Part shown: positions 1 to 64,000 of the stretch, piece by piece | How positions within the stretch are numbered: position 1 is the first letter of the stretch | How the letters are laid out: every line of letters begins with the position of its first letter | Assembly: GCA_038087875.1 (NCBI GenBank) | Contig: CM075985.1 | Location: 7,874,001-7,938,000, forward strand | DNA: 64,000 nucleotides | Reading direction: 5' to 3' | Origin: Malacoraja senta | Taxonomy: Eukaryota | Program-made: the position numbers and the translations under genes | Notes under the pieces: model-generated | What the model saw: only the letters and a program-made list of their open reading frames with translations | Told to the model about the DNA's origin: nothing | Database searches by the model: none

Positions 1-3000
1 ACCAAAGCCAATTAACGTTCAAGCCTGTACGTCCTTGGAGTGTGGGAGGAAACCGGAGCACCTGGGGAATTCCCACCTGGTCACAGGGAGAACATACAAA
101 CTCCATACAGACAGCACCCATAGACAGGATCGAACGCGGGTCTCTGGCGCTGTAAGGCAGCGGCTCTACTGCTGCGCCACCCATTTCTCACAGAACTTAG
201 TTTAGTTTCGAGATACCGCATGGAGACAGGCCCTACCGTCTACCAAGTCCACACTGACCTTTGATCACCCATTTACATTAGTTCTATGTTATCTCACTTT
301 CTCACACTATTGACAAAGGCCAAATGCCTACAAAACCCGCACATCTTTGGGATGTGAGAGGAAACCGGAGCACTCGGAAAGAAAGCCTATGTGATCATAG
401 AGAAAATGTGCAAACTCCACACAGACAGCAACCAAGGTCAGGATTGAACCCGGGTCTCCAGTGGTCTGTGGCAGCCACTCTACCAGCTGCGCCACTGTGC
501 CGCCCTGTTCTTGCATTGTGTATTTCCACAAAGTAAGGAGGCAGTTCTGTTTCCTGAACCACTATTGCTATTGGGTTTGTTCATGGCTGATGATGCCAGG
601 GAGATCCCTGTAGAGGAGGCTTGTGATTTAACAGTTAATACAAGGCCACCAGCTGTGATCTCCAGGTCTGGCATGTTTATACATGCTTAAAGAAAATTCC
701 TGGGATTCCGAAAGTTTCAGCTGAGTCCAAGCCTGTCCTGTCCTGTCCTGACCTGCCATTCAAAACCTTCCGATAAATCAGTATTTAGTCAAAACAAGGG
801 AACTGAGTGAAAAAAAAGACTGTGGAAGCACTCAAGAGCAAGACCAGCATTGACGTCTTGTTCTCAGGACCTCGGGCACTGACAGGGAAGAGTGGCCTTT
901 GAAAGGCTATTACCATAACTGCATGATAACTTGTGCACAACATGATCCCACGGAATAATGTTGTACAGACCGTCCCCCTGGGTCAAGTACTCCCTTCCCA
1001 GGGACACCTCAACATACAAATGAGCTCCCATATTGTTATTAGACTCAAAATCCAATGTGCACACATGCATTCATTCCAATGGAGGGCAGAACTAGTCACC
1101 CCTCTCTCTCCATTGCTAGGAATTGCCATTTATCAGTCTTGTATGATATTGAACTCATTCACTACAAAACATGGAGGTGCAGTTCCCATATTGAGTGATT
1201 TTCATCTTGCTATCCAACTTATGGACAAAAATTAACCCGTGGACAATTGTAAAAATGGAACCCATTCGTTACCTTGGGACAGGCTGGAATGACCCAAATC
1301 TGTTCTTAAAAGATTGCATTGATTGATTAAGATTACCCAGCCCTTCTTATCAAGATATTGTCCTTTACCCAAATAGTCTGCACCTCGCTTTAACACTCCA
1401 ACATTCACCCATGCAATCAGAGCTGTGGTCTGCGGGTGGTTTACAAGATCTGGAGTGGGACGTGGCAGATAACCCTCTAACTTGGAGACAGGAACTCAGC
1501 CTCACTGACTCGACACTAAGCATCCAGTTTGACAGCTCCATCTTCAGTCTCATTAGAATTTGGAAGCCCGCTGGTCAGCAAACCCTTCCCGAAACTCTGG
1601 GGGAGCAAGGTATCTTGAAACAAATGCAAACTGGTTGGAATATTAAATAAGCTTGCAGAGGTAGCGTGGGAGGACCTGCTTATGAAGCATTTCCCCTGCA
1701 TTCTCCTACCATCCTTTGCCCTAGGCTGCAAGGCCTCCCTGCATTGATTCCCTTCTCAATCTTTCAACCTTCATGCACTGGTAACCAACAAAAAAAGTTT
1801 CATTCTTTAATAAACAGTGCAGTTGCCCCCAGAAACCATCACCCTCCCATTCCGCACGCAGCCAGCCCTGTGACATTGGCCGGCAGTCGGAGTCTCCACT
1901 GTTTCTTATTCCCAACACATCTCCAGCCCGTGCAACTAATGAAGCTGCTGCCAAACATACTGTGCATGTAATCAGAGGCCAAGCTCCCTCTCACAATACA
2001 CCCATCTACCGCAGAGTTTGAATCAAGAGAAAGCCTGAATATCATAGCACACAGGAGCAAATGTACCTCAAGTTTCTTACCAGTATCTTTGAATACGTTT
2101 CCTACTCTATTTTACCTATTCGTACTCAATGCTCCCTACAACCAATGCTCCGTATCAATACACCAGACTGACTTATTTTGACCCCCAACAGCAAACTGTG
2201 TATACACCAGAACAGTTTAAAGATACAGTATAGCAGCAGGTCCTTCGGCCCAGCAAGTCAACGGCAAATAGCGATCATCTCTTCACACTAGTTCTATGTT
2301 AAACCACTTCCTCACCCGCTACCTGCTCACCAATGACAATTTACAGAGGCCAATTAACCTACAACCCGCACATCTTTGGGATGTGGGAAAAACCGGAGCA
2401 CCCTGAGAAAACCCACGTGTTCACTGGGAGAACAGCAACCGAGGTCAGGATTGAACCTGAGTCTGGAACACTGCAAGGCAGCGGCTCTACCAGCTGTACC
2501 AGTGCTGCCTTAACAGCGGTGGGATCGTTCTGCGCCCTACGATGAATATGGTCCAGCGCGGTGGTGAATTTTCAGCAATATCATACAAGTGGGATGATGG
2601 GGATCCGGTGAGAAAGATCAGGACCACATTGGGACATCAGTCTCCAAGATTGAAGATTCACAGCTCAGCAGATTCAACGGTCAATATAACACAGTTAGGT
2701 TCACCTCCCACCTTCACTGGAATACTCAAGGGATTAAAGTCATAAGGTTAAAGGACTTCCTTGCTAGTCTCTACTGTGTAGAAATGAGGTAGCCATGTGA
2801 AACACGTGGAGGAACGAGCCGTGCTTTGACATAGACACCAACATTAGGCAGGCTGGCAGCTCATCAGGTTTGCCATAATAAGGAATATGCTCCTTCACAA
2901 ATTCCCCCAACACATCTGAAGAGACTTCCCATACTTCATTATCCTGCTTCTCCCAGAGGAAGTCCCCACTTCATCTTGTGGAGATTTAAGGTGAAGATGG

Positions 3001-3547
3001 CAAGGATAAATGTTTGCTGCCATTCCAACTCTCCTGCGACAGGATTTAACCTGATGTATCCAACATAACCCAGAGCAACCCTGGGACAATGCACATTAGG
3101 TTTGGGGAGGAGGGGGGCGCGGGGGTAGTCATAGAGCTATACACCTTAAAAACAGGCCCTTTGGCCAAACTTAATGACACAAAATGCTGGAGATAGCTCA
3201 GCGGGACAGGCAGCATCGCTGGAGAAAAGGAATGGGTGACGTTTTGGGTCGAGGCCCTTCTTCAGACTCCCACTTGTCTGTGCCTGGCCCATATACTCCA
3301 AACCTTTCCTATCAATGTATTGGTTAATAGTAATGGAACATAGTGCAATGGAGATCATGATCTCTCTTCCAGGAAGAAACCTGTAGAGAGCCATCATTAA
3401 AGGGGAAACTGCCCAAATGCAACCCCCCCCCCCCCATCGGCCATCAATCCCAACCCAGTGATGTTCAGAGGAACCACAGAGCGGTTTGCAGCCCAAGATA
3501 ATGCAGCGCTGCTCTGCTTGAGGTTGTTATCTAGTCCAGAGACACCA

Positions 3548-3680
3548 GTGTTAAAGAAGGAACTGCAGATGCTGGAAAATCGAAGGTACATAAAAATGCT
3601 GGAGAAACTCAGCGGGTGCAGCAGCATCTATGGAGCGAAGGAAATAGGCAACGTTTCGGGCCGAAACCCTTCTTCAGACA
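3548..3680 (-). repeat. Solo Penelope pseudo-LTR end with hammerhead-like core
   Basis: Nearly identical to 52768-52900. Confidence 0.8.
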
Positions 3681-5774
3681 CCAGTAGTTGGCTAAGAAGT
3701 TTAGAGATACAGCGTGAAAAACGCCCTTCGGCTCATCAATTTCATGCTGACCATTGATCACTGTTCACACGCTAGTTCTACATTATCTCACTTTCTCTTC
3801 CACTCCCTACACAGCAGGGGGAATTTTCGGAGGCTAATTAACTTACAAACCCGCAGAGGAAACCCACGCAGTCACAGGGAGAACGGGCAACCTATAAACA
3901 GATAGCACCTGAGATCAGGATCAAACCCAGGTCTCTGGCACAGTGAGGCAGCGGGCACACCAGTGCTAAAAAGCTGATGCAGGCAATAATAGCCGTTATA
4001 CAACAATGATTTTTAATGCACACTTAAATTAGCTGTATTGGATAATGTGAATGAAGCTGAAAATGAAAGTAATTCAACTGCATGAAATTGCTCATCCATT
4101 CTATCAGCTCATCATCAACATACAAACTCTCACTATCCTTGCCTTTGTCCCATACCCTTGTCTAGTAAAAGTCGATCTACTGCAACATTGCAATTACCAA
4201 TTAACCACCTGTCTTAATCATTTTATCACAGAAAAGGCTTTCAGAATTTCAATGTGGTCACTTTGGGGAAGAGAGCTTTCGTACAGCACACCTGAACAAT
4301 CAGCTCTCGTTCCCCTTCCACAGGAACAGCCAACTGAAGAAATAATTAAATAAACTTAAACATCTCAACCAGGTCACCCTTCTATGTTTCACAGGAACTA
4401 CGAGCCAAGTCTATGCAAGCTAACCTCTTAACTCTCTCCATCCCTGATGTCATTCCAGTGTGCACACTCCAAGCCCTATACATCCTCACTCAGCTGCCAT
4501 GCCCTGAACCAAACACAATAGGCTCAAACCAGAGTTTTAAACAAGTGAAATGTGATTGCCACCCTTTTGCTTCGTAGTCCCCAGAGGAAAGCATTGAACA
4601 GGTGTCCAGTTTCAAGTTCCTGCACAAGTGGCCATCAATAACTGCAAGTTTCCCCTCAGACCCAGTCATTGATACTCTCAGATTACAACTCCTGCTTCCT
4701 TCAACTGTCAGGTCATTTTGATGTGTGTGTGTGTGTTTGATGAAGTGATTGTTCAGGGGAAAATAAAGTGGAATTTTTTTTTCCTCTTCTCTGGTTATAT
4801 TTGTTTCAGTGCTCCCCTCCTTCCCAAATGACAAAGCTCAAGCTAGCAGATAGCCTGCATCTTTCTCATTGCTCACAGCCAGTGGGTTGTGACATTTGAC
4901 GTCAAGTCCAAGAGAAGAACAGACAGCATTGTTGTGAAACAATGGGAAATATTACAAGCCTGACAGTGAGGGGGTTGGCATCTGGAATGAGGCATTTACT
5001 GTTTCCGACAGGGAGGGGAAAAAAGACACACTGGTTACATGAGCTGGAAATATAATTGCATTTTGGTAACAATTTTCATGACCTACGAGTTTCTCCAGTG
5101 CCTTAAAGCTGATGCATAATTTTTAAATGCCTGATGATAGAAACCGCAGCACCACATGGGCAAATACAATTAGGCCATTCAGCCCATCGAGTCTACTCCA
5201 CCATTCGATCACGGCTCTTAACCTCATTCTCCTGCCTTCTCTCCATAACCTTTGACACCCATACTAATCTAATCTCTGGCTAAAGAAATTCCCCCTCATC
5301 TCCATTCCAAAGGTACATCCTTTTATTCTGAGGCTGTACCCACTGGTTCTAACCTCTCCCATTGCTGGAAACATCCTTTCTACATCCACTCTATCTAGGC
5401 CTTTCATTATCTGTTTTACTGTTTTACTGTTCTTTTTATAAATCATGTTTCTCGGGGTATCTAAATCTAAATTTTATTAGTTGTTTAAGTTATGACATCG
5501 GATGGAAGCTGCATACCAAATCTAGTTGCACATATGTGCAATGACAATAAAATATATTATTATTATTATTATCCTTTTACCACAACCATCTATCTTTTTA
5601 TAATCCATCTCTTGTCTGAAAACACCATAACCTTAGTGATGAGCTACTGTTCCAGTTCTTCCCTGAACTATGTTTCAGCCACGATCAGTGGAATGAAGCT
5701 CCTGAAACACTTAATTTAATCACCATGTTAAAGCAATGTGAGGAGCGTGGATGACAAATAGATGCTGCTGGCAG

Positions 5775-6095
5775 GCGGCACAGTGACGCAACAGTAAAGC
5801 CTTACATTGCCAGGGATCTGGGTTCAATCCCGACTACAGATGCTGTCTGTATTGAGTTTGTACATTCTCCCTGTGACTGTGTAGGTTTTCTCCAGGTGCT
5901 CCCGTTTCCTCCCACACTCCAAAGACATACAGGTCCGTAGGCTAATAGGCTTCTGAAATTGTAAATAGTCTCTAGTGTGCAGGATAGTGATAGTGCAAGT
6001 TGTCCTTAGTGTTCAGGACAGTGCTAGGGTGATCGCTGTCAGTGCAAACTTGGTGAGCCAGAGAGCCTGATTCCATGCTGCATCTCTAAAGTCTA
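5775..6095 (+). mobile_element. tRNA-derived SINE (HE1/V-SINE-like)
   Basis: ggcggcacagtg... head with box B gggttcaatccc and the central ttctccctgtgactg..ggttttctccaggtgctcc..tttcctcccacactccaaagac. Further copies at about 1-180, 200-500, 2200-2520, 3690-3960, 25560-25790, 26460-26960, 32900-33190 and 37575-37745. Confidence 0.8.
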
Positions 6096-7014
6096 AAGTA
6101 CAGGTCTTGCTCACAGGGTGTGTTTACTTTGTCATGTCCTGGCAAGGTGAGCATCTCAAAATTGTTGCACTGCAAAGCACAGAGGCCACGTGACTTTATG
6201 GTCTGTGGATCCAGTTAATGGCTGCCTGTAGCTGGTGGTGGGAAGTGAAGTGACCCAGTGCCCATGATGTTGCTAGGCTCGCAGTTAGATCACCCTTTGA
6301 AGAAATTAAAAATTCTCTCATTCCAAAGCCAACATCCCGAGCTATGACATGCAGCAACGCTCATGGAGTCTCCAAGTTCCAACCATTTAATACAATGGGG
6401 TTCAACACTGTGAATATGCGCAGAGCTCAGCACTGCCCATGCACAAGGTCTACGCTGAACTGTAGCAAAATGCCCTCCCTTCACTGAGCTCAGAAGCCTG
6501 GCCATGAACAACACACCAAGGCCAAATAAGGTAGTTTTAAGCCAAAACCTCTTGTTCTCAATGTGGCCGAGACTGATACAGAACTGAAACATTCAATGCT
6601 GGTTGTATTTCCTCAATCAGAAGCCACACACTTGATTGAACATTATTTGACCTGGGAAAAATGGTCACAAACAAGCTGAAACTTGGAATTTAAAAAATGC
6701 TTCAGGACTGACAAAGAGCATTCTGTATATCAAAGCCATGCTGTTATTTTACTGTGCAGACTATGCAGTCTCTCCTGCTCTCATTTTCTATCCTTTAACA
6801 CGTAATCTAGTCTGATTTCACTGTCCTGTTCACTTCCTTAATATCCTGCAGCATCTGTAGGTTCTGCCCCCTCTTGTTGTTTTGCACGGCAAATAAACAG
6901 GTTAAAAACTTCTAGCCAAACATGTTTTATTGATCACACTCAGACACACACGTGCATGACTGATTTATATTTCAACAAGAAATTACTTCCTCTCACCCTG
7001 CTTCTTGCAAGGGT

Positions 7015-7150
7015 GCTGTCCCCAGCTCTCAATTTCTCCATCTCCACCGCATGGATTCCCAAGATAAGGCTTTCTATTCCTGTGATATCTTCTTTCTTTA
7101 GTAAACATGGTTTCCCCCCCTGCTGTTGTAGATGGATCCCTCACCCATGT
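7015..7150 (+). mobile_element. Small degenerate Penelope RT fragment
   Basis: Resembles the SQFLRLRRICSQDEAFH...GFP-coding segment of the intact element. Confidence 0.5.
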
Positions 7151-9639
7151 CTCCCTCAACAAATTATAAATTTAGCTAATCCTCTCAATCACAATGTTGC
7201 AATATAAACTAAACTTAATTAAGCATCCCTGATTTTAATAACCTTATCCTTCACATATGACAAATGTCACAATTTGTTTTGCCAACATAACACTTCTGAA
7301 CATGAATATCTGTAGATATAGCCCAGGCTTTTCTCAACGTCCATTGAAACTCCCCAACCATGCCAAGACCCATTGACTGTACTTTGTTGCATTTATCCCA
7401 AAAGTGATTTCAGTAGCTGCTATTACATATTGTTTCCAAAATATTGCTGTACATATGGATATTAATAGGCTTGCTACCAAGATTTAAGGCAATGTGATAA
7501 AAGGGGCCAGGGCAGCAATGATAGAGAATCCAGAGATAAAGGGTTTTAGTCTCTTCCTCCCTTTCAGGCAGGAGGTTGTAGAGGTTGTAGACCCTGTCCA
7601 TCCTTTGTGGTGTTAAAGGGCTGGGTGAGCTGTTAGCTGGTGACTCGAGGCAGTGGCAGAACCTCAGAGACAGAAGCAGTGGGTCAGTGCGATGTGGAAT
7701 ATGGGGATTGAAGCTGAGACGGTCTGGTTCCACCAAGAGCCCATGGTTGAAAGGTTTATAGAAGCTGCTGAAGGCCCAAAGACCAGAAAATATCTGGTCA
7801 TCTTCCAGCAATCCAGTTGCCAGGTGATAACTGTAATGGACCGGAGGCCATGCGTACAGAGGTTGCGGCAGTGAGTGATGTTTCAACCTGCCTTCTTCCC
7901 AATATCCTGCTGCAGGAAACCGAGCCATCCAGAACAACGTAGGAGACCCAGCGGTCTGAAGCCACAGAGGGTGTAGGCTGCACGAGAGTGGTGTGAGTAT
8001 AAATGGGTGACTTCACTAAGTGTGGAAACTGACCCTGCATCTGTGGATGAAGTCAGCAAGTTTCTAGACACGGATGTGCAGAGCAAGGGTCTGAAGCCGA
8101 AAAGATTACAGTGCATAGGAGCCCATTGCTGACCCTTGAAAGTGAAAATATCTCAGCATGCATCTCGGAGACTCACCGTGTACGTGGCAGTGGTCAAATA
8201 TCATGGACTGAAATGAATCACCAACAATCCATCCACAAAGGGAAAACGAGCAGGCAACAGTCTCTGCCGACTGGGGTCACATCATCACTTGTTAGAAACA
8301 GGACTGGTCCAATATCAGGGACAAGGCATCTTATATAAGTGCAGCCCAGAGTCAATAGATAATAGGTGCAGGAGTAGGCCATTCGGCCCTTCGAGCCAGC
8401 ACCGCCATTCAATGTGATCATGGCTGATCATCCACAATCAGTACCTCGTTCCTGCCTTCTCCCCATATCCCCTGACTCCGCTATCTTTAAGAGCCCTATC
8501 TAGCTCTCTCTTGAAAGTAACCAGAGAACCGGCCTCCACCGCCCTCTGAGGCAGAGAATTGCACAGACTCTCTGTGAGAAAAAGTGTTTCCTCGTCTCCG
8601 TTGGTGGGCTGAGCACTTTAGCCTTACTTACAAGATTTCCACAGGGACTTGGACACAGAATGGAGACAAATACGCCTGAAGACGTTGGAAACTGAAGCAA
8701 AATAGAAACTGCTGGTGGAACTCAGCGCGGGGTCGTGCAGCGGTTTGTTTTTGCTTTTGAGCACTGATTACAGGCCGACAGTGTGGTCCTGAGGGGATGC
8801 CGCTCTGCCAGAGGAGCCATCCTTCAGGCAGTACATTTAACCGAGGGCCTTCTATCCTCTAGAAACGATTCAAAGATGCGAGTAATTTGAACAAACCAAG
8901 GACTTCTTCCCCATCTTCTCAACCAACATTATTAAAACGCAACATCGGCCATTATCACCTTCCTCGATGCAAAATAGCTGCTGCGTTTCCCTCACTAATA
9001 CAACGAATGTACTGTAAACAGGTCCTTGTAAAGTCTTTAGTGATTTGCGGGTCGTCAAATGTCGACAAAACCAAACCTGAATAATAGATTGTGGCCGAGA
9101 TCTACTCACTGGTTAGTAAAAAGTTACAGGGGAAGTTAGAGCAAAAAGCAAAGTGCTGGAGGAACTCAGCGGGTCAAGCAGCATCCGTGGAGGGGATGGG
9201 CAGACGGCATTTCAGGTCCCGACCTTTCTTCAGGTCCATTCCATCCACAGATGGTATCTGAGCCACTGAATTCCTTGAGTATATTCTGTCTTGCACAAGA
9301 TGCCAGCATCTTGCGACTCCGTTATTCCAGGCGTGCTGAGCGTTCAATGTAATGCAGAGCAAGGTCGGGATTGGACGAGGGTTGAAAAGGCACACGCATC
9401 TTTGAAAACAACAAAATACTGGGGAAAGGGAGAGGGAAGTGACATTTTCTCCGAAATGTTGTGAAAATTCCACCGGGTTTATAATTAACTTTAAAAGAAT
9501 TGTCCACAATTTCCCGACGCATCGTAGGGGAAGCTCCAATGTTAAGAAACCCCTCTGTCGTCAGGAAAGCCCCGGGTGGTTGAACGGGCAACGTTGAATG
9601 GTGAGAGAGGATTATCCTCTGTCCTTTCACTCATTCAGT

Positions 9640-10330
9640 GAGACAGTGGACATGCCAGCGCCGGACAGGTTGCTAAGCTGCAAGCTCGCAGCCTGCTCAA
9701 AAAACTGAGCACGCAGACCGAGATATGGTGCCCTCCAAGACAAGGGGAAAACAAAAACAGATCCACGGCGCGATTACCTAAAGATAACGATAGGGAATGA
9801 CTTACCCAGAACAGCATGTTGAACAAAAATAGTAAATATTTAACCACGGGGTTGACGAAGGTGAAATCCTCCCCCAGCGTGCGACTGCGAGCCATGGTCG
9901 GCGAATATTCCTCTGGGTCGCAAGTCCACACTCAATCAGCCGAGGCTTCGCTGCGAAAATTGAATCAATCGGATTAAAACCACGTACTCCGGTTACACCG
10001 GGGATTGGAGAAGAATGAGGATTTGGAGAGGCTGTAATTTCGCGGCGAGGTAATTACCTGCCAGTGGAGCGGCGGCGGCGCCTCCCCTCCTCCTGATCTT
10101 AACGTGAAACTGACGAGCCGGCGCTGTGGGGACAACCCAACCTGGAAGGGGGAGGCGCCGGTGATGGTCCCGCCCGCTTCTTGCTGTCCACATTCTTCAC
10201 CAATGGTTCTCCTCTCTCCACACCTCGTTGATCCGCCCCCTGCCATTCCATGCCTACCGTTAGAGCCTCGCCGACGACCACCACTGTGCGCCACTGACAT
10301 CACGTCCCACAACCTGCCCCACATTTACAT
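9640..10330 (-). promoter_or_regulatory. CpG island covering the TSPAN33 5' end
   Basis: CpG density is visibly high (e.g. ttcgcggcgagg, gcggcggcggcg, ccgccc) against a CpG-poor background, and the island overlaps the first coding exon. Confidence 0.65.
9806..9895 (-). CDS. TSPAN33: Tetraspanin-33, first coding exon (MARSRTLGEDFTFVNPVVKYLLFLFNMLFW)
   Basis: The translation matches the TspanC8/TSPAN33 N-terminus (human EEFSFVSPLVKYLLFFFNMLFW). ATG at 9895 in ccATGG context. The exon ends TGG|GTAAGT, a phase-0 donor at the same position as in human. Exon 2 was not recognised in 1-9805 and is probably outside the window. Confidence 0.88.
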
Positions 10331-11089
10331 CATTCAGCTGTTACAGGTGTGGGTGAAACCCGAGAGCCCGCGAAATGGGGATGTGATTGTGCACGAAGGA
10401 GTTGCAGATGCTGGTTTACACCGAAGATAGACACAAAAAATGCTGGGGTAACTCAGCGGGACAGGCAGCATCCCTGGAGAGAAGAGTCCAAAACGTCACC
10501 CATTCCATCTCTCTAGAGATGCTGCCTGTCCCGCTGAGTTACAACAGCATTTTGTGTCCACCATAAATGGGGGGGGGGGGATTGTCCGGGAAAGAATGGG
10601 AATCAGAATTTCCTGCGATGGGGGGTGGGGGCTGGGAAAGGAAGTAAAACGTAAAGATTGTCTAAGAAGGAACTGCAAATGCTGGAAAATCGAAGGTAGA
10701 CAAAAATGCTGGTGAAACTCAGCGGGTGAGGCAGCATCTATGGAGCGAAGGAAATAGGCAACGTTTCGGGTTGAAACCCTTCTTCAGACTGATGTGAGGG
10801 TGGGGGGCGGGGGGGGGGGTGCATGAGGAAAAAAGGAAGAGGTGGAGCCAGAGGGCTGAGGGAGAGCTGAGGAGGGGAGGAGAAAGTATGGACTACCTGA
10901 AATTAGAAAAGTCAATCTTCATACCGCTGGGGTGCAAACTGCCCAAGCAAAATATGAGGTGCTGCTCCTCCAATTTATGGTGGTCATACCGCTGGGGTGC
11001 AAACTGCTTGGATATTGTCAGTAGGTCAGGCCACATCTATGAAGAAAGAATCAGATTTGAAAAGGGGAATAAAATAGTAAGGACATGAC

Positions 11090-11520
11090 GGGTTTGGAGA
11101 GGGTACAGGAAGGTTTACCAGAATGCTGCTCGGATTACGGGGTACCAGCTCCTCGGAGGATTTGGAGAGACACTTGGATTGTTTTCATTGGTGTACAGGA
11201 GATTGAGCGGGAGACCTGATCGAAGTGTATAAAAGTTATGAGAGGCATATATTTAAGCGTGAGACGGGCAAAGTTGAAAGAAGATGTGCGGGCGTGTCTT
11301 TTTACACAGAGAGTGGCGGGTGCCTGGAACGTGCTACGAGGGGCGGTGGTGGAGGCAGACATGATAGTGACATTTAAGAGGCCTTTGGATAGGCACATGG
11401 ATATGCAGGGAATGGCGAAATATGGATCATGTGCAGGCAGATGAGATTAGTTTACCTTGGTTTCATGTTCGGCACAGACATTGTGGGCCTGTTCCTGTGC
11501 TGCATTGTTCTATGTTCTAT
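11090..11520 (+). mobile_element. Degenerate CR1 3' end
   Basis: RGDLIEVYK-like segment, ttacacagagagtgg, and a CR1 tail. Similar fragments at about 5150-5410, 8345-8600, 12860-13410, 15140-15590, 22740-23400 and 46990-47660. Confidence 0.75.
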
Positions 11521-13989
11521 AAACGGTAGCATCAACAAAGGAGTGTATGGGGACTGTAGAATCATTTTCTAAGATGTTGAACAATAAGCATTTGAGATGA
11601 GTATCTGCATGTTTGCTCCATGTTAAAGACATATCCATGTGTTCCTCCAATGTAGATATCCTGCTTCTGCCCCCGACAAGAAAATAGAACAAAGAGCAGA
11701 CAGTATTGTAAAGTATATTTGAGGTGCAGCCCACTCTGTATTGATATCCTTGTTCTGATTAGTAATGGGTTAAACATATGTCATCATTTATAAATAGCAG
11801 TGGTGATTTTGAAAATTGGCCCAGGCTTTAAATCTTCATCACTAGGAAAACACCTCAAAATAACCATCAGAAGTAATCACCCCAAACCCCTTTGTATTGA
11901 GAACATCGGAGTGATTTAAACCTGTATTGTCACTTTGACTCCCAGCCATCTGTAGCTGAAAAGGGTGCAATGTGCTGGAGTACATCAGCAGGTCAGGCCT
12001 GGAGTACATGGATAGGTGACATTTTGGGTTGAGACCCTTCTTCACTGATTATAGTGGGAGAAAGCTGGAAGAGTGGTGGGGCCAGGACAGAGCCTGGCAG
12101 TGATAGGTGGATACAAGTGAGCAGGGTTTATTGGTAGGTAGATGGTTAATCAAAGGCTAGGTCATATTCCGCTTGGCTATCTAATGGTATGAACATTGCA
12201 TTCTCCAATTTCAGGTAATTACCTTATGAACACCCCCCCCCCCCACCTCACATGTCCCAGCTCAATTAATACCAATTTCTCCCCTTCCCCCTCCACCTAT
12301 ATTCCTCCCTCTGACTTCATAATTTGCACATCTTCTATCCTTACATACTCTGGGTCTCTTCATCTCTGGCCTTTGAACAACCATTTACTTATAAAACAAA
12401 CCCTCAACTGTATCCCCCTATCACTTGCCTGGCTTTTCCCTGCCCCCTCCTCTCTTCCAGCTTAACCCCCCCCCCCCCCCACGACACAATCAGTCTAAAG
12501 AAAGGTCCTGACCCAAACAGTCACCTTGTCAGGTTCTTCCGAGATGCCATTCGAACCGATGTGTTACTCCAGCACTTTGTGTCTTTTTTTGTAAACCAGC
12601 ATCTGTACCAGTGTCTCCATCAGAAGCTGAAGTCTGGCAACACAGATGAGGGGTGGGGGGGAATTAGGAAGTGCAGGTTGACAACCAAGTGGCAGGCAGG
12701 GGAAACTGAGAAAGAGAAATGGAAAGTAAAAATCAGAGACAAGTGGCAGTCGGGGGAGAAGAGAGGGAAAATAAATACATTTCCAAGTGCTGGAATCTGA
12801 AACCAAACCAGAAATGCTGGCAGAATTCAGCCAGTCACACAGCATATGTGGAAAGAGAAACCAGTTGACATTAGTTGGACATTTATGGGAAATAGTGGGG
12901 CACAAGGGAACAGTGGTGAATAGGGGAACCTTAGGGTTCAAGCGTAATATTCCCTGAAATGGCAACACAGATAAATTGGGTAGTGAAGAAGGCATATTGC
13001 ATGCTTGGCTTCATAGTTAGGGCATGGAATATAAAAGCTGGGACTATGTTGCAAGTGTAATTTTGTTGCCACACCGTTAGATGGATGCTGTGGTACTGGA
13101 GAGAGTGCAGAAGAGATTCACGTGGCTGTAGCTTGGTTGGAGGACTAATTACAGGGAGGGGCTGGATAGGCTGAATTTGTTCTCCTATGAGTTAAGATCT
13201 ATATAAAATGATAAGGTACATAGATTACATAGTCAGAATCTTTTTCCCGTGGCAGGGATATCATAAACACGAGAGCACAGCTTTAATTAGGCATGGTATG
13301 GAAAGTTATGGATTTAATGAAGGCAAACAGGATTACTATAGGTAGGCAAAAAGGGTCAGCATGGACATGTGGGATGAAGGGCCGGTTTCTGTATGGAACT
13401 ATACATAGAAAGAACTATTATATGTGCCGAAAGGGAATACGAGGTCAAAGTCTCACGAGTGACTGGTGACTCCATGTAGATCAATAATCTCCTATACTCC
13501 CGACAAGCAGGCATGGGTTAGTCCAGACCATGGCTCGTTTCCTCACACATCCCCAAAAATACACCGGCAGATCAATTGGCTACTGTAAATGATCCTTTCA
13601 TGTAGTTAAGTGGCAAAAAAATCATAAGTAAGTTGATGGGTATGTGAGATATCACAGGAAGTATTGTCAATGGCAGCAAGGTCTAGAGCCTTGTGTTCAC
13701 TCACCCAAGACCCAGTCCACAAAATAGTAAGTCCAAATCAATAGGCATACTATGTACTGTAAAAATGTTTGGAAATTTCCTTCCACAAATGGGGAAAAAG
13801 TGATTTATAAGAAGAGGATATTACAGATGGAGGCAATGCCAAGAAGGAAAATGCAAGGAGGCAGAGACAAATAAACAGTGGCAGAGGGAGAGAACAAAGC
13901 AGAGACAGAGAAGGACTGGCGGGCCAGTTTCATCCCATTAATGACAATGGTGAAAGTTTGTATGTGAATCAACTTATTGAACAGTCTGA

Positions 13990-14190
13990 GGTAGACAAAA
14001 AGCTGGAGAAACTCAGCGGGCGAGGCAGCATCTATGGAGCGAAGGAATGGGTGACGTTTCGGGTCGAGACCCTTCTTCAGACTGCGTCACCCGTTCCTTC
14101 GCTCCATAGATGCTGCCTCATCTGATGAGTTTCTCCAGCTTTTTGTCTACCTTCAATTTTTCCAGCATCTGCAGTTCTTTCTTAAACATA
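13990..14190. repeat. Foldback derivative of the Penelope pseudo-LTR
   Basis: The arm gtagacaaaaagctggagaaactcagc...gaaggaatgggtgacg is mirrored by cgtcacccgttccttcgctccatagatgc...ctttttgtctac, around one hammerhead-like core. Confidence 0.75.
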
Positions 14191-16397
14191 TTGAACAGTC
14201 TGGATTTAGCAACGCAGAAATAAAATTTGAGGTGATTTTAACAACACTTGTAGGTCAGTGCGATTGAAGATGTTATATCCAATTAATTTTGGACATGAAT
14301 TTGCATAAATATTTGACGAGTGTGTGTATGTGCTAAGTGAGATTGTAACACATCTGCGGTGTGTGTGTCACTGTGAACAGACTGTGAGTACAGCGAGCAT
14401 TCCTGTAGTACAGTTCTTTGACAAGATCACCTCGGGACATTAAATTGGGTCTCATCAAACCTGTGGTGACCTGGTGGCATTGTATAAATTGGGCAGGGTC
14501 CCAAACTCAGGCGTGAGCTGCAGACAATATGTGTGTTGCAGTGGCTCTGTAGCTGTTTTTTCACCCGCATTTCAAACCCACCATGCCAACATGAGTATTT
14601 TAAGTTTTTAAACGCTTCTATTTCCGTTGACTATGAAGCCGTTGGATCAAATCTAGTGAGAAATCTAGTTTGCTAACTAGCATTCGCTATGGTCCACCCC
14701 ATGCTCAGTCTGGGTCACATCCGCCTCCAGTCCCACAGGAATCAGATAATCATCAGCTACTCCCTGAAGCTAAGGAGCAAGCAAGTAGCAATTTGAATTT
14801 ATTCACTGCAAGAAATAAAAGTCAGATGCATCAAATAAGAAGGTCAATCACACCCATCTAAAGCTAACAGGGGAAAGGCAATAAATGTTAGTCTTGCCAT
14901 AACTGTTCACATTGCAAGAATGAATATTAAAGACTCTACTGGGACAGTAGGAGGATGGCATAGAGAGAGATCAAGAGTCTTTAATTGTCTTATGTACTGA
15001 CAACTGATCAATTATTTTTTAAACTTGCAGCAGCATAACAGGCCTGCAAACGTAATACACACAAAGAATAAATATTAAGCAAAAAAATCAATAACCATAA
15101 TACTGTGCAAAAAACCCGGTCCTTCGTGCAAACAAAAACATATAATAGATAATAGACAATAGGTGCAGGAGTAGGCCCTTCGAGCCAGCACCGCCATTCA
15201 CTGTGATCATGGCTGATCATCCACAATCAGTACACCCCGTTCCTGCCTTCTCCCCATATCCCCTGACTCCGCTATATTTAAGAGCTCTATCTAACTCTCT
15301 CTTGAAAGCATCCAGAGAATTGGCCTCCACTGCCTTCTGAGGCAGAGAATTCCAGATTCACAACCCTCTGTGTGAAAAAGTTTTTCCTCATCTCCTTTCT
15401 AAATGGCTTACCCCATATTCATAAACTGTGGCCCCTGGTTCTGGACTCCCCCAACATCGGGAACATGTTTCCTGCCTCTAGTGTGTTCAAACCCTTAATA
15501 ATCTTTTATGTTTCAATAAGATCCCCTCTCATCCTTCTAAATTCCAGAGTACACAAGCCCAGCTGCTCCATTCTATCAACATATGATAGACTGTAGTGGT
15601 TCAAAGTTGAGGTTAGTGTTGTGTTGTGTAGCGTTCAAGAGCCTGATGGTTGTCAAGACAAAGGTTGTCTGGAGAGGATTCTGAGGTTTCAGGTATATAC
15701 TGTATGTATATGCATTTAGAGAGACAGGGGCTGATTAGGAATAGACAGCATGGTTTTGTACGTGGGAGATCGTGTCTTACGAATCTGATTGAGTGTTTTA
15801 AAGAAGTAACCAAAAAGGTTGATGAGGGCAAAGCCATAGACATTGTCTATATGGGCTTCAGCAAGACATTTGATAAGGTTCCATATGGTAATCCGCTCGG
15901 GAAGGTTAAATCACATGGGATCCAGGGTGAGCTAGCTGACTGGAGGAGTGAAATGGCTTCATGGAAGGAAGCAGAGTGTGATGGTGGAAGGTTGTTTTTA
16001 GGACTGGAGGCCTGTGATGGTGTGCCTCAGGGATCAGTGCTGGGCTCAATGCTGTTTGGGGTTTATATCAATGATTTGGATGAGAATGTAGAAGACATGA
16101 TTAGAAAGTTTGCAGATGGCACGAAAGTGGATGGCAAAAATTACAGCAGGATCTTGTTCAGTTGGGCAAGTGGGCTGAGGAATGGTTAATGGAGATAAGT
16201 GCAAGGTGTTGCATTTTGGAAGTCAAACCAGGGCAGGACCTACACAGTGAATGGTAGGGTCCTGGAGTGTGTTGTAGAGCAGAGGGATCTAGGAGTGCAA
16301 GTACATAGTTCCTTGAAAGTGGCATCATAGGTAGACAGAGTAGTCAAGAAGGCTTACCGTACATTGGCCTTTATCAGTCAGGGTACTGAATATAGAA

Positions 16398-17196
16398 TGT
16401 GTTAAGAAGGAACTGCAGATGCTGGAAAATCGAAGGTACACAAAATGCTGGAGAAACTCAGCGGGTGCAGCAGCATCTATGGAGCGAAGGAAATAGGTAA
16501 CGTTTCGGGCCGAAACCCTTCTTCAGACTGATAGGGGGTGGGAGAAGAAAGGAAAAAAGGAAAAGGAGGAGGAGGAGCCCGAGGGCTGGGGGAGGGGAGG
16601 AGACAACCAGATGGCTGATGAAGGGGATGGGACAGCCAGGGCCCAAGCAGTCGTTCCAGGTGCGACAGAGGTTCACCTGCATCTCCTCCAACCTCATCTA
16701 TTGCATTCGCTGCTCTAGATGCCAGCTGATCTACATCGGTGAGACCAAGCGGAGGCTTGGCGATCGTTTCACCGAACACCTCCGGTCGGTCCGCCATAAC
16801 CAAACCTGAACTCCCGGTGGCTCAGCACTTCAACTCCCCCTCCCATTCCGTATCTGACCTCTCTGTCCTGGGTCTCCTCCATGGCCACAGCGAGCAACAC
16901 CGTAAATTGGAGGAAATGCACCTCATATTCCGCTTGGGCAGTCTACATCCTGGGGGCTTGAACGTTGAATTCTCCCAATTCTGCGAGCCCTGGCTGTCCC
17001 CTCCCCTTCATCAGCCATCTGGTTGTCTCCTCCCCTCCCCCAGCCCTCGGGCTCCTCCTCCTCCTTTTCCTTTTTTCCTTTCTTCTCCCCACCCCCTAGC
17101 AGTCTGAAGAAGGGTTTCGGCCCGAAACGTTGCCTATTTCCTTCGCTCCATAGATGCTGCTGCACCCGCTGAGTTTCTCCAGCATTTTTGTGTACC
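16398..17196 (+). mobile_element. Short Penelope-like insertion with inverted pseudo-LTR (divergent arrangement)
   Basis: The reverse-oriented pLTR (16398-~16642) is joined to the GIY-YIG 3' end plus pLTR. A 14-bp TSD TACTGAATATAGAA sits at 16384-16397 and 17197-17210 inside a CR1. Nearly identical to the 52.8-55.4 kb element. Confidence 0.88.
17104..17131 (+). ncRNA. Minimal hammerhead-ribozyme-like core
   Basis: CTGAAGA A GGG TTTCGG CCC GAAA CGTT. Confidence 0.55.
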
Positions 17197-17959
17197 TACT
17201 GAATATAGAAGTTGTGATGATATGTTAAGGGGCTGTCCCACTGCGGTGACCTAATCTGCGAGTTTAGAAGAGTTTGCCCCTCGACTCAAACTCGCAGCAT
17301 TGTCGACACGTGGTCCCAGGAGGTCCTATGAGATCACTGGAACTCTCCTTCATGCTCGAGGGAAGTTTCTGCATGCCCGTGGCCTCAGTGGGGTCGCTAT
17401 TTAGTTACAGGCAGTCAAGGGCAGCCGTAGGCAATCTCCTTCGCTGACCGGAGCATTTTGATTGGCTCATTGGAGTTTTCAGGACCAAGTAAAACTGACC
17501 GGTAGGTAAAATGCCCGCTAAACTTTATTATCTTATCTAGTTATAAGATTAAAACTGTGTGTGTGTGTGTGTTTGTGGGTGTCAGATTTGGCCTTTGATT
17601 CCTTGGTCCGCCAAAACCACACACAGAAAGTCCGAGATTTTTTCCATTTCGCTAGACATTACACTTTTACATCCCCTAAGACACTCCTCATTAAATTTCG
17701 TCGTTTTTATGTACACATTTTCAATAAAATCCTTCCCCCCCCCTAAAATGTCAAAATGTTACAAAAATCAAACCGCTCTCACCCATAGAATGTGGGTGAA
17801 CGTTCCATTCTGTGATGTCACAATGCCATCCCTCACATATGGCCAATCGTAATGGAACCATTTACATATGACTTTGCACCAGCCCCGCCCCCCGCAGCCT
17901 GTCGAAGGGTGTGATCACGAGTGTGGGAATAGAGGGAGAGGAGTGGGGGTGATAGGGAG

Positions 17960-19060
17960 TGGGGAATAGATGGACTGCCCCAACCACTCCCACTCTCCCT
18001 CCCCACTCTTTCCCCTCTCCTCCCCACCCCTCTCCCCCTCCCTCCACTACCCCATCGCCCTCTCCTCCGCTCCCTCCCCTCCCCTCTCCCACACCTCTCT
18101 CCCCCTCCCTATCCCTCTCTCCTCCCCCTCCCCCACACCTCCCCCTCTCCATCTCCCTCTCCTCACCCCTCTCCCCTATCGTCCCCCTCCTCCTCCCACC
18201 CCCATCCCTCTCCCCCACCCTCCTTCCATCTCCCCCACCCCCTTCCCTCTCTCCCCTGCCCCCTTCCACCACTCCCTCTCCCCCTCTCTCCCCTCTTCTC
18301 CCACCCCTCACCACCCCCGTCCCTCCCCCACCCTCTCTCTCCCCCTCCCCCACCCCTTCCCACTACCCCTCTGCCCCTCTTCCACCACTCCCCCTACCCC
18401 TCTCCCCTCCCTCCCCAATCTTCCACTTTTCTCCCCCCTTACCCCACCCTCCCCACTTCTGTCCATCCCACCCTCTCTCCCCCTCCCTCCATCTCCCCCC
18501 ACCCCCTTCCCCTCTCTCCCTCTTCCACCACTCCCCCCTCCCCCCCTCTCTCACTTCCACCATACCCCCTACACCTCACCCCCTCCCTCCCCACTCTTCC
18601 ACCTCTCCCCCCACCCCCAACCCCACCCCTCTCTCTCCCCCCTCCCTTCCCTCTCCCTCCCCATACTTCCCCCTCTCTCCGGTCTCCCCCTCCCTCCACA
18701 CTCTTCCCCCTCTCTCCCCTACCCCTCCCGCCACTCTTCCCCCTCTCCCTCCCCTCCCTCTCCCCACCCCCCTCTCGCCCTCCTTCTCCCTCTTTCCCCC
18801 TCCCTCTCTCACCCCCTCTCCCACCCCTGTCTCTCCTCCGCCCTTTTCCCCCTCTCCATCTCCCCTCCTCACCCCTCTTCCCCTCCCACCCCAACCCCTC
18901 TCTCCCCCCCCACCTAACCCTCTCCCTCTTCCACCAGTCCCCCTACCCCTATCCCCCTCTTCCCCACTCCTCTCTCTCCCCCCCTCTCCCTCCCCCCTCC
19001 CCCCTCTCTCCACCTCTGCCCCATCCCTCTCACATCCGCTCCCCACCCCTATTTCTCCCC
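17960..19060. repeat. Polypyrimidine (C/T-rich) low-complexity tract
   Basis: Near-pure C/T on the + strand, built from degenerate ctctcc/ccactccc units. Confidence 0.9.
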
Positions 19061-19439
19061 CAACCGTTCATCGCAGCTGTTAACCGCTCCTAACCTCACA
19101 GCTGGAAGCAATGGTAAAGTGTACCATTAATTAAAGCAGCCAAGCTGCTGCTGCATTTACACTGTATGCTCACACGAGATCCGAACGCGTCTGGCCATAG
19201 CGGCTGCTGTCAACTTCAAATGGCTGCTGTCCAGCTCTCCCGCGCGCGGCGCCTATTGCAACGGCGGCGGGCGGCGCGAGGCCGAGTTACGTCAACATCC
19301 CCCCTTCCCCACGACGCGCGCTGGCATTTGGCTCTCCGACTCCTTCTCCCTCCCGCTGTCCATCTGCGTTCCTGTTCTGTATCCCTCTCTGAACGAGCAA
19401 GTTCTGCAGATCCGGAGGTCACCGGGGACAGGCGAGATC

Positions 19440-20160
19440 CTGGGGAGGTGAAGAGGGGGAGTGGGAGGTTTGAGGGAGAGGAGGGAGTAGGGAGGGAGAG
19501 TGGGGAATGGGGGAGGCGAGGAGGGAGAGTGCGGGAATAGAGGGAGAGGAGTGGGAGGTGATAGGGAGTGGGGAATAGGTGGACTCCCCACACCCATCCC
19601 TCTCTCTTCCCCCTCTCCATCTTCCTCTCCTCCCCCTCCTACCCCCTCTCACCCCCTTCCCTCTCTCCCCCCACCCCCCAACCCCTCTCGCTCTTCCACC
19701 ACTCCCCCTACCCCGCCCCCTCCCTCCCCACTCTTCCACTTCTCTCCCCCCTTCCCCCACCCCTCTCCCCCACTCTACCCTCCCCCTCCCTCACCACTCT
19801 TCCCCCTCTCCCCCCTCCTACCACTCTCCCCCTCCCTCCTCACTCTTCCCCCTCCTACCTCTCCCCCACCCCTCACCCCCTCCCCGAACCCTCTCTCACC
19901 CCCTCCCCCCTTCTCCATCTCCCCCTCACCCTCCTCCCCTCCCCCACCCCTCTTCACCCCCATCTCTCCCCCACCACCTTCCCCTCTCTCTTGCACCACT
20001 CCCAGCTACCCCTCCCTCCCCCTCCCCTCTCCACCTGTCCCGCCCCTCTAACATCCACTCCTCCCCCTCCCACTCCCCTCCCCCTCTCTCCCCGCTCTCC
20101 TCTCCCTCCTCACCTTCCCCTCTCCGTCTCCCCCTCCCTCCCTCTCCCTCTACCCCCCTG
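19440..20160. repeat. G-rich then C-rich low-complexity tract
   Basis: A purine run at 19440-19580 is followed by a polypyrimidine run. It starts with the same gatagggagtgggg-aatag-tggact motif as the 17.95 kb tract. Confidence 0.85.
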
Positions 20161-23100
20161 TGTGTTTGGGGGGTGGTTAGTGTGAGTGTGACGCCGCAGC
20201 CCCCCCCCCACCCCAAACGCGCATTGGGGAAACAGACCCAAACGGGTCTGCACTTGGTCTAGTACTTGTTAAAAGTGTCTCCGCTCCTTCCCCCCCCCCC
20301 TCTCTAAATGATTTACCATACACTATGCAGCCGTCTTTTACCTTCCTCATCATCGCGGGGTTGAATTTCAGACAGTGCCCCTCCACTTTCCCTGGCCCCC
20401 GCCTTTGCGATATGTGTGTGTGTATGTGTGCGGTCGGTCGATCCAGCTCGCGGTTTCAAAGCTGACAGTCGATCCAGCTCGCGGTTTCAACGCTGAGAGT
20501 CGATCCAGCTCGTGGTTTTTCAGGCGAGTGCCCTCGAGCTTGAAGGTGAAGACACTCTTCTTAACTCGTGGATTAGGTCGCCGCAGTGGGACAGCCCCTT
20601 TACAGTTGTAAAAGATATTGACGAGGCTGCATTTGGGGTCACGTGTTCAGTTTTGGTCACCCTGCTGTAGGAAGCATGTTAAGCTGGATAGAATGCAGAG
20701 AAGATTTATGAGGATGTTGCCAGGACATGAGGGCCTGAGATATAGGGAGAGATTGGGTGGTTAGGACATTATTCCTTGGAGCACAGAAGGCCGAGGGGTG
20801 ATCTTAGAGATGTATAAAATCATGAGGGGAATAGATAGGGTGAATGTAGTCTTTTACCCAGAGTAGAGGAATCAAGAACTAGAGGACAGGTTTAAGGTGA
20901 GGGGATAGATTTAATAGACACCTGATGGAGAAATAAGGAAGAGCTGCCAGAGGTGGTAGTTGAGGCAACAACATTTAAAAGACATTTGGACAGGTACATG
21001 AATAGGAAAGGCTTAGTGGGATTTGGGCCAAACATGGCAATTGAGACCTGTGTAAATGGGGCATCATGGTCGACATGGGTAAGTTGGGCCGAAGGCACAG
21101 TTTCCGTGCTGTATGGCTCTAAAAAACTGTTCTTGAACCTGATGATCACGGTTTCCACTCTTATACCTTCTTCCTGGTGGTAGGAGCCAAATGCAAGCAT
21201 GGCTAGGGTGTTGGGGGTCTTTGATGATATTGGTTGGCTTTTAGCACAGCACCTCCTATGAAGGTCAGTAGCTGTGATGGACCGAGCAGTGTCTACCTCT
21301 CCGAGAGAGAAGGAAGAGGCACTATATTGAATACTTTTGTAACCTTGTCCTTTACATGGCGACTCTTGCACACTTGTACTGTATGCAAACAAGGAATCTC
21401 ACTGTACCAAGTACACGTGACAATAAAGTATCAATCAAACAATTTGTTCTTTGGCTTTTGACTTGACAGTGAAGCAACCAGTCAATATGCCCTCCACCAT
21501 GCAGTCGTCAACCAGGATAATTACCCAAATCTCTTTGCTTTAAGCACTTGTGTGCAGAGCCTGAATGAAGATATGGAGTTACCCGCATGAATGAATATCC
21601 TACCAGCACTCATTTTGCTTAATCAGTAGCTGGAGAGCAGCCAATTGGCACGAGGTACCAAGACAGAGACTCAGCACTATACGGCAGAGGAGAAACATAA
21701 CAAAAAAATCATCGATTCAACATTAATTCACGTTGGGATGACTTTTGTTGGACATACTGTACAGCTGACAGTGCATTGCTAATGAACTTGTCAGCTGCCT
21801 TGGAGAAATTAGATTCCCCTCTTCTCAGTTATACTTCTAGCTTTGATACTAATCATTCTGGAACTGAGCAGAGCTTTGGTTACAGAAGATGAAAAGCATC
21901 AAGAGTTTATTATTGCCATTGACATTGTGCAAGGGTCAGACATTAGTTATATATGAGGCAGGTTCTAACACAGCACGATGGGATGTGCAAGGTCTATTCT
22001 CACTATCTCACGAGCAAAGCTACCTAAAGTAGCAATGGCATCTTAAAACTCACCTGCCAGGAGATTGTATGTTAGAAAAACACTGTCACTGAAATAATTG
22101 CTCCAGTTTACCTGAACCCTTCAGAACTATATCGGTCTCCGTCTTTGCATTCCTGGACTGTGCCCAACGCAAATGCCTGTAATCTGATCTTACTCTCATT
22201 TCCAGCCTCTCTTTCTCTGTCAAAACACAGACCTGAATCTCAGCGAGACTAAAGAAAAAGAGATTTAGTCAAAGCATCAGCTCATCAAGGACAACCTGCA
22301 GGATAGTGGACAAAACACAAAGTGCTGGAGGAACTCAGGCAGCACCTGTGGAGGGAATGGACAGGTGACGTTTCAGTTCAGGGTCCTTCTTCAGACTGGT
22401 TGTAGTAGTGAGGAGGAAGCTGGAAATGAGATGTGGGGCAGGGACAAAACCTGGCAAACGATAGGTGGATAGACACAAAGCGCAGGAGTATCTCAGTAGG
22501 TCAGGCAGCATATCTGGAGAAAATGGATGGGTGACGTTTTGGGCCGGGACTCTTCAGGTGAGCAGGAGGGGGGAGTGGTTTCATTGGCAGATGGGAGGAA
22601 TAAATGTCAAAGGGTAGAGGTGAAAAGGAAACAAAAAGGGTGTTGGAAAAGAGGAGGGGGTGTAAAGTCAAGTTCCATGCTGGTACATTCTATACATATG
22701 AATCATCAGCAGGCATAGACCTCTCTCACAGACCCACGAGCCACCCCCACCCTTAAACAAGATCATGGCTAATCCAATTCTAACCACATTCCTGCCAACA
22801 TGAGGCACTTTTCACCTCTTGCTTAGCAAGGATACCTGCATCTGCCTTAAAACATTTAAAGACTGTCTGCTTTCACTGTTCTTTAGGGAAGAGTTCCAAA
22901 GACCCAACTGAGGAAAGATATTTAGCCTCCGTTATCTTAAATTATATTTCCACAATGACACTAGTTCCAGATTCTTCTACAAAACATCTACTCTGCATGA
23001 ATCTATTCATAACCTTTCTGGAGTGCACGTTTTAATCAAATCCCCTCTCACTCTTCTAAACTCCCTGCCTGACTGACCTTTCCCCACAAGACCACCCACC

Positions 23101-24705
23101 AACTCCAGGTATCAGTCTAGTTCACCTCTCTGAACTGCTTCTCGAGCTTTTACATTGTTCCTTAAATAAGACCAAAGCTGTACACAGTACTCCAGACTCA
23201 CCACTACCGCATGTAACTATTATTATGTACTCAATACTCCATGTCTACACTCGTTTTCACATAGGCCACAGCTAACAATGGCCTGTTTCATATGGTCATA
23301 GGAATAGGTTAGAATTAGGCCATTCGGCCCATCAAGTCTATTCCGCCATTCAATCATGGCTGATCTATCTCTCCCTCCTAACCCCATTCGCCTGCGAGGA
23401 AGGGTGGAGATAAATTCAACAGCTGGCATACTTGGTTATCTCCAACAATCTGGGAGGTTCTAACGTGTGCTCAGGTTCATGAAGTTAGATTTAAATCCTC
23501 AATCTCTTGATTTAGAAGCAAATATGCCAACAAATGATTCTACAAATAAATAAGCAACTTGCAATCCTACTTCTTATTCACTTCTCAATTTAAGCATTAG
23601 TTGCTACAAGTCCTAGTCCTCACATGTAGGTTCAATTATAAAGTGTTGCTGCTTTACTCCGTATTGGTAAACTCTAATTTTTGAAAACATAATGTGATCA
23701 GAAGAGCACTCATTAGAAATACTAACACAGAGAACAAATAATCAGAACAATGACTTAATCATTTCATTTACTTAAAATAAAAGAAATATTTTTTTTTTTA
23801 AAGATTCGAATTTATTTGACCATTTATTTCTCAAGCACTGTTCTTGAGGCCTTCCCAGCCAATTACCTTTGAAACATAGTTACCATTGGGAATAATTGTA
23901 CACAGAATGATATTAAACAAAGGACAGGCCAAAAGGTCTAGTTTAGCAGTAAATGCTGGCTGGGAATCCACATTCATCTACACTTCTGAAGAAGGGTTTT
24001 GACCCGAAACGTTGCCTATTTCCTTCGCTCCATAGATGCTGCCTCACCCGCTGAGTTTCTCCAGCATTTCTGTCTACTTTCATCTTCACATATATTTGGA
24101 CAGGGTCTTTTACATTACATCCTGCAAAAGATTGGATGGCTTTGGTATAAATCTCACCCAGAAGTCGGCATGCACACAAATACTGCACTCTCTCAGTCCT
24201 TATGTACCAGTCTGGATCTTGTTCTCAAGACTCAGCCACCTTAGAACTAACCGCCTGACCTGCTGGTAAGAAATGACTAAAATCACTGCAAAATTAAGCC
24301 TCGCCATTGCCTAAAGGAGATTTAGTGAAGCTCGATTGTCAACTTCTGATTAAATTGCCTCACAGTGCAGATGTGAATGGTGAGAGAAATTAAGGTAGGC
24401 CACTCAGAAGCTGTTTAAATCTTTAAAATAAAGATTTGGAAAAAAAATAATAGTAAATTGATTTGTGATAATCAAGTATATTTAACTAATCTGACCCCAT
24501 ACTTATTGAGAAGGAATTTTCAATATTACAAATATTAATGGCACAGACATGTTTCTACCATCTGAGGTAACATTCAACTAATGGTATCATTGTGTAATCC
24601 ATTTTTTTTAAATGGTCTGATTAGTTAAAGTATAAAGGCTGTCTATGATTTTCTTTTCGGCAGAAACCTCCTCCCAGTTATTGCAAGCAAGATGATCTGA
24701 CCAGC

Positions 24706-24746
<41 letters not shown>
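24706..24746. repeat. (GA)n microsatellite in the putative legumain-like 3' UTR
   Basis: Direct inspection. Confidence 0.9.
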
Positions 24747-24750
<4 letters not shown>

Positions 24751-24858
24751 CTCTAAAAAATTACAATTCCAGTTGGAAAGCACACGGGCTGAGGGAGGGA
24801 CAGGTCCTTCCTGAGGGTCCCACCCTCTGCTGTGCTGAAGATGAGGAGAGCCAGCTCT

Positions 24859-24904
24859 TCATTTCTTCAGCTTTTCACTGACTTGGTCAATAGCTTCTTT
24901 GATC
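24859..24904 (-). CDS. LGMN: Legumain-like terminal coding exon (IKEAIDQVSEKLKK*)
   Basis: Acceptor tttttaaatag|G completes the Arg codon (phase 2). The peptide matches human IKLSMDHVC... and ends in TGA. Confidence 0.8.
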
Positions 24905-25928
24905 CTATTTAAAAACAAAGGAGTGATTACAATGCAGCTCGTGGACAGGGGGTTAGCACAGAAAAAAAAGTTTTGGAAAAAATGGAACACAATCTACATT
25001 TGTTAAGAAAAGAGGCAAAGATCTATTACAATTTTGACGGCTCCTTTCCAAGACAAGAGATCCAAGATGAACAATTTCAACCAATGTTTGATTCAAGATG
25101 ACAAAGTGGAGACACTTATTTTGGACAAAAATACGTCAGTACATTTAATGCTTTTCAATACTTTCGGATTGAATGACAATACTTTCATGATTATATTACC
25201 AGCACTTTCCTTAATTCTCTGACTTGAATGGTCCTGAACTGATGACTAAAAGGAGGCTTTGATTGTGCTGGGTCAATTGCTGTAAACTTTCCCTCTGCCC
25301 GGGATTCCCTGCTTCAAAAAGACAAGACTGTACAAAGTTAGCCTGCTGCTAACTCAGACTTGAAGGCTGATTTTGATGATTATTTCAAGTTTGACAAAGG
25401 CTATTGCTGTTTTTACTCTGGGTAACCTGACCTAGCTCACGATATCCCTGTTGTATTGTGGATCTTAGCCGCATTACTCTGAGTAAATAGACCTGATCAG
25501 TTTAATTACATAAAATAGCATCCATTACACTAAGCGGCACAGAAACATACTATCATGCTGTTTAGTTTAGTTTAAAGATACAGCATGGAAACAAGCCCTT
25601 CGCCCCACGGAGTCTAAACCTACAATCAATCACCCACTCACACTAATTCCATGCTATCCCACCTTCTCACCCATCCTTGCACACTAGGGGCAATTTACAG
25701 AGGCAAATTAACCTACACGAGTTTGGGATGTGGGAGGAAACTAGAGCACTTGGAGGAAGCCAAAGGGACCACAGGGAGAATATACATAATATACACATTG
25801 CACTGCCCAGCTCACTACTTTCCCATCAGGCTTTCTGTTAAAGGGATCAATGATCTGTTAAGAGTTAATTCCAGATGTTATTTGCTTTGATTGCTTGAGC
25901 AAAGAGAGAGAGTTGGGTATTACTGTAC

Positions 25929-25996
25929 CGTGTCAGTGGGATCTGCTCCACACATAAATTGACGAAGGGACTCAACTGGTGAAGAGCATATTCATA
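25929..25996 (-). CDS. LGMN: Legumain-like exon (YEYALHQLSPFVNLCVEQIPLTR)
   Basis: 68 nt, phase 0-2, flanked by ttacag| and |gtacag. Matches human exon 13 [23 protein letters not shown] in length and sequence. Confidence 0.88.
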
Positions 25997-27289
25997 CTGT
26001 AACAACAAAGCACAACATTGGACTATCCCACATTTTCTCACATTAACCCAATCTTTGGCCATGCGCACCCTTTTTTTGCCTCTTTGTGCCACCCATGTGT
26101 CATCCTCACAACTCACTTTCCTACCCATCATTATGTAACATACTGTAACAATGTACATCAGAACAATTATTTACAGTGCCCAGACTGGTGCAGAGGGATT
26201 CCTCTTTTCCACACCATTCACAACCATGAGATACTCCAAAATTCTCAACTTCTCACTATACCTCCCACCCCTCACCTCAACCACTTTCTTATGTTCTCCA
26301 TGCTGAGATTGGGCACTGGAACAACACGAAGCAACACCCAGGCGCCTACTCTTCTCTAGGGCCAAAACCCTATGCTTTGTGCAACATTTCAGACTGTTAG
26401 AGTTGTATAGCACAGAAAAGGTCCTTTGACCCACCCATCCAATTCCGATCGTCAATCCCACACTGCACACTGTCTTACAGTACCAAGATCCTGACTATAT
26501 GTGCTGTCTGTATAGAGCTTGTATGTTCTCCCTGTGACCGTGTGGGTTTTCACTGAGTGCTCCAGTTTCCTCCGACATTCCAAGGACATGCAGGTTTGTT
26601 GGTTAATTGGCTTCTGTAAGTTGTCCCTATTGTGTAGGATAGAACTAGTGTACAGGAGATTGGTTGCTGGCATGAACTCGGTGGGCCGCAGGGCCCGTTT
26701 CCCTACTATATCTCTAAATTAAACTAAATTTGCCCTCCCAGTTTCCATCACTCACCTGCACACTAGGAGCAATTTTTTACAGCGGCTACCAACCAGCATG
26801 TCTTTGGGACGTAAGAGAAATCCTGAATATTCAGGGGGAAAACAAACCCAGGCAGTGACAGGGAGATCGTACAAGCTCCAAACATTCAGTCCCAGAGATC
26901 AGGATTGAAACCCAATCGCTGGAACTGTGAGGCAGCAACACAGCTAACTGCAGCACTGTACTGCCCCTATTAAATCTGGCTCTTCCTGTGGTCATTGGTT
27001 TCAGTTAAGAAGCTGCTCAATGCTGCATAGAGCTGTTTTATCAGTGCTGTGAAAAGCAGCAGAGTTCCCACCCAGTCTTCTTCTTGTCGTGTCGCTACAC
27101 TTTTCCAAGCCGCTGCACAACGCAGGCTCTGGCACATGGGTTGAAGACCCTGAGATCTTCTGGTTTGCAGGTCTCTGGGAGGAGGGGGCAAGTACCCTGC
27201 CTCTCTCCCCTCCTTAAAGCTAACACGTTGACCCAGCTTTTGATCGCCTACCCTGGTATATTTTCTCTTTGGCCTCTTGATAATATTGA

Positions 27290-28163
27290 TTTGACAATGG
27301 TCGCATGGACTCACCGTGGCAGCTATCTCTGTACTATGGTCGGTGAGGCAGCTTTTTCTCCGGGCTGCCCCGTCGACCCGTCCTTGCGGCCTACCAGCGG
27401 GCGTGGAGCGGCGTTTTCCTGGCAGGGACTGCCCAGCACCTTCAGCTTCGGTGGCGGCACAGCGCTGGAGCGCTATCGCAGAGCGGAGCAGGCGATGCCT
27501 TGCCTGGGTCGCCGCGCTGGATCGACGCGCTGGAGCTCCGGTGAGCTGCGACCGCCGAGCTCAACACCTCCAGGCTGCGGGACTGCGGAGCGACCAGCCG
27601 CGGGCGGCGCCGCCGACTCCAACATCGTGAGCCTCTGAGCTCCAAATCGGCGCGGCCTTGTCGGCTTCAGGTGCCACGGACTCCGGTAGGGAATCGGCCG
27701 TCCCAGCCGCTGCGAGGACTTTCCCGACGCCAGGACAACTGCACCCGGCGAGAACGGCCAGGAACATCGGGCCTCCGTAGAGGCAACTGTGGAGGCCTCA
27801 ATAGGCCTGACTTTGGGTGAACTGGGGTTGGGGACTGGACATTGTGCCTTCCCCCACAGTGGTAATCATTGTGGGGAGATGATTTTGTGTGTAATGTGTA
27901 GTGTCTATGTTAGTCTATGTCCAAGATGGCGGTCGGAAGGGAGAGTGGACGCTGGCGCGCTTTAGCAGCCGCTGCTCTCTCTTCTATATTGTGTTTTGAT
28001 TTTTGTTTTTGGATTTAATTCTATCTTTAATTTGTGTACTGGTGATGTCTTTGCTATTTATTTCATTCCGCTTACATGTTTCTACACTATTTGTTAAACT
28101 TTGTAAGGTGTCTTTGAGACTTTGTGAAAGGCGCCCATAAATAAAATCTATTATTATTATTAT
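27290..28163 (+). mobile_element. GC-rich non-autonomous retroelement with an L2-type 3' tail
   Basis: A CpG-rich body is followed by gtaaggtgtctttgagactttgtgaaaggcgcccataaataaaatctattattattat, resembling L2 3' ends. The 5' boundary is approximate. Confidence 0.55.
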
Positions 28164-28184
28164 GTGAATGCAACACAGACGTAC

Positions 28185-28355
28185 CTCTGGATTATGCCAG
28201 TCAAAGCACCGCATTTGGAAATACTCCACCGCAGAGCGGTAGTTTTCCCGCTCCGTGAGGCGCTTCTTGGGGGCGAGCACTCGCTCAGCCTGTTCCTCGG
28301 AGTCGGTGGCCAGAGTAACAATCTCTCGCACGGTCTGTCGGATTAACTCCCTCAC
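28185..28355 (-). CDS. LGMN: Legumain-like exon (VRELIRQTVREIVTLA...EYFQMRCFDWHNPE)
   Basis: 171 nt, phase 0-0, flanked by ttgcag| and |gtacgt. Length and sequence match human LGMN exon 12 (ARHLIEKSVRKIVSLL...HFRTHCFNWHSPT). Confidence 0.88.
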
Positions 28356-28619
28356 CTGCAACACAACAGAGCTGTTTGGTTACACCCCGACCACAAGGGA
28401 AGGACCCGTATCGTGTATCTGTACACTGTAAATGGCGCAATTGTAATCATGTATTGTCTTGGTAGCACCACTACCAGTGTGTGTCTCCCTGCACTGTAGG
28501 CAGGTTAGTGAGGCTCTTCCCCACACTGACTAGCACCATCCAAGTCTCCTTGCTGGTTCCTGATGAGTGAAGATGCCTCGTATGGGGCCCAGGGTAAAGG
28601 AACAAGTTTGCACCATTAC

Positions 28620-28826
28620 CTCAAGGAGATGGTCCAGGTCTTTCTGCAGCTTTTCCTTCTCCTCTGGATCCTTAGCAGCTTTGATCCTATTCTCAAGAAG
28701 AGTAACAGGTACGTCGCACTGTGCCACAGTCTCCATTCCCGCCATTACTGTGGGTTTGCCCGTGCCTGCAGCAGGAAGCAACATGGGAACACTGTAATTC
28801 TCACAAAGAGACAAAGCTCTCCAATC
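28620..28826 (-). CDS. LGMN: Legumain-like, exon equivalent to human exon 11 (activation peptide to start of LSAM: ...AQCDVPVTLLENRIKAAKDPEEKEKLQKDLDHLLE)
   Basis: Aligns with human [35 protein letters not shown], with a phase-0 donor GAG|GTAATG at 28620. The 5' boundary is uncertain: ccgttag|GAT at 28826 (phase 0, 207 nt) or aattacag|T at 28791 (phase 2). In-frame ATG at 28784. Confidence 0.72.
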
Positions 28827-28920
28827 CTAACGGAGCAGCACAGAGAGTCTGGACACCTCAAAGAGCACGAATCAATATTTATCATCAGGATTCTCCTAAT
28901 CAGTGACTTAAACATGACGA

Positions 28921-29785
28921 TATTGTATTGTATTGTATATCTTTATTGTCATTTCCTGAGTATTCGCATACCCAGAGGAAACAAAAAAACGTTCCTCAAC
29001 CAGTGTCCATTTCAGTGTGTGCAGTAAAAAATAAATAGAAGTAAAAATACATATATCATGAACAAATTAACACTCTACTAAACATCAACAGGCGTTCCGA
29101 TCGGCAGCGGCACGACAGTGGCTCTGCTGCAGTGTGTCCAGGTTGGTGGTTGGTGCACGATACTTTGGCAGGGGACAAAGTCCGTTTATCAGTCTTATAA
29201 CCTGCGGGAAGAAGCTGAGGAGCATCCTGCTGGTTTTGCACCTAATGCTCCGGTACCTCTTCCCAGATGGCAGGATGGAGAATATGTGATGGGATGGGTG
29301 GTAGGGGTCTTTGATGATGGAGATGGCTCTGCTGATACATCTCTTCCTGTATATGTCCAGCAGGAAAGGGAGTGGAGCACCAATAATCCTGCTGGCGGTC
29401 TTCACAATCCTGTCTAGTTGGTGCCGTTCGTACGCCTTGCAGCTCCCGAACCAGGAAGTGATGCCGTAGGTTAATGTGCTCTCGATTGTCCCCCTATAAA
29501 AAGTTCGTAGGTGTGTAGTGGGGAGACCTGCTTTACGTAGTCTTCGGAGAGGGTGTAGTCGCTGCTGGGCTCTCTTGACCAGTGCTGTGGTGTTGGTCGT
29601 GGACGTCAGGTCATCTGACAGGTGGAGTCCTAGGAACTTCACGCTGTTGACCCTTTCCACATCAGCTCCATCGATGTGCAGAGGTGTATGGTGTTGTTTT
29701 CCCGCCCTCCTGAAGTCAACCACCATCTCCTTAGTTTTTCCCACGTTAAGAATGAGGTTGTGGGATTTGCACCATCCTGTGATAT
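28921..29785 (-). mobile_element. Rex1/Babar-type LINE 3' fragment
   Basis: Open frame WCKSHNLILNVGKTKEMVVDFRR...KFLG...FYRGTIESTLTYGITSWFG...LPSGKRYRSI...SFFPQ, with a (CAATA)n-like tail at 28921-28938. Confidence 0.85.
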
Positions 29786-30922
29786 TCAGGATAGTCAGGG
29801 GGCTTTTACAGTTCATTCTCATGCATATCATTTCATTAGCTCAGAAAGACCCCGAGAAACTGAAGAAGGGTCTCGGCCCGAAACGTCAACCATTCCTTTT
29901 CTCCAGAGATGCTGCCTGCCCCACTGAGTTACTCCAGCATTTTGTGTCTTATTTCCGAGATCCACACGGCTGGTGAAACACTGCGATGCAGAATTGTTGT
30001 TGTATTGTCGGGACTATGGCAGTGTGTTTGCTTCCTGGTAACCAGCAGATAACTGAGCCGTGAATCAAATCAAAAAAGGTTGGCAGATTGGGGGATTTTG
30101 CATCGACGCCACCGCATGGAACGTGACAATCTTGTGACCTGACAGATATCTCACGGCGCGGGAAGGAGGGGGCCAGTGGCATTTCTGCCAGATACACACA
30201 AAATGCTGGAGTAACTCAGCGAGACAGGCAGCATCTCTGGGGAGAAGGAATGGGTGACATTTCGTGTCGAGACCCTTCTTCAGACAGAAGTCAGGGAAGA
30301 GGGAGATACATAGATAAGGAAGTGTATGATGTGGAGTGGATGTTGATCAAGGAATTCTGTCAGTTTCCGCTGCCGGCAGGCTTTTCCCAAACTGAACACG
30401 AGGGGGCAAAACCTGACCAGAGGCTGAAGAAAGGTTTCGACCGAGAACACCGTGTGTCTGTGCCCGCCACTGGGGGAGGCTGCCTGACCCACTGAGTCCC
30501 CCAGCACTTTGTGTCTTCCTCCTTGACTCCTCGTCCCCGTCGCCCTACACTGTATGATTCCCTACTCCCACCAACCTCCCTGATCATCATCATCCCAGCT
30601 ATTATATTTACCAATTTAATCATTTCCTTCCCAGGAGAAAACATGTTTAATGTAGGAACTGCAGATGCTGGTTTACACCGAAAATAGACACAAAATGCTG
30701 GAGTAACTCAGCGGGACAGGCAGCATCTCGGGTGACGCTTCGGGTCGAGACCCTTCTTCAAACATTTAATTGGATATATAACTTTAAATTTGTTACATTG
30801 ATACTTCTTTCCACTTTAAAAAGTGATTTACAATAATCCACGGTCAATTTCAAAGAATAAATCTTACATATTCAGATACAGAGGATGGGGGAGGGATACC
30901 CCCAAATGGGAACTGAACTCAC

Positions 30923-31105
30923 CGAGTGCAAGCCTTCCCTGCAAGCTTTCACTCCGCGCTTCCTGGGAGCAACCTTGTCTGCGTTAGGGGAAGCTCCGCC
31001 CGGCTCACGCTTGCGCCTGGTCTACAGGGCGGGCTGTGGCCGCTCCCTGTTGACTCACCAGAGGCGGTGTCATCTCACCAGCCTCCCCTCGGTCAGCTGA
31101 CGGGA
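30923..31105 (-). promoter_or_regulatory. Candidate promoter plus non-coding first exon upstream of the legumain-like exons
   Basis: CpG-enriched patch with a strong donor CG|GTGAGT at 30923. It carries GC boxes (30996-31001, 31027-31032), an AP-1 site TGACTCA (31051-31057) and the palindrome GTCAGCTGAC (31092-31101). No ATG in the presumed exon. Confidence 0.4.
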
Positions 31106-31599
31106 CAGCAATGGAGACCAAAGATACTAGAGCAAGAGAGACGCTCCACGTCCAGCACGTTGGTGCATTCTAACTAAAATCTGGAGTAACTCAGCGGGAC
31201 AGGCAGCATCGTCTTCAGTCTGAAGAAGGGTCTCGATCCGAAACGTCACCCATTCCTTCTCTCCAGAGATGCTGCCTGTCCCGCTGAGTTATTCCACCAT
31301 TTTATGTCTATCTTTGGTGCATTCTAAGCAACAGGTTCAAGATCAGTGACAGCCCAACTGACCACAGACGCGCTCACTTTAATTCACCTTCTGTGATCAA
31401 CATAACGTCCGAAAGAAGGATCCCAAACCGAAACGTCGCCTTGTCCGTTGCCTCCACAGATGCTGCCTGACTCGCTGATTTACTCCAGTACTTTTTGCTC
31501 CAGATTCCAGCATTTGCAGTCTTTTGACTGTCCCTCTGATAGATTTTATAACTGAGACTCCACATTAAATGAAAACAGAAAATGCCGTAAATACTCAGC

Positions 31600-32720
31600 A
31601 GGCCGGGCAGTATCTGCGATTCCAAGGCACAGTGACAGGCCCTTCGGCCCAACTTGTCCATGCCAACCAAGGTGCCCATATGCATTAATCCCACCTGCCC
31701 GCATTGTCCCAGATCCCTCTAAACATTTCCTATCCATGATACACGTACAAATGTATTTTAAATGTTGCCAATGGTTCTTGCCTCAAACTACCCCATCTGG
31801 CTGTTCTTTTCCACCACCCTGTGTGAAAAAGGTGCCCCTCAGGTTCCTATTAAATGTTTCCCGTCTCACCTTAAACTTGACCCCCCCCCCATTCTAGTAA
31901 AAGTGTGCATTAACCCCATCTATCCCTCCATGGTTTTATACACCTCTATAAGATCACCACTCAACCTCCTGTGCCCCAAGGAATAAAATCCTAGTCTACC
32001 CAACCTGTTGCTCATGCCTTTGAGTCCTGGTAACATCCTCATAAATCTTCTCTGCAGTCTTTCAAGCTTAACAGCATCTTTCCTATAGCAGGGAGACTAA
32101 AACTGAACACAATGCTACAAATGTGGCCCCACCAATGTCTTGTCCAACTGTAACATAACATCCCAACGTCTATACTCAATACCCTGACTGATGAAGGCCG
32201 ATATACTGAAAGCTTTCTTGACCACCAGATCTACCCATGACACCATTTTCAGATAACTATGTACCTGTACTCCTAGATCCCTCTGCCCTCCAATACATGA
32301 CAATAAACTCACTTGACTTGACTTGATCCCTCTGCCCTCCAATACTCCCCAGGACCCTACCATTTATTGTGAAGCTCCTGCCCTGGTTTGACTTCCCAAA
32401 ATGAAATATCTCACACTTATCTGCATTAGAGTCCACGAGCCATTCCTCAGTTCACTTGTCCAATTGATCAAGGTCCTGCTGTAATTTTTGATAACCATCT
32501 TCATTATCTACGATACCTCCCACTTTAGTGCCATCTGCAAACTTGCTAATCATGCTTTGTACATTCTCATCCAAATTGTTGATGTAAACCATGAACAGCA
32601 ATGGGCCCAGCACTGAATCTGAGGCATACCACCCATATTCTGTATCAAACCAATTCTGTAATCAGTTGGCTAGCTCTCTCTGGATCCCACGTGACCTAGA
32701 CTTCCAGAGCCATCAACCGT
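31600..32720 (-). mobile_element. Degenerate CR1 3' fragment
   Basis: Reverse-strand CR1 ORF2 C-terminal motifs (LVGPHLE.CVQF) and 3' UTR. Confidence 0.75.
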
Positions 32721-32899
32721 GCAAAACCTCATCAAACATCTTGCTGAGGGATCTCAAACCTGTAATGTATACTATGTTTCACTTTCCATAGATGATACCT
32801 GCCCTGTGTCAAAAATAAATTGCTAATGTTTCAAGAAGACAGCAGGGGATGAGGACAGGTAGAGTGCCTAAAAATGCTCAAAGTCCTCTTCATTAGTTT

Positions 32900-33190
32900 A
32901 GTTTACTTTAGAGATACAGCACGGAAACAAGCCCTTTGGCCCACCGGGTCCGCGGTGTAACACTATCCTACACACACTAGGGGCAATTTTTTTTCACATT
33001 TACCACCAATTAACCTACAAATCTGTATGTCTTTGGAGTGTGGGAGGAAACCGAAGATCTCTGAGTAAACCCACGCAAGTCACGGGGAGATCGTACAAAT
33101 TCCGTACAGTACAGGACCCGTAGTCGGGATCGAACCCGGGTCTCCAGCGCTGCATTTGCTGTAAGGCAGCAACTTTACCACTACACCACC
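32900..33190 (-). mobile_element. tRNA-derived SINE (HE1/V-SINE-like)
   Basis: Reverse copy with gggatcgaacccgggtc (box B) and the conserved central block. Confidence 0.8.
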
Positions 33191-34879
33191 ATGTGTCATA
33201 ATAATTCTGTGCTTTAAAGAAGGTTGAAACTGAGCATGTGTACCTGGCACTTAATGCTGTCCACTTTAGTCAGATTCTGTTCTCTGTTGTCAAAGAACAA
33301 ATGGCAATCTCAAAAACAATCAAAAGAGGTTGAAAGGGAAACAGAACCTGCTAATCTTCAGTGGGGTGGAATTGGGCTGTTTTAAACTGATTTGTATTTT
33401 TCAGAGGTGCATGATTTATAATTGTTATAAGATCATTCAGCAGAAGGAAAAATGCTTAAGTGCCTGCTACAGTAAACAACATAACAAAGTAAAATTCTGT
33501 ATATAAGGAGTAGATGAATCATTGTTCGGGGAGCAACTCCTAGAGTGCTCCCACTGATCACTGTATTTGATGCTCTTAATAAAGTCTTGATTGCCTTGCC
33601 TGGTCTTGGTGGTGTGTTTTAAAGTTTTCTTTAACACCTGCAAAGTGTTTTCACCTTAATTTCAACTAATATTTTCCTCTTTACGTACCTTTAGAAACTC
33701 TTACAGGATATTTATCTCTCAGCTATTCTTACAGTCTCCCCTCCTTTTCATTGTCAATACCTTGGTCTTACCTTGCTGTACTTTGAAGTACATAAAGCAT
33801 TTATTTCATGACTTGCGGTTTTAGAACGTAGACCAGTAAAACACAGGAACAGGCCTTTTGTTCATGATTATGATTCCAAATTAAACTATTCTCCTCTGTC
33901 TGTATGTGATCCATATCCCTCCATTCCCTACATGTCCACGTGCCTAATGACGTTCCCAAACCTCAAGCTTACTGCTTTATTTAGTAACATAAACCCTTTC
34001 CTTTGACATATTGTTATCTTTCTCATGATGGTAATAATTGGTATATTTTATTCCACAAAGAAATATATAAATAGCACAAGTAAACTATGTGGTAATTTTT
34101 TATTGTTTATTTTATTGCTTTTTTACTGTTATACTTATAAAATGTTGTTTCCCAATCTATCAGGCCACCTCATCCCCAATGCGCATGATTTTTATATTAT
34201 CCCTGGGTTATATCATTTAACCCTCATTTAAAGGGTTAGATCATTTAACCCTTTCTCATTGCAGTATTCCAAATCTAAAATAGCCTGTTCATTGTTGCTT
34301 CCTCCAAAAAATGATTCAGAAAACCATCTCTTATGCACCCCATGAATTGATCCTCCCTCCTACTACTGCCAATTTGATTTAGATTAAAATACATGATGAT
34401 TTTATTATCTAAATGCCATTAAATTTCTATTATGATCTGCATTACTGTTGTAATTTATGGATCTATATACAATCAGTTTAAGTCTGTGTAGCATCTAGGA
34501 AATGAAGTCTTGGTTAATATTGACATTTAGGTTTGCCAGAAGTTAAACACATTTAATGCAAAAGGTCCGGCTACCGGCTTTGAACTTCAAATGACAACTG
34601 TCCTGACAATTCATGTTCTCAATGCCTCTCATTCTTGCTGAACTAAACTCTTGCACATTAACTTTTGCTGCTTTTCTACTCAAGGTGTTGCTTCTCAATC
34701 ACTACCAGTCATAGCAAACAAAGTGCAATGACCAATCAATCCTTCACCAGTGCATGACACATGCATCTTATCCATGATTTTATCTCAACCGTTGTCCCCC
34801 ATTCTATTATCTGCTGCTACAGTGGAAAGTTCAGGTATTTGATGTTGTATATGTTGGTATTTTGTATTTCTAACATATA

Positions 34880-36405
34880 CAGTGGCTTGCAAAAGTATTC
34901 ATACCCCTTGAACTTTTTCCACATTTTGTCACGTTACAACCACAAACGTAAATGTATTTTATTGGGATTTTATGTGATAGACCAACACAAAGTGGCGCAT
35001 AATTGTGAAGTGGTAGGAAAATGATACATGGTTTTCAAATTTTTTTACAAATAAAAAACTGAAAAGTGTTGCGTGCAAAAGTATTCAGCCCCCTTTACTC
35101 CGATACCCCTAAATAAAATCCAGTGCAACCAATTGCCTTCAGAAGTCACCTAATTAGTAAATAGAGTCCACTTGTGTGTAATCTAATCTCAGTATAAATA
35201 CAGCTGTTCTGTGAAGGCCTCAGAGGTTTGTTAGAGAACATTAGTGAACAAACAGCATCATGAAGCCCAAGGAACACACCAGACAGGTCAGGGATAAAGT
35301 TGTGGAGAAGTTTAAAGCAGGGTTAGGTTATAAAAAAATATCCCAAGCTTTGAACATCTCACGGAGCACTGTTCAATCCTTCATCCGAAAATGGAAAGAG
35401 TATGGCACAACTGCAAACCTACCAAGACATGGCCGTCCACCTAAACTGACAGGCCGGGCAAGGAGAGCATTGATCAGAGAAGCAGCCAAGAGGCCCATGG
35501 TAACTCTGGAGGAGTTGCAGAGATCCACAGCTCAGGTGGGAGCATCTGTCCAAAGGACAACTATTAGTCGTGCACTCCACAAATCGGGCCTTTATGGAAG
35601 AGTGGCAAGAAAAAAGCCATTGTTGAAAAAAAGCCATAAGAAGTCCCGTTTTCAGTTTGCCACAAGCCATGTAGGGGACACAGCAAACTTGTGGAGGAAG
35701 GTGCTCTGGTCAGATGAGACCAAAATTGAAGTTTTTGGCCTAAATGCAAAACGCTATGTGTGGCGGAAACCTAACACTGCACATCACCCTGAACACACCA
35801 TCCCCACTGTGAAACATGGTGGTGGCAGCATCATGCTGTGGGGATGCTTTTCTTCAGCAGAGACAGGGAAGCTGGTCAGAGTTGATGGGAAGATGGATGG
35901 AGCCAAATACAGGGCAATCTTGGAAGAAAACCTGTTAGAGTCTGCAAAAGACTTGAGACTGGGGCTACAATGGAATGGTTTAGATCAAAGCATATTCATG
36001 TGTTAGAATGGCCCAGTCAAAGTCCAGACCTAAATCCAATTGAGAATCTCTGGCAAGTCTTGAAAATTGCTGTTCACAGACGCTCTCCATCCAATCTGAC
36101 TGAGCTTGAGCTATTTTGCAAAGAAGAATGGGCAAAAATTTCAGTCTCTAGATGTGCAAAGCTGGTAGAGACATACCCCAAAAGACTTGCAGCTGTAATT
36201 GCAGCGAAAGGTGGTTCTACAAATTATTGACTCAGGGGGGCTGAATACTTTTGCACGCGACACTTTTCAGTTTTTTATTTGTAAAAATATTTGAAAACCA
36301 TGTATCATTTTCCTTCCACTTCACAATTATGCGCCACTTTGTGTTGGTCTACCACATAAAATCCCAATAAAATACATTTACGTTTGTGGTTGTAACGTTA
36401 CAAAA
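34880..36405 (+). mobile_element. Tc1-like DNA transposon (long IR-DR TIRs), defective
   Basis: TA|CAGTGGCTTGCAAAAGTATT left end and about 200-bp inverted repeats (outer right end missing). Transposase 35260-36230 has WSDETK, GGSIMLWGCF and [15 protein letters not shown]. An internal deletion near 35965 removes the QQDNDPKH motif and shifts the frame. Confidence 0.93.
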
Positions 36406-37761
36406 AGCCTTGCTTAATCCTTATCTGCACTGTGTCCTGTGTAGGAAGAAACTGCAGATGCTGGTTTAAACTGATGATAGACACAAAAAGCTGGCGTAAC
36501 TCAGCGGGTCAGACAGCATCTCTGGAGAAAAGGAATAGGTGACGTTTCAAGCCGAGACTCTTCTTCAGACTGTCAGGGGAAAGGGAAATTAGTGATATAG
36601 ACGGTGATGTAGAGAGATATAGAATAAATGAATGAAAGATATGCATATACATCACCATTTACATCCCTCGTTTCCTTTTCCTGACTGTCTGAAAAACGGT
36701 CTCCACCCAAAATGTCACCTATTCCTTTTCTCCAGAGATGCTGTCTGACTCACTGAGTTACGCCAGCATTTTGTGTCTATCAACACTGTGTCCTGTTACT
36801 TTGCCTCCAAACCATCTATGGCCATAATAATATGCCTTCATATAGTGCAGTCAGATCATGTCAATTTGATTACAATGATAGATTGAACTCAATCATCAAT
36901 TACAGCCCTATGAAATGTCACACATATTGGACAGAGAAACATTCTTCACATTCACTTGGTCTACCTTGGAACATTTGTTGATTTAACTTCAACCTTTTTG
37001 CACATGTGTTTCTCCTAACAGGTGTTGACAGCACCATCTGTGGCATTAGCTGCTCCACTACACTTAATGCATATTTGCACTTAAGTCTTGTTCTCTAAAA
37101 CCGCAAGCAAAATGCTGCTTCATATTATTTGTAGACTGTCAACATTTATCTCCTGGTTCCAATGGAAACTTTCTCATCCGCGAAGTGCTCCAAGGTAGAC
37201 TAATTGAATGTGAAGACATGTTTGGCAACTTGTTTCTACTGGAAGAAATGCTGAAGGCCACATTGATGGCCAGTGTTGCCACTGCAAAGGCTCTCTGAGA
37301 AAAGGCAACATTACGTGGAATTACCGTCACTGGACACTGATGTGCTAGGCCCTGCATAATTAGCTCCCAAATAGTTGAGAAATGAAGAAAAGACGCATTG
37401 ATAAAATACAATCACCGTAAGAAAACATATAAATATGTTGAATATTGCGTGCTAACAACCCTATATCTTATATTATGTAATTTGCACACTTTATGGGACC
37501 TCCTTATTTGAAAAATACTAGCAGAAATAATTCTGCCAGTATATTAATTTTTCCTAATTAAAAAAAAAAAACATTTACCAAGTCAATTAACATACAAACC
37601 TGTACATCTTTGGAGCGTGGGAGGTAACCGAAGATCTCGGAGAAAACCCATGGTCATGGGGAGAACATACAAACACCGTACAGACAGAACCCGTAGTCGG
37701 GATCGAACCCGGGTCTACGGCGCTACATTCGCTGCGCCACCATGACGTAGAAAATAAACGA

Positions 37762-38146
37762 TTAAGGAAGTTGTTTCAGAGGAAGTGGTGCAGGGGTATG
37801 GAGCTGCAACCCATTCTCCTTGTCTGGAACATCAATCATTGTGGCTTTGTCCTTCTGAAGATATTTGTTAATATTTGCTTTTATCTTTCCTATCCTTACC
37901 CGGGTGTCTAGATCAGGTATGGTACTCTCATCTCCCAGATCTTTCAGAATGGACTTCAATAGTTTGCACAGCCACTTTGTGCCGTAACTCTGCCCAAGGG
38001 AGGGAAGCATTTGAACCTGACTTTCAACTCGGAGTAAGAGGTCTTCATCATCTCTGATTTTAGTGATGATCTTTAGCCCGTGACACAGCTTTTCGACTTG
38101 TTGAATGTTTTTCTGTCCAAGATCATCAAGTTTGTTTGCACATAAA
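37762..38146 (-). CDS. IgV-TM-NLR receptor: terminal exon (last LRR plus about 100-aa tail)
   Basis: Acceptor ttgctttcag|T (phase 2) gives LCANKLDDLG, and the frame stays open to a stop at 37762. Confidence 0.75.
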
Positions 38147-39167
38147 CTGAAAGCAACAAGGCAATGAAAATTAGCAAATGCTTCAATCGTATTTAAATCA
38201 GGAATCAGAAAATTAAATTCCAACCATCTCATTCACTTTATCTTAATAATCATCAAATTCTACAATGAGGAAGTGGCCATTCAGCATCATGACTGTGCAG
38301 ACCTTTAGGGAGCTTTGTACTTGCTCACTCTTTCTACTCTTTCTCTAATCCGTGCAAATGTTTCTTCTTCAAATATTATTATTCCCATTTGAAAATTTGA
38401 ACAAAAGTTCCCTTATATTCTAATTTTCTTTGACTTTCTAAACTATTTACTCATCTAAACTATTTCTAAACCCACATCTCGTTTCTTTTTTTTATTACTC
38501 AATTAAGGGTGCATCCGGTTCCTTCCGAAAGGCGTAATCTTTGCCAGCTAATCTTAGTGCAATGCTAACGGTGATTCAGCCACAGTTTTGAGTTAGAATG
38601 CTCTCTCAATCATTGCTCCTTTATGCTGCTCCTTCACATTGAAACAAAAACATACGGATATGTCTGGAACAGCAGTGTTCCTTGTGTGGTAGAGGGTCCC
38701 ATGGAGACTGGGAAAGAAAAAAAAGCCACATTTATACAAGGAAAGACACAAAATGTTGGAGTAACTCAGCGGGTCAGCATCCCTGGAGAACATGGATATA
38801 TAATGTTACTAGTCGGGACCCTTCTTCAGTTTAATCAGTCTGAATTGATCAATCAGATCAAACTGATCAATCAGATTCATCAAACTTGCAGGTCGGTACC
38901 CTTCTTCAGAAGAATCACTGACCAAAGGGTCTTGTCCCAAAACGCACCTATCCACGTTCTCAAGGAATGCTGCCTGACCCGCTGCATTACTCCAGCTTTT
39001 TGTGTCTTTCCCGGGTAAATTTGCATCTGCCGTGCCTTGTTTCTACATGTTCACATTTACATAATGTGTCTCATACTCAACAACGCCAACATAATTGCAC
39101 ACAAACCAATCCTTGTGAGCATTTATCAAATAAACTGCTTATGCACTCACATCTACCAGCTACTTAC

Positions 39168-39335
39168 AAGAGCTTCTGGAGAGTTTTGTTCAATGTCAGG
39201 TTCTGAATCATGTTCTCTGTGCCTTCATCTGTGATCCCATTGTCATACAGACGAAGGATTTTGAGACTTCTGTTTCTTGCCAGAGCTTTCCAAAGAATCT
39301 GAGCTCCCGCCGAACCAAAAGAGTTTGTACCACTC
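39168..39335 (-). CDS. IgV-TM-NLR receptor: LRR exon with two 28-aa repeats
   Basis: 168 nt, phase 2-2, flanked by gttttcag| and |gtaagt. Encodes NSFGSAGAQILWKALARNRSLKILRLYDNGITDEG, the canonical NLR LRR exon size. Confidence 0.87.
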
Positions 39336-39430
39336 CTGAAAACGGAACCAAATGGCAAATGTCAGGGATTAGAAGCTCTATAGAAACTTGGAGAATTTTA
39401 CAAGAGGATTTTTGTGATGAAAAATCTCAC

Positions 39431-39517
39431 GATAATGTCTCAATCCTGCACTTTGGGTCTTCAAGGACGGCACTCAAATTCTTTGCTGACTTTGCAGTCA
39501 GTTTGTTGGAGCTTATC
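39431..39517 (-). CDS. IgV-TM-NLR receptor: LRR exon (ISSNKLTAKSAKNLSAVLEDPKCRIETL)
   Basis: 87 nt (29 codons), phase 2-2, flanked by tgtttccag| and |gtgaga. This is one ribonuclease-inhibitor-type repeat. Confidence 0.8.
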
Positions 39518-41172
39518 CTGGAAACACAAGACGTTGAAAACAATTAGAGACTTGAGTGCCTGGGGACAGAACACAAGCCTCACAAACTGCTGCCTGCAAA
39601 GGTAGCTGCAAAATAAACAGTTGTGTGCACTGCCGGGAGAGCAGAGTGCCCAACCTTGGTCCAACACGTGTGTCTGGGCAATGATTTTTGAACGATAGTG
39701 CAAATGGGGCTTAAAACGACCAGATAATTACATAGTTTAAGAGATCCTGTGTTTCTGCTTGAGAACTTTCTAACACACAAAATCAATTCAACCTTGTTTA
39801 TAATAATCAATGTTTGGATATTTGGATATACAAGAGACAGCAAACGCTGGAATCTGGAGCAAAAACAAACTGGTGGAGGAACTCAGTGGGTCAAGCAGCA
39901 TCGGTGGAGGCAGACAGACAGTCGATGTTTGCGGTCGAGGATTGAGAGCATAAAGGGGATATGGCCAGGACAGAAGTGAGTGGGAGACCGAGAGGCAGGA
40001 TCTGGCAAATGATAGGTAGAAACAAGGAACTGTAGATGCCGATTTACACAAAACACGGTAGTACACTGTAGTACACTGCAGGTCAGGCAGCTTCTCTGGA
40101 GAACGTAATAGGTGATGTTTCACGTTAGGATTCTTCTTCAAACTGATGATCAGTCTGTAGTGGGGTCCCGACCTGAAACGTCAGCGATCCGTGTTCTCCA
40201 GAGATGCTGCCTGACCCGCTGAGTTGCCCCAGCACTTTGTGTCCTTAAGTAATAGGTGGATCCAGATGAGGAGTGCTGAGATGAACCTGAAGCTGAGGAG
40301 GTGATAATGGGTACAAAGGACTGTAGATTATGGAATCTGATAAGAAATGATAATGGTGAGTGGAACCACATTAGGGTGGGATGGTGGGTAAAAGGGGAAC
40401 AGTGGAGGGAATAGGGAAATCAAGTGCGTGTAATGTGCAAGTGATACACTGATGGAATCATTTGGGATGGGGTAGGGTGATTACAGAAACTGAGAGTAAG
40501 AGGGGTTGGGTTTGTAAAGAAGGGGCATGTGAGACAACCTAGGTATATCAGGAGACAACAAATAGACAGAGGGGTTACGTGACTTCGATGTTCATACCAT
40601 TAGGTTGTAGACCACCCAGGTGAGATGGGAGATGCTGTTCCTCTAGATTCATGAATACCTGTCCATTGACACTGCTGTGTTGGAAATGGGGTGGGGCAAG
40701 ATTTACAGAAAGATCAAACCCCCAACAGGTATATTTGCAGGTAAAGCAAACCGTTCCCAAGTCTTTTTATAGTGATCAATGCAAATGTATTCATAAGAGC
40801 AACAATTAGAATGAATGCATAGAATTAAATCCCTGCCCTTGTGGTTATTACAATGCAGCTCTGTGACTCATTGCAACTCTGTGGCTCTACACGGCAACAT
40901 TGGAGGTGGATAGGGTTATGATAGAACAATGTAGGTGAGGGAGATGATTGCACAAATTGTTTCCATTCTAGTCTTGAAGAGTAGTATCTCCATTTGCATA
41001 TATTTCATTGCAACTTTCAGGCACAAATATTAGCTGGGATAAAATAAATCAGGACATGCAGGGCATAAAATGTGACAAAAGAAAGTATAAAACATGTCGA
41101 CAAACACTGAGCATGCAAGAAGGTAGATTAGTGCAACTGGAGCTTAATATTCTTTTGAAAATCATTACTCAC

Positions 41173-42862
41173 AAAAGAGTTCTGCAATTGACTAGTATTT
41201 CTTGGAGCAGCTTTATTCCTTCATCACCAATGCTACAGTGCCTCAAATCCATCTCCTCCACGGTGGAATGATTGAGACAGTAGCACAAAGCACGCAGATC
41301 GAGTGGGCTCAGAGAAAAGTTGTGAAAATCCACATGTCGGATGCAAGGAGATACTTCAGCCGTTACAGTGGCATCATTCAGTTCAAAGAGACATTGCATC
41401 AAATTCAGCAATTCTGCCTTCTTAATGTCTCGCTGAAGGCTGTTTTTGAACCATGTTGTGAGAGCTCTGGCTGTAGAAGGGGGGAGAGGAGTTGTATAGT
41501 TCCACAACTTGCCATCTCTTCCTGCGGTTAAGAAACCAATGAGAAACCTCAGAAAATTGTACAGGTTCTCTGTGTGATCAGGTTGAAAAGATTGCAAATA
41601 AAATTGGCTCATTTGATTTAGTGGCCTTTTCCCAAAGCACCACAGATCCAGACACTTGACCAATTCTTCAGCTTCATTGTTGAGTAAAGTAGCACAATAC
41701 AAAGCTGCAAATTGTTCCTTCAGCACTGCATGGTGGAACTCAAACACTCCATGGCATTTACAGTCCAGCACAAAATTTGAAAGATATTTTGAAAGGATGT
41801 CTGGGTCTATTTCATAGGTCTTCAGATCAGTCACATTGATTTTAAGTTTCCCTGATAGCAGAGAGTTGAAGGATAGTTCTCCCAGTTTCAGGATGGTGTT
41901 TTTAAACAATTCCTTCTCTGTTTCTTTACACGTGCTGCCGTTAAACAGACTGTACAGCAACAATGTAAAAACTTTGCTATTTGTCACTGGTTCATTTGCA
42001 GGCACTCGTTGAGAGCTGGTACACTTGTCCAAATAATTGCACAGAATGAAGCTGTTGAGGGGATTGGAAGCCAGACATTTGATGGTCGCATTCTCTGTAA
42101 TGAGTTGAAACATTTCTTCTGCCTTTTGCTTCTCTCCATAAAACACCTCACAATATCTTTTCAGCTGATCATTGGTAAAGCCAGAGATAACAAAAAGCTG
42201 ATCAAAGTACTTCTTGTTAAATTCTATCTGCTTGGTATTCCACCGGGAGGTAACCAACACATGGGCTTCTCGAAGGAGGTTCTTGGATATTAGCTTGGAA
42301 ACAAGAACACCTACTTCAGCCTCACTATCCAGATTGAAATCACAGCCTGATGGAATCCATTGCAACTGATGGGCGAATTCATCAAGCCCGTCCAAAATGA
42401 TCAACACATCTTGAGGGTTCGAGAGGAGTTCTGTTAGGACTGATGACAAAGGTGTGCAATGCTTCTTGAGCAGATCCCGGAGAGATGTCTTTCCTTTAAC
42501 CTCATTCAAGTCACGGAATCTGAGAACAAGGACGCACCTCAAGGTGTGGGTTGGTTGAGATGCCCACTCTTGTTCCATGCTGACAACAGTCCAACTTTTC
42601 CCTACTCCTGCATCACCTACCAGCAGGACTCGCTTTGAGAAGTTTTCTTCCTGAAGCAAAGACAGCAGTTGTGAAATTTGTACTTCTTGTGCAGTATTCG
42701 AGTCATCGCTCCTGATAAGATCACCGTCTGGGTCTTGTTCCTTCGGGTTGGTAACATTGATGGTTCTGGCAAGCGAATTATTTGCGAATTGCTTTTGTAT
42801 TAATGAACAACATAAATGAATTTGATCTTTCAAGATGTACTGTTTATAGTTCTGAATGGCAT
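41173..42862 (-). CDS. IgV-TM-NLR receptor: large NACHT exon (NBD, HD1, WHD, HD2, first LRRs)
   Basis: 1690-nt open exon with phase-1 acceptor tttttcttcag|AT and phase-2 donor TT|GTGAGT. Motifs: Walker A GDAGVGKS, Walker B ILDGLDEF, sensor-1 LVTSR, GFTNDQ, NPL, WHD FEFHHAVLKEQFAALY, HD2 FLRFLIG, and LRR MDLRHCSIGDEG. Confidence 0.93.
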
Positions 42863-44275
42863 CTGAAGAAAAAGATACATTTCTCAGAACGAGTAAGTAT
42901 TTTATTATCATGGATTAACAAAATGTGAGAACTGAATATTTCAGAAATGAGCATCATATATCCATCAAGTTGCTGATCCCCTTTAAGAATTCCCACATCG
43001 CTTCAGGTTTAAGTTGTCAGAGTTATGCAGCACAGAAACAGCCCCTTCAGCCCGCCTTGTCCATGCCAATCATCAAGTAACCATCTATACTATTCCATTT
43101 GCCAACTGTTGTTCAGTATGCCCTGGCTAACACAAGTATTAAACTCTTGCAGATTTTCCATTCATCATCTACACCAGCTTTTGGTTGGCACTTTGTTACA
43201 CAGTTCAAAATATCCATATTATGAAAATATTTCACATAACAAAATCTGATGCAGTTTGAAGGTGAACCTGGGATTCCTGGGTGCGTGGGGATGATGCAGA
43301 ATGACGATCCTCCTGCCAGATAATACTCAATGGCTAGATTATGGTCTTCCAGCATGCAACTCCATTGTAGAATGGATCCATGATTTGGAGGGCAGCAAAA
43401 CGGAGTGAGAAACAAGGAACTATCCGTGCACCCAACACTACGGTACCATTCAGGATATATTGGTGGGACTCTAGGTTGGTCAACGTATGATTACACCAAG
43501 CCAAGGGGTGAGGGACACTGATCGAACCATTTACAATGGTATCAAGGTTAACTATGAGGCTGTACAGGGAGTAGGGCAAGCAGTGGAGTATGCTGGCATA
43601 GTGATTAACATCTAGAGGCTTGGACCATTGATCAAGTGACATCAGCCCAAATCCCACCACAGCAGCTGTGGAATTGAAGATTCAAACAATCTCAGTAATG
43701 GTGATGACGAAGTGACAAGACTGCCATAAAAATCCATCTGCATCAATAATTTCAGATATCTGCCATTCTAGCCTGATGTGGCTTAAAAAGTCAAACAGCT
43801 GCTGAATGAGTTGTGAGACTGGATGGGCTTCCTGATACTTTGCTCAAACATATCTGGATTTTATATATATTTTGTATGTTCTTTCTTTCAACATTCATAA
43901 TTATTTAAATGTTTTATACATTCATCGACCACACTCTAAAAACAATTATTTCACACCCTTCTGAAGATTGATTCCATGGCAGATTCCAGTAGTGGACAAG
44001 GAGACCACTTCTACTATTGTGGGCAGAAACTACTGCATGCTAGAGCATAACTTAAGAAAATCTCAATGGAGGTTGGTTCTTTACCTTTTATATTGTCTGC
44101 CAGTAAATGAACATCTGGAAAAAGAAATAGAATAAACCACATGTTAGAGTATGTTCCTCTCAAAGGATGTCATATACACTGTGGCTGAAAGTGCCTAGAA
44201 ATCCTTTCCCAATGGAGTGTTCTGAACACATTCTCGAATAGGTATTCAGTTTGTGTGATTAATGGCCAAAATCTT

Positions 44276-45496
44276 TTTTTACATTTTTTATTTATTAGAA
44301 GTACATTACATTACAACCACATACATTAGTACTCGTCACTTATGTCTTCTTACAATTAATGTACTCCATTTATTTTTTACACTAGAAAAGGAAAAGATTG
44401 AAAGAAAGAAGAAAGTGAAGGAAAAAGTGAGAGTGTAGAAAATGTGACAACAAAAAAGGACGAAGACCCTATAAGAACAAAATTAAAAACAAAAGAAAAA
44501 GAGTTAAGAAATAGACCCTAGAAAAGAAAGAGAAAGAGAAAGAGGAAAAAGAGAGAAACAAATATTTTTATGAGCATTACGCAAATGGGACATACCAACT
44601 CTTCAACTATCATCCCCCCTTACCTGACCTCAATTTTTTTTTTTTTAAAGGTACCTTTGCACCCTATATTTGTAATAATTCTATAAATGCAGACCACGTC
44701 AGGTGGAAGTGCTGGTTTACCTGCTAGGAGGAGTCTTATCTCTTCTAGGTGTAATGTTTCGAACATATTTGAAATCCACATGTTTATAGTTGGTATAGGA
44801 GCCTTCTTCCAAAATTTTAGAATTAGCTTTTTTCCAGTTATTAACCCATAGTCTATTAGTTTCTTTTGAAACACATTTAGTTCTGGACCATCTTCCGTTA
44901 TTCCGAAGAAAATCCATTCTGCTTTGGGTATCAGTCTTTTTTTAAATAACTTTGTAAAGATTTCAAAAATTTAATTCCAAAATTTTTGAATTTTTGTACA
45001 GAAAACGAATGAGTGCGCTATAGTAGCTTCTTGGGATTGACATTTATCACAAATAGATGATACATTTGGGAAAATTTTATGAATTTTAGTTTTCGAATAA
45101 TATAATCTATGTAAAATTTTAAATTGTATTAAAGTGTCTTACATTAATCGAACATTTATGCACGTTTAATGTGTTCATTCCAACTTTCCTTTGAAATTTT
45201 AATAGCTAAGTCTTGTTCCCAGTCTCTTCTGATACCCTCCGTAGATGGTATTTGTACATTTAAGATATTATACAAATATGATATTAAGTTTGCTGATTCA
45301 GCTTTTATCTGCATTGCCTCATCCAATACATCTACTGGGTTATTATAATGATCTTTTGTATATTTTTTCAAATAGTCGCATATTTGAAAATATTTAAAAT
45401 ATTGATTATTTCCGAGTTTATATTTTGTTTGTAATTGTTGAAATGAAAGTAATTTTCCAGTTTCATACAAGTCACCGAGCGTTTTAATTCCTAGTC
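44276..45496 (-). mobile_element. 5'-truncated L1 retrotransposon (ORF2 C-terminus, 3' UTR, poly-A)
   Basis: L1-type peptides LGIKTLGDLY, FKILHRLYY...CDKC...HSF..C and KKLILKFWK. AATAAA and an A-rich tail lie near 44276-44295. A 13-bp TSD TGGCCAAAATCTT sits at 44263-44275 and 45497-45509. Confidence 0.88.
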
Positions 45497-45524
45497 TGGC
45501 CAAAATCTTAAACATTTTACTCAC

Positions 45525-45677
45525 TCTCTTCAATATCTGGTTTCTTCTTGTTTTTCATTTGCCAAAACAAAATTCCAAATGCAATTGAAACAAGTAGCAC
45601 TGGAAGTACGAGTACAAGCTTTTTCCTTTCTGAAGCTGGATCGGTGCCACCGGATGCATTATTCTCTGATGTATCTA
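45525..45677 (-). CDS. IgV-TM-NLR receptor: stalk plus transmembrane exon
   Basis: Phase 1-1, with a tandem TAG-TAG acceptor at 45677/45674 and donor A|GTGAGT. Encodes the 19-residue hydrophobic stretch LVLVLPVLLVSIAFGILFW followed by the basic stop-transfer QMKNKKK. Confidence 0.8.
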
Positions 45678-47704
45678 CTATGTTCAGAACACATAAGAGC
45701 AAATGGTTAGTGTTAAATTAAGAATTGAGCTAAACCACACTTTCAAATCAAGATATATTATAATGTAATTAATTTTATAATTCGCATTAGGGAACAGGAT
45801 TGTGAAAATCTGATTGACCCTTTTTTATTGCAAGTGTAATACTAGTGTAAGTCTTCTGTTTTGAATACAACTTTTTAGAAGCAACAAGTGCTCACACGAT
45901 ACAAACCTGTCACAAATGAACCATGACCATAATCTCCAGATCAACAATGCAGCTATGTGCCTTTGAGTCCTGAAAAGCGCTATATAAATAAAATCTATTA
46001 TGTGCGTTCACATGGGCTAAGCTATGCCTGTCTTTTTGTGGGATATAGGGAGCCGTCACTGTTTTGGGGGCAACTCTGGCACATCCCTCTACTCTTCTTC
46101 TAGTACATCGACGATTATATCAGTGCTGCTTCTTGCACTCAGGCACAACTCAAATGCCTTCCTTTTTGCTTCCAATTTCCAACATCGCTTCTCCTTCTAG
46201 ATCTCTGTCGTCAATTCAGGGGATAGGCTAGCGACAAACTGACATTACAGTCTGAAGAAAAAGGTCTCGATCCGAAACGTCACCTATTTCTTTTCTCCAG
46301 AGTTGCTGCCTGACCCACTGAGTAACTCCAGCTTTTTGTGTCTATCTTCGGTTTAAACCAGCATCTGCAGTTCCTTCCTACACAACAGAGTTCCCTGGAT
46401 CTTTCCTTCTAACCGGTTGTCTCTCCGTTCAATGGATCATCTTTGCAAATTCCAGCAGCTCCAACAAGACTTGACCACCAAACATATATTTTCCTCTGTG
46501 CAGGAAAGAACTGCAGATGCTTGTTTAAATCGAAGGTAGACACAAAATGGAGTAACTCAGCAGGACAGGCAGCATCTCTGGAGAGAAGGAATGGGTGACC
46601 CTTCTTCAGACTGATTTCCTCTCCTCCCTTTTCAGCATTTTGAAGGAATCACTCTGAGTGCAGGCAGAGGGCAGTTATTTTAACCTGACATCATGTTTGG
46701 CGTGGACATTACGGGCCGAATGTCCTGCTCCTGTGCTGCACTGTTTTACATTCTATGTATTTCCCAGGTCCGGTGTTCTGTATTGATCAATCGCTCCCAA
46801 GCTTGGGACACTCTCTCATGCAACCACAGAAGTTGCAAAACCTGCCTTTTCATCTCTTCCCTTCCCACTGTCCAGGGATCCAGTCTTCCCAGATGAGGCA
46901 CTTATTCACTTGCACTTCCAAACCTATCACCAGAAAAGACAAAACACAAATCGGATGGTCCCTTTGCTTCCATAAGCCAGGGCAATGACTGCAAGAGTTG
47001 GAACATCATGTTGGAGCTGTACTAAACACTGCTTACACTGCATTTGGAACACTGAGTGCAGGTCTAGTTGTCACATTACAGGAAGTGTTATTGTAAAAGC
47101 ATTCACAAGATATTCAGCAGCATGTCGCCCAGAATAGTGGACTGTAATTATAATGAGAAATTGGAAAGGCTGGATTTTCACTCACTGGAATGCCAGACGA
47201 CAGGGTACTCTGCCTGTACCAGTTTAAATGGGATATCAATAGGATATAGTCAGAGTGTTTTTCCGCAGGGAGCCAGAACTAGAGGGCACAGGTTTAATGG
47301 AGACACAAGTTGTGACAGACGCTGGAATCTTGATCAAAATACAAAATGCAGGAGAAACTCAACATCTACGGAGGGAAATGGACAGATAAGATTGCGGGTC
47401 GAGACCCGGTTCAAGGTGAGAGGGGAGACTTTTAAAAGAGATCTGATGCAAATATTTTCACACAAGATGATAATATCTGGGATGAGCTTCCAGAGGAGGT
47501 AGTAGAAGGTGATACTATGACAATGTTTGAAAGACATTTGGAAAGGTACTTGGATGGGAAAGACGCAGAATGATACTGGTCGAATGCAGACTAATGGGAT
47601 TGGCAGAGAATGGCATTGGCATGAGATGGCCAAAAGATTCCCTTTCTGTGCTTTACAATTCTATGAAATTTACACAACAAAACATCGTCACAAGATGCAC
47701 TCAC

Positions 47705-48052
47705 CATTTAATTTTAGTTCCACCATGTTCTCAATGAGTGGCATTCCATCATCCACAGTTACAAAGCAAGTGTAGTTACCCACATCAGATAACAACATTC
47801 TATCCAATTTCAGGCTCGCATTCCCTTTGGAGAATTCTGAGAGAAATAGTTGAGTGCGGCCCAGGAATGCTTTGTCCTGAAACTCCGGATGGATTGTTCC
47901 AGAATAGAAACTGTAAACCACGGCGAGACTGTTTGTCCGCTGCCATGTGATGATGAGATTTTTCAGATTGAAGTTGGATGAAGCATGGAAGGCGCTGGGC
48001 AGCAAGATGTCTCTATTTAACAGCCCATAGGATTGAGAGAAAGACCCTTCAG
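47705..48052 (-). CDS. IgV-TM-NLR receptor: B7/butyrophilin-family IgV exon
   Basis: 348 nt, phase 1-1 (ttttcccag|CT ... AAT G|gtgagt). It has IITWQR, FQDKAFLGRTQLFLSEFSKGNASLKL and DVGNYTCFV, which are B7-family V-set hallmarks, plus N-glycan sequons NAS and NYT. Confidence 0.88.
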
Positions 48053-48749
48053 CTGGGAAAATAGAGGAAATGAAAATGCATGCGTTAACTTGCAGATAAA
48101 GTTGGAGTCACCTACCTCCAAACTTCCTGTGCTCCAACCGAGTTCAGTTTAGTTTATTGTCACATGTACCGAGGCACAGTGAAAAACTTTTGTTGCGTGC
48201 TATCCAGTCAATAGAAAGACAATACATGATAACAATTGAGCCATACAGTGTACAGTTTATTTCCAGTGTATTACAGTGCAGTACAAGGGAATAAAGTTTA
48301 GTGCAAGGTAAAGCCAGCAAAGTCCGAACAAGGAAAGTCTGAGAGTCACCAAAGAGGTAGATAGTAGTTCAGCACTGCTCTCTGGCTGTGGTACGCTAAA
48401 GCTTCCAGCATGCCACAAATCCAATCCACTGACATGTTTCCACATCTCTATCACGCTTTACAAGATATTACTTTAGTTATAAAATGAAATGAAGGGAAAA
48501 GGGAATGTTAGGATTGAAATTAAGGTAAAAACAGGAGAATAATGTCACTGGAATAGGCAAATAAGCAATGAAAAAAAATGTGTGTCTTTATTATATTGTT
48601 GAGCAAAGGGATTACTCTTCAATCTTCAATTAGGCAATGAATAAAACAGAAAACTTAATTGCCTCTAAGATCAGATTCATAACTTGTGAGAAGCAGCCAG
48701 CGAGTGGATGACAAATTTACACAATCTCCCCATTGAGATGAACACTCAC

Positions 48750-48804
48750 CCAAGCTAGGGAACAGCAGCAATGACAACAGCATCTTTTCCACTGTAAACT
48801 CCAT
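48750..48804 (-). CDS. IgV-TM-NLR receptor: signal-peptide exon (MEFTVEKMLLSLLLFPSLA)
   Basis: Acceptor ttcaag|GCCATGG gives a near-ideal Kozak context. The leader is hydrophobic, and the phase-1 donor G|GTGAGT matches the IgV exon acceptor. Confidence 0.75.
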
Positions 48805-49149
48805 GGCCTTGAACATTAAAAACAAAACAAGTTATTTTTTTGAGCATCTCCAAATCTTCAGGAACAGTGCCTCGGGAGCGATGGATAACAAACCAAGTTG
48901 ATGCGAAATTTCATCACCGATGTCTGCCTTCATCAGAAGACGGCTCCGAAGAAATAATAAATGGTCCACATCCCCCAGGGTCACAGGGTGGATCTTTATT
49001 GTCAGAGGGCACTGCTGTCGACATGGCTGGGCTAACGCTGGACCCTTGACCTGTGGATTGTGATCCTAAGACCGATGATCTCATGTGCTTCAGTGCATGT
49101 CAATACTCAATGACTTGCATGAGTCATTACCACATGGTAGGCTGCTCTG

Positions 49150-50248
49150 GAAGGTTATATCACATGGGATCCAAGGAGATAGTTGAATGGATAGAAAACT
49201 AGCTTCTTGGAAGGAGCAGAGGGTGATGGTGGAAGGTTGCTTCTTGGACTGGAGGTCTGTGACTAGTGGTGTGCCTCAGGGTTCGGTGTTGGACCCATTA
49301 CTATTTGGTATCTATTTCAATCATTTGCATGAGTATGTACATGGCAAGATTAACAAATTTGCAGATGATACAAAAGTGGGTGGTATTGCAGATAGTGAAA
49401 ATGGTTATCAATAATAGCAGCAGGATCTTGATCAGTTGGCCTGGTGGGCTCAGGAATGGTTGATGGAATTTAATACAGAAAATGTTCAGTTGTTGCATTT
49501 TGGAAAGTCTAATATAGGTCAGACCTACAGGGTGAATGGTCAGGCTCTGTGAATTGTTATAGAGCAGAGGGATCTATAAGTGCAGGTACATAATTCCTTG
49601 AAAGTAGCGTCAAAGTGGTCAAAAAGACTTTTGGCACATTGACCTTCATCAGTCAGAGTATTGAGTATAGAACCTGGGAGGTCATATTGCAATTATATAA
49701 GATGTCAGTGAGACCACATTTAGAGTATTGCATTCAGTCCTGGTCACCGTGTTATAATAATAATAATAATAATAATAATAGATTTTATTTATATAATAAT
49801 AATAGATTTTATTTATATAGCGTTATAGAAAAGATGTTTAGTTGGAAAGGGTGCAGAGAAGATTTACAAGAATGTTGCCAGGACTCGAGAATCTGAGCTG
49901 TTGGGAGAGATTGAGCAGTCTGGGACTCAATTACCTGGAGAGCAGGACGATGAGGAGTGATCCTATAGAGGTGTATACAATCATGAGAGGAATACATCAG
50001 GTGGACACACAGAGATTCTAGCCCAGGGTGGGGGAATCGAGAATCAAAGGGCAGAGTTTTAAGGTGAAGGGGAAAAGATTTTATAGGAATCTGAGGGATA
50101 ACATTTTCAGGCACAGGGTGCTGGGTGTTTGCAACAAGCAGCTGGAGGAAATGGTAGAGGCAGGGATTATAGCAACGTTGAAGGAGCAATTAGATTGGTA
50201 TGTGGATAGGACCGGTTTAGAGGGATATGGGCCAAACGCAGGCAAGTA
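49150..50248 (+). mobile_element. Older degenerate CR1 fragment (duplicated at about 58078-59177)
   Basis: GVPQGSVLDP and KFADDTK motifs with stops and frameshifts. Confidence 0.8.
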
Positions 50249-52285
50249 GTGCATCCGTGGATAACAAGGGAAATCAGGGATAGTATCAACACAAAAGATG
50301 AAGCATACAAATTAGCCAGAAAAAGCAGCCTACCAGAGGACAGGGAGAAATTCAGAGTCCAGCAGAGGAGGACAAAGGGCTTAATTAGGAAAGGGAAAAT
50401 AGATTATGAATGAAAACTGGCAGGGAACATAAAAACTGACTGCAAAAGTTTTTATAGATATGTGAAGAGAAAGAGATTAGTTAAAACAAATGTAGGTCCC
50501 TTGCAGTCAGAAACAGGTGAATTGATCAAGGGGAACAAGGACATGGCAGACCAATTGAATAACTACTTTGGTTCTGTCTTCACTAAGGAAGACATAAATA
50601 ATCTGCCGGAAATAGCAGGGGACCGCGGGTCAAATGAGATGGAGGAACTGAGTGAAATCCAGGTTAGCCGGGAAGTGGTGTTAGGTAAATTGAATGGATT
50701 AAAGGCCAATAAATCCCCAGGGCCAGATAGGCTGCATCCCAGAGTACTTAAGGAAGTAGACCCAGAAATAGTGGATGCATTTGTGATCATTTTTCAAAAC
50801 TCCTTAGATTCTGGAGTAGTTCCTGAGGATTGGAGGGTAGCTAATGTAACCCCACTTTTTAAAAAGGGAGGGAGAGAGAAAACGGGGAATTACAGACCAG
50901 TTAGTCTAACATCAGTAGTGGGGAAACTGCTAGTCAGTTATTAAAGATGGGAAAGCAGCACATTTGGAAAGTGACGAAATCATTGGACAAAGTCAGCATG
51001 GATTTACGAAAGGTAAATCATGTCTGACGAATCTTATAGAATTTTTCGAGGATGTAACTAGTAGAGTGGATAAGGGAGAACCAGTGGATGTGTTATATCT
51101 GGACTTTCAGAAGGCTTTCGACAAGGTCCCACATAAGAGATTAATATACAAACTCAAAGCACACGGTATTGGGGGTTCAGTATTGATGTGGATAGAGAAC
51201 TGGCTGGCAAACAGGAAGCAAAGAGTAGGAGTAAACGGGTTCTTTTCACAATGGCAGGCAGTGACTAGTGGGGTACCGCAAGGCTCAGTGCTGGGACCCC
51301 AGCTATTTACAATATATATTAATGATTTGGACGAGGGAATTGAATGCAACATCTCCAAGTTTGCAGATGACACGAAGCTGGGGGGCAGTGTTAGCTGTGA
51401 GGAGGGTGCTAGGAGGTTGCAAGGTGACTTGGATAGGCTGGGTGAGTGGGCAAATGCATGGCAGATGCAGTATAATGTGGATAAATGTGAGGTTAGCCAC
51501 TTTGGGGGCAAAAACAGGAAAGTAGACTATTATCTAAATGGTGGCCGATTAGGAAAAGGGGAGATGCAACGAGACCTGGGTGTCATGGTACACCTGCCAT
51601 TGAAAGTAGGCATGCAGGTGCAGCAGGCAGTGAAGAAAGCGAATGGTATGTTAGCATTCATAGCAAAAGGATTTGAGTATAGGAGCAGGGAGGTTCTACT
51701 GCAGTTGTACAGGGTCTTGGTGAGACCACACCTGGAGTATTGCGTACAGTTTTGGTCTCCAAATCTGAGGAAAGACGTTCTTGCCATAGAGGGAGTACAG
51801 AGAAGGTTCACCAGACTGATTCCTGGGATGTCAGGACTTTCATATGAAGAAAAACTGGATAGACTCGGCTTGTACTCGCTAGAATTTAGAAGATTGAGGG
51901 GGCACCTTATCGAAACTTACAAAATCTTAAGGGGTTGGACAGGCTAAATGCAGGAAAATTGTTCCTGATGTTGGGGAAGTCCAGGACAAGGGGTCACAGT
52001 TTAAGGATAAAGGGGAAATCCTTTAGGACCGAGGTGAGAAAAACATTTTTTCACACAGAGTGGTGAATCTCTGGAACTCTCTGCCACAGAAGGTAGTTGA
52101 GGCCAGTTCATTGGCTATATTTAAGAGGGAGTTAGATGTGGCCCATGTGGCTAAAGGGGTCAGGGGGTGTGGAGAGAAGGCAGGTACAGGATACTGAGTT
52201 GGATGATCAGCCATGATCATATTGAATGGCGATGCAGGCTCGAAGGGCCAAATGGCCTACTCCTGCACCTATTTTCTATTTTTCT
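50249..52285 (+). mobile_element. Young 5'-truncated CR1 LINE, ORF2 with a frameshift near 50935 and an intact 3' tail
   Basis: RT motifs in ORFs 50462-50944 and 50964-51947 (GNYRPVSLTS, QHGFTKGKSCLTNL, GVPQGSVLGP, KFADDTK). The typical CR1 3' UTR ends ...ggcctactcctgcacctattttcta. Confidence 0.92.
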
Positions 52286-52767
52286 AAGTTAGACTAATCT
52301 AGATGGGACCTGGGCAGGTTGGGCCCACTTGCACACCATATGACTATAATTCTGGTGTATTGGAGTAACTCAGTGGGTCAGGCAGCATTGGTGACATTTC
52401 AGGTTGGGATCCTTCTTCAGACTAACTAGTTATCCATGTTCTCCAGAGATGTGCTCAATCACTCATGTGATAAGAGCAGAATTTGGCCATTCTGCCTATC
52501 AAGTCTACTCCACCATTCAATCATGGCTGATCTGTCTCTCCCTCCGAACCTCAATCTCCTGCCTTCTCCCCATACCCCTTGACACCCGTACTAATCAAGT
52601 ATCTATCTTTGTGTCTAGATCATTAATGCAAGATCATGCTTTCTCTTTTTTTGTAAACCAGTATCTGCATTTCCTTGTCTCAACGACTTGATCTTGAAAC
52701 ACAAGCACACGGAGCCGTCACATGCACACTGCCGCTCAGAGTGGAGGGAAGGAGGTGGTTGGTATCC

Positions 52768-55356
52768 GTGTTAAAGAAGGAACTGCAGATGCTGGAAAAT
52801 CGAAGGTACACAAAAATGCTGGAGAAACTCAGCGGGTGCAGCAGCATCTATGGAGCGAAGGAAATAGGTAACGTTTCGGGCCGAAACCCTTCTTCAGACT
52901 GATAGGGGGTGGGAGAAGAAAGGAAAAAAGGAAAAGGAGGAGGAGGAGCCCGAGGGTTGGGGGAGGGGAGGAGACAACCAGATGGCTGATGAAGGGGAGG
53001 GGACAGCCAGGGCTAGCAGAATTGGGAGAATTCAACGTTCAGGCCACCAGGGTGTAGACTGCCCAAGCGGAATATGAGGTGCATTTCCTCCAATTTACGG
53101 TGTTGCTCGCTGTGGCCATGGAGGAGACCCAGGACAGAGAGGTCAGATACGGAATGGGAGGGGGAGTTGAAGTGCTGAGCCACCGGGAGTTCAGGTTGGT
53201 TATTGCGGACCGACCGGAGGTGTTCGGCGAAACGATCGCCAAGCCTCCGCTTGGTCTCACCGATGTAGATCAGCTGGCATCTAGAGCAGCGAATGCAATA
53301 GATGAGGTTGGAGGAGATGCAGGTGAACCTCTGTCGCACCTGGAACGACTGCTTGGGTCCTGGAATGGAGTGGAGGGGGGAAGTGAAGGGACAAGTGTTG
53401 CATCTCTTGCGGTTGCAAGGGAAAGTACCAGGGGAGGGGGTGGTATGGGAGGGAAGGGAAGAATTGACAAGGGAGTTACGGAGGGAGCGGTCTTTGCGGA
53501 AGGCAGACATAGGGGGAGATGGGAAGATGTGGCGAGTGGTGGGGTCACGTTGGAGGTGGCGAAACTGACGGAGGATCACTTGTTGTATGTGACGGCTGGT
53601 GGGGTGAAAGGTGAGGACTAGGGGGACTCTGCCTTTGTTGTGAGTGGGGGGATGGGGAGAGAGAGCAGTGTTGCGGGGTATGGCAGAGACCCTGGTGCGA
53701 GCCTCATCTATGGTGGAGGAGGGGAACCCCCGTTCCCTGAAGAATGAGGACATTTCAGATGCCCTGGTGTGGAACGCCTCATCCTGGGAGCAGATGCGGC
53801 GTAGACGGAGGAATTGGGAGTGGGGGATGGAGTCCTTACAGGAAGCAGGGTGGGAAGAAGTGTAGTCCAGATAGCCATGGGAGTCGGTAGGTTTGTAGTG
53901 GATGTCGGTAAGGAGTCTATCACCTGCGATGGAGATAGTGAGGTCAAGGAATGGTAGGGAAGTGTCGGAAATGGTCCAGGTGTATTTAAGTGCCGGATGG
54001 AAGTTGGTGGTGAAGCGGATGAAGTCAGTCAGTTGTGTGTGGGTGCAGGATGTGGCACCAAAACAATCATCGATGTAGCAGAGGTAGAGGTCGGGGATGG
54101 GGCCCTGGTACGCATTGAACAGGGATTGTTCTACGTACCCGACAAAGAGGCAGGCGTAGCTGGGGCCCATGCGTGTGCCCATAGCTACGCCTTGTATTTG
54201 GAGGAAATGGGAGGAGTCGAATGAAAAGTTATTAAGTGTAAGTACCAGCTCCGCTAGGCGGAGGAGGGTGTCAGTGGCCGGGTATAGATTGCTTCTTCGG
54301 TCGAGGAAAAAACGGAGGGCTTTGAGACCATCCTGGTGGGGGATGGAGGTGTACAGTGACTGGACGTCCATGGTGAAGATGAGGGGGTGAGGGCCTAGAG
54401 AGTGGAATGCGCGGAGATGACGGAGAGTGTCTGAGGTGTCTTGAACATAGGTGGGGAGGGATTTAACCAAGGGGGATAGTATGGAGTCGAGGTAGGTGGA
54501 GATGAGTTCGGTGGGGCAAGAACAGGCAGAGACAATGGGTCTACCGGGACAGTCAGGTTTGTGGATTTTGGGGAGAAGGTAAAAGCGGGCTGTGCGGGGC
54601 TGGGGAACGATGAGGTTGGAGGCTCGTTCGGGCAGGGCGTGGGAGTGGATGAAGTTGGTGATGGTGCTGGAGATGGTGGCCTGGTGCTCGTCAGTGGGGT
54701 CATGGTCCAGGGGTAAGTAGGAAGAGGTGTCCGAGAGTTGGCGCGTGGCCTCAGCTTTGTAGAGGTCGACGCGCCAGACTACCACGGCACCTCCCTTGTC
54801 GGCGGGTTTGATAACCCAATCTAGGTTATTGCGGAGTGAGTCGATGGCAGTGCGTTCAAGGGGGGAGAGATTGGAGTGAGACAGGGGAGTGGAGAAGTTG
54901 AGGCGGTGGATGTCACGGCGGCAGTTTTTAATAAAGAGTTCTAAAGCCGGAAGGCTGCGAGGGGGGTTCCATGAGGATGGGGTGCGTTGGAGACGGGAAA
55001 AGGGGTCATCAGTGGGGAGCGAGGACTGCTTCCCATGGAAGTGAGCTGTGAGGCGGAGGCGACGGTAGAAGCGTTCCAAGTCATGGAGGGCACGGAACTC
55101 ATTGAGATGGGGACGGAGGGGGACAAAGGTAAGACCTCTGCTGAGGACAGACCGTTCGATGTCGGAGAGGGGGAGGTCGGGGGGGATGGTGAACACCCGG
55201 CAGGGATGGGGGTTGGGGCCGGAGGAAGGCAGGTGGGTGTAATGGGGACGAGGCGATGTGTGGTGGGGGGGTGGTGGGTGGTCAGGGGGTGGGGGGGTGA
55301 GAGGGCAGTGGTGTGGGTGTGGAAGAGAAGTGGTCCCATAGTTGGAGAGGGATGGG
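52768..55356 (-). mobile_element. Penelope-like retroelement (RT plus GIY-YIG), 5'-truncated, with 3' pseudo-LTR
   Basis: Uninterrupted frame 53013-55356 with RT motifs MDVQSLYTSIP, GVAMGTRMGP and YIDD, a Cys knuckle CNRKRCNTC, and GIY-YIG NLIYCIRC...IYIGETKR. Flanked by the 11-bp direct repeat GGTTGGTATCC (52757-52767 and 55357-55367). Confidence 0.92.
52870..52897 (-). ncRNA. Minimal hammerhead-ribozyme-like core in the Penelope pseudo-LTR
   Basis: The minus strand reads CUGAAGA-A-GGG-UUUCGG-CCC-GAAA-CGUU: conserved core boxes, a 3-bp helix II and a palindromic ACGU helix III. Confidence 0.6.
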
Positions 55357-56122
55357 GGTTGGTATCCTATTGGTCTCGTCCATTAGCTCCACCTCTTGGC
55401 AATTGTATCACTCTTCCGAGAAATATATTATGTGTTCTGGTAAACAACACGCCTCAAGGAAGTGCCAGTGCTGGCTGCTTTGATCTGTTGTTTTCCCACT
55501 TTACCCTACATATCTCTAGTCTCCCTCTCCCCTGACTCTCAATCTGAAGAAGTGTCTCGACCCCAAAAGTCACCCATTCCTTCTCCCCAGAGCTGCTACA
55601 TGCCCCGCTGAGTTACCCCAGCATTTTGTGTCACACCTCACTGAACACCAGGCTGGTCCGCGGTGAGATCCTTTGCGTTCTATTTTATTTTTAGTCAGGA
55701 TCGAACCCGGGTCTCTGGCGCTGTGATGCAGCAACTCTATCGCTGCGCCACTGTGTCGACCAGTGATTTAAACGGTTGTTTAATTTCATTGCGACTCTTC
55801 TTTACTTCCCTGCGCCCTTCTCCCCCCCCCCACCCCCCCCCGTCCCGCCATCACCCCTCTCTGCCCGGTTTCCCTCTCCCTCCCCCACCGCCCACCTCCT
55901 TTACTTCCATCCTTGCCCCACTCACGTCCACGTCCCTCTCTTGCTTTACCCGACCCCTCATAACCCCATGATCCGCTTCTCCCCTCCGCCCTCTTGCCCT
56001 GCACCCCATCCCTCGCCAACCCTCCTCGCCCTTGAACTTGAAACGTTCCGGCCGCGAATGCGAAGGTGAAACCAACAGCGAACTATCGGCGTTAAAGCAA
56101 GATGATACAAACACAAACTCAC

Positions 56123-56250
56123 AAAGTATTTTGATCGCATTTATCCTCTCCCTTTGGGTTGTCCGGAGCCTGGAACCCTCTTATTAAATCAGCTCGACCA
56201 CTTCGTCCATTCGCAGCAGGGAGCTGTGCGGAAACGAAACCGAAAGGCGC
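56123..56250 (-). promoter_or_regulatory. Candidate promoter/non-coding exon 1 of the IgV-TM-NLR gene, with ISRE
   Basis: Donor |GTGAGT at 56122. GAAACGAAACCGAAAG at 56231-56246 contains GAAA-CC-GAAA, an IRF/ISRE consensus. CpG is locally enriched. Confidence 0.45.
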
Positions 56251-57444
56251 TCTACGACTCCACCTGTATATTTGTAACAAAGGGCTGGGGTCAGGCAGCT
56301 TCTCTGGAGAACATAGTTAGGCGACGTTTCGGTTTGGGACCCTTCTTAAGAAGATTCGTTTATCCATGTTCTCCAGAGATGCTGCATGATCCGCTGAGTT
56401 ACTCCAAAACTCTCGTGTCTCTTTCTCTAGCATCTGCAGTTCCTTATCTTTACACTACTTGCTTTTCTTGTCTGACTAGTTTCAAACAGCCTAACACTCA
56501 AACTTTTTTATAAAATGCGACTCATAGACAAATGTCTGCAGCGGTCGGCGGATCATAGTGCGGATCATTGGGTCACACACACTGTACCAATCCCTGAACA
56601 CAGTGTACTAAGTCGTTAACTCGCTCTCATTGCGGTAGTTTATTGTGTCCGGGCAGTTGAAAACAACATTGTTTGCAGTCAGCCATTTTGCTGCCCCGCC
56701 TATGGAACAGTGTGGAGCCCGAAAGAGAGGATTAAACATGTTTATTTGTATTCGCCATATTAGTTGATACGTTTTGTGAGGACGTATAAGACAATGCCCT
56801 ATGGTGTAAACGGTAGTACAACCAATACTGAGGAACAAATGGACCTAAAGGTCAAATTCCACAATCACCAACGGTAGCAGCACAGGCGTTGACACAAGGA
56901 ACTGCAGATGCTGTTTTACAAAGCAAAATACACAAACTTCTGGAGCAACTCAGCGGGTCGCGGAGTTTGTAGTGTTCTGGTAAACAACACGGCCTCGCTA
57001 AACACCAGTCTGTGGAATCTGTTGCATACTACTATTTAGTTTCATTGCGTCCCCCTTTCCCCACTCGCTCCTTATCCCCCCCTCCCCTCTTGTACCACCC
57101 CTCCCTTGCCCCGTCCCCGCTTCCCCCTCCCCTTGCCCCGTCCCCGCTTCCCCCTCCCCTTGCCCCACCCCCGCTGCCCCGTCCCCTTTCCCTCCCTGCC
57201 CATTGCCGCCCGTCCCGCGCAAATCTTCCTCCCCAAACCCTTGCCCATCGTCCCGCTCCCCCCTTTGCTCCGTCTCCCGCTCACCCTCCTCGCCCTTGAA
57301 ACTGAAAAGTTCGAGTCGTGAATGTGAATGTGAAACCAACAGCAAACTATCAGTTTTATGCCATGTCGACCGAAACACACTCACTAATTATTCGGATCCC
57401 ATTTGTCCTCTCCTTTTGGGTTGTCGGGGAACTAAAAAACCCTC

Positions 57445-59726
57445 AAATTAAGGTAAAAACAGGAGAATAATGTCACTGGAATAGGCAAATAAGCAATGAA
57501 AAAAAAAGTGTGTCTTTATTATATTGTTGAGCAAAGGGATTACTCTTCAATCTTCAATTAGGCAATGAATAAAACAGAAAACTTAATTGCCTCTAAGATC
57601 AGATTCATAACTTGTGAGAAGCAGCCAGCGAGTGGATGACAAATTTACACAATCTCCCCATTGAGATGAACACTCACCCAAGCTAGGGAACAGCAGCAAT
57701 GACAACAGCATCTTTTCCACTGTAAACTCCATGGCCTTGAACATTAAAAACAAAACAAGTTATTTTTTTTGAGCATCTCCAAATCTTCAGGAACAGTGCC
57801 TCGGGAGCGATGGATAACAAACCAAGTTGATGCGAAATTTCATCACCGACGTCTGCCTTCATCAGAAGACGGCTCCGAAGAAATAATAAATGGTCCACAT
57901 CCCCCAGGGTCACAGGGTGGATCTTTATTGTCAGAGGGCACTGCTGTCGACATGGCTGGGCTAACGCTGGACCCTTGACCTGTGGATTGTGATCCTAAGA
58001 CCGATGATCTCATGTGCTTCAGTGCATGTCAATACTCAATGACTTGCATGAGTCAATACCACATGGTAGGCTGCTCTGGAAGGTTATATCACATGGGATC
58101 CAAGGAGATAGTTGAATGGATAGAAAACTAGCTTCTTGGAAGGAGCAGAGGGTGATGGTGGAAGGTTGCTTCTTGGACTGGAGGTCTGTGACTAGTGGTG
58201 TGCCTCAGGGTTCGGTGTTGGACCCATTACTATTTGGTATCTATTTCAATCATTTGCATGAGTATGTACATGGCAAGATTAACAAATTTGCAGATGATAC
58301 AAAAGTGGGTGGTATTGCAGATAGTGAAAATGGTTGTCAATAATAGCAGCAGGATCTTGATCAGTTGGCCTGGTGGGCTCAGGAATGGTTGATGGAATTT
58401 AATACAGAAAATGTTCAGTTGTTGCATTTTGGAAAGTCTAATATAGGTCAGACCTACAGGGTGAATGGTCAGGCTCTGTGAATTGTTATAGAGCAGAGGG
58501 ATCTATAAGTGCAGGTACATAATTCCTTGAAAGTAGCGTCAAAGTGGTCAAAAAGACTTTTGGCACATTGACCTTCATCAGTCAGAGTATTGAGTATAGA
58601 ACCTGGGAGGTCATATTGCAATTATATAAGATGTCAGTGAGACCACATTTAGAGTATTGCATTCAGTCCTGGTCACCGTGTTATAATAATAATAATAATA
58701 ATAATAATAGATTTTATTTATATAATAATAATAGATTTTATTTATATAGCGTTATAGAAAAGATGTTTACTTGGAAAGGGTGCAGAGAAGATTTACAAGA
58801 ATATTGCCAGGACTCGAGAATCTGAGCTGTTGGGAGAGATTGAGCAGTCTGGGACTCAATTACCTGGAGAGCAGGACGATGAGGAGTGATCCTATAGAGG
58901 TGTATACAATCATGAGAGGAATACATCAGGTGGACACACAGAGATTCTAGCCCAGGGTGGGGGAATCGAGAATCAAAGGGCAGAGTTTTAAGGTGAAGGG
59001 GAAAAGATTTTATAGGAATCTGAGGGATAACATTTTCAGGCACAGGGTGCTGGGTGTTTGCAACAAGCAGCTGGAGGAAATGGTAGAGGCAGGGATTATA
59101 GCAACGTTGAAGGAGCAATTAGATTGGTATGTGGATAGGACCGGTTTAGAGGGATATGGGCCAAACGCAGGCAAGTAGTGCATCCGTGGATAACAAGGGA
59201 AATCAGGGATAGTATCAACACAAAAGATGAAGCATACAAATTAGCCAGAAAAAGCAGCCTACCAGAGGACAGGGAGAAATTCAGAGTCCAGCAGAGGAGG
59301 ACAAAGGGCTTAATTAGGAAAGGGAAAATAGATTATGAATGAAAACTGGCAGGGAACATAAAAACTGACTGCAAAAGTTTTTATAGATATGTGAAGAGAA
59401 AGAGATTAGTTAAAACAAATGTAGGTCCCTTGCAGTCAGAAACAGGTGAATTGATCATGGGGAACAAGGACATGGCAGACCAATTGAATAACTACTTTGG
59501 TTCTGTCTTCACTAAGGAAGACATAAATAATCTGCCGGAAATAGCAGGGGACCGCGGGTCAAATGAGATGGAGGAACTGAGTGAAATCCAGGTTAGCCGG
59601 GAAGTGGTGTTAGGTAAATTGAATGGATTAAAGGCCAATAAATCCCCAGGGCCAGATAGGCTGCATCCCAGAGTACTTAAGGAAGTAGACCCAGAAATAG
59701 TGGATGCATTTGTGATCATTTTTCAA
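57445..59726 (+). repeat. Near-identical duplicate of 48517-50797
   Basis: Same unique and repeat sequence at offset 8928-8929 with only a few substitutions. The copy ends exactly at the N gap. Confidence 0.95.
57678..57732 (-). CDS. Duplicate copy of the signal-peptide exon inside the 2.3-kb duplication
   Basis: Same sequence as 48750-48804 (offset 8928). Possibly an assembly false duplication. Confidence 0.4.
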
Positions 59727-59926
59727 NNNNNNNNNNNNNNNNNNNNNNNNNNNNNNNNNNNNNNNNNNNNNNNNNNNNNNNNNNNNNNNNNNNNNNNNNN
59801 NNNNNNNNNNNNNNNNNNNNNNNNNNNNNNNNNNNNNNNNNNNNNNNNNNNNNNNNNNNNNNNNNNNNNNNNNNNNNNNNNNNNNNNNNNNNNNNNNNNN
59901 NNNNNNNNNNNNNNNNNNNNNNNNNN
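59727..59926. other. Assembly gap (200 N)
   Basis: Run of exactly 200 N, so the true gap size is unknown. Confidence 0.99.
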
Positions 59927-60259
59927 GTACAGAGGGACAGACGGACTTCAATGCGCATATGAAACGATCCCAAACTGTAACAACACAAGTAGATACATTA
60001 TAGACACAAGGAGCTGCAAATGCTGGTTTACAAAAAGTAACACAAAGTGCTGGAGTAATTCCGCGGCTCAGGCAGCATCTCTGGAGAATGTGGAAAGACC
60101 ACACTCTGGTCAGGACCAAAGATACTAGAGGAGCTAGGATCTTTGGCCAGGATCCTTCTTCAAGTCGAATAACTAGAAAAATTGTCCAGCAAGCACTTTG
60201 GATACTAGTCTTCATTCGCTTTGCAAGGGTAGAAAGGTTACCGTTCAACTATTTAGAAG

Positions 60260-61500
60260 TTTATAAGTTATAGGAGCAGAATTAGGCCATTTGGCTCATC
60301 GAGTCTACTTCGCCATTCATTCATAAAAACATAGAAAATAGGTGCTGGAGTAGGCCATTCGGCCCTTTGAGCCTGCACCGCCATTCAATATGATCATGGC
60401 TGATCATCCAACTCAGTATTCTGTACCTGCCATCTCTCCATACCCCCTGATCCCTTTAGCCACAAGGACCACATCTAACTCCCTCTTTAATATAGCCAAT
60501 GAACTGGCCTCAACTACCTTCTGTGGCAGAGAATTCCAGAGATTCGCCATTCTCTGTGTGAATTTTTTTTTTCTCATCTCGGTCCTAAAAGATTTCCCCC
60601 TTATCCTTAAACTGTGACCCCTTGTTCTGGATTTCCATTCCTGGCTGATCTATCACTTTCAATCCCATTCTCCAACCTTCTCCCTGTAACCTTTGACACC
60701 CTTAGTAATCATGAAGGAACATGCCAATTTCTGCTTTAAAATACCCAATGACAGCCTCCATAACGGTCTGTAACAATGAATTCCAGATTCACCACCACTA
60801 AAGATATTTGTTTTTATTCTAAGGCTGTGCCCTCTTGTCCAAGACTCCCCCATTAGTGGAAATATCCTGTCCACATCCATTCTATGCAGGCCTTTCACTA
60901 TTCAGCAAGATTCAATTAGGCCCCTCCCTCATCCTTATAAACTCCAGCAAGTACAGGCCCAGTGTCGTCAATCGCTCATCATATGTTAACCCATTCATCC
61001 CCAAGATCATTCTCGTAAACCTCCTCTGGATCCTCTCCAATGCCAGCACACCCCTCCGCCAATACGAGGCCCAAAACCGCTCACAATATTCCAAATGCGG
61101 TATGAGCATTGCCTTATAAATCCTCAGCATTACATCCTTGCTTTTATATTCTAGTTCTCTCCAAATAAATGCTAACATTGCATTTGCCTTCCTTACTAAC
61201 AATTTAACTTGCAAATTAACCGTTTGGGAATCGTGCACCAACATTTCCAAGTCTCTTTAAACGTCCAATTTCTGAATCCTCTCCCCATTTAGAAAATAAT
61301 CTACACCTTCATTCCTACTACCAAAGTGCATGTCTGTACGCTTTGCTACACTGCATTCCATCTGCACTTCTTTGCCCGTTCTCCCAACCGGTCTAAATCC
61401 TTCTGCAAACTCCCTGCTTCCTCAATACTACCTATCCCTCCACCTACCTTTGTATCATCCACAATCTTGGCCACTGCCATCAAATCCGTCATCCAAATTA
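60260..61500 (-). mobile_element. Degenerate CR1 3' fragment(s)
   Basis: Reverse frame LLVRKANAMLAFI...PHLEYCERFW...QRRFTRMI, followed by CR1 tails. Confidence 0.8.
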
Positions 61501-61663
61501 TTTGATTGATTCGTTGAAAAAAACAGCATGGAATCAAGTACTTTGTCGCAAGTCCATGCTGACCATCAATCGCCCATTCATACCCGTTCTATCTCATCCC
61601 ACTTCCTCATCCACTCCCTACGCAAGGGGGGGCAATATACAGAGCCCCATTAACCTAATTGTA

Positions 61664-62567
61664 ATAGAGAGGTTTCACGGCAGTCGGGTCACGACCCATG
61701 GCCCGTACTGTTGCTACGCTACGCCAAATGGATTACACGCGATGAACTGCAGGTAAGCACTTACCATAGTTTCCAGCTTAGCGGGCCCGTTAAAACCCGC
61801 CGAAATTGTCAATTTTTGCGCTGTAAATAATTATGGAAATCGGGATAAGCGTGAGAGACATTTATCCTACTTCAGAATTCCAAAAGTGAGGAGAAATGAC
61901 GGTAGATAGAAGCGAGAGCTGAAGGAACAACAACAGCCAAAGTGCTTGGCGAACATTGGCCGTTTGCTCACTGCATTTCATCAACTAAGGCATTATTTGT
62001 GTTTTTTCTTGATTCCTTTGGCATCTAAAAAGTTTCAGAAGGGATAAATCTGGCTGTAAAATTTTTAAATCACCCATGGTTCTCAAGTGGGTTATTACAT
62101 ACAAAAATAAAACGTCACTGAAGCAAAATTTACAGCCAGATTTATCACTTCTGAGACTTTTTAGATACAAAGGAATCAAGAAAACCCCCAAATAATGCCT
62201 TACTGTTGATGAAATACAGTGAGCAAACGCGATAATCCGCCATATTTTCAATTCCGATATCTGCACGGCCAATGTTCGCCAAGCACTTTAGCTGCTGTTG
62301 TCCCTTCAGCTGTCGCTTCTCTTTACCTTCATTTCGCTTCACTTTTGGAATTCTGAAGTTGGGTACATGTCTCTCACACTTACCCCGACTTCCACAATTT
62401 TTTACAGCGAAAAAATTCAACATTTTGGCGGTTTTTAAACAGGTAGGAAAGTACGCGTTTCTTGCATTAATAACATATACCGGAAGTGACGGATGTCCTC
62501 CAGATGGATTGAGCGGCTCCGTGCGTCAAGCCCTATGACCCGGTGACCTTACGTGCAACCCCACTAT
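61664..62567. mobile_element. Foldback non-autonomous DNA transposon (long imperfect palindrome)
   Basis: Mirror arms, e.g. ttcagaattccaaaagtga/tcacttttggaattctgaa, aagtgcttggcgaacattggccgt/acggccaatgttcgccaagcactt and ataaatctggctgtaaa/tttacagccagatttat. Termini atag.g.ggtt.cacg. Superfamily not assigned. Confidence 0.75.
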
Positions 62568-62949
62568 ATGTCAGTTGATAGTCTGTCCCCTGTTATGAAG
62601 ACAGATCAAGAAAGGGGAGAGGTTTCAGAGAGAGAATTTGGGGGCAGAGAGGTATCAGAGACTATTTTTAAACCCCTCTTCCCTAAAACTCTTGCGCATC
62701 CAACACTGTAGAGTTCCCCTGATCTTCACCACCCCACCAGTCCCTGCATCCAACACGTCTTTCTCCGACACCTTTCAAGTTCAATCTATCGAATTATTCT
62801 TATAATGAGGCTCGTACAACGACGTAATCGGAGTCTGTCTTTATTTAGCAACTCACTACAGCAGCTGCCTCGTGCTGCAACCCCGGGCCCTGCTGCTAGG
62901 CCTCTCTCCGGTTACGCCCACAGCCCCACCTTCAGGCCGGATGCTGTCA

Positions 62950-63770
62950 CTGCAGCCTGACCACTGGCAGCAGAATAAAGGCATTCCTTTATTATATTAT
63001 TCCATAATACCACACAATCTATCACCTTCAACATGATCCCACCACCACTCACATCTTCCCATCTCCACTGCGTTTTGCCTTCCTTCGCATCTCCTTGCTT
63101 CACTCATCCCTTCCCTCCCAATCCACTCCCTTCCCAGGTATTTTCACCTACATTCACAGGAGATCCATATACCTCCTCCCTCGTCTCCATCCAGGCACCC
63201 AGCAGTGCTTCCAAGTAAGACAGTGGTTCACGTGCGCCTTCTCCAATCTCATCATCTGCATCTGGTGTTCCTAACGTGGCCTCCTGCATATTGCCCAGAC
63301 TCGACGACCAGTTTGCGGAACACTTGCGATTGGACAGCCAAGGCCCACTGGATCTCCCGGTTGCTCACCATTTTAACCCCTCCCTCCCCCTCTCCTCTTC
63401 CCATTCCCATACTGACCTTTCTGTCCTGGGCCTCCACCATTGCCAGAGCGAGACCACGTACAAACTGAAGGGACAGCAACTCATATTCTGCTTGGATAAC
63501 TTACCACCCAGTGGTATGCGCATTTAAATCTCCAATTTTAGATAACCCTCATAAAGCTCCTACACCATAGCCCTCCTTTTCCACCCCGCCTATAAAATCC
63601 CCTGTCGCCAGAGTCTCCCCATCACCTGCCACGCTGCGTCCAGCGTCTCCTCGCTCCCCGCTTTCTTTTACCCCCATGTCAATCCGCCTGAAGAAGAGTC
63701 CTGACTGAAAAGTCACACATCCATGTTCTCCAGAGTTATCGCCCGAGTTACTCCGGCACTTTGAGTCTAT
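62950..63770 (+). mobile_element. Old degenerate Penelope-like 3' fragment with pLTR
   Basis: Recognisable similarity to the GIY-YIG-coding end and pLTR of the 52.8-55.4 kb element, with many mutations. Confidence 0.7.
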
Positions 63771-64000
63771 TTTGTCAGCCACAATGTGCAGTTGTTTGCG
63801 TTTCAATGACTTGGTTTTCAAACACAAACACACAGAGACATCATAAGCAAGAGGTGGAGCCTATGGTCCCGATCGTAGTCTCCACCTCTTGTCAATTGCA
63901 CCACTCTGCTGAGAAATATATACTCTGGTGAGCAACACCTTTTGCTGAAGCAACACCTTTCGCAACACCAGGCTGATGCGCGATCAAATCTGTTACGCCC

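What the first reader, a model, noticed from the sequence alone, without database searches (positions are those of the whole stretch)
24859..31105. Legumain-like locus that appears to encode only the death-domain-like LSAM prodomain
Seen: only exons equivalent to human LGMN 11-14 are recognisable, with exact 171-nt and 68-nt lengths. I found no signal-peptide or catalytic exon (HG, EACES motifs) between 28826 and the NLR stop at 37762; that interval is mostly SINE, CR1, Rex1 and Tc1. A promoter-like CpG patch with a strong donor sits at 30923, and the first ATG after splicing (28784) is in frame, giving a 149-aa protein without a leader. Established: the legumain LSAM adopts a death-domain-like fold. 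Inference: a stand-alone, probably cytosolic, death-fold-like protein encoded co-directionally just downstream of an NLR that lacks its own death fold, and so a candidate adaptor or partner. A partial-duplication pseudogene is the alternative.
Basis: partly seen in the sequence, partly recalled or inferred. Interest (0 to 1): 0.72.

Follow-up and report, generated by a model that had tools for sequence, protein, structure and literature searches.

The report
Skate gene encoding only legumain's prodomain
This is a real, transcribed skate gene for a small 136-residue protein made only of the tail (prodomain) of the lysosomal protease legumain; it has been kept in sharks, rays and early ray-finned fishes for over 400 million years and its role is untested, but I found no sign that it works with the neighbouring NLR gene.

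Summary
The four legumain-tail exons are real (146, 171, 68 and 46 nt, minus strand, all AG/GT). No catalytic exon lies anywhere in the 64-kb window.

In-frame stops close the 5'UTR, so the protein starts at ATG 28745 and has 136 aa, not 149.

It is not a pseudogene:
- Orthologues of 133-148 aa, named "legumain-like" and carrying only the Pfam legumain prodomain, occur in 14 or more sharks and rays, gar, sturgeon, tarpon, bonefish, milkfish, suckers, characins and catfishes.
- They form one clade (support 100) that mirrors the species tree.
- dN/dS is 0.11-0.19.

The predicted fold matches the prolegumain prodomain (TM 0.81). The family lacks a leader and has lost both LSAM disulfides, the Asn323 autocleavage site and Arg403. 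It has gained invariant residues of its own.

The NLR-partner idea is not supported. An NLR lies upstream only in another skate, not in sawfish, whale shark, gar, bonefish or catfish, and fold searches return no death-fold protein.

Most likely it is a cytosolic, non-enzymatic LSAM-fold binding protein. A propeptide-like regulator of legumain is the main rival. I found no paper describing it.

The parts
30923..31205 (-). Exon 1, non-coding 5'UTR. The 5' end is not fixed, because 31205 is only where the contig ends. It lies in a CpG-rich patch and carries a 23-codon uORF and two in-frame stops.
   Evidence: X2 contig record 10 lays 30922-31205 directly next to 28763-28618. Three Logan mRNA contigs match 30970-30940 just before exon 2. 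In-frame stops. CpG observed/expected 0.64-0.71.
28620..28765 (-). Exon 2 (146 nt), with the start codon at 28745-28743. It encodes MAGMETVAQCDVPV... to ...DHLLE, which is the C-terminal half of the legumain activation peptide from the Asp309-equivalent DVP motif onwards.
   Evidence: Acceptor ctgcag|GC and donor GAG|gtaatg. Joined to exon 3 in contigs of X1, X2 and X28 (X3 covers exons 2 and 3 on separate contigs) and in L007-L009. 74% identical to the whale-shark protein.
28185..28355 (-). Exon 3 (171 nt, phase 0 at both ends). It encodes LSAM helices and includes the Arg342 equivalent and the family-specific TDSEEQA motif.
   Evidence: PDB legumain hits at E=2e-7. tblastn E=1e-10 to 1e-13 to canonical legumains. 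The 171-nt length is kept in Rhinoraja, Pristis and Rhincodon.
25929..25996 (-). Exon 4 (68 nt), encoding YEYALHQLSPFVNLCVEQIPLT(R).
   Evidence: Splice sites. In the mRNA contigs at 25998-25928. The 68-nt length is kept in Rhinoraja, Pristis and gar.
24051..24904 (-). Exon 5: the last 14 codons (..RIKEAIDQVSEKLKK), the stop at 24861-24859, and at least 808 nt of 3'UTR. The contigs end in a repeat at about 24051.
   Evidence: mRNA contigs lay 24905-24051 at 87% identity. The C-terminal motif is conserved across the family.
28766..30922 (-). Intron 1.
   Evidence: Skipped in the X2 contig and in L007-L009. The ORF matches Pfam ALKBH8_N, a match of the kind I know (from memory) to occur in LINE reverse-transcriptase tails.

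Best explanation
Shown: the locus is a complete, expressed five-exon gene with one non-coding and four coding exons (window about 31205-24051, minus strand). Its 136-aa product consists only of the C-terminal part of legumain's activation peptide plus the LSAM prodomain. It has no signal peptide, no membrane segment and no protease domain. It is the skate orthologue of an old LSAM-only paralogue of legumain, which RefSeq and UniProt pipelines name 'legumain-like' or 'Legumain prodomain domain-containing protein'. This paralogue is present in cartilaginous fishes and in non-neoteleost ray-finned fishes, always beside a separate full-length LGMN, and it evolves under strong purifying selection.

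Inferred: after splitting from legumain the protein changed quickly (long stem branch). It lost what ties LSAM to its own protease in the secretory pathway: both disulfides, the Asn323 autocleavage site and Arg403 of the double-arginine motif. It then fixed residues of its own. Most likely it is therefore a cytosolic or nuclear, non-enzymatic six-helix binding module with a function of its own. Its partner is unknown and is not indicated to be the neighbouring NLR.
For: Gene structure and expression:
- Spliced contigs from X1, X2 and X28 join exons 2-3 (X3 covers both exons on separate contigs), and the X2 contig also joins exons 1-2.
- Three further 1.3-kb Logan mRNA contigs carry the uninterrupted 136-aa ORF, which is 97% identical to the window product, and map to all five exons.
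- In-frame stops lie upstream of the ATG in the window and in all three mRNAs.

No protease part: tblastn of five full-length legumains finds no catalytic exon in 64 kb.

Family:
- 47 proteins, most with PF20985 as their only precomputed Pfam domain (one misprediction carries a reverse-transcriptase domain), 133-148 aa in RefSeq models, in 14 or more chondrichthyans plus gar, sturgeon, Elopomorpha, Chanos, catostomids, Characiformes and Siluriformes.
- Pfam Legum_prodom scores 34-46 bits against a cut-off of 25.2, covering positions 2-96 of 97.
- In the tree the LSAM-only sequences form one clade (SH-aLRT 100, stem 1.26 substitutions per site), and its inner branching follows the species tree.

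Selection:
- dN/dS is 0.11 (Rhinoraja), 0.17 (Pristis) and 0.19 (Rhincodon), with a synonymous excess at p=2e-7 to 8e-9.
- Exon lengths of 171 and 68 nt are conserved.

Fold: the AlphaFold2 model has pLDDT 87.8 and pTM 0.80 with six helices. It matches the prolegumain prodomain at TM 0.80-0.81 and rmsd 1.8-2.0 A over about 122 residues.

Lost hallmarks (37 LSAM-only against 11 canonical sequences):
- Cys378 and Cys429 equivalents: 0 of 37 against 11 of 11.
- Asn323 equivalent: none of the 37 has Asn; 30 have Lys.
- Arg403 equivalent: 0 of 37.

Gained invariants include K124, I21 and V7 (37 of 37) and E63 (36 of 37).

No leader: the maximum Kyte-Doolittle(19) score is 0.7.

Published roles of the lost features: two LSAM disulfides (PMC12320161); the Arg342/Arg403 motif is critical for carboxypeptidase activity (PMC8491156); a positively charged LSAM stabilises the acidic catalytic domain (PMC9788469).
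Against: - No partner, localisation or phenotype was tested, so the functional part is inference from sequence.
- Several features shared with canonical prodomains remain invariant: the Asp309-equivalent DVP motif, Arg342, and the FxWH and RI..D.V motifs. The protein could therefore still dock on legumain's catalytic domain.
- Net charge is only mildly shifted: -4 to +1 in chondrichthyans against 0 to +4 in ten of the eleven canonical fish LSAMs (lamprey -2).
- The RNA evidence comes from related skate species, because no RNA run of the window's own species was listed. Run X2 is flagged 'probably DNA'.
- The structure was predicted for P0067, a 97%-identical proxy, not for the window protein itself.
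Confidence: 0.8

Rival explanations
1. Propeptide-like regulator of legumain. The free LSAM protein binds the legumain catalytic domain in trans wherever legumain escapes into the neutral cytosol or nucleus, capping or stabilising it. Stand-alone propeptide homologues such as CTLA-2, BCPI and crammer do this for cathepsin L-like proteases.
For: - The fold is that of the prodomain which caps the active site.
- The protein starts just before the invariant Asp309-equivalent DVP motif and keeps Arg342.
- LSAM stays bound non-covalently to the catalytic domain at pH above 4 and stabilises it (PMC9788469, PMC8491156).
- Legumain is reported in cytosol and nucleus, where it needs inhibitors (PMC9579014 abstract).
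- In gar the gene lies 5.7 kb upstream of a legumain-type catalytic gene.
Against: - Arg403, Asn323 and both disulfides are lost in all 37 members.
- Charge is less positive than in canonical LSAM.
- The long stem branch and clade-specific invariant residues suggest a changed surface.
- The protein has no leader, whereas most legumain is endolysosomal.
Confidence: 0.3
2. One reading: a cytosolic death-fold-like adaptor that partners the upstream membrane-anchored NLR, which lacks a death fold.
For: - The two genes are co-directional neighbours in the window and in Rhinoraja.
- LSAM is called 'death domain-like' in the literature (PMC8491156).
- The protein is leaderless.
Against: - The gene family is far older and more widespread than this arrangement.
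- No NLR last-exon homologue lies within 10 kb upstream in sawfish, whale shark, gar or bonefish.
- No other called gene lies within 10 kb in manta.
- Neighbours are TAF1-like and epimerase genes in bonefish, and EF-hand and MIR-domain genes in catfish.
- Fold searches give only legumain prodomains. No DD, CARD, PYD or DED structure is in the Foldseek top 50, nor in the VIA-align top 50, where the best non-legumain Z is 5.4 on a helix hairpin.
- Exon 1 has in-frame stops, so there is no NLR-LSAM fusion ORF through it.
Confidence: 0.05
3. A partial-duplication pseudogene, or the 3' end of a full legumain gene whose catalytic exons lie outside the window.
For: Only the last four legumain-type exons are present. 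TEs fill the flanks.
Against: - The ORF, splice sites and exon phases are intact in skate, sawfish, whale shark and gar.
- dN/dS is 0.11-0.19.
- The mRNAs are spliced and their 5'UTR is closed by in-frame stops.
- Orthologues of the same length occur in many RefSeq annotations.
Confidence: 0.02

Closest known systems
C-terminal prodomain of prolegumain (activation peptide plus LSAM domain; Pfam PF20985; PDB 4FGU, 4NOK)
   Same: Homologous sequence: 35-38% identity to mammalian prodomains. The same six-helix fold (TM 0.80-0.81, rmsd 1.8-2.0 A). The same exon phases, and 171- and 68-nt exon lengths that are kept among the LSAM-only orthologues (canonical LGMN exon lengths were not checked). Shared invariant residues: DVP, Arg342, FxWH, N-L, R-I..D.V.
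   Different: It is encoded by its own gene with no C13 catalytic domain and no signal peptide. Both disulfides, the Asn323 autocleavage site and Arg403 are lost. It has clade-specific invariant residues (K124, E63, I21, V7, P27). Net charge is less positive.
Stand-alone propeptide-like cysteine-protease inhibitors (MEROPS I29: mouse CTLA-2, Bombyx BCPI, Drosophila crammer). This comparison comes from my own knowledge and was not tested here.
   Same: A small gene that copies only the regulatory pro-region of a lysosomal cysteine protease and persists beside the full enzyme gene.
   Different: Those derive from the N-terminal propeptide of papain-like (C1) proteases and are shown inhibitors. 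This one derives from the C-terminal prodomain of a C13 protease, and no inhibitory activity is known for it.
RefSeq and UniProt 'legumain-like' or 'Legumain prodomain domain-containing protein' entries (for example Rhinoraja longicauda P0061, Scyliorhinus canicula P0066, Pygocentrus XP_017554107.1, Albula A0A8T3E4Y1)
   Same: These are orthologues: 93% identity to Rhinoraja and 75-86% to sharks and sawfish, with the same 4-coding-exon structure and 133-148 aa length.
   Different: None in kind. They are automatic annotations without functional study. The window adds one more species plus transcript evidence.
Death-domain superfamily adaptors (DD, DED, CARD, PYD)
   Same: A small all-helical bundle of six helices. 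The literature calls LSAM 'death domain-like'.
   Different: No sequence or structure match to any member was found in Foldseek or VIA-align searches. No conserved linkage to an NLR.

Membership tests
Legumain prodomain (Pfam PF20985 Legum_prodom) | Profile match above Pfam's gathering score over the whole domain | tested here: met
   P0067 (97% identical to the window product) scores 34.3 bits against a cut-off of 25.2, covering profile positions 2-96 of 97. Rhinoraja scores 36.6 and gar 45.8. The window's exon 3 alone hits PDB legumain at E=2e-7.
Legumain prodomain (Pfam PF20985 Legum_prodom) | Fold of the AP-LSAM helical bundle | tested here: met
   The AF2 model (pLDDT 87.8) against 4NOK and 4FGU: TM 0.80-0.81, rmsd 1.8-2.0 A, about 122 columns. 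VIA-align Z=11.5 to a plant prolegumain.
Functional zymogen prodomain of legumain | Two intradomain disulfides (four conserved Cys) | tested here: not met
   All 11 canonical fish LSAMs have 4 Cys. LSAM-only proteins have 0-2 of the four conserved LSAM cysteines. The Cys378 and Cys429 equivalents are absent in 37 of 37. Two disulfides in human LSAM: PMC12320161. The pairing 378-412 and 390-429 is from memory.
Functional zymogen prodomain of legumain | Asn323 autocleavage site between AP and LSAM | tested here: not met
   The column is Asn in 11 of 11 canonical sequences. None of the 37 LSAM-only sequences has Asn there; 30 have Lys.
Functional zymogen prodomain of legumain | Double-arginine motif Arg342/Arg403 | tested here: not met
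   The Arg342 equivalent is kept (VRELI). The Arg403 column is Arg in 11 of 11 canonical sequences but His, Gln, Asp or another non-Arg residue in all 37 LSAM-only sequences. Role of the motif: PMC8491156.
Peptidase C13 (legumain enzymes) | Caspase-like catalytic domain with the His148/Cys189 dyad, encoded in the same gene | tested here: not met
   No catalytic-domain hit in 64 kb with five full-length queries. The mRNA 5'UTRs carry in-frame stops.
Peptidase C13 (legumain enzymes) | N-terminal signal peptide for the secretory or lysosomal route | tested here: not met
   The N-terminus is MAGMETVAQCDVP. Maximum hydropathy is 1.0 (9-residue window) in the first 30 residues and 0.7 (19-residue window) overall. 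Residues 1-8 are disordered in the model.
Death-domain superfamily (DD/DED/CARD/PYD) | Structural match to a superfamily member | tested here: not met
   Foldseek PDB: ranks 1-36 are all legumains and the rest have E>1 and are unrelated. VIA-align wide search: the only hit that stands out is prolegumain, and no death-fold protein is in the top 50. Weak helical matches can be missed, so this does not prove the topologies differ.
Pseudogene (partial duplicate) | Disrupted frame or splice sites, neutral substitution pattern, no spliced transcript | tested here: not met
   ORF and GT-AG sites are intact. dN/dS is 0.11-0.19. Spliced mRNA contigs come from at least 6 runs.
Propeptide-like protease inhibitors (I29-type analogy) | Binds and inhibits the cognate protease in trans | not testable with these tools
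   This needs a binding or enzyme assay, or multimer modelling. The structure prediction folds single chains only.

The most novel reading that the evidence does not exclude
The LSAM-only protein is the founder of an unrecognised class: a protease prodomain freed from its enzyme more than 400 million years ago, moved to the cytosol and given a new role. That role could be a dedicated guard that captures legumain leaking from lysosomes, which would make it the first C13 counterpart of the propeptide-like inhibitors. Or it could be a death-fold-like signalling adaptor of fish innate immunity that tetrapods and neoteleosts appear to have lost.
Probability: 0.35. Interest if true: 0.7.

Novelty: new variant of a known kind. 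Interest (0 to 1): 0.5.

Why it matters
Legumain's LSAM domain is currently treated only as the part of the zymogen that caps and stabilises the protease. Whether it does anything on its own is an open question, and the first protocol for making isolated LSAM dates from 2025 (PMC12320161).

A leaderless, disulfide-free LSAM protein kept under strong purifying selection from sharks to catfishes suggests the fold has a function independent of being attached to the enzyme.

It also offers natural material to test that. The protein should be easy to express in the bacterial cytosol, and species such as Astyanax, channel catfish or gar carry it.

For the scan, the result removes a tempting but unsupported link between this gene and the neighbouring unusual NLR.

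Tried and rejected
1. Catalytic exons in the window. I ran tblastn with two partial and five full-length legumains, down to word size 2 and E=10. Only LSAM exons hit.
2. The acceptor actually used is 28765, so ATG 28784 is intronic. One contig (X1) does run unspliced to 28907, so a minor form cannot be excluded.
3. NLR linkage.
   - A NACHT-exon tblastn against other loci gave nothing. I discarded it as a test, because the NACHT exon would lie beyond a 10-kb flank anyway.
   - I repeated the search with every ORF of 31.3-49 kb, including the NLR's last exon. Only Rhinoraja matched, apart from TE-like hits.
4. Death-fold similarity. Neither Foldseek PDB nor VIA-align wide gave a death-fold hit.
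5. Literature. Four searches found nothing on a prodomain-only legumain gene. The 2017 elasmobranch paper on positive selection in legumain concerns full-length LGMN, at residues 105 and 261. The Dall and Brandstetter 2013 paper is not held.
6. Charge reversal as an argument against legumain binding. I found only a mild shift, which is not decisive.
7. Ancestral tandem arrangement with legumain. It is seen in gar only. The sterlet contig ends at the gene, and catfish, bonefish, sawfish and whale shark show no catalytic exons within 10 kb.
8. Tree.
   - The careful tree did not finish in time, so the quick tree (SH-aLRT only) is reported.
   - No canonical chondrichthyan or tetrapod LGMN was among the 120 listed hits, so the position of the LSAM-only clade relative to canonical legumains, and hence the date of the duplication, is not resolved.
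9. Folding the window protein itself. I did not hand it in, because it is a spliced product with no single reference. The 97%-identical P0067 was used instead.

Full report
**What is in the sequence**

On the minus strand there are four coding exons with canonical splice sites:
- 28765-28620 (146 nt)
- 28355-28185 (171 nt)
- 25996-25929 (68 nt)
- 24904-24859 (43 nt plus TGA)

The 171-nt exon alone matches solved legumain structures at E=2e-7. It aligns to the stretch RHLIEKSVRKIV...FNWHSP of the human prodomain.

I ran tblastn with two partial legumains and then five full-length ones (gar, bowfin, lamprey, tarpon, sturgeon). Only these LSAM exons were hit in the whole 64-kb window, and nothing from the catalytic domain appeared even at E=1.

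**Transcripts**

No RNA run of the window's own species was listed, but RNA runs of related skates hold the exons. Laying four of them on 25700-31699 gave these contigs:
- X2 (1545 nt): joins 30922-31205 to 28763-28618 to 28353-28185 and continues 927 nt further 3'.
- X28: joins 28766-28618 to 28353-28185. X3 covers the same two exons on separate contigs.
- X1: joins the same two exons but runs on unspliced to 28907.

Three further Logan contigs of about 1.3 kb (L007-L009) were fetched through the protein P0067. Each carries an uninterrupted 136-aa ORF. They map to 30970-30940, 28762/6-28620, 28355-28185, 25996-25929 and 24904-24051.

The patch around it is CpG-island-like (GC 0.64, observed/expected 0.64).

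Exon 1 has two in-frame stops in the window. All three mRNA contigs have an in-frame stop 11 codons before the start. The ORF thus starts at ATG 28745, which has a purine at -3 and a G at +4, and encodes 136 aa beginning MAGMETVAQCDVPV. No catalytic part can be translated from these mRNAs.

Caveats: X2 is flagged 'probably DNA', and all transcript evidence comes from relatives at 94-97% identity in the coding exons.

**It is a conserved gene family, not a relic**

An exhaustive HMMER search with the 171-nt exon found a whale-shark protein at 74% identity, and short fish proteins that start just before the same DVP motif and end with the same RIKxAIDxVSxxLKK tail.

A profile search then returned 47 proteins. 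Most carry the legumain prodomain as their only precomputed Pfam domain, and complete RefSeq models are 133-148 aa long. They come from:
- 14 or more sharks, rays and skates: Rhinoraja, Pristis, Narcine, Mobula, Hemitrygon, Scyliorhinus, Mustelus, Cetorhinus, Rhincodon, Stegostoma, Chiloscyllium, Heterodontus, Heptranchias, Pristiophorus
- gar, and a sturgeon-like Logan contig (sturgeon fragments also turned up in the first search)
- tarpon, bonefish and milkfish
- suckers, characins and catfishes

RefSeq calls them 'legumain-like'. Chondrichthyan models begin MAGM.../ME.. and several are exactly 136 aa, which matches my model.

Tarpon, bonefish and milkfish each also carry a full 435-450-aa legumain. 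The contig lengths recorded for the two proteins differ, which suggests separate chromosomes.

In a maximum-likelihood tree of 32 LSAM-only sequences and 17 canonical prodomains, the LSAM-only sequences form one clade:
- SH-aLRT support is 100 and the stem is 1.26 substitutions per site.
- Inside the clade, Chondrichthyes separate from Actinopterygii.
- Within Actinopterygii the order is gar and sturgeon, then Elopomorpha, then Otocephala, following the species tree.

That pattern is what vertical descent from the jawed-vertebrate ancestor predicts. This was the quick search only, and no canonical shark or tetrapod sequence was available, so the exact origin is unresolved.

I recovered the coding exons from genomic loci of Rhinoraja, Pristis, Rhincodon and gar. 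The 4-coding-exon structure and GT-AG sites are kept in all four. The 171-nt exon is kept in the three cartilaginous fishes (174 nt in gar), and the 68-nt exon in Rhinoraja, Pristis and gar (71 nt in whale shark).

| Comparison with the window | dN/dS | Protein identity |
|---|---|---|
| Rhinoraja | 0.11 | 93% |
| Pristis | 0.17 | 86% |
| Rhincodon | 0.19 | 75% |

dS is similar to intron divergence for the sawfish and the whale shark. The excess of synonymous changes has p=2e-7 to 8e-9. The pseudogene alternative is rejected.

**What the protein looks like**

The protein matches Pfam Legum_prodom over the whole profile, above the curated cut-off.

I predicted the structure with AlphaFold2 on a 48-sequence alignment, with the 97%-identical P0067 as the first row. 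The model is confident (pLDDT 87.8, pTM 0.80) and has six helices.

Foldseek matches the prodomain of mouse and human prolegumain at TM 0.80-0.81 and rmsd 1.8-2.0 A. Ranks 1-36 are all legumains. A Foldseek-independent VIA-align search gives prolegumain at Z=11.5 and nothing else above 5.4.

There is no hydrophobic leader or membrane segment.

I compared 37 LSAM-only sequences with 11 canonical fish prodomains column by column:

| Position (human numbering) | Canonical (11) | LSAM-only (37) |
|---|---|---|
| Cys378 | Cys in 11 | Cys in 0 |
| Cys429 | Cys in 11 | Cys in 0 |
| Asn323 autocleavage site | Asn in 11 | Asn in 0; Lys in 30 |
| Arg403 | Arg in 11 | Arg in 0; His, Gln, Asp or other |

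Several positions are kept in both groups: Asp309 (the DVP motif), Arg342, the FxWH motif, N-L, and R-I..D.V. The LSAM-only clade also has invariant residues of its own: K124, I21 and V7 in 37 of 37, E63 in 36 of 37, and P27 and A24 in 33 of 37.

The literature says:
- Human LSAM has two disulfides (PMC12320161).
- Arg342/Arg403 are critical for carboxypeptidase activity (PMC8491156).
- A positively charged LSAM stabilises the acidic catalytic domain (PMC9788469).

The charge of the LSAM-only proteins is only mildly less positive.

**The NLR idea**

The upstream gene is an NLR. It has a 580-aa NACHT ORF at 42911-41169 and a last exon ending at 37762.

The same NLR-then-LSAM order is present in Rhinoraja, but that is a close relative whose whole locus is colinear with the window.

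I searched every ORF of window 31.3-49 kb against the other loci. Sawfish, whale shark, gar and bonefish have no homologue of the NLR's terminal exon within 10 kb upstream. The neighbours elsewhere are:
- Whale shark: an unrelated 212-aa gene on the opposite strand.
- Bonefish: a TAF1-like gene and an epimerase.
- Catfish: EF-hand and MIR-domain genes.
- Manta: no other gene called within 10 kb.

Flanks of 10 kb are short for cartilaginous-fish genomes, so looser linkage is not excluded. Even so, nothing ties this 400-million-year-old gene to an NLR outside skates, and the fold searches give no death-fold match. I put the adaptor idea at about 5%.

**How it most likely works**

Shown: the gene is a leaderless, expressed and strongly constrained protein that carries only the prodomain.

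Inferred: without a leader and without the disulfides, the protein should fold in the reducing cytosol or nucleus. The evolutionary pattern is fast change on the stem, loss of the zymogen-specific sites, gain of its own invariant residues, and slow evolution afterwards. That pattern is typical of a duplicate that took on a new binding role. I therefore favour a non-enzymatic binding module with a partner still to be found.

The main rival, at about 30%, is a propeptide-like regulator that docks on legumain's catalytic domain outside the lysosome. This would be analogous to CTLA-2, BCPI and crammer for cathepsin L-like enzymes; that analogy comes from my own knowledge. Three things speak for it:
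- The DVP and Arg342 residues are retained.
- LSAM is known to bind the catalytic domain non-covalently at neutral pH.
- In gar, a divergent legumain-type catalytic gene lies 5.7 kb downstream.

**Novelty and verdict**

The family is already present in RefSeq and UniProt under automatic names. In that sense the window adds a member plus transcript proof. I found no paper that describes a prodomain-only legumain gene.

It is best classed as a new variant of a known kind: legumain reduced to its prodomain. Interest is moderate. It bears on the open question of whether LSAM acts on its own, but the more exciting NLR link is not supported.

Noticed in passing
L001:19856-22591 (+), gar Atractosteus spatula: Exons of a divergent legumain catalytic domain (residues about 27-107, 47-74% identical to Lepisosteus LGMN) lie 5.7 kb downstream of the gar LSAM-only gene on the same strand. 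They are not part of any called gene. This hints that the LSAM-only gene arose by tandem partial duplication next to a legumain paralogue.
   Followed up: partly
window 27100-27900: A CpG-island-like patch (GC 0.61, CpG observed/expected 0.80) sits inside the intron between exons 28185 and 25996. RNA contigs cover it at low depth. It may be an internal or antisense promoter, or a GC-rich repeat.
   Followed up: no
window 28766-28907: One contig (X1, record 6) joins exons 3 and 2 but reads through the exon-2 acceptor to 28907.
   Followed up: partly
window about 31077-31006 (-): Exon 1 carries a 23-codon upstream ORF (MTPPLVSQQGAATARPVDQAQA, then a stop) in the same frame as the main ORF. The related skate's 5'UTR also has an in-frame stop but differs in sequence.
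   Followed up: partly
window 18011-20159: A polypyrimidine, CCCTC-like low-complexity tract of about 2 kb (GC 0.63-0.68; GC skew -0.96 over 18001-19000 and -0.41 over 19001-20000).
   Followed up: no
window 53013-55196 (-): A 727-aa ORF with reverse-transcriptase and GIY-YIG matches, which points to a Penelope-like retroelement. It is 55-65% identical at protein level to a stretch upstream of the whale-shark gene (L005 3684-5806).
   Followed up: partly
window 35260-36006 (+) and 29085-29831 (-): A Tc1/Sleeping-Beauty-type transposase N-terminal relic lies between the NLR and this gene, and a LINE-tail ORF (Pfam ALKBH8_N match) lies inside intron 1. Short repeats at 29.9-31.5 kb reach very high depth in every RNA run.
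   Followed up: partly
window 13737-24188 vs L004:14189-18484: Blocks downstream of the gene are conserved between skate and sawfish in several frames, which means nucleotide-level conservation. They could be 3'UTR, conserved non-coding elements or exons of an unidentified neighbour.
   Followed up: no
AlphaFold DB cluster hit S4RNK1 (161 aa): A 161-aa 'Legumain prodomain domain-containing protein' is 37% identical to the model over residues 28-161. The tool does not show its organism. It may be a fragment of a full legumain or a further prodomain-only gene in another lineage.
   Followed up: no

What the first reader, a model, noticed from the sequence alone, without database searches (positions are those of the whole stretch)
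37762..48804. Membrane-anchored NLR: signal peptide - B7-like IgV - TM - NACHT - LRR in one phase-consistent gene model
Seen in sequence: seven minus-strand exons (48750-48804, 47705-48052, 45525-45677, 41173-42862, 39431-39517, 39168-39335, 37762-38146), all with GT-AG sites. Phases match at every junction (1,1,1,2,2,2) and give a stop-free 961-aa protein. The TM is followed by a basic KNKKK cluster, implying NACHT-LRR in the cytosol, while the IgV with N-glycan sequons lies outside. No PYD, CARD, DD or other phase-1 exon was found between the TM exon and the NACHT acceptor. Established: vertebrate NLRs are cytosolic proteins with death-fold, BIR or similar N-termini, and B7/butyrophilin IgV receptors carry short tails or B30.2. 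Inference: this is an exon-shuffled cell-surface receptor in which extracellular ligand binding or clustering could drive NACHT oligomerisation. I do not know of this architecture being described in vertebrates.
Basis: partly seen in the sequence, partly recalled or inferred. Interest (0 to 1): 0.96.

Follow-up and report, generated by a model that had tools for sequence, protein, structure and literature searches.

The report
Membrane-anchored NLR gene of a skate
This skate gene really does join a B7-H3-like surface immunoglobulin domain and a membrane anchor to a NOD2-like intracellular immune switch; the same gene is present from sharks to amphibians, and I found no paper describing it in vertebrates, where NLRs are taken to be soluble cytosolic proteins.

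Summary
All seven minus-strand exons have AG/GT sites and splice into a stop-free 961-codon frame. The model needs three corrections:
- It misses a 30-nt phase-1 microexon (44085-44114).
- It misses two 5' exons.
- It misses an alternative terminal exon (43831 to about 42900) that gives a 208-aa IgV-TM-only isoform.

A spliced 3.3-kb transcript contig, 99% identical in protein to the little skate RefSeq protein, joins every exon, including microexon to NACHT. The sawfish genome has the same eight coding exons and phases.

Proteins with V-set + TM + NACHT + LRR are predicted in 15 cartilaginous fishes and nine amphibians. They carry generic names such as 'NLRC3-like' or 'NLRP1 homolog'. They form one clade (support 100) whose sister clade lacks both TM and Ig.

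The IgV is closest to CD276/B7-H3, and the NACHT-LRR is closest to NOD2. The ATPase motifs are intact.

Eight literature searches found no vertebrate description. The closest published analogue is sea-cucumber AjNLRC4.

Function is untested. I favour a membrane-tethered NOD-type switch whose oligomerisation clusters the B7-like ectodomain.

Verdict: real, conserved, apparently undescribed, a new variant of a known kind.

The parts
57385..57449 (-). 5' non-coding exon A. The 3' end at 57385 has a GT donor. The 5' end is not defined here.
   Evidence: The 5'UTR of three related-skate transcript contigs (L001, L003, L004) aligns here at 83%. Donor checked. It abuts the boundary of a 99.65% duplicated block.
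56123..56263 (-).
   Evidence: AG acceptor and GT donor. Aligns to the transcripts at 80-86%. RefSeq skate proteins start MRSKYFAM.
48750..48807 (-).
   Evidence: Short hydrophobic core MLLSLLLFPSL followed by AEG. A 99.65% copy lies at about 57675-57735.
47705..48052 (-). IgV exon, phase 1-1, CD276/B7-H3-like V-set domain.
   Evidence: PDB phmmer: CD276 domain E 1.4e-11, VTCN1 5.7e-12. AF2 beta-sandwich with pLDDT 81-90. dN/dS 0.41 against the little-skate-like transcript.
45525..45677 (-). Stalk, transmembrane helix and basic stop-transfer cluster, phase 1-1.
   Evidence: KD window score 2.75 for LVLVLPVLLVSIAFGILFW, then QMKNKKKP. A TM followed by a K/R cluster is conserved in every full-length orthologue checked.
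44085..44114 (-). It is a conserved juxtamembrane motif.
   Evidence: Present in L001, L003 and L004. AG/GT confirmed. The same exon is in the Pristis genome. A '..LL..' motif is conserved through to amphibians.
42901..43831 (-). Alternative terminal exon of the short isoform: GSPSSLTTHSAAV, stop, then 3'UTR with AATAAA at 42906-42901.
   Evidence: L004 and L003 (two different SRA runs) splice from the microexon to here, with 91-93% identity down to 42951. The window has an AG before 43831 and reads a 208-aa product. The Logan cluster has 5 members on 8 contigs.
41173..42862 (-). Large exon: pre-NACHT linker, NACHT NBD, HD1, WHD, HD2 and the first LRR.
   Evidence: Walker A GDAGVGKSW, Walker B LIILDGLDE, and invariant G/G/K/S and D/D columns. 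Best PDB match is NOD2, E 2.8e-30. Foldseek NOD2 E 2.6e-31.
39431..39517 (-). LRR exon.
   Evidence: The AF2 model shows an alternating strand/helix pattern across residues 716-882.
39168..39335 (-). LRR exon.
   Evidence: The C-terminal region matches ribonuclease-inhibitor and NLRX1 LRRs in PDB.
37688..38146 (-). Last exon: final LRR, a conserved C-terminal helical domain, stop at 37762-37764, and 3'UTR to at least 37688.
   Evidence: C-terminal helices at 889-956 have pLDDT 85-90. This region aligns from skates to most amphibians, and a similar tail motif is visible by eye in the sister clade.

Best explanation
SHOWN. Window 37.7-57.4 kb (minus strand) holds one intact gene of a rajid skate.
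- The domain order is signal peptide, one CD276/B7-H3-like IgV, a short stalk, a TM helix with a basic stop-transfer cluster, a conserved juxtamembrane microexon, a NOD2-like NACHT-WHD-HD2 module with intact Walker A/B motifs, about five to six LRRs, and a conserved C-terminal helical domain.
- A second mRNA ends in an alternative exon just upstream of the NACHT exon and encodes only signal peptide, IgV, TM and a short tail (208 aa).
- The gene belongs to a low-copy family found in cartilaginous fishes, coelacanth (partial models) and amphibians.
- That family is one clade, and its sister clade lacks both Ig and TM.

INFERRED topology. The IgV is outside the cell or in a lumen. The NACHT-LRR is in the cytosol.

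INFERRED mechanism, to which I commit at about 40%.
- The cytosolic NACHT-LRR is still the regulated sensor and switch, as in NOD1/NOD2.
- The IgV-TM module sits where NLRs carry their effector domain.
- ATP-driven NACHT oligomerisation under the membrane would therefore cluster the ectodomains into a multivalent B7-like array that another cell can read. This is inside-out signalling, as butyrophilin BTN3A1 does with its cytosolic B30.2 sensor.
- The short isoform would supply the same ectodomain uncoupled from the switch.

The stated confidence covers the shown and topological parts. The direction of signalling is much less certain.
For: Gene model:
- AG/GT sites and consistent phases at every junction.
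- Spliced transcript L001 has an uninterrupted ORF 267-3215 and breaks at the window's exon ends at 87-97% identity. Its protein is 99.1% identical to a Leucoraja erinacea RefSeq protein.
- The Pristis locus L002 has an identical eight-exon structure.

Domains:
- IgV matches CD276 and VTCN1.
- NACHT-LRR matches NOD2 by sequence and by fold (AF2 pLDDT 73.9).
- TM plus K/R cluster is conserved in all full-length orthologues checked.
- Walker A/B, the WHD His and other columns are invariant across 18 sequences.

Selection:
- dN/dS is 0.41 for the IgV, 0.50 for the NACHT exon and 0.58 overall, against the little-skate-like transcript.
- Skate-to-amphibian identity is 33-39% for the IgV, 26-39% for the NBD and 35-42% for the LRR.

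Distribution and single origin: and the tree (IgV-TM clade SH-aLRT 100; sister clade without TM, support 98).

Short isoform.

For the inside-out reading, the support is inference only:
- Retention of a conserved LRR and a competent ATPase argues that the cytosolic part still senses something.
- The sea-cucumber receptor that senses through its Ig domains has lost the LRR (PMC8699970).
- The N-terminal position is the position of NLR effector domains (established NLR knowledge).
Against: - No protein-level, localisation or functional data exist for any member, as far as I could find.
- Signal peptide and topology were judged from hydropathy, charge and an AF2 helix only. No SignalP or DeepTMHMM was available.
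- Long-form transcript evidence in skates is one assembled contig from one run, plus automated RefSeq models. The short isoform was assembled more often (8 contigs against 1), so the long form may be the minor product.
- This window and Amblyraja lack the first canonical Ig cysteine.
- dN/dS of about 0.6 between skates is only moderate constraint, and the TM exon gives 1.17 on very few sites.
- No known output domain sits on the cytosolic side.
- The only experimentally studied Ig-TM-NACHT protein signals outside-in.
- A single V domain with a large cytoplasmic part also resembles a receptor.
- RefSeq lists isoforms without the TM exon (Stegostoma X2) or without the IgV (Pristis paralogue, Rhinatrema X2).
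Confidence: 0.8

Rival explanations
1. Outside-in receptor. The IgV binds an extracellular ligand, microbial or host. Clustering brings the NACHT domains together, and the oligomer recruits cytosolic partners through the juxtamembrane helix, NACHT surfaces or the C-terminal helical domain.
For: - Sea-cucumber AjNLRC4 (extracellular Ig, TM, cytosolic NACHT) is reported to bind bacteria through its Ig domains, oligomerise and drive actin-dependent phagocytosis (PMC8699970; PMC13133943).
- A single V domain plus TM plus a large cytoplasmic part is the layout of many IgSF receptors (established knowledge).
- The conserved C-terminal helical domain could be an output module.
- The short isoform would make a natural decoy.
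Against: - No recognisable signalling domain (CARD, PYD, DD, TIR, ITAM/ITIM) was found on the cytosolic side.
- The LRR is retained and well conserved, which would be unnecessary if sensing were extracellular.
- AjNLRC4 is not shown to be related beyond the NACHT domain. It differs in having two Ig domains, two TM helices and no LRR.
Confidence: 0.3
2. Anchor-only model. The IgV-TM module mainly places a NOD-type cytosolic sensor permanently at a particular membrane (plasma membrane, endosome or phagosome). There it senses ligands that cross or damage that membrane. The IgV serves trafficking or stability and is not a signalling surface.
For: - NOD1/NOD2 need membrane recruitment to signal (established knowledge).
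- NOD2 is the nearest solved structure.
- The Pristis paralogue P0009 and Rhinatrema isoform X2 keep the TM and the juxtamembrane motif but have no IgV.
Against: - The IgV is conserved as well as the NBD over the skate-amphibian distance.
- It keeps B7-type surface sequence features and N-glycan sequons. That is more constraint than an anchor would need.
- An effector for the cytosolic part is still missing.
Confidence: 0.15
3. Two functional units. The real products are the short IgV-TM protein and a separate NACHT-LRR protein made from an internal start. The long mRNA is a rare read-through or splice variant without a function of its own, propagated by automatic annotation.
For: - Short-isoform contigs are more numerous than the long one.
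- A poly(A) signal lies 44 nt before the NACHT exon.
- V-only relatives exist as stand-alone genes in lungfish, a frog and alligators.
- The alligator gene has no NACHT within 10 kb downstream.
Against: - The junction is present in assembled RNA.
- Phase compatibility of four successive phase-1 exons with the NACHT acceptor is kept in skate and sawfish.
- IgV, TM and NACHT stay in one model across 15 chondrichthyan and nine amphibian species over more than 400 My (my estimate), and the tree mirrors the species tree.
- No ATG-initiated conserved N-terminus for a NACHT-only product was seen. The 580-aa ORF's upstream ATG sits in the polypyrimidine tract of the acceptor.
Confidence: 0.05
4. In this species the copy is decaying: a unitary pseudogene in the making, or a relaxed paralogue.
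For: - Cys to Ser at the first Ig cysteine.
- dN/dS 0.58 overall, and above 1 for the signal-peptide and TM exons on few sites.
- Small in-frame indels in the NACHT exon relative to the little-skate-like transcript.
Against: - 971-978 codons have no stop or frameshift, and all 16 or more splice sites are intact.
- ATPase motifs are intact.
- The same Cys to Ser change is in the Amblyraja radiata RefSeq protein, so it is an inherited lineage state.
- IgV and NACHT have dN/dS of 0.4-0.5.
Confidence: 0.04

Closest known systems
NOD2 / NOD1 (NLRC-type NLRs)
   Same: The NACHT-WHD-HD2-LRR module is shared. Rabbit NOD2 is the best solved-structure match by sequence (E 2.8e-30) and by fold (Foldseek E 2.6e-31, TM 0.62-0.65). 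Walker A/B motifs and the WHD His are present. Both act at membranes, although for NOD1/2 this is by recruitment (established knowledge).
   Different: NOD1/2 carry N-terminal CARDs and are soluble proteins. Here the N-terminus is a signal peptide, an IgV and a TM helix, and no death-fold domain is present. The LRR is much shorter (about 5-6 repeats), and a C-terminal helical domain is added. Identity is only about 20%.
CD276 (B7-H3) and VTCN1 (B7-H4) IgV domains
   Same: These are the best matches to the IgV exon (domain E about 1e-11), including the WQ...VHSF...GRT.LF...GNASL.L...D.G.Y.C pattern. The exon is phase 1-1, as is usual for IgSF exons.
   Different: B7 proteins have IgV-IgC (or 4Ig) ectodomains and short cytoplasmic tails. 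Here a single V domain is followed by about 790 cytosolic residues of NLR. The first Ig cysteine is lost in this skate.
Apostichopus japonicus AjNLRC4 (echinoderm Ig-TM-NACHT receptor; PMC8699970, PMC13133943)
   Same: This is the only published protein I found with an extracellular Ig, a TM and a cytosolic NACHT. It is reported at the cell membrane and is reported to oligomerise.
   Different: It has two Ig domains, two TM helices and no LRR. It is an invertebrate protein. The vertebrate family's sister clade lacks Ig and TM, so the architectures most likely arose independently (inference). The AjNLRC4 sequence was not compared here.
Butyrophilins (BTN3A1/BTN2A1: IgV-IgC-TM-B30.2)
   Same: A B7-family ectodomain is fused through one TM helix to a cytosolic sensing domain. 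BTN IgVs are also among the PDB hits. This is the precedent for inside-out signalling (established knowledge).
   Different: The cytosolic domain there is B30.2/SPRY, with no STAND ATPase and no oligomerising switch. The ectodomain has two Ig domains.
Sister vertebrate NLR clade (teleost and Xenopus proteins named 'NLRC3-like', about 940-950 aa)
   Same: Identity across NACHT-LRR is 31-36%. The short LRR is shared, and a similar C-terminal helical tail motif is visible by eye.
   Different: These have no signal peptide, Ig or TM. Instead they have an N-terminal region of about 230 aa with no Pfam or PDB match on record. It looks death-fold-like by eye, but that was not tested.

Membership tests
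NLR (NACHT-LRR STAND ATPases) | NACHT NTPase with Walker A GxxxxGK[ST] and Walker B hhhhDGhDE | tested here: met
   GDAGVGKSW and LIILDGLDE are present in the window. The G, G, K, S and D, D columns are invariant in 18 family members. Pfam PF05729 is recorded on the orthologues.
NLR (NACHT-LRR STAND ATPases) | Helical and winged-helix domains after the NBD, with the overall NLR fold | tested here: met
   PF17776 is recorded. The AF2 model of the 89-91% identical orthologue matches NOD2, NLRP3, NLRP9 and NLRC4 (Foldseek E 1e-31 to 1e-20).
NLR (NACHT-LRR STAND ATPases) | C-terminal ribonuclease-inhibitor-type LRRs | tested here: met
   phmmer hits to NLRX1 LRR, LRRC34 and ribonuclease inhibitor over residues 686-880. 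PF13516 is recorded on several orthologues. AF2 shows a strand/helix alternation over 716-882.
NLRC / NLRP subfamilies | N-terminal death-fold effector domain (CARD or PYD) | tested here: not met
   No CARD or PYD Pfam hit on any family member. No PDB death-fold hit. No remnant exon in 42863-57800. The RefSeq names 'NLRC3-like', 'NLRP1 homolog' and 'NOD1-like' are therefore labels, not memberships.
Vertebrate NLRs as soluble cytosolic proteins | No signal peptide and no transmembrane segment | tested here: not met
   One strong hydrophobic segment (KD 2.75) followed by a K/R cluster, plus an N-terminal signal-like h-region, conserved in all full-length orthologues checked. Experimental localisation cannot be tested with these tools.
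B7 / butyrophilin IgV (V-set) | V-set fold and sequence similarity to B7 IgV | tested here: met
   CD276 domain E 1.4e-11, VTCN1 5.7e-12, then MOG, PD-L1 and BTN3A. PF07686 is recorded on the orthologues. AF2 beta-sandwich over residues 28-140 with pLDDT 81-90.
B7 / butyrophilin IgV (V-set) | Canonical intradomain Cys-Cys pair with the core Trp | tested here: inconclusive
   The Trp (ITWQR) and the second Cys (YTCF) are present. The first Cys is Ser in this window and in Amblyraja, but Cys in all the other aligned orthologues that carry the IgV.
B7 family proper | IgV-IgC ectodomain and a short cytoplasmic tail | tested here: not met
   There is a single V domain and no IgC exon between 47705 and 45677. 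The cytoplasmic part of the long form is about 790 aa. The short isoform does have a short tail.
Echinoderm AjNLRC4-type membrane NLR | Extracellular Ig, TM, cytosolic NACHT | tested here: met
   Met at the level of predicted architecture only.
Echinoderm AjNLRC4-type membrane NLR | Two Ig domains, two TM helices, no LRR; common descent with the echinoderm gene | tested here: not met
   The skate protein has one Ig, one TM and LRRs. Descent was not tested directly because the AjNLRC4 sequence was not at hand. The sister clade without Ig or TM argues for independent origin.

The most novel reading that the evidence does not exclude
Jawed vertebrates ancestrally had a true transmembrane NLR. It physically links a B7-H3-like cell-surface domain to a NOD-type ATP-driven oligomerisation switch. 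It survives in cartilaginous fishes, coelacanth and amphibians, and was not seen in my searches among teleosts or amniotes. It would connect cytosolic innate sensing directly to cell-cell recognition in one direction or the other, with a splice-regulated uncoupled short form. On this reading it is a vertebrate immune receptor class that has not been described.
Probability: 0.55. Interest if true: 0.85.

Novelty: new variant of a known kind. Interest (0 to 1): 0.77.

Why it matters
- Textbook vertebrate NLRs are soluble cytosolic sensors whose N-terminal death-fold domains nucleate signalling.
- A conserved family in which that position is taken by a signal peptide, a B7-H3-like IgV and a membrane anchor breaks the rule. 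It has done so for as long as sharks and tetrapods have been separate.
- It offers a natural experiment on how NACHT oligomerisation can be coupled across a membrane.
- It may hint at what B7-H3-type domains bind. The receptor of B7-H3 itself is still unknown, to my knowledge.
- It is experimentally tractable, because amphibians that can be bred and gene-edited (Pleurodeles, and possibly the axolotl, whose models are partial) carry orthologues. No family member from Xenopus was found; the only Xenopus hit belongs to the sister clade.
- It also shows that generic automated names ('NLRC3-like', 'NLRP1 homolog', 'NOD1-like') are hiding a distinct family in public annotation.

Tried and rejected
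- The bacterial promoter/terminator scan of the 3' end and ARAGORN on the 3'UTR were uninformative for a eukaryotic gene.
- The look-up of encoding contigs had no record for the Heptranchias and Ascaphus proteins, so Pristis was used instead.
- The word-based search restricted to residues 20-215 found only five proteins, too insensitive to map the IgV's distribution.
- The all-library HMMER search with the IgV exon is dominated by multi-V proteins whose repeats add up. Only its single-V hits were useful.
- The PDB search of the 727-aa ORF at 53013-55196 found nothing. I identified it by eye from its motifs as a Penelope-like element.
- A search for the SRA run numbers in papers gave nothing relevant, so tissue of origin is unknown.
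- I first labelled the sister clade 'CARD-type' from the look of its N-terminus. Neither Pfam records nor a PDB search supports that, so the label is withdrawn.
- The idea that Cys to Ser is a sequencing error is rejected, because Amblyraja shares the change.
- The idea that the window comes from Leucoraja or Amblyraja is rejected. Identity to both is only 89%, so it is another rajid.
- I did not try to read or fill the N run at 59727-59926.

Full report

Yes. Reading the seven stated intervals on the minus strand gives AG before and GT after every internal exon. The entry phases are 0,1,1,1,2,2,2. The spliced CDS is 2886 nt, which translates to 961 residues and a terminal stop with no internal stop. 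The large exon is by itself a 580-aa ORF. By my arithmetic a random stop-free run of this length has a probability of about 5e-21.

A hydropathy scan finds a single strong TM segment followed by QMKNKKKP. The IgV carries NAS and NYT sequons.

**2. Corrections to the model**

A Logan transcript contig, L001 (SRR11241622, 3341 nt), carries one uninterrupted ORF of 982 aa. That protein is 99.1% identical to Leucoraja erinacea XP_055509288.

It also shows one more piece, at 44116-44085. In the window this is a 30-nt exon at 44085-44114 with AG and GT. It is phase 1-1 and reads NVHLLADNIK.

Three related-skate contigs share two 5' exons that map to about 57449-57385 and to 56123-56263. Both have proper splice sites. 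The second holds an in-frame ATG that adds MRSKYFA, which is the start used by the skate RefSeq proteins.

**3. A second product**

An all-library HMMER search with the IgV exon turned up a 214-aa protein that is 90% identical. It represents five Logan sequences on eight contigs.

Two of these contigs come from two further runs (L003 and L004). They splice exons 1-4 to an alternative terminal exon that maps to window 43833-42951. That lies inside the intron just upstream of the NACHT exon.

The window keeps this exon. It has an AG before 43831, reads GSPSSLTTHSAAV then a stop, and has AATAAA at 42906-42901. The product is a 208-aa signal peptide, IgV, TM and short tail.

The locus therefore makes both a long membrane NLR and a short B7-like protein. 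That condition is not met, but independent termination does occur.

**4. Independent support for the fused architecture**

- **Gene structure.** The Pristis pectinata genomic locus (L002) has the same eight coding exons, microexon included, with the same boundaries and phases.
- **Distribution.** The NACHT-exon search, a search from the caecilian relative, the region search and cluster look-ups give proteins of 900-1020 aa.
  - These proteins have both Pfam V-set and NACHT on record in three named rajids besides this one (Leucoraja, Amblyraja, Rhinoraja).
  - They also occur in five other batoids (Pristis, Narcine, Hemitrygon, Hypanus, Mobula).
  - They occur in five sharks (Heterodontus, Mustelus, Stegostoma, Chiloscyllium, Heptranchias). 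A 993-aa Scyliorhinus protein with the IgV at residues 19-132, named 'NOD1-like', also belongs here, although its NACHT was not checked.
  - They occur in nine amphibians (Ascaphus, Mantella, Gastrophryne, Bufo, Leptodactylus, Engystomops, Pyxicephalus, Lissotriton, Pleurodeles).
  - TM-only or partial models exist in Rhinatrema, Ambystoma and Latimeria.
- **Alignment.** An 18-sequence alignment shows the IgV core, the TM, the basic cluster, the juxtamembrane '..LL..' motif, the ATPase motifs, the LRRs and the C-terminal helices aligned from skates to frogs.
- **Tree.** A maximum-likelihood tree of 41 NLRs puts all of these in one clade (SH-aLRT 100). The clade splits into a chondrichthyan half and a sarcopterygian half. 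Its sister (support 98) is a teleost and Xenopus clade that has no signal peptide, Ig or TM.

The simplest reading is a single acquisition of the IgV-TM module before cartilaginous and bony vertebrates diverged.

**5. What the parts are**

- **IgV.** It is closest to CD276/B7-H3 (domain E 1.4e-11) and VTCN1/B7-H4, then MOG, PD-L1 and BTN3A.
- **NACHT-LRR.** It is closest to NOD2 by sequence (2.8e-30).
- **Model.** An AlphaFold2 model of the orthologue, built on the family alignment, has pLDDT 73.9 and pTM 0.65.
  - It gives a confident beta-sandwich (28-140), a helix at the TM (164-182) and a juxtamembrane helix (189-216).
  - It also gives the NACHT, an LRR arc (716-882) and a confident C-terminal helical bundle (889-956).
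- **Fold search.** The best matches to that model are NOD2, then NLRP14, NLRP9 and NLRP3.
- **No death fold.** No death-fold domain is present in the protein or in the introns and upstream DNA.

**6. Constraint**

Against the little-skate-like transcript, Nei-Gojobori dN/dS is 0.41 for the IgV, 0.50 for the NACHT exon, 0.59 for the LRR exons and 0.58 overall, at dS 0.08. The tiny signal-peptide and TM exons exceed 1 on a handful of sites.

Over the skate-amphibian distance the IgV keeps 33-39% identity. That is the same range as the NBD (26-39%) and the LRR (35-42%). The stalk, TM and linker keep only 5-21%. The ectodomain and the ATPase have thus been conserved together.

The first Ig cysteine is Ser in this window (AGC) and in Amblyraja. 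It is therefore a lineage state and not an error.

**7. Mechanism**

Nothing here tests function. The shown facts are the architecture, its conservation, intact ATPase motifs, a retained LRR, the lack of any known cytosolic output domain, and a splice-regulated short form.

I favour, at about 40%, the following reading. The cytosolic NACHT-LRR remains the regulated sensor. The N-terminal IgV-TM module sits in the effector position. NACHT oligomerisation therefore clusters the ectodomain into a multivalent B7-like array read by another cell. BTN3A1 is the precedent for a B7-type protein that signals inside-out from a cytosolic sensor domain.

Its precedent is sea-cucumber AjNLRC4 (PMC8699970, PMC13133943). 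That protein, however, has lost the LRR.

An anchor-only model gets about 15%. It draws on the membrane dependence of NOD1/2 and on TM-only paralogues and isoforms.

The remaining rivals are unlikely, given. One is that there are two separate products and the long mRNA is noise. The other is that the gene is decaying in this species.

**8. Known or new?**

Eight full-text searches found no description of a vertebrate NLR with an Ig ectodomain or a TM helix.

- The whale-shark genome paper catalogues NLRs without mentioning one (PMC8455134).
- Published membrane NLRs are multi-pass anthozoan proteins (PMC3879445) and the sea-cucumber receptors.
- The library lacks most subscription journals, so a description elsewhere cannot be excluded.
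- The gene models themselves are public, under names such as 'protein NLRC3-like' (XP_032878279, XP_055509288), 'NLRP1 homolog', 'NLRP5-like' and 'NOD1-like'.

I rate it a new variant of a known kind. It is a bona fide NLR by every core criterion. It fails the death-fold and soluble-cytosolic features of the named vertebrate subfamilies. It converges in architecture with an echinoderm receptor.

**9. Limits**

- Long-form RNA evidence in skates is one assembled contig plus automated models.
- Tissue, abundance, protein, localisation and ligand are all unknown.
- The window's species is not identified beyond 'a rajid skate' (89% identity to both Leucoraja and Amblyraja proteins).
- Absence from teleosts and amniotes rests only on not seeing them among hits.
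- An alligator V-only relative (52% identical IgV) has no NACHT within 10 kb downstream.

Noticed in passing
window 48517-50797 and 57445-59726: A 2282-bp block is present twice at 99.65% identity. It contains the signal-peptide exon and about 2 kb upstream of it. The upstream copy ends exactly at the N run 59727-59926, so it is either an uncollapsed assembly duplicate or a very recent tandem duplication. The second exon-1 copy (about 57675-57735) sits just upstream of 5' exon A.
   Followed up: partly
window 53013-55196 (-): A 727-aa ORF with a reverse-transcriptase core (YIDD) and a C-terminal GIY-YIG-type motif. By these motifs it is a Penelope-like retroelement lying in the first long intron of the gene. 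It has no PDB sequence match.
   Followed up: partly
window 18000-20000: An extremely C-rich block (GC 0.66, GC skew -0.70) of degenerate tandem units of 93-116 bp. It produces long spurious ORFs on both strands.
   Followed up: no
window 35260-36230 (+): Two adjacent ORFs (248 and 86 aa) that read like a Tc1/mariner transposase split by a frameshift or stop, just downstream of the gene's 3' end.
   Followed up: no
window 50462-51947 (+), also 49187-50250 and 59391-60128: Reverse-transcriptase ORFs (FADDTK motif) of LINE-type elements in the intron upstream of the signal-peptide exon. One of them is part of the duplicated block.
   Followed up: no
window about 37650-37745 (-), with copies at 33116-33193 and 116-181: The 3'UTR just after the stop codon contains a repeat with a tRNA-like B box (GGTTCGATCCC), probably a tRNA-derived SINE. 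It is also present in the 3'UTR of the related transcript L001. ARAGORN calls no tRNA there.
   Followed up: partly
L005 (Alligator mississippiensis AKHW03002440.1) 10001-14151; proteins P0256, P0225, P0251, P0252: Stand-alone V-only genes occur in alligators (155-166 aa), African lungfish (207-223 aa) and Ascaphus (213-233 aa). Each has a signal peptide and an IgV. The alligator and lungfish proteins also have a hydrophobic C-terminal segment, but the Ascaphus isoform examined (P0252) shows no obvious one. RefSeq names them 'CD276 antigen-like' or 'MOG-like'. Their IgV is 45-52% identical to this skate IgV, closer than the amphibian NLR IgVs are. No NACHT lies within 10 kb downstream in the alligator. 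They could be remnants of the family or the donor lineage.
   Followed up: partly
proteins P0010 (Stegostoma X2), P0123 (Mantella), P0009 (Pristis paralogue), P0013 (Rhinatrema X2), P0007 (Heterodontus X2): RefSeq isoforms or paralogues of the family lack individual modules. Some have no TM exon, so the IgV joins directly to the NACHT. Some have no IgV but keep the TM. One is truncated after the NACHT exon. If real, the family uses exon choice to vary topology. They may also be prediction artefacts.
   Followed up: no
Amblyraja radiata proteins P0136-P0141: The thorny skate has two loci of this gene on different chromosomes (records of 104.9 Mb and 44.0 Mb) whose products are 98% identical. 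This is either a recent duplication or an assembly duplicate.
   Followed up: no
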